Assembly (NCBI RefSeq): GCF_000010625.1 | Contig: NC_010296.1 | Location: 5,580,001 to 5,612,000, forward strand | Source: Microcystis aeruginosa NIES-843 | GTDB taxonomy: Bacteria; Cyanobacteriota; Cyanobacteriia; Cyanobacteriales; Microcystaceae | Direction of reading: 5' to 3' | Length of the DNA: 32,000 nt | Part shown: positions 1 through 32,000 of the stretch, one piece after another | How the letters are laid out: every line of letters begins with the position of its first letter | Numbering within the stretch: the first letter of the stretch is position 1 | Notes under the pieces: generated by a model | Seen by the model: only the letters and a program-made list of their open reading frames with translations | Told to the model about the DNA's origin: nothing | Database searches by the model: none | Program-made: the position numbers and the translations under genes

Positions 1-830
1 GCCGCGCAAAGATTGGCACCGGAAGAAATCCCCGAAAGCAACCCTTCCTCTTTTGCCAGACGACGACCAAATTGAAAAGCTTCCTCATCACTGACAGTAA
101 TTACCTCATCAATCAGATCTGTGCGTAAAACTTCTGGAATAAAACCTGCACCGATACCTTGAATTTTATGGGGACCGGGATTACCACCAGAAATCACTGG
201 ACTATTGAAAGGTTCCACCGCGACTACTTGAAAACTAGGTTTACGGGATTTAATTACTTCAGCGACTCCCGTAATCGTGCCGCCAGTACCCACACCCGCA
301 ACAATAAAATCTACCTGTCCCTCCGTATCTTGCCAAATTTCCTCAGCAGTGGTGAGACGGTGAATTTCCGGGTTAGAAGGGTTGCGAAATTGTTGCAACA
401 TATAAGCGTCGGGGATACTATCGACGATTTGTTGAGCGCGTAAAATTGCCCCTTTCATACCTTGGGAACCGGGGGTAAGTTCTAGGGTAGCACCGTAGGC
501 TTTTAACATCGCCCGGCGCTCTAAACTCATCGTTTCCGGCATAGTTAAAATTAAGCGATAACCCTTAGCTGCCGCAGTCATCGCTAGAGCAATTCCCGTA
601 TTGCCAGAAGTGGGTTCCACTAAAACCGTGGTTTCTGGATTGATTAAACCCGCTTTTTCGGCGCTATTAATCATGTGAGTGCCAATGCGGTCTTTGACGG
701 AAGCAGCGGGATTCATCCCTTCTAATTTCATCACAATTCGGCCAAGACAGCCCTCCGCTTGGGGAATCCGATTCAATTGTACTAAAGGTGTGCGGCCAAC
801 CAATTCGGTGACATCGTGAGCGATACGCAT
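1..830 (-). CDS. cysK: Cysteine synthase A (O-acetylserine sulfhydrylase), partial; the C-terminus lies outside the window
   Basis: The minus-strand ORF runs off the left edge, which is why it is absent from the ORF track. The reverse complement of 781-830 reads [23 protein letters not shown]. Further in are [11 protein letters not shown] (PLP lysine region) and [11 protein letters not shown], and the edge reads [23 protein letters not shown]. Confidence 0.9.
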
Positions 831-1117
831 GATATTTTCTCAGTCTGGGTGATTCGTGTGCTTAGTTATAGCGGTGAGCTCTCAGCTTTAGCGTTTGAGA
901 ATTTCCTCACTAGCCAAGGAGGCGCTATATAGCTCACTTATAGCAAAGGCCAGCCCTAGATCGGCAAAATTTCCATTTTCCTTTGTTTCTTCAGTCGGTC
1001 CGAGTTGATTCCCAGAGACAGGCAAAACTACCATGACCGATAAGATTGCTTTTTTCCAAAAGCTTATACTTGTACTAAAATAATTATGGATAGTTTACTA
1101 AAGTCAGAATTACGGTC

Positions 1118-1306
1118 ATGACTATTAAATCTAATCTAGCCCTATTGAAAGAACAACACATAGAAATTAAGGGCGGATATTCTAGAGTAGTTATGATAAT
1201 GTATAAAGATCAATATAAAGAAAAGGAATCCAAAGATAAAACCATCGCTCAGAAATTTAATACCTATCATTTTGTAAAGTATAAAGAGCAAGTGGTTGAC
1301 TTATAG
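1118..1306 (+). CDS. Hypothetical small lysine-rich protein (62 aa)
   Basis: This is an ORF-track entry only. I recognise no motif and see no clear ribosome-binding site. It lies in an AT-rich intergenic region. Confidence 0.2.
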   Translation: MTIKSNLALLKEQHIEIKGGYSRVVMIMYKDQYKEKESKDKTIAQKFNTYHFVKYKEQVVDL

Positions 1307-1311
1307 CAATT

Positions 1312-1395
1312 CCCATAGTTGTGAGGTACAGAGTCTTAGGTTTTGAGGAGTCAGGAGTCAGGAGTTAAGATTTTGGTGTACCTCATGAGATTGGG
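1312..1395. repeat. MITE-like hairpin element carrying a GGAGTCA heptamer repeat
   Basis: The imperfect terminal inverted repeats are CCCATAGTTGTGAGGTACA (1312-1330) and TGTACCTCATGAGATTGGG (1377-1395). The core contains GGAGTCAGGAGTCAGGAGT (1346-1364). Confidence 0.4.
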
Positions 1396-1492
1396 AAACG
1401 CTATATTAACCCGTGGGTGTACCGTTAGCGTCGAGACAAGGACAATTATCGAGGAGATGAAAAAATTATCATAAAATATCCTGTGAGATGCG

Positions 1493-2947
1493 TTACTTAG
1501 CTGCGTTAGCGTTAGTAATACACCCTAATTCTGATAAATTCAAACTATTTAAAATACGGGTTTTTATTGGTCTTTTTTCATCCCAGAATATCAGAGATGA
1601 ATAAAATTCCATCGCTAGGGAAGAATTGAGAAGCTGTAGTGTTTTCTGAGCAGTATCTAAATCATCAAAGCTTAAGAAGTAAACAGTATCATCGAAAATA
1701 ACTGGTTGATTTTGATAGGGTGATATAAGTTGAAAATTCAGTTTCTTATAAAGTCCAGAAATGGCAATTTTAAAAGGAGAGAAGGTGTAAGAACCAACGC
1801 CGAATATAGAAAAATCTGGTTGATTTTGATAGATTTTGCTTTTTCTATTCCCAAAGTAATCTACATGATTAACTAGATACTGCCAAGTTTTTGGCGCTAT
1901 ATCTCGCATATTTTCTGTAGATTCACCAATAAACTTCTGAGTTACTAAAACGTATTTATTGATAATTTCTAGGCGATTTTGTGCCACATCTGAACCTTTA
2001 AGGAGAGGATAAAGATAGGTGGTTTCAATATCAACGATTTCCTTTAAACCATTGACAAAAATTCCATTAACTAACTGCAATTCCATGACTTTTGAGCAAT
2101 CATGTTTAATACCTGAACGCCATTTTTCTACTAGAGGATGCCGATGATATAACTTCTCTAGTCTGATAAAAGTATTTAAATCTCTGACTAGAATATCATT
2201 TTGATAACCAATACGCTGAAACTCCCTTTCCTCAAAACTCTTGAAAACATCACAAAAGTAATTTTCTGATTGAGAATCAAATTGACAAAATAGGAGACAA
2301 GCATCTACATTAGCTTGAAAATATTTTTGAGTGTTTATCGGATAAATTGCCGAATAGGTGAGATTAATTTTCTGAGTATAAATATAGTTCAAAATTTTTC
2401 TAGAAACGGCTGTTTTGCAGATAATTGCCAGATAAGCTGAACGATGATTAAGACATTCAATCAATTTAATTAACATCCATTCTGAAATATCAAAGTTACT
2501 TTTTCCTGTGATAGCATCTAAACCATGATAACCTTGAGAGTTACTTTTTTGCGGTAAATTGCTACCATTAATCAATCCCTGTTTTGAGTTTGTTATCCAA
2601 GGTAGATTCCCCAAGAATAAAATATTCTCTTTCCATGCTTGAGTTAGAGCATTCCAATCACAGTCAAAAAAATTATTTTGATGAACTTGTATTCTTGTAT
2701 CTTGGCATAATTGCTCATCTTGGGCTATCTGTGCAACATAATTAGGATTAATTTCAAAGCCAAGAATTTTTTCAGTTTGTTTGAAGGTAACTGCTGCCGA
2801 TTTTAAAAAGTTTCCTGTACCACAAGTTGGCTCAATAATTACCTTGGGATTAACATTTATTTGTGATAACTTTTGGCAAATCTTTTCGGCTAACTCTAAA
2901 GGAGTTTGAAAGTCGCCGTATTCAACTTTAACTGGAGAAACTGACAT
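1493..2947 (-). CDS. Type II N6-adenine DNA methyltransferase (gamma-class, TaqI/Eco57I-like)
   Basis: The 484-aa ORF has the motif order FQTP (motif X), IIEPTCGTGNFL (SAM-binding motif I) and then GNLPW (an NPPY-type catalytic motif IV variant). Its start codon lies 2 nt after the stop of the upstream endonuclease gene. Confidence 0.8.
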   Translation of the reverse strand: MSVSPVKVEYGDFQTPLELAEKICQKLSQINVNPKVIIEPTCGTGNFLKSAAVTFKQTEKILGFEINPNYVAQIAQDEQLCQDTRIQVHQNNFFDCDWNALTQAWKENILFLGNLPWITNSKQGLINGSNLPQKSNSQGYHGLDAITGKSNFDISEWMLIKLIECLNHRSAYLAIICKTAVSRKILNYIYTQKINLTYSAIYPINTQKYFQANVDACLLFCQFDSQSENYFCDVFKSFEEREFQRIGYQNDILVRDLNTFIRLEKLYHRHPLVEKWRSGIKHDCSKVMELQLVNGIFVNGLKEIVDIETTYLYPLLKGSDVAQNRLEIINKYVLVTQKFIGESTENMRDIAPKTWQYLVNHVDYFGNRKSKIYQNQPDFSIFGVGSYTFSPFKIAISGLYKKLNFQLISPYQNQPVIFDDTVYFLSFDDLDTAQKTLQLLNSSLAMEFYSSLIFWDEKRPIKTRILNSLNLSELGCITNANAAK

Positions 2948-3154
2948 TACTAATTCTCTCTATAAATAGCGATTAATCCTTCTTCTTGACCAGCAAGATC
3001 AATTACTCTAGTATATTGTAGTCTCCACTGTAAGGCGTTGGAAATGGTTAAAAATCCTTGTACTGGAGGATTAGCAAGAATTTCATCGGCTATATTGGCT
3101 GCTTCCATTTCATCAACGGGTAAGTTTTTATCTAACATAAAGGCAATTAAATCA

Positions 3155-4576
3155 GGCTCTTCGGGAATTGTTATGCAAATAATTAACTTAAAATAAAATT
3201 CGATGAGAGCAACTACGCTCAAAAGTAGCTGAAATTCATACAGGAAAGGACTTAAGGCACAAATAGATTAATACCAAAAGATAGACAATCGAGTTAAGAT
3301 TTGATATAATAGCCAAAAACGAGATTATTTTACTTATGATACTTGACAAATTTTTGAACCTACAAGGAACCTGTATTCAAGGCTATCGACACCTAGAAAA
3401 TATCGGTATAGTTTTCCAAATCGAATCGAAAAATAAAAAAGCAGCCTGTCCTCGTTGTGGGTTAGAGAGCGATAAACTTCACCAAAATCATCGACATTTA
3501 GTCAAAGATTTACCGCTCTCAGGTCAACCAGTGTACCTACAAGTTAATCGTCGTCAATTTAAGTGCGGTAATTGTCAGAAACCCTTTAGCGAAGAGTTAG
3601 ATTTTGTCGCCAAGAAACGAACCTATACGAAAAGACTAGCCGAGAATATACTCGAACAATTAAAAGAAGGAGATATTTTAAATGTTAGTCGAAGAAATGA
3701 CGTAACGGAAGAAGAGATTCAAAGAATGATAGAGGACATAGCTGAAGAAATTACAGAGACAGACCTATCGAAATTAAAAAGACTAGGAATTGACGAAATC
3801 GCTCTAGTCAAAGGACAAAAAAATTACTGTGCGGTTTTAGTAAATTTAGATACGGGAAAACTAATAGCTATTCTAGAGAAGCGAACACAAGAAGAATTGA
3901 GGGAAACGCTTACAGGGTGGGGAAAAGAGGTGTTAGAGCAAATTGAAGAAGTCAGCATAGACCTTTGGTTGCCCTATAAAAATTTGGTGAAAGAATTGAT
4001 GCCATCGGCCGAGGTAGTCGCCGATAGATTCCATGTAATGAAACAAATTAATCAAGAGTTAGACGAACAAAGAAAAGCAGAAAAAAGAGCCGTAGAAGCG
4101 CAGAGAAATAAAAAACAGAAAGCGGAAAAAGAAGCGAAGCTAGAAGTTTTAAAGCGAAGTAAATATAGCTTGTTAAAAAATGAAAAAGATTTAACGGAAA
4201 CCCAAAAAATCAAACTAGAAGCTATCAAAGAAAATTTCCCAAATTTGAAAAAGATGCACGAGTTAAAGGAAGAATTTAGAAAGATTTATGAAACCTCAGA
4301 GAATCCGACAGAAGGACTGCTATCCATCTCGGACTGGTTGGCAAAATCCTCCAGTGTTTTTACCAAGAGTTGTCAAACAATCCGAAACTGGTTTGGAGAA
4401 ATCATTAGTTATTTCGAGCGAAGGACAACTAATGGGGTGGTCGAGGGAATCAACAATAAACTTAAACTAATAAAACGGAGAAGCTATGGCTTTAGAAACT
4501 TTCGGAATTTTTGGGTTAGAAGTATGTTGTCTTGGCATCTTGTCTGTTGATTTAGCATAAAGGGTAACGAAGAGCC
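3155..4576 (+). mobile_element. Complete ISL3-family insertion sequence (1422 bp)
   Basis: The left inverted repeat is GGCTCTTCGGGAATTGTTATGCAAAT. The right end, reverse-complemented, is GGCTCTTCGTTACCCTTTATGCTAAAT. The 8-bp TSD TTAAATCA occurs at 3147-3154 and 4577-4584. Confidence 0.9.
3336..4550 (+). CDS. ISL3 family transposase
   Basis: The 404-aa ORF has an N-terminal CPRCG...CGNC zinc finger, a DDE region (IDEIALVKGQKNY..., ADRFHVMK) and the C-terminal TNGVVEGINNKLKLIKRRSYGFRNFRNF signature of ISL3 transposases. Confidence 0.9.
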   Translation: MILDKFLNLQGTCIQGYRHLENIGIVFQIESKNKKAACPRCGLESDKLHQNHRHLVKDLPLSGQPVYLQVNRRQFKCGNCQKPFSEELDFVAKKRTYTKRLAENILEQLKEGDILNVSRRNDVTEEEIQRMIEDIAEEITETDLSKLKRLGIDEIALVKGQKNYCAVLVNLDTGKLIAILEKRTQEELRETLTGWGKEVLEQIEEVSIDLWLPYKNLVKELMPSAEVVADRFHVMKQINQELDEQRKAEKRAVEAQRNKKQKAEKEAKLEVLKRSKYSLLKNEKDLTETQKIKLEAIKENFPNLKKMHELKEEFRKIYETSENPTEGLLSISDWLAKSSSVFTKSCQTIRNWFGEIISYFERRTTNGVVEGINNKLKLIKRRSYGFRNFRNFWVRSMLSWHLVC

Positions 4577-5135
4577 TTAAATCATCTTTGTTACCCTGAT
4601 TGTTTAAGATGTTGCGGATACCACGAGTCATCTGGAAATCAGCTGTTCTTTCAGCCGATACAAAAATTGTCGTGATCATTCTTAAATTGGCAGTGCGATT
4701 GAGACTATTATCTAACTTTTCATAAACAAAAATAATTAAGGAATATCCTAAGCCAAAAATCTTTTGTCTTGCGGATTTAAAAGGACAAGATGATTGTGGT
4801 TGTTTAGTACTGGTTACTTTTATATCAACCAGCAACTCAGGAAAATCGATACCACTGGCTGCATTACCCTCAACAAAATCATATTTTTCTTTTAGATATA
4901 GTTTAAACTTTTGTTCTAAGTAGGTTCCGATCGCTTTACCATCTGTAACACCGTAGAGCGAAGCTTCTTGATGTTGAGACTCTAAAGCTGAAAATATAGC
5001 CGCCTCATTACCTAAAGATTCTTGGGTTAATCTTGACATATATAGCTAAATTAATTAATCTCCTCGTTTTTTCTATCTGACAAAATTAGCAAGCTTTCTT
5101 AATTATAAGTCAACTGCCATCTATGTAATACATCG

Positions 5136-5322
5136 GGTTCTTCGTTACTTGGTATGGTTCGATAGGGGGGCATAAATCGACTAAATCCTTATCTGGTAAG
5201 AGACTTAATTGATTAGTTCGCTCTAGATCAAAAACAATTGACAAAAATCGCTAAATGCCTTTCTATATAAGGTTTACATCCCTTATAACTCCCGTCCATT
5301 GCATAACACAAACCGAAGAGCC
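5136..5322. mobile_element. 187-bp MITE derived from an ISL3-type element (copy 1)
   Basis: Its ends are GGTTCTTCGTTAC... and ...CCGAAGAGCC. The 8-bp TSD ATACATCG occurs at 5128-5135 and 5323-5330. It has no ORF. A near-identical inverted copy lies at 22595-22781. Confidence 0.85.
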
Positions 5323-5895
5323 ATACATCGCTGTGAAGCTTGAGACAAAATATTATCGCTCATAGTTTTTTCTTAATATGAGATCGAGAAAAGTAGTCCT
5401 GTGACTTGGGATTAGCTTTGCTCAAGACTTTTAAATTAACTAAAATTATCGCGCACAACCCTTGTCTAAAACCTATCCCTTATAGAGATCTTTCTTAACA
5501 ATTTGGTCAGTAAGGACTCTAACCCTTATCCTGACTTGATTTCAGTTTTTTCTTTGTCATTAAGGGTGTCAACAAGGAATATTACAGATTGTTAACCGAG
5601 TCTTGAAAGCCCTGTGCTACAAAGGTTTGAAATGTTAAGAAAGATGTGACTAATGGACAGGTCTAAAACCTCGCTCCTGGTTGGCGAAAAGTTTTTGGAG
5701 CGGAGTATAAATCCCCGTTACAAAAACGGACTCCTGCCCTCCGCTTCCTGCCTTCGTTAATTATTAACATAGACCGGGCGATGGTGGGGGAAAGAGGGTG
5801 AGTGCCCAAGGTCAAACCCGAAACCTAGCTGCTAACAACCGAAAAAGTTGGGTTAGTATGAGGGGAGATACCCTCTGAGGAGTTGCACTAATTAT

Positions 5896-6018
5896 ATGGA
5901 CATCAAATTAATCTTGTTGGCATTGACGGCCGTATTCACCGTCTCTTGTCTCTTTTTCGGCACCCGCAACGGTTTTTACGATAGCGATAACTACGATGGC
6001 AACGGTTCCGCTCACTAA
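5896..6018 (+). CDS. Candidate 40-aa single-pass membrane protein
   Basis: The ORF ATG..TAA reads MDIKLILLALTAVFTVSCLFFGTRNGFYDSDNYDGNGSAH, with a hydrophobic helix and an acidic/polar tail. A GAGGAG lies about 15 nt upstream. The ORF ends 24 nt before the MBL-fold gene on the same strand. It is below the ORF-track size cutoff. Confidence 0.4.
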   Translation: MDIKLILLALTAVFTVSCLFFGTRNGFYDSDNYDGNGSAH

Positions 6019-6042
6019 CCAGTCATCATAATCAGGGTTGCC

Positions 6043-7683
6043 ATGGTTCAACGCTCTACTGCCGTCTGGGGGTCAAAATCCCTTTTATCCTGTTTACCTT
6101 TTGGTGTCGGTCACGCGTCAGAAGGGGTTTGTCTCCTCCTGACAATCGGTCCCTATCGCCTACTTTTAGATTGCGGTTTGGCCGATATGCAACCCCTCAC
6201 CCAAAACAAAAAACCACCCGTGGATCTGGTGTTCTGTAGTCATGCCCACAGCGATCACATCCGTGGGTTAATGGCTCTCCATCAGACCTATCCCCAATTG
6301 CCAGTTTATGCCAGTGAGGTGACAGTACAACTGCTGCCCCTACAATGGCCCGATTCTGCCGAGGAAATCGGTAGTTTCTGTCAGGGTTGGCCATGGCGAT
6401 CGCCGATCGCTCTCTTTGATGATCTCACCGTCGAGATTTTTCCAGCTGGCCACCTCCCTGGGGCTGCCGTGGTCCTCTTCACCTACAAAACCCCCAAACG
6501 CACCTATAAGGTCCTCTATACCGGCGATTTTTCCCTGTCTAATTTTCAACTGGTGGAAGGATTATCGATCGATCTGCTGCGGGGAGTATCCCCCGATGTG
6601 CTGATTATTGAAGGCAGTTACGGCACAGAGCGCCATCCCCACCGACGACAGCAGGAAAAACAGTTGATGAATCGCATCTATCATGCGATCGCTGAGGGGC
6701 AAAATGTCTTACTACCCGTCCCCGCTTTGGGATTGGGTCAGGAAATTTTAAAATTACTGCGGTCGCACCACCAATTCACAGGCCGCGACATTGATATCTG
6801 GGTTGGGGGCAAGATCGCTAAAGCTTGCGATGCCTACCTGGAAATTTTACCACAATTTCCCGCATCTGTGCAAAATTTTGCCAAACATCAGCCCTTATTT
6901 TGGGATGAGCGCATCTGTCCCCGGTTGCGAAGGTTGCCAGAAAAACCGACACCTCTAGGGGGAACCACTCCGATAATTTTACTAATCGATCGCCTAGAGG
7001 AGGTGAGTAAATATCTGCAAGGGGATAAACCTTGGTTAATGTTAGCTCCCCAACACCTGCACGATATCAACCTGGAGAATCCCCGATTAAAAGCGACACA
7101 GCGTTCGCAATTAATTAGCCAAGAAACCTATCTACTGGCCGAACATAGCGATAGTCGCAACACCACCCAACTGATCCATAACCTGCGACCACAGCATATC
7201 ATGTTCGTCCATGGCTCGCCCCTATATCTAGCGGATTTGACCAGTTTAGAAGAATTACAAAGCCGTTATCAACTCCATTCCCCGGCCGTGGGAACTCTGG
7301 TGGAATTGCCTATTGGCGATCGCTTTATGCAACCGACACCCCCGGCCCCCAGCCACTATGAGGGAGAATTAAATGAATCGGATTCGACCGTCACTATCAC
7401 CTTACCAGAGCCGATCACCCGGGATCCCCGGTGGAGTAATTTCGCCGATACGGGACTGGTGGAAGCGCGCTGGCAAGGGGAAGAATTATTATTGCGGGGA
7501 GTCTCCCAACGGGAATTATTAAGCGAGAGTCCCAATCGCATCACCAAAGCTTTAGAGGAGATGGATTGCTGTCGTGTCTGTGTCCACTACAAAAGTCAGC
7601 GCTGTTGGAATCCCGCTTCTCCCCTCTACGGTTTTAAAGTGGTTCCCGAAGGCTATTGTCCCGTTTTTGAGGCCAATATATAA
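6043..7683 (+). CDS. MBL-fold metallo-hydrolase (beta-CASP/RNase-like) with a Cys-rich C-terminal domain
   Basis: The 546-aa ORF has the metallo-beta-lactamase motif CSHAHSDHIRG, later YTGDFS and EGSYG motifs, and a C-terminal CCRVCVHY...RCW...YCP cysteine cluster. It contains three HIP1 sites. Confidence 0.8.
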   Translation: MVQRSTAVWGSKSLLSCLPFGVGHASEGVCLLLTIGPYRLLLDCGLADMQPLTQNKKPPVDLVFCSHAHSDHIRGLMALHQTYPQLPVYASEVTVQLLPLQWPDSAEEIGSFCQGWPWRSPIALFDDLTVEIFPAGHLPGAAVVLFTYKTPKRTYKVLYTGDFSLSNFQLVEGLSIDLLRGVSPDVLIIEGSYGTERHPHRRQQEKQLMNRIYHAIAEGQNVLLPVPALGLGQEILKLLRSHHQFTGRDIDIWVGGKIAKACDAYLEILPQFPASVQNFAKHQPLFWDERICPRLRRLPEKPTPLGGTTPIILLIDRLEEVSKYLQGDKPWLMLAPQHLHDINLENPRLKATQRSQLISQETYLLAEHSDSRNTTQLIHNLRPQHIMFVHGSPLYLADLTSLEELQSRYQLHSPAVGTLVELPIGDRFMQPTPPAPSHYEGELNESDSTVTITLPEPITRDPRWSNFADTGLVEARWQGEELLLRGVSQRELLSESPNRITKALEEMDCCRVCVHYKSQRCWNPASPLYGFKVVPEGYCPVFEANI

Positions 7684-7686
7684 TTA

Positions 7687-7907
7687 GGGTCTGCTGAATA
7701 AATCTAAAAACCTTGTTGGATAAGACTTTTGGACTTTTTTCCCCTCAAAAAGTGCCAGCCATTGCGGGGATCGGGGGGAAAATTCCTGGACTTTTTCCCA
7801 GAAAATTAGGTAGTTGACCACCTGAAAATCGATAAAACCCCACACCCCACACCCCACACCCCACACCCCACACCCTGTCCCCAGGAAAAGCTTTTTGCCG
7901 CAAACCC
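7687..7907. mobile_element. 221-bp MITE of the GGGTYTGCTGAATAA-terminus family (copy A)
   Basis: The left end is GGGTCTGCTGAATAAATC and the right end is degenerate (...TTTGCCGCAAACCC). The 6-bp TSD TAATTA occurs at 7681-7686 and 7908-7913. Its interior is co-linear with the inverted copy at 28874-29065. Confidence 0.7.
7838..7872. repeat. Heptanucleotide tandem repeat (CCCCACA)x5 inside MITE copy A
   Basis: I counted five consecutive CCCCACA units directly. The homologous position in copy B (28874-29065) has only a single degenerate unit. Confidence 0.9.
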
Positions 7908-8031
7908 TAATTAGGGTCTGCGGCAAAAAGTTCCTAACCGTAATTCCCCTGCTGCTGTCCTTCGACCTGATTCTTACCGAGAAGGAGATCAAGTCAAAAA
8001 AAGAACCCTTGCCAAAATCTGAAACTGGCTC

Positions 8032-9258
8032 TCAAAGGGGAAGTCCAGTCATAACTTCTACTGTTTCTCCCGCTTGTATAGTAGTTTTACCCTGGGGAAT
8101 TATGGCTAAAGCATTAGTACCCGCTAAATTAATTAAATTAGCCGAATTGTGTTGTCCAGAAGCAAGTTGAAATTGATAAACTCCCTCGATAATTTCTATT
8201 TTTCCCCAGAGATAAACTTCTCTTTGTCCATTAGATTGGAGAGTATCGCGGGTGACAACTCGCAGAAATTTGTTCTGATATTCTGTCAATCCCGATAATT
8301 TTTTAATGGCCATTTGCACGAAGCGCCAACAGGAAACTAAAGCAGAGACGGGATTACCGGGGATACCAAAGTAAATACAACCGTTAGGAAAAGTAGCAAA
8401 GGTTAGGGGTTTACCCGGTTGAATAGCAACGCTGCCAATCAGAATTTTTCCCCCTAATTCCCCTAAAATTCCCTCGATATAATCGTAATCTCCTACGGAA
8501 ACACCGCCGGTGGAAAGGACGATGGCACTAGAATTAATGGCTTTTCTGATAGTTTCTCTGAGAAGATCGGGATTATCTTTGATTATACCTAAAGGTCTGG
8601 GAATTGCCCCTAAACTGGCGACAAATGCGGTTAAAGCGTAGCGATTCGAGTCAATAATTTGACCTTTTTGGAGGGTTTCATCGGGATTAATTAATTCATC
8701 TCCCGTGGAGAAAATTGCCACTTGGGGACGGGAAAACACTGTTAATTCGGTAGCTTGTGCCGTGGCTAAAACCGCTATTTCTGGGGAATTAAGGGCAATA
8801 CCAGCTTTTAATAAGGTATTTCCCGCTCGATAGAATGTGCCACGTTGACGCACGAAAAGACCTATTTTTTCGGGAGGGATAAGAATCGCCACTCGCTCCC
8901 CTTGTTTTTGAGTATTTTCCTGCATAATAATCGTATCACTGCCGGCGGGTAACATCGCTCCGGTAAAAATCCGGGCTGTTTCTCCTGGTTGAATAATTTT
9001 TTCGGGGACTTTGCCGGCGGGAATTTCGGCGATAATCTTTAAAGTAACGGGATTTTCTGGATTAGTGTCTTTGACATCTTCGTAGCGGACAGCATAGCCA
9101 TCCATAGCAGAATTATCCCAGTAGGGAAAGTCTAAATCACTGCTGATATCTTCGGCTAAAATGCGCCCAAAAGCTGCCTCTAGAGAAACTTTTTCTGTTT
9201 CTTGTCGGGGTTGAATTTGAGTTAAAATTATAGATTCTGCTTCTTTGACTGAGTACAT
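8032..9258 (-). CDS. moeA: Molybdopterin molybdenumtransferase MoeA
   Basis: The 408-aa ORF has the motifs SAMDGYAVR, TGAMLP, STGDEL and TGGVSVGDYDY typical of MoeA/gephyrin E-domain proteins. Confidence 0.9.
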   Translation of the reverse strand: MYSVKEAESIILTQIQPRQETEKVSLEAAFGRILAEDISSDLDFPYWDNSAMDGYAVRYEDVKDTNPENPVTLKIIAEIPAGKVPEKIIQPGETARIFTGAMLPAGSDTIIMQENTQKQGERVAILIPPEKIGLFVRQRGTFYRAGNTLLKAGIALNSPEIAVLATAQATELTVFSRPQVAIFSTGDELINPDETLQKGQIIDSNRYALTAFVASLGAIPRPLGIIKDNPDLLRETIRKAINSSAIVLSTGGVSVGDYDYIEGILGELGGKILIGSVAIQPGKPLTFATFPNGCIYFGIPGNPVSALVSCWRFVQMAIKKLSGLTEYQNKFLRVVTRDTLQSNGQREVYLWGKIEIIEGVYQFQLASGQHNSANLINLAGTNALAIIPQGKTTIQAGETVEVMTGLPL

Positions 9259-9269
9259 GGATTAAACAA

Positions 9270-10163
9270 ATGAACCGATTAGCTAGATTAAGGGTGGAAG
9301 ATATACAAGCTTGGGTCGGGGAAGTGCATTTATCGGATAGGAAGGGTCAGACTGCCTATTATATACCGGTTTTGAACCAAGTTAATCCCGAGGTTTTCGC
9401 TCTCCAGATTCACTGTCTTGAGGGGGAGATTTTGTCTTGGGGAGATGAAACTGTAACTTTTCCTTTGATGAGTGTGATTAAACCTTTTTTGTTATTATAT
9501 CTTTTAACTCATTTGGGGGAAGATGCTGTTTTTCGTCGCGTGGGAAAACAAGCTTCTAGTTATCCTTTTAATTCCTTAACTCAACTGCAAGAGGATTGCG
9601 GTTTTCCCCGTAATCCTATGATTAATAGTGGTGCGATCGCCTTGACAGACTTATTAGCAGGAGAAACGCCAGAATCTCGCTGTGAAAATTTGCTTTTATG
9701 GTTAAATGAAATGGGTAATTGTCAATTATTTCTCGATCACTCTGTGCTTGATTCTGTTCACTCCTATCCTAATGCACACAATCAAGCTTTAAGCTTAGAA
9801 TTAGAAAAAAATGGTTATATCAGTCATCGTTATTTAGCCCTAGAAACCTACAATCGAATCTGTTGTTTATCTGGAAAAATTGCCGATCTTGCTAATTTAG
9901 GTAAGTTGATTTTAGCTTCTTCTTTTGCCGAAATTATTCTAGAAATTATGACTAATTGTGGACTCTACGAAGCTTCCCAACAATTCGCCCTTGAGGTGGG
10001 TTTTCCCACTAAATCGGGAGTTAGTGGGGCCCTATTATCAATTGTACCGAAACAGGGAGCGATCGCTTGTTATAGTCCTCTGTTAAATGAGCAAGGTAAT
10101 TCAATTTTAGGACTTAATTTACTAACATATATAAGTAGGTGGATGGAATTAAATATAAGATGA
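9270..10163 (+). CDS. glsA: Glutaminase A
   Basis: The 297-aa ORF has the motifs FPLMSVIKPF (the S-x-x-K catalytic motif), NPMINSGAIAL and PTKSGVSGALLSIVP, which are characteristic of glutaminases of the serine beta-lactamase-like fold. Confidence 0.8.
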   Translation: MNRLARLRVEDIQAWVGEVHLSDRKGQTAYYIPVLNQVNPEVFALQIHCLEGEILSWGDETVTFPLMSVIKPFLLLYLLTHLGEDAVFRRVGKQASSYPFNSLTQLQEDCGFPRNPMINSGAIALTDLLAGETPESRCENLLLWLNEMGNCQLFLDHSVLDSVHSYPNAHNQALSLELEKNGYISHRYLALETYNRICCLSGKIADLANLGKLILASSFAEIILEIMTNCGLYEASQQFALEVGFPTKSGVSGALLSIVPKQGAIACYSPLLNEQGNSILGLNLLTYISRWMELNIR

Positions 10164-10168
10164 ACGTA

Positions 10169-10195
10169 GGTTGGGTTGAAGCATGAAACCCAACC
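10169..10195. terminator. Hairpin between convergent genes, which could be a terminator or a dispersed palindromic repeat
   Basis: A perfect 9-bp stem GGTTGGGTT / AACCCAACC with a 9-nt loop starts 6 nt after the glutaminase stop. No U-tract follows on either strand, so terminator function is uncertain. Confidence 0.3.
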
Positions 10196-10271
10196 CCCTG
10201 GGTAAGCAACTCACATAAAGTTCATTTTGTCAAGGATTGTTAAGATGCGCTTACCCTGATAATTCCAGTGA

Positions 10272-12167
10272 TCAATTGGCTATCCTGATCATCTCTGGTG
10301 ATTTTCCCGCAGCATAAATATCCCACATTGTCCGATAAGCTTTTTCTAAATTGCGGGTAAAAAGAAGGGTATCAAATAACGGATAAGTCAGACGATTTTG
10401 GGCTAGTTTCTGTTTAATTTCCTGCAATTTATCAGGAGATTTTGCTAAATTAATCGCTAAATTTTTATACTCCTCTAAATTCTTAGTAATTAATTCAGGT
10501 AGGCCAATAGCTGTCAGTAAACTAGCACCAACACGGGAAGGAAAAGTTGCACCTGGACAAGTTATAATCGGTAAACCTGCCCATAAAGCATCACTCCCAG
10601 TCGTATGAGCATTATAGTATAAAGTATCAAGAAATAAATCAGCTAGTTGATGTCGCGCCAAATGTTCCGACTTAGGTTGGAGATGGGCAAAAATTAAGCG
10701 ATCGCCCTCAATTCCTCGCGCTTGTGCTTCCCGACGTAGATTTGCTTCCGCTTCTGCTACTCTCGAAAATAACCATAACACACTACCTGGAACATTAGCC
10801 AAAATTTGCATCCATACAGTGAATATTTGCGGCTCAATTTTATAGGTATGGTTGAAACAACAAAAGACAAAACCCGATTCAGGAAGACCATAATGGGAAC
10901 GAGTAACAGGTTTAGATGATATAATTTGTTGATAATCATTAGCCTGATAACTATCCGGTAAAATTACCAATTTTTCAGTAAAATCATCAGCAGATTCTGG
11001 TGGTGTAACTATGGCATCACCAATAATATAGTCGATAAAATCTGCTCCCATTGTCCCCGGATAAACCAAATAATTAACTTGAATCGGTGCCGGTTTTAAA
11101 GCCAATATTTGCGTCCGCGCTTTATCAATATATCCCATCAAATCCACTAAAATATGCACCCCATCATGAAAAATCCGTTGTGCAGATTCCGTAATTGATA
11201 AAGTAGCAATATCATAAAAGCGATCGCAATCATTAGCAATGCGACGACGATATTCACTACCATCATCAGGACCATAGGAATAGGCAATTATTTCAAAGTT
11301 ATTGCGATCATGTAAACCAAAGACACTTTGCATCAAATGACTGGTGGGATGATTACGAAAATCATGGCATAAATAACCTATTTTTAATCGTCCAGATCGG
11401 GTGCGGGAATGGTTAAAGTTGAGGGGTTTAGTAATCAATGCTAATTGTCTTTTAATTTCTTGAGCATAGTTAGAAGCTACTTTTAACTGTTGAGTAGCAG
11501 ACCAAGGTTTATATAAGCTATCAAAGGGAGTTACTGCGGTAGTTTTTCTCTCTTGTAACTGTTTTTCTGTTAATTGCCAAAGTTGAATTAAATCAGCTTC
11601 TCTTGTGTCCCAATTACAAGTCATTTCCTTCATAGAAAATAAGCAAGCAAAAGCCTCTGGGGAATTAGGTTGAATGGCTAAAGCTTGCTTAAATACGCTC
11701 ATAGCTGCTTCTACTTTGTCCTGTCTTCCTAACGCTAAAGCTAAACTATTGTAAGCTTTAATGTATTTAGGGTTAAGCTTAATTGCTGTTTGGAAATAAG
11801 CGATCGCTTCTTCAGTTTTTCCCTGTAGTTGTAACACATTTCCTAAATTAAAGTGTGCCTCTGGATAATTAGGGTTTTTCCTGATTGCTTCTTGAAAATT
11901 GACCACAGCATCCCCTAACTTATCCTGCATTTGTAAGACTAAACCTAAATTATTCTCAGCAAAAGCATAGTTTTGATTGCTACGAATAGCTTGGTTAAAG
12001 CAAATAATCGCCTCGTCTAAATCTCCCTTGCTAACTGCTATTATTCCTAAATTATTGTGAGCTTCTGCATAATTAGGATTAATCAATAAAGCTTGCTTGT
12101 AAGCCAAAATAGCTTGATCAATTTGTCCTAAACTATCCATGATTACCCCCAACTGATGCGGGAGCAT
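10272..12167 (-). CDS. TPR-repeat plus SPINDLY/O-GlcNAc-transferase-type glycosyltransferase; this is the C-terminal half of a gene split by a MITE
   Basis: The 631-aa ORF has about 5 TPR units (NPNYAEAHNNLG, NPNYPEAHFNLG, ...) followed by a GT41-like domain (YLCHDFRNHPTSHL, CFNHTYKI, NAHTTGSDALWAGLP). The annotated ATG lies inside the MITE terminal repeat. Confidence 0.8.
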   Translation of the reverse strand: MLPHQLGVIMDSLGQIDQAILAYKQALLINPNYAEAHNNLGIIAVSKGDLDEAIICFNQAIRSNQNYAFAENNLGLVLQMQDKLGDAVVNFQEAIRKNPNYPEAHFNLGNVLQLQGKTEEAIAYFQTAIKLNPKYIKAYNSLALALGRQDKVEAAMSVFKQALAIQPNSPEAFACLFSMKEMTCNWDTREADLIQLWQLTEKQLQERKTTAVTPFDSLYKPWSATQQLKVASNYAQEIKRQLALITKPLNFNHSRTRSGRLKIGYLCHDFRNHPTSHLMQSVFGLHDRNNFEIIAYSYGPDDGSEYRRRIANDCDRFYDIATLSITESAQRIFHDGVHILVDLMGYIDKARTQILALKPAPIQVNYLVYPGTMGADFIDYIIGDAIVTPPESADDFTEKLVILPDSYQANDYQQIISSKPVTRSHYGLPESGFVFCCFNHTYKIEPQIFTVWMQILANVPGSVLWLFSRVAEAEANLRREAQARGIEGDRLIFAHLQPKSEHLARHQLADLFLDTLYYNAHTTGSDALWAGLPIITCPGATFPSRVGASLLTAIGLPELITKNLEEYKNLAINLAKSPDKLQEIKQKLAQNRLTYPLFDTLLFTRNLEKAYRTMWDIYAAGKSPEMIRIAN

Positions 12168-12281
12168 CTCACCTTTGTAACCCCTAAATCAGGTTTTTAT
12201 GTCAAGCTATTTTGAAAGCCTTGCTAGAAACCAGTTTTATGGATAAGTATAATTACTCACTTGCATAAATGAGATGCTCCC
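12160..12281. mobile_element. 122-bp MITE inserted inside a TPR-coding region
   Basis: It has perfect 12-bp terminal inverted repeats, GGGAGCATCTCA (12160-12171) and TGAGATGCTCCC (12270-12281), extending imperfectly to about 21 bp. The 9-bp TSD AACTGATGC occurs at 12151-12159 and 12282-12290. Confidence 0.85.
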
Positions 12282-13528
12282 AACTGATGCCAAGCGGCTG
12301 CATATTGGGGAGATTGATTAATTAATTGTTGATAGAGAGCGATCGCTTCTTCAAGCTTAAGCTGTTTTTGCAAGGTGTATGCTTGCCGATAAAGGGTATC
12401 TGCTGGGGAAGTATCAGGCTGATTATTTGCTATATTTCCTCCAACTAAAGGAGAAATAGGATCAAGAGTAATAATTTTACTGATGTCATCATTTTGAAAT
12501 CCTAAAGCTTGGGGACGTTTAACTCCTTCTAAGACTTGTATATCATAAAGTTCAGTCACTTCACCTTCTAAGCGTATCCAGTGAACAACTTCACCTGTTT
12601 TCAAGTCAATAATTAGCAGACCACAGCGAGGCTCTGCTTCTTTAGCCATTAAATTATCATCTAAGATTAACCCCGAAAAAGTCTTATCTCCCCCACGACT
12701 TTTAGATAATCCAACAATGGCATAATTTCTGACAAATGCTAAACCGCGCAGAAAACCAGGACAAAAAGTAACAGGCTCAAAAATGCCCTTATTTTGATCA
12801 ATATAACCAAAGTAACCCGTACCCGCATTTAATAACCATAACTTACCCTGATAAAATCGGGGAGAATGAGGCATAGATAAACCAGTAGCAATTACTTCAT
12901 TAGACTGAATATCAATGACACAACCGCCAGTTTGTCTTCTGTCTCTCCACCCATCCACCACATCTGATTGACTACAAGCGGTAACATAACGCGCCTTCCC
13001 ATCTACCAAAGCTAAACCATTGAGATGACAACGATCTTCATTGACTAAAGCGGAAATAAACGACGGTTTCCATAGGGGAATACAACTATGGCGATCGCTG
13101 ACTGTCGCCAGACAATTTAACATCGTACTGATAAATATAATTCTTTCAGAGAGATTTTCTATTGCCAAATCGTGAATATCTAAATCCCCAGTAGTATAAC
13201 TAATGCGGGGGATATAAAGTTTATCGTAACCATTATAAAGCTGTTCGGATGATAGCACATTATCTAGTTGCCAGATTTGATAGCGGGAACTAAGATAAAT
13301 CCTTTCTGGGGTAGTATATAAACCCATGGCGCGGTCAAATATCCGCTCAAATCCCGACATCCCCCTGTGGGGGTTAACTCCTAAAAACATCAGTCGAGAA
13401 CTTTGATAGGTAGTAAAAGCCAGACTAATCTGCTGAGACTCTAACCAATCAATGAAATTACGGGAAGCAATTATCTCTACGGGGATAGATTGATTAGTGG
13501 GACTTAAACAAATTTCAAGCCCAAACAA
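12257..13528 (-). CDS. TIGR03032-family domain protein; this is the N-terminal half of the split gene, and its own 5' end is displaced by an IS
   Basis: The 423-aa ORF resembles the TIGR03032 conserved hypothetical family (recalled from memory) and ends in a first TPR unit. The last 7 codons (ASHLCK-stop) are MITE-encoded. The first 9 codons (MFGLEICLS) are IS-encoded. Confidence 0.7.
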   Translation of the reverse strand: MFGLEICLSPTNQSIPVEIIASRNFIDWLESQQISLAFTTYQSSRLMFLGVNPHRGMSGFERIFDRAMGLYTTPERIYLSSRYQIWQLDNVLSSEQLYNGYDKLYIPRISYTTGDLDIHDLAIENLSERIIFISTMLNCLATVSDRHSCIPLWKPSFISALVNEDRCHLNGLALVDGKARYVTACSQSDVVDGWRDRRQTGGCVIDIQSNEVIATGLSMPHSPRFYQGKLWLLNAGTGYFGYIDQNKGIFEPVTFCPGFLRGLAFVRNYAIVGLSKSRGGDKTFSGLILDDNLMAKEAEPRCGLLIIDLKTGEVVHWIRLEGEVTELYDIQVLEGVKRPQALGFQNDDISKIITLDPISPLVGGNIANNQPDTSPADTLYRQAYTLQKQLKLEEAIALYQQLINQSPQYAAAWHQLGASHLCK

Positions 13529-14859
13529 AGCCTAAACTGGCTTTGTAAGCGGCAAACACATCCCGATTCTCGGTCAGCCACTCAAAGAAACGGAAAGACA
13601 TCGCTGTCCGAAAAGCTTCCAAGGCTTCCACAAAAGTGTTTAAAGGTCGATTCGCCCACTGCCTTTGCAATCCCCCAGTTAACTTATGCCACAGGATAAA
13701 TGTATAGGCACAAAACACCAGGATAAAATGACGAAGTAAGCTTCGTTTATCCCTGACTTGATATTCCCTTAACCCTAACCATCCTTTGGCTTCTCGGTAG
13801 AATACTTCCACCCAATTTCTTTCGGTGTAAGTCCTCACTATCCACGAAGCTGTTACTGTATCTGCCTCAACTACATTGGTGATGAAATAGTCCACCTCTG
13901 TGGCTTTTTCCATTGAACTTGCATTCATGACGATCGCCAAGTTCCTTTCTCCTTCTAGTTGAGATATTTTCGCTCTGAATACCGCTACCCAAACCGTTTT
14001 TTCTTTATCTAGATTTAGGGTGATTTTCTCCCAATCCTTTTCTGATAGGCTTTTTGCTAGTTGCTCAAGCTGGATTGTTTCTTCCACACCCCCTTCTTTT
14101 TCAATAATTACTTTTCGATTTTTTGCCAATCCTCCTAAGTATTTTAGCTTTCTTTCTTCCAGGGCTTTGAGAAAATTTGTGTTGTTGCCATAACCAGCAT
14201 CTATTAAGACGATTTTCGGTCGATAGCCTCTGGTTAAGCTCCGGTCAATTAAATCTATCGCTATCTCTGGTTTCTTCTTAAATTCTTTGTCTTCTTTCCC
14301 CTCGGCTAAGGAACTAGCCGGTTGATAAATTTCAATGTCTAGGGGGACACTTTTTTTGCCGTCGTAGAGATGGGTAGTGACGGCGACTATTCCGTTGTCT
14401 GTCTTGCCAATTTCTCCTAGGTACTGCCTGCCAACTCCGGCGGTCAGATTGCCACTTTTTCGATGTCCTGAGTCATCGACAATCAGGGAAAATCCTCGGG
14501 GGATTTGCGTCTGGCGGCATTGGTTCATCACTTGCAACCGACATTCATTCACCTGACGGTCTGACCAGGGAGATTCGGTCAAAAAGTGATGTAATCGGTT
14601 ATAAACTACTCCGACGGCATTATTGGCCATTTGAGTGAGGTTTTTCCTCTCACTTTCCCCTAATAATCCTCCTAAATATTGTCTGAAGCCGTTTTTTTGC
14701 GCTTCGTTTTTGAAGCAATTGTCAAACCGCCGACACCATCGGTCAAAGCATGGGGGCATCGCGGCTGGGGTTGTCTCTTTCATCGCTGATCTTTCAACGT
14801 AAAGTGCTTACTCTTTAACGATTATACTCGATTTGATCTTTATTTGGCGTTTAAGTCCC
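13499..14859 (-). mobile_element. Complete IS701-like (IS4 superfamily) insertion sequence (1361 bp)
   Basis: The inverted repeats are GGGACTTAAAC (13499-13509) and GTTTAAGTCCC (14849-14859). The 6-bp TSD ATTAGT occurs at 13493-13498 and 14860-14865. Confidence 0.85.
13515..14783 (-). CDS. IS701-like DDE transposase
   Basis: The 422-aa ORF has an N-terminal region (FRQYLGGLL...RKNLTQMA...LHHFLTESPWSD) typical of IS701-group transposases, plus DDE-region motifs VDDSGH, LIDAGYG and YTERNWVEVFYREAK. Confidence 0.8.
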   Translation of the reverse strand: MKETTPAAMPPCFDRWCRRFDNCFKNEAQKNGFRQYLGGLLGESERKNLTQMANNAVGVVYNRLHHFLTESPWSDRQVNECRLQVMNQCRQTQIPRGFSLIVDDSGHRKSGNLTAGVGRQYLGEIGKTDNGIVAVTTHLYDGKKSVPLDIEIYQPASSLAEGKEDKEFKKKPEIAIDLIDRSLTRGYRPKIVLIDAGYGNNTNFLKALEERKLKYLGGLAKNRKVIIEKEGGVEETIQLEQLAKSLSEKDWEKITLNLDKEKTVWVAVFRAKISQLEGERNLAIVMNASSMEKATEVDYFITNVVEADTVTASWIVRTYTERNWVEVFYREAKGWLGLREYQVRDKRSLLRHFILVFCAYTFILWHKLTGGLQRQWANRPLNTFVEALEAFRTAMSFRFFEWLTENRDVFAAYKASLGFVWA

Positions 14860-14915
14860 ATTAGTATTGGGAGTTGATTGATTCATCATAACCACAAAGA
14901 CACAAAGACTAGCCA

Positions 14916-15032
14916 GTAGGGTGTGAAGCGCGATAGCGTAACACACCAATTTAATAATAGAGGTGGTGCGTTACGGCGGATTGTTAATTTTGGTTTTTTG
15001 ACCGAATTGATGGCCGCAAATACGCACCCTAC
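14916..15032. repeat. About 117-bp dispersed repeat with GTAGGGTG...CACCCTAC termini (copy D1)
   Basis: It aligns by eye over its full length with 16879-16991: ...GATAGCGTAAC(A/G)CACCAATTTAAT(A/G)ATAGAGGTGGTGCGTTACGGCGG.TTGTTAATTTTGGTTTTTTGAC... Its termini are inverted. Confidence 0.7.
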
Positions 15033-15113
15033 ACCTAAATTAGGTGTGTCAGTCCACTACGATTTATGTTTTTGTTTGAGCGCGATCGTTTATAATCAAA
15101 ATATCATTATTTT

Positions 15114-15325
15114 GGGTTTGCTGAATAAGTACGGGCGAAGCATTCGGATAGAAAATCTACCTTTTCACCGATAGGTTATTGTCCGAATGCTTCGCCCCTA
15201 CAGGACGCGGGCCGATGAAGACGCAAGGTTTTGAACGACGATTCTCTCAAAATCTTGCACCTGTTTCGCGAGAAAAGCCCCAAAACCTTTACTTTGCCTA
15301 CATTTCAAATTTATTCAGCAAACCC
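15114..15325. mobile_element. 212-bp MITE of the GGGTTTGCTGAATAA-terminus family (copy C), with a different core
   Basis: The termini are GGGTTTGCTGAATAA and TTATTCAGCAAACCC. The 6-bp TSD TATTTT occurs at 15108-15113 and 15326-15331. There is an internal inverted repeat, GGGCGAAGCATTCGGA / TCCGAATGCTTCGCCC. Confidence 0.8.
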
Positions 15326-15345
15326 TATTTTGGAGTAAAAGAAAA

Positions 15346-15576
15346 ATGCGTAAACAGACCATTCAATATACATCATCTTTAGATGCTTTGATTGCTGTTG
15401 CCAAGCGACTTAGCGTTTATGAGAATCAACATAAAATGGATTCCGAAGATTTTTATAACCAATACAATCAGGGAACATTATCAGATGATATAATATTTAT
15501 AGAATGGGCAAACGATTATCGTCATTACCTTGCTTTGCGTCAAGAATTAGAACAAATATTAAATCATGCTGCTTAA
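15346..15576 (+). CDS. Hypothetical 76-aa protein, possibly the antitoxin-like partner of a truncated downstream gene
   Basis: A GGAG lies about 10 nt upstream of the ATG. Its stop overlaps the start of a second ORF (ATGCTGCTTAA, MLLKLLSDYLNQVEQAIVQPV...), which is cut off after about 20 codons by repeat D2 and IS630. Confidence 0.45.
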   Translation: MRKQTIQYTSSLDALIAVAKRLSVYENQHKMDSEDFYNQYNQGTLSDDIIFIEWANDYRHYLALRQELEQILNHAA

Positions 15577-15628
15577 ACTTTTATCTGATTACCTCAATCA
15601 AGTAGAGCAAGCAATTGTGCAGCCAGTA

Positions 15629-16876
15629 GTGGACTGTTTCAGCTAATTTGGTGCAATAGATTCTCCCGATTCCTCCTCCTCAAACACAGGATAAAGATGT
15701 TTCAGCTTGACCCTAGCATCGCTGGTCGTAAACGTCCATATTACTGTAGATGCAGTCTGATTACGTTCTTTTTGCCAGGTTTCTATCTCCCTTTTCAGTT
15801 CTTCCTTGCTAGAAATCCTTCTATCTAAACATTGCCTCGATAAGACGCTTAGTTCAGTTTCGGCTACATTTAACCAGCTACCATTACGAGGTGTGTAATA
15901 AATTTCCAGTCTTCTAGCTAAACGATGAGCAACGGGTGCTGGAAATGCTTCATAAAGCGAGGCTATGTTATGAGTGTTGAGATTATCACAGACGAGCTTG
16001 ACTTTTCGAGCCTTTGGATAGTCCACATCCAATAATTGACGAATTTCTTCTGCCCAATCTATTCGGGTTCGACTATCTCGGTTACTCACCCGTCTCCATC
16101 CTCGATGGGGGTCAAAAAACATGAACAAGGCTTGAACCCCTTCACGACTATAGTGATAGTCTTCTTTTTTATCTTGTCCAGGTTGCATGGGTATCGGAGG
16201 GTAAACTTCTCCAAGTAGTTGCTTTGATGCTTCATCCATCGCGATTAACGGTTCTTCTTCCGATGGCTGAGTGCCATACAGGTCAAGGACAACTTCCATC
16301 TGGGCAACAAATCGGGCTAAATCCTGTTCCGGAATACAGTATCTTTGGGTTTTCCAAGGGCGTAATTGGTTTTTTTTAGAGTACGCCACACCGTTGGACT
16401 GGAAATCTCGGTGATAATTTGTCTTTGTTTGAGTTCCGAGGTTAATAGTCGGATTGTCCACTCGGCTCGGCCAGATGGTGGCTCCGAACAGCACAGGGCA
16501 ATGATTTGGGCGGCGGCGGCTCCATCAACTTTTGCCGGAGTGGGGGGAGTTTTTCTCGATTTCCGTTCTAATGCTGGTTTTTCGCCTTTTTGAAGAAATC
16601 TTTGACGAATACGTCCCACTGTATTTCTATGAACTTCTAAAGCTTCGCCTATTTCTTCATCTGTCCATTTCCTTTTCGCCTGTTCTCCCTCGTCACACAT
16701 CAGCAAAATCCGAGCGTGGAGAATTTTTTTAGCTGGTGCATAGCCATTACGACTGATTTGTTCGAGGTTTTCTCTTTGTTCCCCTGTTAGATTGACTTTA
16801 TCTCGCCGACCTCTTCCCATGATTGATGTCCTCTGCTTGTTCGAGCTATTGCCCTATTTTAGCTGAAACAGTCCAG
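15629..16876 (-). mobile_element. Complete IS630-family insertion sequence (1248 bp)
   Basis: The inverted repeats are GTGGACTGTTTCAGCTAA (15629-) and TTAGCTGAAACAGTCCAG (-16876). A TA target duplication occurs at 15627-15628 and 16877-16878. It is inserted in the left terminus of repeat D2. Confidence 0.9.
15643..16820 (-). CDS. IS630 family transposase, encoded as two overlapping frames joined by a probable -1 frameshift
   Basis: OrfA (16317..16820) is an HTH domain. OrfB (15643..16494) is a DDE domain (VCDNLNTHN, GSWLNVAETELS). The two frames overlap at an A8 run (16370-16377 as T8 on the plus strand), with orfB in the -1 frame relative to orfA. Confidence 0.85.
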
Positions 16877-16878
16877 TA

Positions 16879-16991
16879 GGGTGTGTTAGCGATAGCGTAA
16901 CGCACCAATTTAATGATAGAGGTGGTGCGTTACGGCGGCTTGTTAATTTTGGTTTTTTGACGGAATTGATAGCCGCCTAACGCACCCTACG
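16879..16991. repeat. Dispersed repeat copy D2, whose left terminus is split by IS630
   Basis: It is homologous to 14916-15032. The sequence CCAGTA at 15623-15628 plus GGGTGTG from 16879 reconstitutes the CCAGTAGGGTGTG start seen in D1. Confidence 0.7.
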
Positions 16992-17000
16992 CCTACTTAA

Positions 17001-19751
17001 TTAAACAAAGAAATTACCCACTGGAATGCTCCCTAAAGCAGGTAAAGTACCAGTAAATCCGGTGATATTCATTAATAAATCATTGCTGGATTGGAAGCCA
17101 TCTGTGCTATCATTAATAACGAGGTAAGTTCCAGCGATCGCACCAGTTGTTACTTGCACTAAGGCGGCACTATTAACCGCTAATTCTTGATTACCTGTAG
17201 TGGCTCCATTGGCATCAGTAAATACCTGATTGACTAAATTCTGTAAAGTGGTGACAGTGCTATTAGCAGCTCGACTGAAACTACTAGGCGCACTCATGGG
17301 AAGTCCACCTTGAGTTAATAAGTCGATTTTATCACTATTGATGGCAAAATCTGTGATACGATCGCTTGTTGATATGGTAGATTGGCCAAATTGGAAGATG
17401 AAAGTATCTGCACCTAAACCACCGGTTAAGGTATCAATTCCCGCACGTCCATTGATTTGATTATTGCCACTATTTCCGGTGATTTTATTGTTACCAGCGT
17501 TACCTGTACCATTAATATTATTAGTGCCAATTAGTCTGAGGTTTTCGACATTGTTGGGTAAGGTGCGAGTAATTGCGCTTTGTAGGGTGTCAGTAATAAT
17601 TACCTGTCCAATTGCTTCGTCGGGATTAACGGTAGCATTAACCGGATTGGAGAGGGTGACGGTGAAGACTTCATCAGGTTCATTGAGGTTATCATTGAGG
17701 AGGGGAATGCTAATAGTAGCGGTGGCAGTATTAGGTGCAATGGTGATAGTTCCAGTTTTGCTAGTGTAATCTACATTAGCGGTAGCGTTAATGGGTGCGG
17801 TGGTATAGTTGAAGGTAATTGGTTGTGGATTGGGGTTATCAACTGTGACGGTGAGGATGGCATTATTATCTTTACCTTCCACTACGGTGATGTCATTGAT
17901 GGAGAGTTGCGAGGTGACACTGGTATCGTCATTATTAATTGTTCCCGTGGCTGCGTTAGGAGTACCTACTGTATAACCTGTCCCCGCAGCAAGGGCTAAA
18001 ATGACAGTTTCATCACTTTCTACTATTGTGTCAGCAGTGGGGTCAACGGTTACGGTAGCAATCGCAGAATTAGCCTCGAAGGTGACACTGGTAGGAAGCA
18101 AAGTGTAATCGGTTCCGTTGGTTGCTGTCCCACCAATACTATAGTTAACCGTTAAGGGATTAGTTGTATCTCCTGTACGAATGAAGATATAGATGAGATT
18201 ACTTGTCCCGTCTTCAGTAACACTACTAGGAGAAATCGCAAGAGTAATACTAGGAAGTATGAGATCATCATTCGTAATTGTCCCCGTAACTGGAGTAGTC
18301 GTACCTATTGTATAACCTGTCCCCGCAGCGAGGGTTAAAATAACAGTTTCATCACTTTCTACTGTAGTATCAGCAGTCGGGTCAACTGTTACAGTCGCAG
18401 TGGATGAACCAGCAGCAAAGGTGACACTGGTGGGAATAGAAGCGTAATCGGTTCCATTGGTTGCTGTCCCACTAACTGTATAGTTAACAGTTAAAGCATC
18501 AGTGGTTACTCCGGTACGGGTGAAGGTATAGACTAAGTTAGTTGTCCCATCTTCTGTCACACTTGCGGGAGAAACTGCAAGGGTAATACTGGGAAGAGTC
18601 GGACTAGAAACATAGCTAAAATAACTAGCAGTTAGACTTAATGCTGTTTGATTACTGATATAAGCAATCAGTTCATCTGCTTCGTTTCCTGGTTTGTTGA
18701 TGTAGAGCTTAGTAGTGGAACCAGAAACTGTTAAGAGATAGTCACTACTTGAACCCCGTAGCTGAATTATATCATCAATGGTGCTAAAGTCGGCAATTGT
18801 CGCGTAGTCGCTAGTACCTTCAGTAGCTGTCAAACCGTCATCATAGAAGGTCTTTGTCGTATCTGCAAGGATAAAGCGATCGTTTCCTGAACCTCCTACT
18901 AAATCATCATATTCTCCTGTACCGCCATCTGTTCCTTGTAGGGTGTCATTCCCATTACCACCATAAAGATCATCATAACCATCTCCACCATTCAGGACAT
19001 CATTCCCATTCTCTCCATAAATGTAGTCACCACCAGCATTACCTGAAATAGTATCGTTACCACTTCCACCATACAAAGTTTCATAGTAGTAAACTCGTGT
19101 ACCGCCAAAAATGACATCATTATAATCAGTTCCCTTAAACCCGTTAAAACTCTCAATCGAAGTAAAGGTATCAGTTTCTGTACCGACAGTAATCGTCCCA
19201 CTCCCAGCGGTGTCGTAGGTCATGGTTAAACCACTACTACCATAGCTGTAGTCAGCAGCATAACTATCACTACCAGCACCACCATTTATCGTGTCATTAT
19301 CGCCTTCATCGCCGGTAAAGTAATCATCTCCTGCATCACCATTGAGGAGATCATTACCATTACCACCAAGAATGTTGTCACTACCAGCACCCCCATTCAG
19401 GACATCATTGCCATCACCACCATAAAGATAATCAGAATCATCTCCACCATTCAGGACATCATTCCCATTCTCTCCATAAATGTAGTCAAAACCAGCATTA
19501 CCTGAAATAGTATCGTTACCACCTCCACCTGAGAGAGCGCCCCAATATTCACTTGCTGTCCCGCCAAAAATGACATCATTATACTCAGTTCCCTTAAACC
19601 CATCAAAACTCTCAATCGAAGTAAAGGTATCAGTTTCTGTACCGACAGTAATCGTCCCACTCCCGGTAGCGGTATTGTAGGTCATGGTTAAACCGCTACT
19701 AGCACTACTGTAGTCAACCTCATAGCGATCAATCCCACTACCACCATTTAT
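17001..19751 (-). pseudogene. C-terminal segment of a disrupted RTX/Calx-beta exoprotein (ORF-track entry 17001..19778)
   Basis: It has GGxGNDxL calcium-binding nonapeptide repeats, two copies of a DRYEVDYSS...TITVGTETDTFTSIESF module, three Calx-beta-like domains (SITLAVSPASVTEDG...TGTITNDD) and a T1SS-type tail (GGLGADTFIF...DKIDLL). The first 9 ORF codons are IS1634-encoded. Confidence 0.85.
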
Positions 19752-21824
19752 CCCACATTCCGCACCCTCAACTGTCACATAAGCTGTCCCCCGCCAGAGA
19801 CTTGAGTAAAAATACTTAGCTGGTGAAGGTTTTCTCGGTGGCCGCTAGGGGGGCTTTGAGACCCTAATTATGAAAAAATAGGAATTGTTGGAAAACTGAG
19901 GCGAGTGGACTGTTCGACCATGAATCAATCAACAGAAATTGAAGTCAAAAATCTAGACCATCTGGGATTAGTAGCCGGAATTATCGATGAAATAGGAATC
20001 GTTGAAATTATCAACGAACAAGTCTCAATTGAGCGAGGAGAAATTGTCACAGCGGGGCAAGTCGTGAAAGCAATTATCCTGAATGGATTGGGATTTGTCT
20101 CCCGAGCCTTGTATTTATTTCCTCAATTTTTTGAAGATAAAGCAACCGAACATCTGCTGGGAGAAGGCATCGAAGCAAAACACCTGAATGATGATAAAAT
20201 TGGTCGAGTAATGGACAAACTTTATCAACTGGATGTTTCGGGTATTTTCCTACTCATCAGTTTAGCCGCCGTGAAAAAATTTGGTGTAGCAACCGAGAAC
20301 TCCCATTTAGATTCGACTTCTCTATCAGTAGAAGGAGAATATAAAAAGGAATACCCAACAGTAGAAATCCTGAAATCAGGAGCAGTGGGAGAAGAAATTG
20401 AAACCAGACAACAGCCAATAAAAATTACCTACGGATACTCCCGCGACCGAAGACCTGACTTAAAACAATTTATGATTGACTTAATCGTAAGTGGGGATGG
20501 AGATGTACCTTTATTCCTGAAAGTAGGGGACGGAAATGAAGCGGACAAAGCGGTTTTTGGTCAAATCGCCCGAGAATTTAAAAAACAAGTTGACTTTGAC
20601 AGTTTAATAGTCGGCGATAGCGCCCTCTATAGCAAAGAGAATTTAAAACTAATGAAAGAAATGCGTTGGTTGTCTCGAGTACCATTAAGCATTAAAGAGG
20701 CTCAAGAGTTAGTCGATAGCATCTCAGAAAAAGAGTTAACCGATTCAGAAATACCGGGTTATTCCTGGCGGGAAACAAGCTCTAACTATGGGGGTATAGA
20801 ACAAAGATGGTTGCTAGTTGAAAGTCAAGCTAGACAAGAATCAGACTTGAAAAAATTAGAGAAAAAAATCGAGCAAGAAAAGAATTCTGCCCAAGAAAAA
20901 ATCCGGCAACTATCCCGAAGAGAATTTGAGAATAGAGCGGTGGCGTTGGCGATAGCCAAAGGATTATCTGACTCCTTAAAATCTCATCAGTTAACGGAGA
21001 TTAAAGTCAATCTCATTCCGCCTGAGTCTCAGCAGTCAAAACTCAAATCAAAAGACGATTTGCCCTCTCAAAGCTATCAAGTTCAAGCCGAATTAGAGTT
21101 GAATTTGGCAGCGATTGAGAGGCTAAAGAAACGAGCAGGACGATTCGTTTTAGCAACTAACGATTTGGAGAAAAAACGATTGAGCAGTGAGGATATACTC
21201 AAAAAATATAAGGGGCAACAAGCTCCGGAAAGAGGATTTTCTTTTCTCAAAGACCCCTGCTTTTTTGCCCACAGTGTCTTTCTCAAATCTCCCCATAGAA
21301 TCGAGGTCATGGCCATGCTCATGGGCTTGTGCCTGCTGGTTTATACTATTGGTCAAAGACAACTTCGTTTAAGTTTAAAACAGCAGGAGACGGGACTGAA
21401 AAATCCGTTGGGTAAGTTAACTGACCGACCGACGTTACGCTGGATATTTCAGTGCTTTCAAGGGATTCATCTCGTCCGTATTCAAGACAATCAAAAGATT
21501 AGCAACTTAACGGATGAGAGGCGCAACATTTTGAGATTTTTTCCCAAACCTTGCCAGGAATATTATCTCTTATCTTGACCAGATGGATTGACTTCAAGGG
21601 GTGACAAAACAAAGCGAGCAACTGGAACATCTCCCCCTAGATGTTAAGTCTGATTGCCTAGTCATTCTCAACAAGCACTGTTTATTGAGAATGACCGGGG
21701 GAACTCTGAAATTTTCGGCTTAGTTGCCGGCAGCTTGCCGCCAACTCACTCCTCTAGATAAGTATTTTGACTCGCGCCCCTTCCTCTTTTGAGACGTTGT
21801 GACACTTAGGGTGCGGAATGTGGG
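19752..21824 (+). mobile_element. Complete IS1634-family insertion sequence (2073 bp)
   Basis: The inverted repeats are CCCACATTCCGCACCCT (19752-19768) and AGGGTGCGGAATGTGGG (21808-21824). The 6-bp TSD ATTTAT occurs at 19746-19751 and 21825-21830. Confidence 0.9.
19920..21578 (+). CDS. IS1634 family transposase
   Basis: The N-terminus MNQSTEIEVKNLDHLGLVAGIIDEIGIVEIIN is the characteristic IS1634-group start. The ORF track starts at a GTG at 19905, and the ATG at 19920 is more plausible. Confidence 0.85.
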   Translation: MNQSTEIEVKNLDHLGLVAGIIDEIGIVEIINEQVSIERGEIVTAGQVVKAIILNGLGFVSRALYLFPQFFEDKATEHLLGEGIEAKHLNDDKIGRVMDKLYQLDVSGIFLLISLAAVKKFGVATENSHLDSTSLSVEGEYKKEYPTVEILKSGAVGEEIETRQQPIKITYGYSRDRRPDLKQFMIDLIVSGDGDVPLFLKVGDGNEADKAVFGQIAREFKKQVDFDSLIVGDSALYSKENLKLMKEMRWLSRVPLSIKEAQELVDSISEKELTDSEIPGYSWRETSSNYGGIEQRWLLVESQARQESDLKKLEKKIEQEKNSAQEKIRQLSRREFENRAVALAIAKGLSDSLKSHQLTEIKVNLIPPESQQSKLKSKDDLPSQSYQVQAELELNLAAIERLKKRAGRFVLATNDLEKKRLSSEDILKKYKGQQAPERGFSFLKDPCFFAHSVFLKSPHRIEVMAMLMGLCLLVYTIGQRQLRLSLKQQETGLKNPLGKLTDRPTLRWIFQCFQGIHLVRIQDNQKISNLTDERRNILRFFPKPCQEYYLLS

Positions 21825-22594
21825 ATTTATCGTGTCATTACCTGCATCATTGGTAAAGCGATCATCGCCTGTATCACCATTGAGGAGATCATTCCCACTA
21901 CCACCATAAAGTTCATCAGAACCATCTCCACCATTGAGGACATCATTTCCATCCTCTCCATAAATGTCGTCATAACCAGCATTACCTGAAATAGTATCGT
22001 TACCACTTCCACCATTGAGTCCACCATAATAATAATAAGATTCACTTTCTGTCCCGCCAAAAATGACATCATTATACTCAGTTCCCTTAAACCCGTTAAA
22101 ACTCTCAATCGAAGTAAAGGTATCAGTTTCTGTACCGACAGTAATCGTCCCACTCCCGGTAGTGGTATTGTAGGTCATGGTTAAACCGCTACTAGCACTA
22201 CTGTAGTCAACCTCATAGCGATCAGTCCCACTACCACCATTTATCGTGTCATTACCTGCATCGTTGGTAAAGTAATCACTTCCATCCCCACCGTCAAGAG
22301 AGTCATTACCATTACCCCCATAAATATTATCGCTTCCCCCCAAACCACTTAAAGTATCATTGCCATCTAACCCAAAAATATTATCACTTGCAGAAGTTCC
22401 CGTAATATTATCATCCCCATTAGTACCCGTAAAATTCGCCTGTTCTACTTGAATAATTTCCCCATTTACTATAATTGTTGTCTGGTCATTCTCTCCTCGT
22501 AAAGCGTCTAAGGTTGCCACATCCAGACTATTTCCTTGAACCAACTCCGCAAAAATCGCCCCCTCATCTCCGGCGCTATCCACCTGATTAATTT
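21825..22594 (-). pseudogene. Middle segment of the disrupted RTX/Calx-beta exoprotein (ORF-track entry 21720..22583)
   Basis: It has RTX-type GGxGND repeats and one DRYEVDYSS module. The ORF continues from ...NDAGNDTIN into IS-encoded residues. Upstream it joins ...VDAQIN-QVDSAGDEGA... once the MITE is removed. Confidence 0.8.
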
Positions 22595-22781
22595 GGCTCT
22601 TCGGTAATTGTTATGCAATGGACGGGGGTTATAAGGGATGGAACCCTTATATAGAAAGGCATTTAGCGATTTTTGTCAATTATTTTTGATCTAGAGCGAA
22701 CTAATCAATTAAGTCTCTTACCAGATAAGGATTTAGTCGATTTATGACCCCCTATCGAACCATACCAAGTAACGAAGAACC
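22595..22781. mobile_element. 187-bp ISL3-derived MITE (copy 2, inverted relative to copy 1)
   Basis: Its ends are GGCTCTTCGGTAATTGTTATGCAATGGACGGG... and ...GTAACGAAGAACC. The 8-bp TSD ATTAATTT occurs at 22587-22594 and 22782-22789. It is nearly identical to the reverse complement of 5136-5322. Confidence 0.9.
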
Positions 22782-23123
22782 ATTAATTTGAGCATCCACA
22801 TAATGCCCAATTTCTTCTAAAATTACATTAACTATCGCTGCTGACGAGGCCGTATTTAAAAAAGATGCTGATAAATAAATCTTATTGGTACTACTGGAAT
22901 ATGCACCATTCGCCGTCCCTAAAACTTCATCACTGAGTACCTCAATTGGGGGAATTTGACTAAAATTTCGGCTTTTCCACTGCTGTTGTAGTTCTGTCGC
23001 CTTAACCACATCATAACTTGTGCCAAAAGCGATAGCCAAATTCGCCCAAAAGCCATCAGATTGAGCGAAATTAAACAAAACATCGTCAACAGCAGGAAGA
23101 ATCGACAAAAGAGAGAGAGTCAT
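22782..23123 (-). pseudogene. N-terminal segment of the disrupted exoprotein (ORF-track entry 22752..23123)
   Basis: The segment MTLSLLSILPAVDD...AYSSSTNKIYLSASFL...VILEEIGHYVDAQIN then reads into the MITE (GSSLLGMVR-stop). Confidence 0.75.
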
Positions 23124-23204
23124 GACAGTAACAGCAAAAGTTTATTGATAACAGTTTTAGCCTAACAATCCCCAATCTTTCAAGGGGGATATAACAAAAA
23201 TTTA

Positions 23205-23256
23205 CAGAAAACGGGTTTCTCGAAGGAACCCGTTTTCTAAGAAACCCGTTTTCTAG
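23205..23256. repeat. Palindromic repeat cluster (AGAAAACGGGTTTCT-type hairpin plus an extra half-site)
   Basis: The sequence is CAGAAAACGGGTTTCTCGAAGGAACCCGTTTTCTAAGAAACCCGTTTTCTAG. A related cluster lies in the same orientation at 29131-29213. Confidence 0.7.
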
Positions 23257-23645
23257 ATATTGATTTTTGCCAAAGACTGCTTAAATTCTGCGAGAGAATT
23301 AGCGGTAGCTGCTAATTTAACAATCTCTTGTAATGTAGATAGTAACGAAACTTTATTCAGGTATTGTTCCACATCTAAAGGAACTTCACCTAATCGAGAT
23401 TCCAAAACTGTTTTGACAAAATCACGAGCATTTTCTAACGCGCCAATTTCCTTACCAATTTCCTTGCCAATTTCCTTACCGCGTTCCATTCCTCGTAACT
23501 CCATATTACTCATTAAAGGCATGGTTTTTTCCTCGTCAAATTGTTTGATTTTACTCTCTAAACTTGACTGCAATTCAGGGGATAAAGTCATCATATTGTC
23601 GATGATTTCAAACAGTTTACTAAGTAAAGTAGTTATTACCCACAC
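23253..23645 (-). pseudogene. Orphan C-terminal (DUF4351-type tail, haplotype B) fragment of an Rpn-family gene
   Basis: Homology to the full-length paralogs starts abruptly at KLFEIIDNMM (23619) and runs to the stop. It is nearly identical in DNA to the tail of 25745..26332. Only a GTG overlapping the upstream stop is available as a start. Confidence 0.75.
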
Positions 23646-24607
23646 TACTTATTTATGATGATACTAAAAGACTTCCTACACTCCTCAAAAGAATTTACTA
23701 TAAGTGCGGCTTTTAACATCTCTTCTAAAACCGAAATAACTGAAGCATCATTGAGACATTGTCCAATATCTCCAGGGATATCGCCTAGTCGGTTTTCCAA
23801 AACTTTTTTCACAAAATCACGAGCATTTTCTAACGCTCCAATTTCCTTACCGCGTTCTATCCCTCGTAACTCCATATTACTCATTAAAGGCATGGTTCTT
23901 TCCTCCTCAAATTGTTTGATTTTACTTTCTAAACTTGACTGTAATTCAGAGGATAAAGTCATCAGATTGTCGATGATTTCAAACAGTTTAATTATCTGTT
24001 CCCTCTCGAACTCCTTTTCATACAATCCCCTGATTAACTTCCACTTCCACTGTTCCCGTTGTGGCAGCTTCCCAGTAGTCGCTTTTGTTTTCAGGTGTGC
24101 CATGACTATTATAGCAAAAGGATTGCTACTTGCTTCTAGTTCTGTCCATCTTTCCTCATAGTCCAGTAATTTAACCGTTGGGAATTTCAAACTCACTTCA
24201 CAGCCAGCGATAGTATAATTATAGGAATCTGGTCGCCAATTTACTCGTTCATCTCCTAAAATTGCCAGACTGATAACCGGTTTCTGATACAAATCAAAGG
24301 CCCGATAGTTATAAATATACATCCTCTGAGGGAAATTTTCTTCGTATTGACTTTGAATTTCAATATGAATCAAAATCCAGACTTCTTCACCCCTGAGTAA
24401 CCAGACTTTATAGAGTTTGTCAGCGAAACGTTTTTTTGTCTTTGCTGAAGCGGTAATCCGTTTGAGTTCTTTTTCTAGGGATTCGGGAGTTTTTGTCCAA
24501 TCAATTAATTGGTGAACTTCAGGAAAAAAGAAGTATAAAAACGCTTCAAAATACTCGGTTAATGCTTCTTTCCAGGGTTCATCATAATTGGCGGTTGTTG
24601 GGTTCAT
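23645..24607 (-). CDS. Rpn family recombination-promoting nuclease / putative transposase (PD-(D/E)XK plus DUF4351), copy 4, tail haplotype C
   Basis: The 320-aa ORF has the N-terminus MNPTTANYDEPWKEALTEYFEAFL, a nuclease core FADKLYKVW...VWILIHIEIQSQYE, one GKEI unit and the unique tail ...DFVKKVLENRLGDIPGDIGQCLNDASVISVLEEML... Confidence 0.8.
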   Translation of the reverse strand: MNPTTANYDEPWKEALTEYFEAFLYFFFPEVHQLIDWTKTPESLEKELKRITASAKTKKRFADKLYKVWLLRGEEVWILIHIEIQSQYEENFPQRMYIYNYRAFDLYQKPVISLAILGDERVNWRPDSYNYTIAGCEVSLKFPTVKLLDYEERWTELEASSNPFAIIVMAHLKTKATTGKLPQREQWKWKLIRGLYEKEFEREQIIKLFEIIDNLMTLSSELQSSLESKIKQFEEERTMPLMSNMELRGIERGKEIGALENARDFVKKVLENRLGDIPGDIGQCLNDASVISVLEEMLKAALIVNSFEECRKSFSIIINK

Positions 24608-24628
24608 TGGAGAAGAAAATTACTGAGA

Positions 24629-25651
24629 CTATTGTTCTAAAAGTTGATGCAACTCATCAAAAGAATTAACGGTTAATGCCGATTTCAGTAACTCGTCTAA
24701 AATCGATAATACAGAAATTTTATCAACAGCTTGCTCAATTTCTATTGGAATGTCACCCAATCGCGTTTTCAGCACCGTTTTAACATAGTTACGAGCATTT
24801 TCTAACGCTCCAATTTCCTTACCAATTTCCTTGCCAATTTCTTTACCGCGTTCTATCCCTCGTAACTCCCCAATTTCCTTGCCAATTTCCTTACCGCGTT
24901 CTATTCCTCGTAACTCCATATTACTCATTAAAGGCATCGTTCTTTCCTCCTCAAATTGTTTGATTTTACTCTCTAAACTTGACTGCAATTCAGGGGATAA
25001 AGTCATCATATTGTCGATGATTTCAAACAGTTTAATTATCTGTTCCCTCTCGAACTCCTTTTCATATAATCCCCTGATTAACTTCCACTTCCACTGTTCC
25101 CGTTGTGGCAGCTTCCCAGTAGTCGCTTTTGTTTTCAGGTGTGCCATGACTATTATAGCAAAGGGATTGCTACTTGCTTCTAGTTCTGACCAGCTTTCCT
25201 CATAGTCCAGTAATTTAACCGTTGGGAATTTGAGGCTGACTTCACAACCGGCGATAGTATAATTATAGGAATCTGGTCGCCAATTTACTCGTTCATCTCC
25301 TAATATAGCGAGACTGATAACCGGTTTCTGATACAAATCAAAGGCCCGATAGTTATAAATATACATCCTCTGAGGAAAATTTTCTTCGTATTGACTTTGA
25401 ATTTCAATATGAATCAAAATCCAGACTTCTTCACCCCTGAGTAACCAGACTTTATAGAGTTTGTCAGCAAAACGTTTTTTTGTCTTTGCTGAAGCGGTAA
25501 TCCGTTTGAGTTCTTTTTCCAGGGATTCGGGAGTTTTTGTCCAATCAATTAATTGGTAAACTTCAGGAAAGAAGAAGTATAAAAACGCTTCAAAATACTC
25601 GGTTAATGCTTCTTTCCAGGGTTCATCATAATTGGCGGTTGTTGGGTTCAT
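24629..25651 (-). CDS. Rpn family nuclease paralog, copy 3, tail haplotype A
   Basis: The 340-aa ORF has the same N-terminal module. Its GKEI tract is duplicated (2 units, then ELRGIER, then 3 units). Its tail, NYVKTVLKTRLGDIPIEIEQAVDKISVLSILDELL..., is identical to that of copy 1. Confidence 0.8.
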   Translation of the reverse strand: MNPTTANYDEPWKEALTEYFEAFLYFFFPEVYQLIDWTKTPESLEKELKRITASAKTKKRFADKLYKVWLLRGEEVWILIHIEIQSQYEENFPQRMYIYNYRAFDLYQKPVISLAILGDERVNWRPDSYNYTIAGCEVSLKFPTVKLLDYEESWSELEASSNPFAIIVMAHLKTKATTGKLPQREQWKWKLIRGLYEKEFEREQIIKLFEIIDNMMTLSPELQSSLESKIKQFEEERTMPLMSNMELRGIERGKEIGKEIGELRGIERGKEIGKEIGKEIGALENARNYVKTVLKTRLGDIPIEIEQAVDKISVLSILDELLKSALTVNSFDELHQLLEQ

Positions 25652-26321
25652 GAATTACGACAACAGTTTTAATTGTTCTCCGCTTCTGGCTAAGAGTTTA
25701 AAGGTGAATGGGTGAGCAGTGCAGCACCCTAGGGTAAGATTTTCTTATTGGATTCTTGCCAAAGACTGCTTAAATTCTGCGAGAGAATTAGCGGTAGCTG
25801 CTAATTTAACAATCTCTTGTAATGTAGATAGTAACGAAACTTTATTCAGGTATTGTTCCACATCTAAAGGAACTTCACCTAATCGAGATTCCAAAACTGT
25901 TTTGACAAAATCACGAGCATTTTCTAACGCTCCAATTTCCTTACCAATTTCCTTACCGCGTTCTATTCCTCGTAACTCCATATTACTCATTAAAGGCATG
26001 GTTCTTTCCTCCTCAAATTGTTTGATTTTACTCTCTAAACTTGACTGCAATTCAGGGGATAAAGTCATCATATTGTCGATGATTTCAAACAGTTTAATTA
26101 TCTGTTCTCTCTCGAACTCCTTTTCATATAATCCCCTGATTAACTTCCACTTCCACTGTTCCCGTTGTGGCAGCTTCCCAGTAGTCGCTTTTGTTTTCAG
26201 GTGTGCCATGACTATTATAGCAAAGGGATTGCTACTTGCTTCTAGTTCTGACCAGCTTTCCTCATAGTCCAGTAATTTAACCGTTGGGAATTTGAGGCTG
26301 ACTTCACAACCGGCGATAGTA

Positions 26322-27412
26322 GGCCAATTCAAGTCTGAATTGCATCACTGTCTGATCTACCTTTATAGAATACCTCATTCGGGGTACGATAGTCAAGACA
26401 TTTTCGAGGACGATTGTTAATCAAGTTTACGGCTCTTTCCACCTCCTCTGGCTTAACGATTTTAAAATTCGTTCCCTTGGGGAAAAATTGTCTTAACAGT
26501 CCCTTGGTATGCTCGTTTAATCCCCTCTCCCACGAATGATAAGGAGTAGCAAAATAAAAATCTGCTCCTAGTTTCTGACTCAACTCTTGATGTCCACAAA
26601 ATTCTTTGCCGTTGTCACAAGTAAAGGTTTTTCTTTTGTCAGGGTGAATCTCTTGAAAAAGTTTTTCTGTGACTCTATTGATTTCCGATGCGGTTTTGTT
26701 TTTGGCTAATCCTGCTCCTAAAAATTTCGAGGCTTTATCTACATGAGTAACGAGAACTCCTAGATGATTGCCTCCAATCATTGTGTCACTTTCCCAATGA
26801 CCGATTTCAGTTTTCTGGTCAGCAATTACTGGTCGCTCGCTGATATCTACACGCCCTGGAATCCCTCCACGCTTACTTTTTGCTCCGCCTCGACTCTTTC
26901 TTTGACAAAGCCCCCGGCGTAAATATTTCTGGTACTCTCCACATCCGTGATAGTTCTGATAGATCATTTGATAGATGGTTTCGTGACTGAGAGATTCTTG
27001 ACTGGCTCTTTTCAGACGACCTGCTATTTGTTCGGGACTATGATAATCTTTCAATCCTTCTTTGACCAACTCTAAGGCTGACTCGCTGACATTTTTAAAG
27101 GGTTGTTTGGCATTTTTTCGCCTTGTCTCGCTTTGAGCTTGTGCTGTGTCAGGTAGATAGCAGCCAAGGGAACTTTGATTCCTTTTTAATTCCCGTGATA
27201 TTGTGCTTTGATGACATCCGAGCCAGACGGCCATTTGCCGTTGAGATAAATTTCCCTCCTGACTAAGTTGGTAGAGCAAGTTTCTTTGTTCTATGTTAAG
27301 ATGTTGGTGGCTCATTTTGGGTCTGATTTGTTTTTGTTAATGATCAGACAGTACCTGATGAGCCTTTCTTTGTCAACTCTTGAGGTTGATGCGTTTCATT
27401 TTTGAATTGGCG
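26322..27412 (-). mobile_element. Complete IS30-family insertion sequence (1091 bp)
   Basis: The inverted repeats are GGCCAATTCAA (26322-) and TTGAATTGGCG (-27412). The 3-bp TSD GTA occurs at 26319-26321 and 27413-27415, within the sequence GCGATAGTATAATTATAGG that is intact in the paralogs. Confidence 0.85.
26329..27315 (-). CDS. IS30 family transposase
   Basis: The 328-aa ORF has an N-terminal HTH region (LSQRQMAVWLGCHQSTISRELKRN) and DDE-region motifs HWESDTMIG, TCDNGKEF and YHSWERGLNEHTKGLLRQF. Confidence 0.9.
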   Translation of the reverse strand: MSHQHLNIEQRNLLYQLSQEGNLSQRQMAVWLGCHQSTISRELKRNQSSLGCYLPDTAQAQSETRRKNAKQPFKNVSESALELVKEGLKDYHSPEQIAGRLKRASQESLSHETIYQMIYQNYHGCGEYQKYLRRGLCQRKSRGGAKSKRGGIPGRVDISERPVIADQKTEIGHWESDTMIGGNHLGVLVTHVDKASKFLGAGLAKNKTASEINRVTEKLFQEIHPDKRKTFTCDNGKEFCGHQELSQKLGADFYFATPYHSWERGLNEHTKGLLRQFFPKGTNFKIVKPEEVERAVNLINNRPRKCLDYRTPNEVFYKGRSDSDAIQT

Positions 27413-27819
27413 GTATAATTATAGGAATCTGGTCGCCAATTTACTCGTTCATCTCCTAATATAGCGAGACTGATAACTGGTTTCTGATACAAATCAAAGG
27501 CCCGATAGTTATAAATATACATCCTCTGAGGAAAATTTTCTTCGTATTGACTTTGAATTTCAATATGAATCAAAATCCAGGCTTCTTCACCCCTGAGTAA
27601 CCAAACTTTATAGAGTTTGTCAGCGAAACGTTTTTTTGTCTTTGCTGAAGCGGTAATCCGTTTAAGTTCTTTTTCTAGGGATTCGGGAATTTTTGTCCAA
27701 TCAATTAGTTGGTGAACTTCAGGAAAAAAGAAGCATAAAAACGCTTCAAAATACTCGCTTAATGCTTCTTTCCAGGGTTCATCATAATTGGCGGTTGTTG
27801 GGTTCATTGGAGAAGAAAA

Positions 27820-28803
27820 TTACTGATAATATTGTTCTAAAAGTTGATGCAACTCATCAAAAGAATTAACGGTTAATGCCGATTTCAGTAACTCGTCTAA
27901 AATCGATAATACAGAAATTTTATCAACAGCTTGCTCAATTTCTATTGGAATGTCACCCAATCGCGTTTTCAGCACCGTTTTAACATAGTTACGAGCATTT
28001 TCTAACGCTCCAATTTCCTTACCTATTTCCTTACCTATTTCTTTACCGCGTTCCATTCCTCGTAACTCCATATTACTTACTAAAGGCATGGTTCTTTCCT
28101 CCTCAAATTGTTTGATTTTACTCTCTAAACTTGACTGCAATTCAGGGGATAAAGTCATCATATTGTCGATGATTTCAAACAGTTTAATTATCTGTTCTCT
28201 CTCGAACTCCTTTTCATATAATCCCCTGATTAACTTCCACTTCCACTGTTCCCGTTGTGGCAGCTTCCCAGTAGTCGCTTTTGTTTTCAGGTGTGCCATG
28301 ACGATTATAGCAAAGGGATTGCTACTTGCTTCTAGTTCTGACCAGCTTTCCTCATAGTCCAGTAATTTAACCGTTGGGAATTTGAGGCTGACTTCACAAC
28401 CAGCGATAGTATAATTATAGGAATCTGGTCGCCAATTTACTCGTTCATCTCCTAATATAGCGAGACTGATAACCGGTTTCTGATACAAATCAAAGGCCCG
28501 ATAGTTATAAATATACATCCTCTGAGGGAAATTTTCTTCGTATTGACTTTGAATTTCAATATGAATCAAAATCCAGACTTCTTCACCCCTGAGTAACCAG
28601 ACTTTATAGAGTTGGTCAGCGAAACGTTTTTTTGTCTTTGCTGAAGCGGTAATCCGTTTGAGTTCTTTTTCTAGGGATTCGGGAGTTTTTGTCCAATCAA
28701 TTAATTGGTGAACTTCAGGAAAAAAGAAGTATAAAAACGCTTCAAAATACTCGGTTAATGCTTCTTTCCAGGGTTCATCATAATTGGCGGTTGTTTGTTT
28801 CAT
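27820..28803 (-). CDS. Rpn family nuclease paralog, copy 1, tail haplotype A
   Basis: The 327-aa ORF starts MKQTTANYDEPWKEAL..., has three GKEI units and carries tail haplotype A. Only 12 nt (GGAGAAGAAAAT) separate its stop from the start of copy 2. Confidence 0.8.
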   Translation of the reverse strand: MKQTTANYDEPWKEALTEYFEAFLYFFFPEVHQLIDWTKTPESLEKELKRITASAKTKKRFADQLYKVWLLRGEEVWILIHIEIQSQYEENFPQRMYIYNYRAFDLYQKPVISLAILGDERVNWRPDSYNYTIAGCEVSLKFPTVKLLDYEESWSELEASSNPFAIIVMAHLKTKATTGKLPQREQWKWKLIRGLYEKEFEREQIIKLFEIIDNMMTLSPELQSSLESKIKQFEEERTMPLVSNMELRGMERGKEIGKEIGKEIGALENARNYVKTVLKTRLGDIPIEIEQAVDKISVLSILDELLKSALTVNSFDELHQLLEQYYQ

Positions 28804-28873
28804 TATGACAATTTTAGTGGGTTGTTGTCAGAAGGCGATCGCTAACATAAGAACTAAGCAGTTAAAGTATTTA

Positions 28874-29065
28874 GGGTTTGCTGAAAAAGTTTTTCCTGGG
28901 GGCAGGGTGTAGGGTTTTAGCGATTTTGAGGGGGTCAATTACTTAATTTTCAGGGAAAAAGTCCCGGAATTTTCCACCCGATCACTCCCAGATATGGCAC
29001 TTTTTGGTTTCCAAAAAGTCTAAAAGTTTTACCCAACAAGGTTTTTAGATTTATTCAGCAAGCCC
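28874..29065. mobile_element. 192-bp MITE of the GGGTYTGCTGAATAA-terminus family (copy B, inverted relative to copy A)
   Basis: The right terminus is TTATTCAGCAAGCCC and the left is degenerate (GGGTTTGCTGAAAAAG). The 6-bp TSD TATTTA occurs at 28868-28873 and 29066-29071. Its interior matches the reverse complement of 7687-7907. Confidence 0.75.
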
Positions 29066-29130
29066 TATTTAACCAATTGATTAAATCTTCAACCGTAGAG
29101 AAATCGAATAAAGCTTCTCTCTCACAAGTC

Positions 29131-29213
29131 CAGAAAACGGGTTTCTCGAAAAAAACCGTTTTCTAAATAGTTTCTCAAAGAAACCCGTTTTCTAAATAGA
29201 AACCCCTTTTCTC
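29131..29213. repeat. Palindromic repeat cluster related to 23205-23256
   Basis: The sequence is CAGAAAACGGGTTTCTCGAAAAAAACCGTTTTCTAAATAGTTTCTCAAAGAAACCCGTTTTCTAAATAGAAACCCCTTTTCTC. It overlaps the last 13 codons of the oxygenase ORF. Confidence 0.7.
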
Positions 29214-30647
29214 AGTTGAGATTGCTTCTGCGCCTTTTTCTGATTTTTCTTGCCAAGTACCGTGAAAACTGGGAGGGATAACACTGGGTAATTGCAGACA
29301 GCAAAGGGGGTCTTTTTCTAACTGCTGACTATCATAGATTCTCACTTGGCTGCTGTGATTATTGCCGTCGTAAACCACGACGATTAACCATCCCGTTTCT
29401 GGAGATAAACCATCGCAGACAAAAATCGGTTCACTTCCATAACAGTTATTTTCTAGATAAGCAATAGTTAACTTACCTGTGGAGTGATTATAACAAGCGG
29501 GAAGTCCGATAATTTCCCGACGAATATCGCTATCGGGACGATGGACAGCTAAAAAAGTATTTTGCCATTTTTGTCCCACCAGCTGCGGGGAAACCACGGG
29601 AAAATCACAGCTTAAATCCGAGAGAATTTCCTGATTAATCACCTTTGCTGATAGGGGATTAATAGTAATACTTGCTAATTTTCCGATGGCTAAGGTTTCG
29701 GTTTCACCCGTGGCAACTTCTTTTAAAAATTGATTAGTTTTAAAGTCGTCATAACGGACAAAAACAATTTCAAGATTGCCTTGGTCATTCACACAACCAT
29801 TAGCGAAGTGCCATTGAAACCATGAATCTGTAACACTTTCACTGACTAATTGCAGAGAATCTCGCTCAAAAATTAGTATTCTTGTTCCTAATTCTGGCTG
29901 CCACTGCATGGCATCACTAAAAGTTTTAAATCCCAACAGTATCGATAATTTATCCGCTTTTATTGGTGGGACGAAAAAGACGAGATACTGTCCTGCTAAA
30001 ACAAAGTCATGCAGCAGAGACAATCTATCTAACTCAAAAGTGTTTTTCTGGATAATTTGACCAGTGGAGTCAGACTTATAGAGATTTAAACTAACTTTGG
30101 CACTGATTGTCACCCCGAAATTAAAAATCTCTCCTCTGGACAAATCTAGCTTAGGATGAGCGGAAAAAGTTTCCTTTGCTTGTAAGCTAGATAAATTATC
30201 TAAGCCTAGGGTTTCTAAAGATTGTAAATCTAATTTATGGGGAAAACCCCCTTCCCAGAGAGCTAATAATTTATCGGGTAAAGCTAACACCGAGGTATTA
30301 GCGGCATTTTTTACCTCTTTTCCCCAATTATTCCAAAAGAAGCCGGGGGCATTCATGCCATAATTAGGAAATAAATATTGATTAGCGGCACTTTCTTGCT
30401 GATAACCGGCAGTCTGGACATAACGATAGGTGGCACTGACTCCCTTATCATGAAAATGTACAGCTAAAACTGCCCCATCTCCGTCAAACCAATGACCAAC
30501 TTTCTGCTTACCTCTTTCTAATCTCCCCGGACCATTGCGATAGAGACTACCCCGCAATCCGTCAGGAATTTTCCCCGATAATAAGGTTAATTGCGTTTCA
30601 GAAAATTCCACTGCTGGTTTTTCTAAAGATTTTGCCCAAGCTTTCAT
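29175..30647 (-). CDS. Carotenoid cleavage oxygenase (RPE65 / apocarotenoid oxygenase family)
   Basis: The 490-aa ORF has the motifs GSLYRNGPG, HWFDGDGA, FSAHPK, HDF, WFQWHFAN and a C-terminal PPSFHGTW, which mark the four-His iron site pattern of this family. The last ~20 residues run into the palindromic repeats and may be a non-native extension. Confidence 0.85.
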   Translation of the reverse strand: MKAWAKSLEKPAVEFSETQLTLLSGKIPDGLRGSLYRNGPGRLERGKQKVGHWFDGDGAVLAVHFHDKGVSATYRYVQTAGYQQESAANQYLFPNYGMNAPGFFWNNWGKEVKNAANTSVLALPDKLLALWEGGFPHKLDLQSLETLGLDNLSSLQAKETFSAHPKLDLSRGEIFNFGVTISAKVSLNLYKSDSTGQIIQKNTFELDRLSLLHDFVLAGQYLVFFVPPIKADKLSILLGFKTFSDAMQWQPELGTRILIFERDSLQLVSESVTDSWFQWHFANGCVNDQGNLEIVFVRYDDFKTNQFLKEVATGETETLAIGKLASITINPLSAKVINQEILSDLSCDFPVVSPQLVGQKWQNTFLAVHRPDSDIRREIIGLPACYNHSTGKLTIAYLENNCYGSEPIFVCDGLSPETGWLIVVVYDGNNHSSQVRIYDSQQLEKDPLCCLQLPSVIPPSFHGTWQEKSEKGAEAISTEKRGFYLENGFL

Positions 30648-30762
30648 AGATTTGTTTTTTACTGATTACATAGTTAAGTATAGCCCTAGGCTAGGTTCAA
30701 TGACGATAACTTAGGCAGTTTACCAGTTAATTAGTATTCACCACAACCGATCAATTATGTCA

Positions 30763-31455
30763 TTATAAAGTATCGGGATCAATTCCCAGATAACGGATAT
30801 ATTCAGCTAAACGTTCAGCTTTAAGACGCTCTTGTTCTAATTGTAAACTTGCTTGTTCAGCTTTAAGACGCTCTTGTTCTAACCTTTGAGATAATTCGAT
30901 AGAAGTCAAAAATTTCTGACCATCTAAACTATAAATTTCTAACTCATCTTCTCTCAATTCAAATCGGATATTTAACCGAGGACTAACCCATCCCTTAATC
31001 TCAGGTATAGAACTTAATAGTCCTTTCTGTCTCAACCATCCTTGAAAATTATGATAATCGGGATCATAGAGATAGTATTCTTCCACTCCATAACGTTGAT
31101 AAAAGAGGAGTTTTCGCTCCATTTCTTCTAAACTATTAGAAGGGGAGAGAATTTCAAAGACCACTTGAGGAGCGATGTTATCTTCTTGCCATTGTTTATA
31201 GGAACCCCTTCTTCCTTTCGGACGACCAAATACTACCATAACATCGGGAGCAACTGGTCCGGTAATTTTTTTATCTTGGACGGGATACCAGAGGAGATCT
31301 CCCGCAATAAAAACGTTAGGAGAATTAGCAAAGAGAATCTCAAGATTTTCTTTAATTTTCACGATCCATTCGTATTGTTCGGTATTATCGGCCATGGGTT
31401 TACCGTCACTATCGGGGTATTCAATATCTGGATCAATAGCTGGTGTAAAGGTCAT
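30763..31455 (-). CDS. Uma2 family (DUF820) PD-(D/E)XK endonuclease with a coiled-coil C-terminal extension
   Basis: The 230-aa ORF has YPDSDGKPMADNT, PDVMVVFGRPKGRRGSYKQWQEDNIAPQVVFEILSPSN (the D...E-x-L/K core) and EEYYLYDP, followed by the repeats LEQERLKAEQASLQLEQERLKAE. Confidence 0.85.
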   Translation of the reverse strand: MTFTPAIDPDIEYPDSDGKPMADNTEQYEWIVKIKENLEILFANSPNVFIAGDLLWYPVQDKKITGPVAPDVMVVFGRPKGRRGSYKQWQEDNIAPQVVFEILSPSNSLEEMERKLLFYQRYGVEEYYLYDPDYHNFQGWLRQKGLLSSIPEIKGWVSPRLNIRFELREDELEIYSLDGQKFLTSIELSQRLEQERLKAEQASLQLEQERLKAERLAEYIRYLGIDPDTL

Positions 31456-31476
31456 AATTTCTGCTCCTTTAAATAT

Positions 31477-32000
31477 TCATAAAGTCTCGGGATCAATTCC
31501 CAGAGAACGGATATATTCAGCTAAACGTTCAGCTTTAAGACGCTCCTGTTCTAATTGTAAACTTGCTTGTTCTAATTGTAAACTTGCTTGTTCAGCTTTA
31601 AGACGTTCTTGTTCCAATTGTAACCTTGCTTGTTCAGCTTTTTGGGATAACTCGATAGAACTTAAAAATTTCTGACCATCTAAACTATAAATTTCTAACT
31701 CATCTTCTCTCAATTCAAATCGGATATTTAACCGAGGACTAACCCATCCCTTAATCTCAGGTATAGAACTTAATAGTCCTTCCCGTCTCAACCATCCTTG
31801 AAAATTATGAGAATCCGGATCATAGAGATAGTATTCTTCCACTCCATAACGTTGATAAAAGAGTAGTTTTCGCTCCATTTCTTCTAAACTATTAGAAGGG
31901 GAGAGAATTTCAAAGACCACTTGAGGAGCGATGTTATCTTCTTGCCATTGTTTATAGGAACCCCTTCTTCCTTTCGGACGACCAAATACCACCATAACAT
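31477..32000 (-). CDS. Uma2 family endonuclease, tandem paralog, partial; the N-terminus lies outside the window
   Basis: It is nearly identical in DNA to 30763..31280 but has a longer coiled-coil repeat tract. The ORF-track start MVVFGRPKG corresponds to an internal position (about residue 73) of the neighbouring copy, so the gene continues past 32000. Confidence 0.85.
   Translation of the reverse strand, partial: VMVVFGRPKGRRGSYKQWQEDNIAPQVVFEILSPSNSLEEMERKLLFYQRYGVEEYYLYDPDSHNFQGWLRREGLLSSIPEIKGWVSPRLNIRFELREDELEIYSLDGQKFLSSIELSQKAEQARLQLEQERLKAEQASLQLEQASLQLEQERLKAERLAEYIRSLGIDPETL

Follow-up and report, generated by a model that had tools for sequence, protein, structure and literature searches.

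A tandem array of divergent Rpn-like nuclease genes with block-exchanged tails and predicted antitoxin-type short products in Microcystis aeruginosa NIES-843

What kind of system is formed by a row of nearly identical nuclease-like genes whose ends differ sharply? The question is raised by a 32,000-nt stretch of the Microcystis aeruginosa genome (hereafter, the window), in which four full-length minus-strand Rpn-like paralogs and one tail-only unit stand in tandem. Our analysis points, with reasonable confidence, to a tandem array of divergent Rpn-family nuclease genes with predicted internal antitoxin-type short products, the tails of these genes having been swapped as blocks.

Units of the array and their mosaic structure

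By open reading frames (ORFs) and alignment, all five units were found where the first-pass annotation had placed them. The variable tails each begin directly after ALENAR.

27820-28803, minus strand: c1, full-length Rpn-like gene, 327 aa; tail class A at 27820-27990; catalytic residues, invariant in the alignment, D63 (28615-28617), E83 (28555-28557) and Q85 (28549-28551)
25745-27807, minus strand: c2, whole span, interrupted by IS30
27413-27807, minus strand: c2 5' part, codons 1-131 including the catalytic core, cut by the IS
25745-26318, minus strand: c2 3' part, with the remaining helical domain, internal start site, GKEI repeats and tail class B (25745-25912)
26322-27412, minus strand: IS30-family insertion sequence, 1091 bp (NF033563 transpos_IS30, 297.5 bits; cut-off 80)
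26329-27315: IS30 transposase ORF, within the IS in c2
24629-25651, minus strand: c3, full-length Rpn-like gene, 340 aa; tail class A at 24629-24790
23645-24607, minus strand: c4, full-length Rpn-like gene, 320 aa; tail class C at 23645-23818
23253-23618, minus strand: c5, 5'-truncated tail-only unit (alignment); tail class B at 23253-23423
23206-23254, no strand: hairpin elements (AGAAAACGGGTTTCT and the inverted copy) clustered immediately behind the c5 stop codon
29132-29212, no strand: another group of these hairpin elements, located upstream of the array where an RPE65-family gene has its 3' end

The split of c2 by IS30, proposed earlier, is borne out by the element listed above. Its terminal inverted repeats, read from the sequence, are (C/G)GCCAATTCAA, and a 3-bp target duplication, TAC, lies at 27413-27415 and 26319-26321; with the IS removed, c2 is an intact 969-nt ORF of 322 aa. 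Homology of c5 to the other copies begins at 23618 (codon 207, KLFEIID) and ends at 23253, and c5 retains codons 207-238, a weakened ribosome-binding site (GACGAGG) and an ATG at 23522. The repeated junction reported behind both A-tailed genes, CAGTAATTTTCTTCTCCAATG, is indeed present after c1 and c3. Two Uma2 copies are the only classical defence genes in the window, and PADLOC returned no match there.

The nuclease modules of the full-length copies share 96.3-98.1% pairwise DNA identity (749 aligned nt), whereas the last 159 nt share 59-64% between classes A, B and C. Tail proteins of different classes are 47-49% identical; the aligned value for A versus B, 25/53, is close to the earlier hand count of 29/57. 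As the first-pass annotation had also read them, the class A tails of c1 and c3 are identical (159/159 nt) and c2 and c5 both carry tail B (158/159 nt). The abrupt change that it described was located exactly after ALENAR: a maximum chi-square scan placed the break at column 861 of the alignment, where GCTCGT ends, for four of the five different-tail pairs (chi-square 226-243), and 24 nt further on for the fifth, c2 versus c4 (B versus C; chi-square 192). Synonymous divergence (dS) amounts to 0.05-0.14 for the nuclease module (dN/dS 0.06-0.17), against 0.9-2.0 for comparisons between tail classes (dN/dS 0.19-0.41); within-class tail divergence is very low (dS 0.015-0.06). The identity jump at ALENAR is explained by recombination and not by the strength of selection; three old, sharply different tail classes are combined in the array with near-identical nuclease halves.

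Substitutions within the nuclease modules are patchy. All eight private substitutions of c2 fall in nt 50-330, and in c4 divergence is concentrated at gene nt 342-489, with 11 of its 17 private differences in one 150-nt stretch (permutation p=0.0014). Across Microcystis loci, nuclease modules group by array and not by tail class; those of A3 and C2 in locus L006 differ by only 0.4%, and those of C1 and B8 in L014 by only 0.3%. The clustering by array, the dS contrast and the patchy substitutions all favor the earlier description of a homogenised nuclease module with cassette-like tails. The array most likely arose by tandem duplication. Gene conversion or unequal crossing-over keeps its nuclease modules near-identical, and the tails, a few old, discrete classes, are swapped as whole units through recombination within the conserved stretch surrounding the repeats.

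Family assignment and relation to E. coli Rpn

The proteins had been assigned to the Rpn/YhgA family of PD-(D/E)XK nucleases, which holds at the superfamily level. The motif D63...IHIE83IQ85S is invariant in 64 relatives and corresponds to D63...IEHQS in E. coli. Using hhalign, 117 diverse family representatives matched E. coli RpnA/B/C/E (E=1.8e-5, probability 78%) over 241 co-linear columns, taking in the catalytic core and the internal-start region; a shallow alignment compared directly with E. coli Rpn was not significant (E=0.18). In BLASTP, c1 matches a Microcystis paralog over its full length (E=2e-16), and the same paralog, which scores 21.0 bits for PF04754 and 75.8 bits for DUF4351, matches RpnC (E=1e-5). 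Orthologs match TIGR01784 (E=8e-7). Plasmid homologs in RefSeq are named "Rpn family" (44% identical) or, in Nostocales, "DUF4351 domain-containing protein". The AlphaFold model of c1 (mean pLDDT 83) displays an alpha-beta-beta-beta-alpha-beta core. The window proteins stay below the curated family cut-offs, scoring 17 versus 21 bits for PF04754 and 21.7 versus 52.1 bits for TIGR01784. Full-length and short-protein models had no significant match among solved structures, the RpnA-S crystal structure 7TH0 not being recovered, and a profile search of PDB sequences found nothing. Judged from sequence, the window proteins belong to a divergent branch that the Rpn/YhgA family has in cyanobacteria, and are putative PD-(D/E)XK nucleases.

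The DUF4351 assignment of the tails stood in part. Tail A gave a weak match (E=0.034, 14.6 bits against a Pfam threshold of 25), and profile search found no DUF4351 match in tails B and C. Orthologs at 58% identity carry a canonical DUF4351 tail (72.6 bits), and 24 of the 117 representatives match the domain (PF14261). In Cronbergia and Geminocystis orthologs and the Microcystis paralog, the canonical tail lies at the same position with 63-76 bits, unlike the three window tails, which remain under the threshold.

The closest comparison is with E. coli RpnA-E and RpnP2 RpnL-RpnS (Zhong et al. 2023, PNAS; PMC10400941). The N-terminal PD-(D/E)XK core is the same, with D...E-x-Q-S positions alike (D63 in both; E82/Q84 in E. 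coli, E83/Q85 in Microcystis). An internal start with a ribosome-binding site precedes the C-terminal domain in both (M244 in RpnA, M239 in Microcystis), and these regions align in hhalign; a four-residue repeat of variable number, built from one hydrophobic residue and charged residues or Gly, follows the internal Met by 8-20 residues (KGIE in RpnC, GKEI in Microcystis). Both also have a helical C-terminal domain of high variability, occur in tandem arrays, on plasmids and in many copies per genome, and are accompanied by a separate tail gene further downstream. Unlike E. coli Rpn, the Microcystis proteins fall below the family cut-offs and have a longer DUF4351-type tail (a long helix and three short ones) that does not match 7TH0. 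Moreover, their tails form discrete classes rather than a continuum, and the stand-alone tail gene is usually of another class than the upstream gene, whereas E. coli RpnSs derives from its own upstream gene.

Repeats, internal start and tail-only units

A 12-nt tandem repeat encoding GKEI, absent from the first-pass annotation, separates the conserved part from the tail. Each unit comprises one hydrophobic residue, a Gly and charged residues, and the run starts 14 residues after the codon-239 Met. Repeat coordinates below are from Tandem Repeats Finder (period 12).

c1, minus strand: repeat 28013-28047 (3 copies); Shine-Dalgarno-like motif GAGGAGG 28098-28104, 8 nt upstream of the in-frame codon-239 ATG (28087-28089); predicted short in-frame product 27820-28089 (89 aa)
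c2, minus strand: repeat 25932-25957 (2 copies); equivalent site 26008-26014; predicted product 25745-25999 (84 aa)
c3, minus strand: repeat 24810-24917 (5 copies, 2+3, as GKEIx2-GELRGIER-GKEIx3); equivalent site 24946-24952; predicted product 24629-24937 (102 aa)
c4, minus strand: single GKEI unit; equivalent site 23902-23908; predicted product 23645-23893 (82 aa)
c5, minus strand: repeat 23443-23480 (3 copies); equivalent site 23531-23537 (GACGAGG); predicted product 23253-23522 (89 aa)

In other Microcystis copies the repeat number ranges from 1 to 8. The tail-by-repeat combinations of the five units (A3, B2, A5 interrupted, C1 and B3) are all different, which is not statistically unusual, since by rough estimate the chance of no repeat among ~32 possible combinations is ~0.7.

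Of 41 distinct full-length genes, among them orthologs at 49-65% identity, 40 have GGAGG before the codon-239 ATG; outside this site, only 22% of the Glu codons in these genes are GAG. The ribosome-binding site is conserved at synonymous sites, in agreement with the internal initiation suggested earlier at TMPLMSNMELRG. From this ATG a short RpnS-like product of 82-102 aa, containing repeats and tail, would be expressed. The sequence immediately 5' of the internal start contains no consensus promoter. In its structural model, the c5 product opens with a 39-residue helix followed by three short ones (mean pLDDT 83).

Across Microcystis, tails fall into four discrete classes. Every C-class unit (10/10) is followed by a tail-only unit through an identical junction, and this unit is of class B, D or A in nine of the ten cases; the 34-nt junction to a C-class gene seen between c4 and c5 recurs at 10 other places (9 loci). 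Orphan tail units keep ribosome-binding site, ATG and intact frame in 11 of 11 cases despite variable repeat number. Inside contigs, 23 units have a tail without an intact nuclease, by three different routes of origin. A core without a complete tail occurs in three ORFs, two being pieces of broken genes (IS-split c2 and L009); L023, from a metagenome-assembled genome, is the only otherwise complete nuclease module of this kind. This excess of tail-only over nuclease-only units is a toxin-antitoxin-like asymmetry. c5, which would encode 89 aa from 23522, probably corresponds to a stand-alone RpnSs gene.

Proposed function and alternative explanations

The toxic nuclease, separate C-terminal neutraliser and phage-defence role given for E. 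coli Rpn in the first-pass annotation agree with Zhong et al. 2023 (PMC10400941). Its suggestion that the organisation was undescribed fails, because that paper already describes rpn genes in tandem, distinct tail genes behind them (RpnSs, in some species DUF4351) and a variable four-residue repeat that sets specificity, along with fusion and loss of RpnSs genes; a commentary by Koonin had already proposed that variation in the repeat keeps the several copies of a genome insulated from one another. The array fits the described E. coli toxin and internal-antitoxin phage-defence system and is therefore a new cyanobacterial example, not a new kind of system. The new details are the four discrete tail classes, the recurring module of C-class gene and tail-only unit, usually of another class, and the predominance of tail-only over nuclease-only remnants.

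The long product encoded by each intact gene runs from the nuclease core (D63, E83, Q85) through a helical middle domain and the GKEI run to the helical DUF4351-type tail. By analogy with RpnL/RpnS, the short product, started behind the conserved GGAGG, would pair with the corresponding region in the long protein from its gene. Such pairing may keep the nuclease inactive until infection or stress frees the long protein, partner specificity being set by tail class and repeat number. c5 would then be a stand-alone antitoxin-type gene, and c2 a nuclease recently knocked out by IS30 with its antitoxin part still present. A defence or addiction function of the array is suggested on this basis.

It is unlikely, by comparison, that the tails are target-recognition or DNA-binding modules rather than antitoxin surfaces, with repeat number setting spacing as TAEL does in EcoR124I/II. 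RpnS has been related to helix-turn-helix motifs by HHpred, with the EcoR124 repeat cited as precedent (Zhong et al. 2023, PMC10400941); RpnC and one ortholog weakly match HTH_7 (E=0.07-0.09), and the discrete classes are exchanged as blocks under purifying selection. Type I HsdS (EcoR124I/II; phase-variable hsdS cassettes) likewise combines a constant enzymatic module with exchangeable specificity modules, a variable-number four-residue repeat in a long helix, and partial gene copies nearby as possible segment donors. However, the array lacks a methylase or HsdR partner and the inverted repeats or recombinase of programmed switching, and its variable module is part of the nuclease polypeptide, with a second, free-standing small-protein form probably produced as well. 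DNA binding leaves unexplained both the conserved ribosome-binding site before codon 239 and the many tail-only units that retain it, and the E. coli tail has been shown to mediate RpnL-RpnS pairing (PMC10400941). DNA-binding and pairing roles are not mutually exclusive.

Quite improbable, too, is a pilin/vls-like bank in which tail-only units are silent cassettes and recombination through the orphan's conserved 96 nt and repeats replaces the tail of the upstream full-length gene. The constant pairing of C-class genes with tail-only units, mostly of another class, would suit it, as would the occurrence of the same tail classes, at low within-class dS, on orphans and full-length genes, and the report that an rpn N-terminal domain became joined to a downstream RpnSs gene (PMC10400941). 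Yet the start signals and frame kept by orphans would be superfluous in a silent cassette, no inverted or site-specific recombination signals were found, and E. coli RpnSs (YpaA) is expressed as protein (PMC10400941). We regard as very unlikely that a selfish or decaying repeat family (the "putative transposase" annotation) produced the array as a side effect, its copies having spread and been duplicated and broken by recombination and IS activity, leaving a tail arrangement without cellular function. Many copies per genome, at least six loci in M. ichthyoblabe where assemblies break, homologs on 65 cyanobacterial plasmids, the IS-rich window, the broken c2 and truncated c5, and the bracketing of units by hairpin elements and neighbouring-gene-family fragments speak for it. 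Against it stand strong purifying selection on the nuclease module, invariant catalytic residues and the conservation of each tail class; moreover, the genes have no flanking terminal inverted repeats or target duplications, and no PD-(D/E)XK protein is known to act as an autonomous transposase. In 15 of 17 further Microcystis loci the hairpin element likewise stands behind the final tail.

Array layout and the mosaic of nuclease module and tail

The tandem array of minus-strand paralogs that the first-pass annotation had placed at 23253-28803 was recovered as four full-length copies (c1 to c4) and one 5'-truncated unit (c5), with A, B and C denoting the classes of their tails.

27820-28803, minus strand: c1, full-length paralog, class A
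25745-27807, minus strand: c2, full-length paralog, class B, split by an IS30-family element
26322-27412: IS30-family element inside c2, 1091 bp
24629-25651, minus strand: c3, full-length paralog, class A
23645-24607, minus strand: c4, full-length paralog, class C
23253-23618, minus strand: c5, tail-only unit, class B, homologous to the other units from codon 207

The units are arranged head to tail and are closely packed. A 13-nt spacer follows the TAA of each A-class tail (c1 and c3), the ORF of c3 being closed by an earlier in-frame TAG located 9 nt upstream of that TAA, while c2 and c3 are separated by about 90 nt and c4 and c5 by 34 nt. The element within c2 displays the features of the IS30 family, namely an IS30-type DDE transposase (NF033563, 297.5 bits against a cut-off of 80) that also contains HTH_38 and rve domains, terminal inverted repeats (GCCAATTCAA) and a short target duplication, of 2-3 bp in the family and here the 3-bp TAC on the flanks. 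Removal of the element leaves c2 as an intact 322-codon ORF, indicating that the insertion is recent.

The mosaic structure of these genes is confirmed and statistically solid. It can be observed that the nuclease modules of the full-length copies share 96.3-98.1% DNA identity over 749 aligned nt, and that identity falls to 59-64% over the last 159 nt between classes A (c1, c3), B (c2, c5) and C (c4), corresponding to 47-49% at the protein level. Within a class the same 159 nt are almost invariant (159/159 for A, 158/159 for B). The abrupt switch from near-identity to divergent tails, first noticed by eye, was located by the maximum chi-square method directly after the codons for ALENAR, the last residues of the conserved part, in four of the five tail-differing pairs (chi-square 226-243). 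Since classes B and C have another eight codons in common, the breakpoint of that pair is shifted 24 nt further along (chi-square 192). Values of dS among the nuclease modules in the window are 0.05-0.14 (dN/dS 0.06-0.17), in comparison with 0.9-2.0, which is saturated, between the tail classes (dN/dS 0.19-0.41), implying that the tails are old lineages under purifying selection which were recombined onto nuclease modules whose shared ancestor is far more recent. Stronger protein-level constraint on the nuclease half is ruled out as the cause of the identity jump, since synonymous divergence differs 10- to 20-fold, and recent positive diversifying selection on the tails is unsupported by their between-class dN/dS at saturated dS. 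Furthermore, substitutions within the copies of the window show a patchy distribution of the kind expected from gene-conversion tracts: private differences of c4 are absent from its first 341 nt, with 11 of the 17 falling within nt 342-489 (permutation p=0.0014), and all eight private differences of c2 fall within nt 50-330.

Relationship to Rpn proteins and the candidate internal start

Membership of the window family in the Rpn/YhgA superfamily, which the first-pass annotation had proposed, is supported by several independent lines of sequence comparison, although the curated models themselves were not reached: PF04754 scored 17 bits (cut-off 21) and TIGR01784 21.7 bits (E=1.5e-4; cut-off 52.1) against the window proteins. 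The N-terminal YhgA-like PD-(D/E)XK domain of this superfamily is catalogued as PF04754, TIGR01784 and COG5464. The catalytic D ... E-x-Q(S) motif of the Rpn family is present. D63, E83, Q85 and S86 (D63...IHIE83IQ85S) are invariant in 64 relatives and align with D63, E82, Q84 and S85 of the E. coli proteins (D63...IEHQS); among 117 diverse representatives, D63 is invariant and E83 and Q85 nearly so. When these 117 representatives (32-55% identity to c1) were aligned by hhalign with E. coli RpnA/B/C/E, a probability of 78% and E=1.8e-5 were obtained over 241 co-linear columns, which start at the N-terminal helices, take in the catalytic core and reach the internal start region and repeats; this deeper alignment supersedes a shallow one of 64 sequences (E=0.18). 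A chain of BLASTP matches leads in the same direction, from c1 to a distant Microcystis paralog over its full length (E=2e-16) and from that paralog, which reaches the PF04754 cut-off and scores 75.8 bits for DUF4351, to RpnC (E=1e-5). Cronbergia orthologs with 58% identical nuclease modules match TIGR01784 at E=8e-7, and plasmid homologs are named "DUF4351 domain-containing protein" or "Rpn family recombination-promoting nuclease" in RefSeq. The family is large, with 8,266 clusters at E<=0.001 and 1,469 at E<=1e-30 in a library of 1.84 billion proteins. PF04754 matched 12 of the 117 representatives at E<=1e-3, and DUF4351 matched 24; this divergent cyanobacterial clade is mostly missed by standard domain models.

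The assignment of the tails to DUF4351 (PF14261) held for the position and the homology of the domain, but not at the Pfam threshold. Tail A reached 14.6 bits (E=0.034, positions 3-59 of 59) against a gathering score of 25 bits, and tails B and C gave no match to the model even at E<=10. Orthologous tails in the same position pass this threshold (Cronbergia 72.6 bits, Geminocystis 63.4, a Microcystaceae MAG 28.7), so the window tail domain is homologous by position but diverged. Regarding structure, the full-length model (mean pLDDT 83) has the alpha-beta-beta-beta-alpha-beta order expected of a PD-(D/E)XK core. No PDB entry was returned for it by Foldseek at E<=0.001; a few PD-(D/E)XK nucleases appeared at a non-significant E of about 0.3 (TnsA, E=0.26), and a profile search of PDB sequences gave chance-level matches only.

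In several Microcystis loci, the position immediately upstream of the window-family gene is taken by a member of a second and distant Rpn-like family (L081, 8427-9374; L009, L011, L014, L017, L018 and L029, just upstream of position 8001). Its members are 21-24% identical to c1, carry RGIE/QGIE repeats and a canonical DUF4351 tail (75.8 bits), and reach PF04754 at the cut-off.

According to Zhong et al. 2023 (PMC10400941), rpn genes encode a toxic endonuclease, RpnL, together with RpnS, a small protein produced from an internal start that acts only against the RpnL of the same gene. In the same study, a four-residue repeat (one hydrophobic residue with charged residues or Gly) begins 8-20 residues past the internal Met, and its number differs among strains and sets pairing specificity; RpnS can also come from a separate gene downstream, which carries the annotation DUF4351 in some species, tandem duplication gives rise to rpn arrays, and one Rpn system protects against T-even phages. 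Koonin's commentary added that repeat variation should avert cross-inhibition among multiple copies. At the sequence level, the window shares with these systems the internal ribosome-binding site, the four-residue repeat and the stand-alone tail gene. The first-pass annotation knew of no description of such an organisation; this does not stand, since Zhong et al. 2023 (PMC10400941) had published arrays, stand-alone tail genes and repeat-set specificity. A literature search on Rpn in Microcystis and on DUF4351 in cyanobacteria gave nothing relevant. What is new in detail is that the clade is cyanobacterial and divergent, that its tails fall into discrete classes, that a C-class gene and a tail-only unit, usually with a tail of another class, form a conserved module, and that tail-only remnants are in excess.

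The internal initiation suggested for a conserved methionine has a candidate in codon 239. In c1-c4, GAGGAGG is located 8 nt before this in-frame ATG, ahead of the C-terminal domain, and GGAGG persists in 40 of 41 distinct genes, orthologs of 49-65% identity among them. GAG represents only 22% of Glu codons elsewhere in these genes, which indicates selection on the RNA signal; a ribosome-binding site kept at synonymous sites constitutes evolutionary evidence for the internal start. In c5 the site is weakened to GACGAGG, with the ATG and an intact frame kept. A promoter scan found 19 sites (13.4 +/- 3.2 expected), none just upstream of the internal start, and has no bearing either way on an internal promoter.

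A tandem repeat of 12 nt that encodes GKEI, absent from the first-pass annotation, separates the conserved part from the tail and begins 14 residues after M239, within the range published for Rpn repeats. Its copy number is 1 in c4, 2 in c2, 3 in c1 and c5, and 5 in c3, where the run is broken by a duplicated ELRGIER segment; it varies from 1 to 8 among other Microcystis copies, as the number of Rpn repeats does among strains. Related four-residue repeats occur in other genera (ERGI, EQGL, LQQG). The five different tail-by-repeat combinations of the window were dropped as evidence of insulation, being expected by chance. The model of the predicted 89-aa short product of c5 (mean pLDDT 83) consists of a 39-residue first helix that includes the repeats, followed by three short helices. 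Foldseek returned no PDB match to it at E<=0.001, and the crystal fold of RpnA-S (7TH0) was not retrieved.

A good antisense match to the sigma-70-like consensus, CTGACT-16-TATAAT (10/12), was observed inside two nuclease modules:

25236-25263, plus strand: sigma-70-like site in c3
28388-28415, plus strand: sigma-70-like site in c1

The sites fall in the stretch of the divergent patch of c4, for which none is listed, and could well have arisen by chance and been copied by duplication.

Tail classes across Microcystis and a probable explanation of the array

Among 27 full-length Microcystis copies, drawn from 77 related loci, nuclease modules group by array and not by tail class. The modules of c1, c2 and c3 are mutual nearest neighbours, those of A3 and C2 (class and GKEI number) at locus L006 differ by 0.4%, and those of C1 and B8 at L014 by 0.3%. 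Four discrete tail classes were found in the genus, A, B, C and D, the last being absent from the window and having its final 25 residues in common with class B; divergence inside classes is very low (dS 0.015-0.06). At the syntenic site, downstream of an RPE65-family gene, M. wesenbergii has a single D-class gene, and M. ichthyoblabe has an A-class gene with a core-deleted D-class unit. Both the number of copies and the class of tail thus turn over at this site.

All ten C-class units seen in Microcystis are followed, via an identical 34-nt junction, by a tail-only unit starting at codon 207, which is of class B, D or A in nine of the ten cases. Downstream RpnSs genes, the stand-alone tail genes of E. 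coli, derive from their own upstream gene, whereas in the C-class module the tail is usually of another class. Inside contigs, 23 units have a complete tail but no intact nuclease, and they have three origins: 5' truncation, exchange of the core for (CAGTTAT)n repeats, and IS30 insertion. Three ORFs have the core without a complete tail; two of these, in the IS-split c2 and at L009, are parts of broken genes, which leaves L023, from a MAG, as the sole otherwise complete nuclease module without a tail. A toxin-antitoxin pair predicts such an excess of tail-only over core-only units, and the excess lends indirect support to the intragenic antitoxin model and counts, like the conserved ribosome-binding site, as evolutionary evidence for the internal start. 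The geometry of unequal crossing-over could also have contributed to this excess.

Regarding the core replacements, tandem (CAGTTAT)n with n of about 4-7 takes the place of about residues 67-157, or 35-157, of rpn-like genes in several Microcystis loci (L005 at about 9200-9234, L007, L014, L021, L046, L052 and L053), with the N-terminal stub, internal start and tail kept.

The anatomy of the units, their homology, their recombination history and the conserved internal start signal are shown by the sequence comparisons, and they are probably best explained by an Rpn-type toxin-intragenic antitoxin array. Within the array the nuclease modules are homogenised, and the tails, belonging to a few old classes, are swapped as blocks. 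By analogy with E. coli Rpn, we infer that the short protein may be translated and may neutralise its cognate, putatively toxic nuclease, with a possible role in defence. If true, the Rpn system with an antitoxin within the toxin gene reaches a divergent and very large cyanobacterial clade. Near-identical nucleases with three tail classes and several repeat numbers also represent a natural matrix for toxin-antitoxin pairing specificity. Microcystis is a bloom-forming genus under heavy phage pressure.

A more far-reaching proposal, which appears rather unlikely, is that Microcystis uses a combinatorial Rpn pairing code, in which four old, discrete tail classes are multiplied by repeat number and a stand-alone antitoxin-type gene of a non-cognate class is fixed behind every C-class gene, the array being a set of self-reshuffling orthogonal pairs and not of independent duplicates. 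Under such a code these stand-alone genes could form a bank of cassettes, with recombination in the conserved stretch surrounding the repeats giving nucleases new partners, or they could provide trans-acting immunity against Rpn toxins from other loci or foreign DNA. Relatives were found neither in phage genomes (tblastn) nor in two scans of IMG/VR viral contigs, for which the family alignment and the c5 short protein served as queries, and there is accordingly no sign of phage-borne mimics.

Surroundings of the array

Clusters of a hairpin element, AGAAAACGGGTTTCT and its inverse, bracket the array at both ends, with seven of the eight matches in the window at 23206-23254 and 29132-29212 (0.15 expected by chance). 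Of 17 other Microcystis loci, 15 have the element after the stop codon of the last tail, and it is often present upstream too; it could act as a terminator, represent a REP-like repeat or mark a boundary of recombination. No Rfam family was found in 21500-30000 of the window. Two ORFs lie downstream of the array:

22752-23123, minus strand: small ORF with a weak SprT-like match (E=5e-4)
21720-22583, minus strand: RTX calcium-binding repeat ORF, after the SprT-like ORF

At least 14 Microcystis loci (including L005, L008, L013, L017-L020 and L042) and Geminocystis (53% identity) have both ORFs downstream of rpn-like units, and fragments of the first 25-40 codons of the neighbour gene are found about 270-340 nt upstream of many rpn copies. 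The SprT-like/RTX neighbour may be the sign of an insertion hotspot, or else a component of the duplicated unit. In the complete genome of M. ichthyoblabe FBCC-A1114, the left flank of the array best matches a locus at 2.62 Mb (L005) and the right flank one at 3.42 Mb (L021), which suggests that recombination between dispersed rpn arrays, or within the multi-copy RTX family, rearranges the Microcystis chromosome.

No PADLOC defence model matched the window, and the only recognised defence genes in it are two adjacent, closely related Uma2-family genes (PF05685, "putative restriction endonuclease"):

30763-31455, minus strand: Uma2-family gene
31477-31995, minus strand: Uma2-family gene

Their C-termini contain repeated LQLEQERLKAEQAS-type segments, and the second copy is apparently N-terminally shortened. 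Five IS families accompany housekeeping genes in the window (ISL3, DDE_5, DDE_3, DUF4277 plus DDE_Tnp_1 type, and IS30):

3336-4550, 13515-14783, 15643-16494, 19905-21578 and 26329-27315: transposase genes, five IS types in 32 kb

Microcystis genomes are known for their plasticity, with which the presence of five IS types agrees.

What the first reader, a model, noticed from the sequence alone, without database searches (positions are those of the whole stretch)
23253..23647. Orphan tail cassette sitting 25 nt behind Rpn copy 4, suggesting C-terminal displacement or a stand-alone tail module
Copy 4 ends with the unique haplotype-C tail (stop codon at 23645-23647). After a 25-nt unrelated spacer (23620-23644), homology to the paralogs resumes exactly at codons KLFEIIDNMMTLSPELQ. 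It then runs through a complete haplotype-B tail with its own stop.

Both copy 4 and the orphan therefore carry the same ~50-codon conserved arm (KLFEIIDN...MELRG.ERGKEIG) upstream of different tails. This is the geometry expected if an incoming tail displaced the resident one by recombination in that arm. Rhs/CdiA-type polymorphic toxin loci show the same pattern, with displaced C-terminal tips accumulating downstream.

Alternatively, the fragment could be expressed on its own as a small tail-only protein starting from the conserved internal Met-Met. That would be analogous to the intragenic small protein reported for E. coli Rpn genes.
Basis: partly seen in the sequence, partly recalled or inferred. 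Interest (0 to 1): 0.72.

Follow-up and report, generated by a model that had tools for sequence, protein, structure and literature searches.

The report
Stand-alone Rpn antitoxin-like tail gene
Behind the last of four tandem Rpn-like nuclease genes of a Microcystis genome sits a conserved mini-gene holding only the variable C-terminal part, most likely a free-standing copy of the small "antitoxin" that E. coli Rpn genes make from an internal start; this kind of gene is already known in E. coli, so it is a real but only moderately new finding.

Summary
After the stop of copy 4 (23645-23647) and a 25-26 nt unrelated spacer, homology to the paralogs resumes at KLFEIIDN (23618) and runs to a stop at 23253. 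The orphan's tail is identical (0/170 nt) to the tail of the IS-disrupted copy 2.

It is not a recent, strain-specific displacement. The same junction occurs in 44 instances from many Microcystis genomes and metagenomes, always after tail C. The cassette behind it varies in tail class (A, B, C or D) and in the number of GKEI repeats. Orphans are sometimes stacked.

The family is a remote Rpn/YhgA-like PD-(D/E)XK nuclease with a DUF4351-like tail. It has a conserved internal Met/Val preceded by a Shine-Dalgarno-like EEE tract, and 4-residue repeats in a long helix. These are the hallmarks of the RpnL/RpnS toxin-antitoxin described by Zhong et al. 2023, who also describe stand-alone rpnSs genes such as ypaA.

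Best reading: a stand-alone RpnS-like gene, probably starting at ATG 23522, that also serves as a recombination substrate for tail exchange. Expression is untested. I rate it a new variant of a known kind, with moderate interest.

The parts
23253..23645 (-). Orphan ORF as listed mechanically (GTG 23645 ... TAG 23253, 130 aa). The GTG overlaps the stop of copy 4 (TAGTG).
   Evidence: Gene callers call exactly this product in a metagenome contig. The GTG is GGG in 12 of 44 homologous junctions, so it is not a conserved start.
23619..23644 (-). Junction spacer, unrelated to the paralogs. The T at 23619 may already belong to the homology.
   Evidence: Unique in the window. No similarity above shuffles to the gene or its intergenic spacers. 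The same spacer is present in all 44 junctions; the search pattern left only two positions free, and these read CC in 40 and AT in 4.
23523..23618 (-). Conserved arm (KLFEIIDNMMTLSPELQSSLESKIKQFDEEKT), 96 nt upstream of the proposed internal start.
   Evidence: It differs from the four paralogs at 2-6 of 96 positions. No indels in 74 arms from 39 loci, and polymorphisms are shared between orphans and full-length genes.
23548..23553 (-). TAAAAT, a candidate -10 element of an internal promoter (inference only).
   Evidence: No variant falls in this hexamer among 74 arms; position. The consensus promoter scan found no full -35/-10 pair in the arm.
23529..23537 (-). Shine-Dalgarno-like purine tract: GACGAGGAA here, GAGGAGGAA in the paralogs.
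   Evidence: GAGGA is kept 8-12 nt before the ATG in 43 of 43 orphans and 33 of 33 full copies. The corresponding EEE is conserved in distant relatives.
23253..23522 (-). Proposed RpnS-like coding sequence (MPLMSNM...KINI, 89 aa plus stop).
   Evidence: The start column is M in 47 and V in 9 of 60 relatives. It falls in the low-confidence linker 238-243 of the full-length model. The 89-aa model has pLDDT 91.4. Profile match to E. coli YpaA, E 3e-4.
23445..23480 (-). Three 12-nt repeats encoding GKEI.
   Evidence: The window's copies have 1, 2, 3, 3 and 2+3 repeats. The segment between SNM and the tail spans 12-48 residues across loci.
23253..23441 (-). Tail B (DUF4351-like helical domain) with its stop codon.
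   Evidence: 0 of 170 nt differences from copy 2's tail. In relatives PF14261 maps to this region.
23205..23255 (-). Strong hairpin followed by a T-rich stretch, terminator-like. It is a copy of a palindromic element.
   Evidence: dG -24.6 kcal/mol, z -4.4. The same element follows most tail B and D cassettes in other strains and also lies at 29132-29212.
23645..24607 (-). Copy 4: full-length Rpn-like gene with tail C and one GKEI repeat, the constant upstream partner of the orphan.
   Evidence: Tail C is followed by the junction in all 44 junction instances. Two of these (L041, L042) were picked by a tail-C protein rather than by the junction, and there the gene is followed by an overlapping small gene.
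25745..26332 (-). C-terminal part of copy 2, holding the only other tail B in the window (two GKEI repeats).
26329..27315 (-). IS30-type transposase gene that interrupts copy 2.
   Evidence: HTH_38 and rve domains. The N-terminal part of copy 2 is 27373-27807.
24629..25651 (-). Copy 3: full-length, tail A, with a 48-nt internal duplication in the repeat region.
27820..28803 (-). Copy 1: full-length, tail A, three GKEI repeats.

Best explanation
The fragment is a stand-alone gene for the small C-terminal protein of an Rpn-like toxin-antitoxin family. It is the Microcystis counterpart of E. coli rpnSs genes such as ypaA.

Proposed mechanism, by analogy with Zhong et al. 2023:
- The full-length genes encode a PD-(D/E)XK nuclease (L).
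- An internal start, just after an SD-like GAGGAGGAA, yields a small helical protein (S). S pairs with the identical C-terminal domain of L and blocks it.
- Pairing specificity is set by the tail sequence and by the number of 4-residue GKEI repeats in the long first helix.

The orphan keeps everything such an S gene needs:
- the 96-nt arm, with the SD-like tract and possibly an internal promoter;
- the ATG at 23522;
- three repeats and tail B;
- a terminator-like hairpin.

Shown here: the anatomy, its conservation across Microcystis, purifying selection on orphan tails, and recombination between arms.

Inferred: that the orphan is translated from 23522, and that the product binds an L protein.

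Because its arm matches that of copy 4, one homologous crossover would fuse copy 4's nuclease domain to the orphan's repeats and tail. The cassette is therefore also a ready substrate for tail switching.
For: Family:
- Invariant or nearly invariant D9, D63, E83, Q85 and R95 in 60 relatives. hhalign aligns D63, E83, Q85 and R95 with RpnA D63, E82, Q84 and R94; D9 matches D11 by eye. These are the residues whose mutation abolishes or alters RpnA's phenotypes (PMC5350276).
- NCBI names 84-89% identical Microcystis proteins 'Rpn family' or 'RpnC/YadD family'.
- 12 of 60 relatives hit DUF4351 in the tail. Zhong et al. say separate RpnS genes carry this annotation.

Internal start:
- M in 47 and V in 9 of 60 relatives at that column, with EEE at -5 to -3.
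- It lies in the pLDDT dip between domains.
- GAGGA plus ATG is kept in 43 of 43 orphans, while the overlapping GTG is lost in 12 of 44.
- The first GKEI starts 14 residues after that Met, inside the 8-20 range given by Zhong et al..

Repeats: GKEI has the composition they describe. Repeat number differs in nearly every copy.

Conservation:
- Identical junction in 44 instances.
- About 31 of 36 complete orphans are intact.
- Tail pN/pS is 0.44 (orphan D) and 0.32 (orphan A), against 0.30-0.44 in full genes.

Other:
- Hairpin after the stop.
- S profile against YpaA, E 3e-4.
- Precedent: ypaA lies 12 nt after rpnE, and RpnESs is made in vivo.
Against: - There are no expression data of any kind.
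- The orphan itself has no Pfam hit. Copy 4 is below threshold for PF04754 and TIGR01784.
- Foldseek does not retrieve the RpnAS crystal structure or anything significant.
- By the E. coli rule (same tail, same repeat number) the orphan has no cognate L in the window. Copy 2 has tail B but only two repeats, and it is broken by an IS.
- About 5 of 36 orphans elsewhere are truncated.
- Arm N/S ratios are near 1.
- Purifying selection on tails could have acted while they sat in full-length genes, then been carried over by gene conversion.
- The tail-B pN/pS is uninformative (3 haplotypes, 1.27).
Confidence: 0.6

Rival explanations
1. It is an inert remnant: a gene fragment left by one old deletion (or partial duplication) next to tail C. 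It is kept looking healthy only by gene conversion from the full-length paralogs, and it hitch-hikes with copy 4.
For: - Arm polymorphisms are shared with full-length genes, so conversion is active.
- About 5 of 36 orphans are truncated.
- The overlapping GTG is lost in 12 of 44.
- RefSeq flags the E. coli counterpart ypaA as a pseudogene.
- No cognate L lies in cis.
Against: - The junction persists across many strains and at several loci per genome, with the reading frame, SD-like tract and ATG intact in 43 of 43.
- Tail D, found mostly in orphans in this sample (20 complete orphans against 1 full-length copy), shows pN/pS 0.44.
- E. coli YpaA is in fact synthesised.
- Nuclease domains decay (IS insertion, core deletion) more visibly than the S cassettes.
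Confidence: 0.22
2. It is primarily a silent cassette reservoir. The orphan exists to be recombined into the expressed nuclease gene through the arm, switching the tail and repeat specificity of L and S together, as with orphan C-terminal modules of polymorphic toxins or silent pilin cassettes. This can coexist with the best explanation.
For: - All four tail classes occur at the orphan position behind the same junction.
- Stacked orphans occur. In L009 the orphan-C repeat and tail are identical to those of the upstream full C, the expected duplication product of an unequal arm-arm crossover.
- Full-length genes with tails B and D are common.
Against: - No fusion event was caught directly.
- Recombination among tandem repeats happens anyway and need not be the selected function.
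- No dedicated recombination machinery or site is seen.
Confidence: 0.3
3. The product is the whole 130-aa ORF, translated from the GTG that overlaps copy 4's stop codon (TAGTG) by translational coupling.
For: - The stop-start overlap is present in 32 of 44 junctions.
- The frame is open from GTG.
- Gene callers predict this product.
Against: - GTG is GGG in 12 of 44 otherwise intact orphans.
- No SD-like sequence precedes it.
- The first 8 residues come from the unrelated spacer, and the next ones are a truncated helix of the L protein.
Confidence: 0.1
4. It reflects a recent C-terminal displacement in this strain: tail C arrived and pushed the resident tail B downstream.
For: The geometry fits, with the same arm upstream of both tails.
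Against: The identical tail C - spacer - arm junction is found in 44 instances from several Microcystis species and many metagenomes, with different cassettes behind it. The junction therefore predates this strain.
Confidence: 0.04

Closest known systems
E. coli rpnSs genes: ypaA (RpnESs) downstream of rpnE, and rpnCSs downstream of rpnC (Zhong et al. 2023, PMC10400941)
   Same: - A small gene holding only the variable C-terminal part sits a few nucleotides after the stop of a full-length rpn gene: 12 nt in E. coli, 25-26 nt here.
- Both have 4-residue repeats near the N-terminus.
- Both share an M...ER...G-x-x-x-G...LExxF pattern.
   Different: - In E. coli the downstream S groups with the S of its own upstream gene. 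Here 40 of 42 orphans (loci) carry a tail class different from the upstream tail C, and the window's orphan matches copy 2 instead.
- The Microcystis orphan keeps 96 nt of coding arm upstream of the start, whereas ypaA starts at its Met.
- Orphans can be stacked.
RpnL/RpnS genes-within-genes toxin-antitoxin (RpnA-E, RpnP2)
   Same: - A PD-(D/E)XK core with matching key residues.
- An internal start with SD.
- A helical tail whose 4-residue repeat number varies between strains.
- Tandem arrays.
   Different: - Only remote sequence similarity: BLASTP to RpnA finds nothing and Pfam and TIGRFAM scores are below threshold.
- The PDDEI motif is not evident.
- The tail is longer: one long helix plus three short ones.
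- No activity was tested.
Orphan C-terminal modules of Rhs/CdiA polymorphic toxin loci
   Same: A displaced or spare variable module retains a piece of the conserved region that can serve as a homology arm. Modules accumulate downstream of the main gene.
   Different: - The variable part here is not the toxin, and no immunity gene follows it.
- No Rhs/YD or CdiA features are present.
- The conserved N-terminal part is the presumed toxin.
Pfam DUF4351 (PF14261) stand-alone small proteins
   Same: The tail of relatives matches this 59-position domain over residues about 255-312.
   Different: The orphan and the window's paralogs do not reach E 0.01 against the model.

Membership tests
Rpn / YhgA-like nucleases (PF04754, TIGR01784, COG5464) - applies to copy 4 and its paralogs | Match to PF04754 or TIGR01784 at or above the curated cut-off | tested here: not met
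   PF04754 17.2 bits against a cut-off of 21 (E 0.004). TIGR01784 16.8 bits against 52.1. Five of 60 relatives reach E<1e-3, best 4.3e-5.
Rpn / YhgA-like nucleases (PF04754, TIGR01784, COG5464) - applies to copy 4 and its paralogs | PD-(D/E)XK core residues mutated in RpnA (D11, D63, E82, Q84, R94) | tested here: met
   D9, D63, E83 and R95 are invariant and Q85 is at least 90% conserved in 60 relatives. hhalign places D63, E83, Q85 and R95 on RpnA D63, E82, Q84 and R94. D9 (NYDEPWK) against D11 (PHDALFK) was matched by eye. The residue list comes from PMC5350276.
Rpn / YhgA-like nucleases (PF04754, TIGR01784, COG5464) - applies to copy 4 and its paralogs | Conserved PDDEI motif in the second half of the transposase_31 domain | tested here: inconclusive
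   No PDDE in copy 4; the nearest conserved motif is NPFA..V.AHL. The profile alignment to RpnA does not extend that far.
Rpn / YhgA-like nucleases (PF04754, TIGR01784, COG5464) - applies to copy 4 and its paralogs | Restriction-endonuclease-like fold | tested here: inconclusive
   The AF2 model has pLDDT 94.3 with an alpha/beta N-terminal domain. The best Foldseek PDB matches are PD-(D/E)XK nucleases (EcoO109I, NucS/EndoMS, Kpn2I), but all have E>=0.1.
RpnS / rpnSs small antitoxin (DUF4351, PF14261) - applies to the orphan | Match to PF14261 | tested here: not met
   The orphan has no hit at E<=0.01. Twelve of 60 full-length relatives hit it (best 1.1e-19), in the region homologous to the tail.
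RpnS / rpnSs small antitoxin (DUF4351, PF14261) - applies to the orphan | Own translation start with a ribosome-binding site at the head of the variable C-terminal domain | tested here: met
   This is a sequence signature only. M or V in 56 of 60 relatives with EEE upstream. GAGGA plus ATG in 43 of 43 orphans. The site lies in the interdomain linker. Use of the start was not tested.
RpnS / rpnSs small antitoxin (DUF4351, PF14261) - applies to the orphan | Four-residue repeats (one hydrophobic plus charged residues or Gly) beginning 8-20 residues after the start Met, with number varying between strains | tested here: met
   GKEI x3 begins 14 residues after M(PLMSNM). There are 1-5 or more units in the paralogs, and the repeat-containing segment spans 12-48 residues across 39 loci. 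The criterion is from PMC10400941.
RpnS / rpnSs small antitoxin (DUF4351, PF14261) - applies to the orphan | Separate gene immediately downstream of a full-length rpn gene | tested here: met
   It lies 25-26 nt after copy 4's stop. All 44 junction instances directly follow a tail-C end. Two of them were found through a tail-C protein rather than the junction, each followed by an overlapping small gene.
RpnS / rpnSs small antitoxin (DUF4351, PF14261) - applies to the orphan | Downstream S is a close copy of the upstream gene's own S (E. coli pattern) | tested here: not met
   The orphan tail differs from copy 4's tail at 51 of 170 nt and from copy 2's at 0 of 170. Only 2 of 42 orphans carry tail C.
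RpnS / rpnSs small antitoxin (DUF4351, PF14261) - applies to the orphan | Helical bundle with a long first helix that carries the repeats (RpnAS crystal structure) | tested here: inconclusive
   The model has helix 6-44 plus three short helices, pLDDT 91.4. Foldseek against the PDB gives no match below E 1.9. The profile against YpaA gives E 3e-4 over 30 columns.
RpnS / rpnSs small antitoxin (DUF4351, PF14261) - applies to the orphan | The small protein is made and blocks the cognate RpnL nuclease | not testable with these tools
   This needs expression and neutralisation assays.
Rhs/CdiA-type polymorphic toxin orphan modules | Variable C-terminal toxin tip followed by a cognate immunity gene; Rhs/YD or CdiA core with a demarcating motif | tested here: not met
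   No such domains in the orphan or its paralogs. The variable part is DUF4351-like. The orphan is followed by a hairpin and then an RTX-type gene, not an immunity gene.

The most novel reading that the evidence does not exclude
Microcystis Rpn-like arrays form a cassette-switching system. The invariant 'tail C - spacer - arm' junction would act as a docking point behind which spare repeat-and-tail cassettes (A, B, C, D, sometimes stacked) are stored. Arm-mediated crossovers would move them into and out of the expressed nuclease gene. This would re-pair toxin and antitoxin specificities under phage pressure, and orphan S proteins with non-cognate tails could also neutralise L proteins encoded elsewhere or arriving by transfer.
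Probability: 0.2. Interest if true: 0.7.

Novelty: new variant of a known kind. Interest (0 to 1): 0.45.

Why it matters
Rpn systems were recognised as genes-within-genes toxin-antitoxin and anti-phage modules only in 2023, and almost all of the evidence comes from E. coli. Microcystis is a bloom-forming cyanobacterium under heavy phage pressure. It carries tandem arrays in which nearly every copy has a different combination of repeat number and tail, plus a genus-wide stand-alone tail gene whose specificity usually differs from that of its neighbour.

If the orphan is expressed, it is a natural case of an uncoupled antitoxin specificity. It would give a ready-made matrix of tails and repeat numbers for testing how Rpn L-S pairing is encoded and how it diversifies.

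Practically, these 89-130 aa ORFs are annotated as hypothetical proteins (or mis-named) in public records and could be named.

Tried and rejected
- Residual homology in the 25-26 nt spacer: none above shuffles, and the spacer is unique in the window.
- Canonical sigma-70 promoter in the arm: the scan finds none there. The TAAAAT idea rests on invariance alone.
- Direct sequence links to solved structures: phmmer and hmmsearch of copy 4, of the 60-member family alignment and of the S-domain alignment give nothing meaningful.
- Foldseek against the PDB for the full-length and the S-domain models: nothing significant, and RpnAS is not retrieved.
- BLASTP of copy 4 against E. coli RpnA: nothing.
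- Phage-borne S-like genes (possible anti-defence): none in IMG/VR or in GenBank phages.
- Structured RNA in 22500-29000: no Rfam family.
- Exact copy 4 protein in public assemblies: not on record.
- Origin of the junction (deletion, partial duplication or incoming displacement): all three predict the same geometry. Every tail-C gene seen carries the junction, so this could not be resolved.
- An apparent recurrent nonsense allele in the nuclease domain turned out to be a recurrent internal deletion.
Full report
**1. Observation**

On the minus strand the window holds a tandem array:
- copy 1: 28803-27820, 327 aa;
- copy 2: N-terminal part 27807-27373 and C-terminal part 26332-25745, split by an IS30-type transposase gene at 27315-26329;
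- copy 3: 25651-24629, 340 aa;
- copy 4: 24607-23645, 320 aa;
- a 130-codon ORF: 23645-23253.

The DNA alignment shows that the last ORF matches the paralogs without gaps from AAACTG (K-L of KLFEIIDN, 23618) onward. The 25-26 nt between copy 4's stop and that point are unrelated. They are unique in the window, and they are no more similar to the gene or its intergenic spacers than shuffled sequence.

Within the window the 96-nt arm differs from the paralogs at 2-6 positions. The tails fall into three classes that differ at 51-58 of 170 nt. The orphan's tail equals copy 2's (0/170), and copy 1's equals copy 3's (0/170).

**2. Organism and family**

All close protein matches are from Microcystis.

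Copy 4 and its paralogs score below threshold for PF04754 (YhgA-like) and TIGR01784. BLASTP to E. coli RpnA finds nothing. Several lines nevertheless point to a remote Rpn-like family:
- An exhaustive search finds 5721 clusters of relatives.
- In an alignment of 60 of them, D9, D63, H81, E83 and R95 are invariant and Q85 is nearly so.
- A profile comparison places D63, E83, Q85 and R95 on RpnA D63, E82, Q84 and R94. Together with D11, these are the residues whose mutation abolishes or alters RpnA's phenotypes (PMC5350276).
- NCBI names 84-89% identical Microcystis proteins 'Rpn family recombination-promoting nuclease' or 'RpnC/YadD family protein'.
- Twelve of the 60 relatives match DUF4351 (PF14261) in the region homologous to the tail.

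An AlphaFold model of copy 4 (pLDDT 94.3) shows an alpha/beta N-terminal domain and helical linkers. Confidence dips at residues 238-243. A 31-residue helix then carries the GKEI repeats, followed by three short helices. Foldseek gives only weak, non-significant matches, the best of which are PD-(D/E)XK nucleases.

I therefore treat the family as a remote, Rpn-like lineage rather than a certified PF04754 member.

**3. Published framework**

Zhong et al. 2023 (PMC10400941) showed the following:
- rpn genes are toxin-antitoxin genes-within-genes. The full-length nuclease RpnL is blocked by RpnS, the variable C-terminal domain translated from an internal start.
- Four-residue repeats (one hydrophobic residue plus charged residues or Gly) begin 8-20 residues after that Met.
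- Their number varies between strains and sets L-S specificity.
- RpnS can also be a separate gene (rpnSs), annotated DUF4351 in some species. Examples are ypaA downstream of rpnE and rpnCSs downstream of rpnC.

In MG1655, ypaA starts 12 nt after rpnE's stop.

**4. Do the hallmarks apply here?**

- **Internal start.** The Met of MPLMSNM is M in 47 and V in 9 of 60 relatives at 32-56% identity. No other residue appears more than once. It is preceded by E-E-E at -5 to -3. At the DNA level this is GAGGAGGAA(A/G)AACC-ATG, present in 33 of 33 full copies and 43 of 43 orphans with at most one change; the window's orphan has GACGAGGAA. The Met sits in the interdomain linker.
- **Weak start for L.** The full-length genes are preceded by a pyrimidine-rich TTTTCTTCTCCA with no such tract. 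This would fit S being made in excess of L. That is inference.
- **Repeats.** GKEI has the published composition, and the first unit begins 14 residues after the Met. The window's five cassettes carry 3, 2, 2+3, 1 and 3 units. Across 39 loci the segment ranges from 12 to 48 residues.
- **Link to YpaA.** A profile of the S region matches E. coli YpaA at E 3e-4, across the repeats and an LExxF motif.
- **S-domain model.** The 89-residue product from ATG 23522 models confidently (pLDDT 91.4) as one long helix plus three short ones. Foldseek finds no PDB match, so the fold comparison with RpnAS stays open.

**5. The orphan elsewhere**

A search with the orphan returned 552 proteins. The top 120 are all 104-224 aa, and many start (M/V)WVIPTLLSKLFEIIDN.

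Searching the junction as DNA gave 6 stretches in species-representative genomes and 27 in metagenomes. Protein look-ups added more. In total:
- There are 44 junction instances. All directly follow the end of tail C (…SFSIIINK*).
- Two of them came from loci chosen by a tail-C protein rather than by the junction; there the tail-C gene is followed by an overlapping small gene.
- The cassette behind the junction varies in class. Among the 42 orphans in the loci analysed there are 21 tail D, 7 tail B, 5 tail A, 2 tail C and 7 cut off or disrupted. It also varies in repeat number.
- Each tail travels with its own 3' flank. Tail A is followed by the usual spacer and another full-length gene. Tails B and D are mostly followed by a palindromic hairpin element.
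- Orphans are stacked in L009 (full C, orphan C, orphan D) and L022 (full C, orphan C, orphan A, full D). In L009 the orphan-C repeat and tail equal those of the upstream gene.
- One genome, M. ichthyoblabe, has three such loci.

**6. What this says about origin**

The junction is fixed, so it arose once and predates the strains sampled. There are no variable endpoints and no residual homology in the spacer.

A single deletion of the 5' 205 codons of a following copy, a partial tandem duplication, and an incoming tail-C fragment all predict this geometry. I found no tail-C gene without the junction that could tell them apart.

Ongoing recombination through the arm is shown by three things:
- identical polymorphisms in orphan and full-length arms, with no indel in 74 arms;
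- the assortment of tails at the orphan position;
- the stacked duplicates.

Full-length genes with tails B and D are common, so the 'same gene carrying tail B directly' exists.

**7. Is the orphan maintained?**

- About 31 of 36 complete orphans are intact.
- Tail pN/pS is 0.44 for orphan D and 0.32 for orphan A, like full-length tails (0.30-0.44). Tail B has too few haplotypes to judge.
- The GTG that overlaps copy 4's stop is GGG in 12 of 44, whereas the internal ATG is always present. This argues for the internal start.
- A strong hairpin (dG -24.6 kcal/mol, z -4.4) follows the stop, so the orphan lies inside the array's presumptive transcription unit.

Caveats: gene conversion could import selection that acted elsewhere. 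Arm N/S is near 1 in both classes. No expression data exist.

**8. Specificity puzzle**

By the E. coli rule, an S neutralises only an L with the same repeat number. The orphan (tail B, three repeats) has no partner in the window: copy 2 has tail B but only two repeats, and it is interrupted. In other loci too the orphan rarely matches a neighbour; L009 is the exception.

This differs from E. coli, where the downstream S groups with its upstream S. It is the feature that makes the Microcystis arrangement a variant rather than a plain new member.

**9. Verdict**

The stand-alone small protein reading is favoured. Recombination through the arm is real. Recent displacement is rejected. The Rhs/CdiA analogy holds for geometry only.
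- The thing is a conserved, genus-wide stand-alone RpnS-like cassette, already known in kind from E. coli.
- Interest is moderate.

Noticed in passing
window 25745-27807: Copy 2 of the array is split by an IS30-type transposase gene (26329-27315; HTH_38 and rve domains). A protein identical to its C-terminal fragment (P0014, 195 aa) is listed from nr as M. aeruginosa.
   Followed up: partly
window 17001-23123: The large RTX/Calx-beta gene downstream of the array appears fragmented into ORFs 22752-23123, 21720-22583 and 17001-19778. An IS4-type transposase gene (DUF4277 and DDE_Tnp_1, 19905-21578) lies in between. In other strains one large HemolysinCabind gene follows the orphan.
   Followed up: partly
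window 23206-23254 and 29132-29212; many loci: The palindromic element GAAAACGGGTTTCTT..GAGAAACCCGTTTTC, often in 2-3 tandem copies, brackets the whole Rpn-like array. It also follows most tail B and D cassettes in other strains. It may be a terminator, a repeated extragenic palindrome, or a recombination hotspot.
   Followed up: partly
L001 ~14427, L006 ~3468 and ~4219, L008 ~1421, L037 ~3957: There is a recurrent internal-deletion allele of the nuclease domain. Residues about 68-156, including the IHIEIQS catalytic core, are replaced by SVISYQLSVISD* (heptamer-type AGTTATC repeats). The arm, repeats and tail stay intact. These look like toxin-dead, antitoxin-proficient copies.
   Followed up: partly
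window 24831-24960 (copy 3 repeat region) and several loci: Besides the 12-nt GKEI unit there is a larger 48-nt duplication unit (ELRGIERGKEIGKEIG). It recurs in many strains, in both orphans and full genes.
   Followed up: no
window 23260-23658, 23655-24161, 24831-25205, 25719-26267 (+ strand): Long antisense ORFs (…PISLPISLPRSIPRNS…) mirror every copy. They repeat with the array and have no independent support, so they are probably a by-product of the sense-strand codon composition.
   Followed up: no
window 28802-28831 (- strand): The best promoter-like site of the region (CTGACA-18-CATAAT with an upstream TG) ends inside the ATG of copy 1. If real, it would give a leaderless or nearly leaderless mRNA.
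   Followed up: no
window 30763-31455 and 31477-31995: Two adjacent paralogous ORFs share repeats that are about 89-90% identical; the first is a Uma2-family (putative restriction endonuclease) gene. They lie upstream of the array, past an RPE65-family gene at 29175-30647. An ISL3 transposase gene lies at 3336-4550.
   Followed up: no
P0039, P0041, P0044, P0061 and others: JGI names for these small orphan or fragment proteins ('(p)ppGpp synthase/HD superfamily hydrolase', 'Yka UPF0111/DUF47 family') look like mis-annotations. No such domains were found.
   Followed up: no
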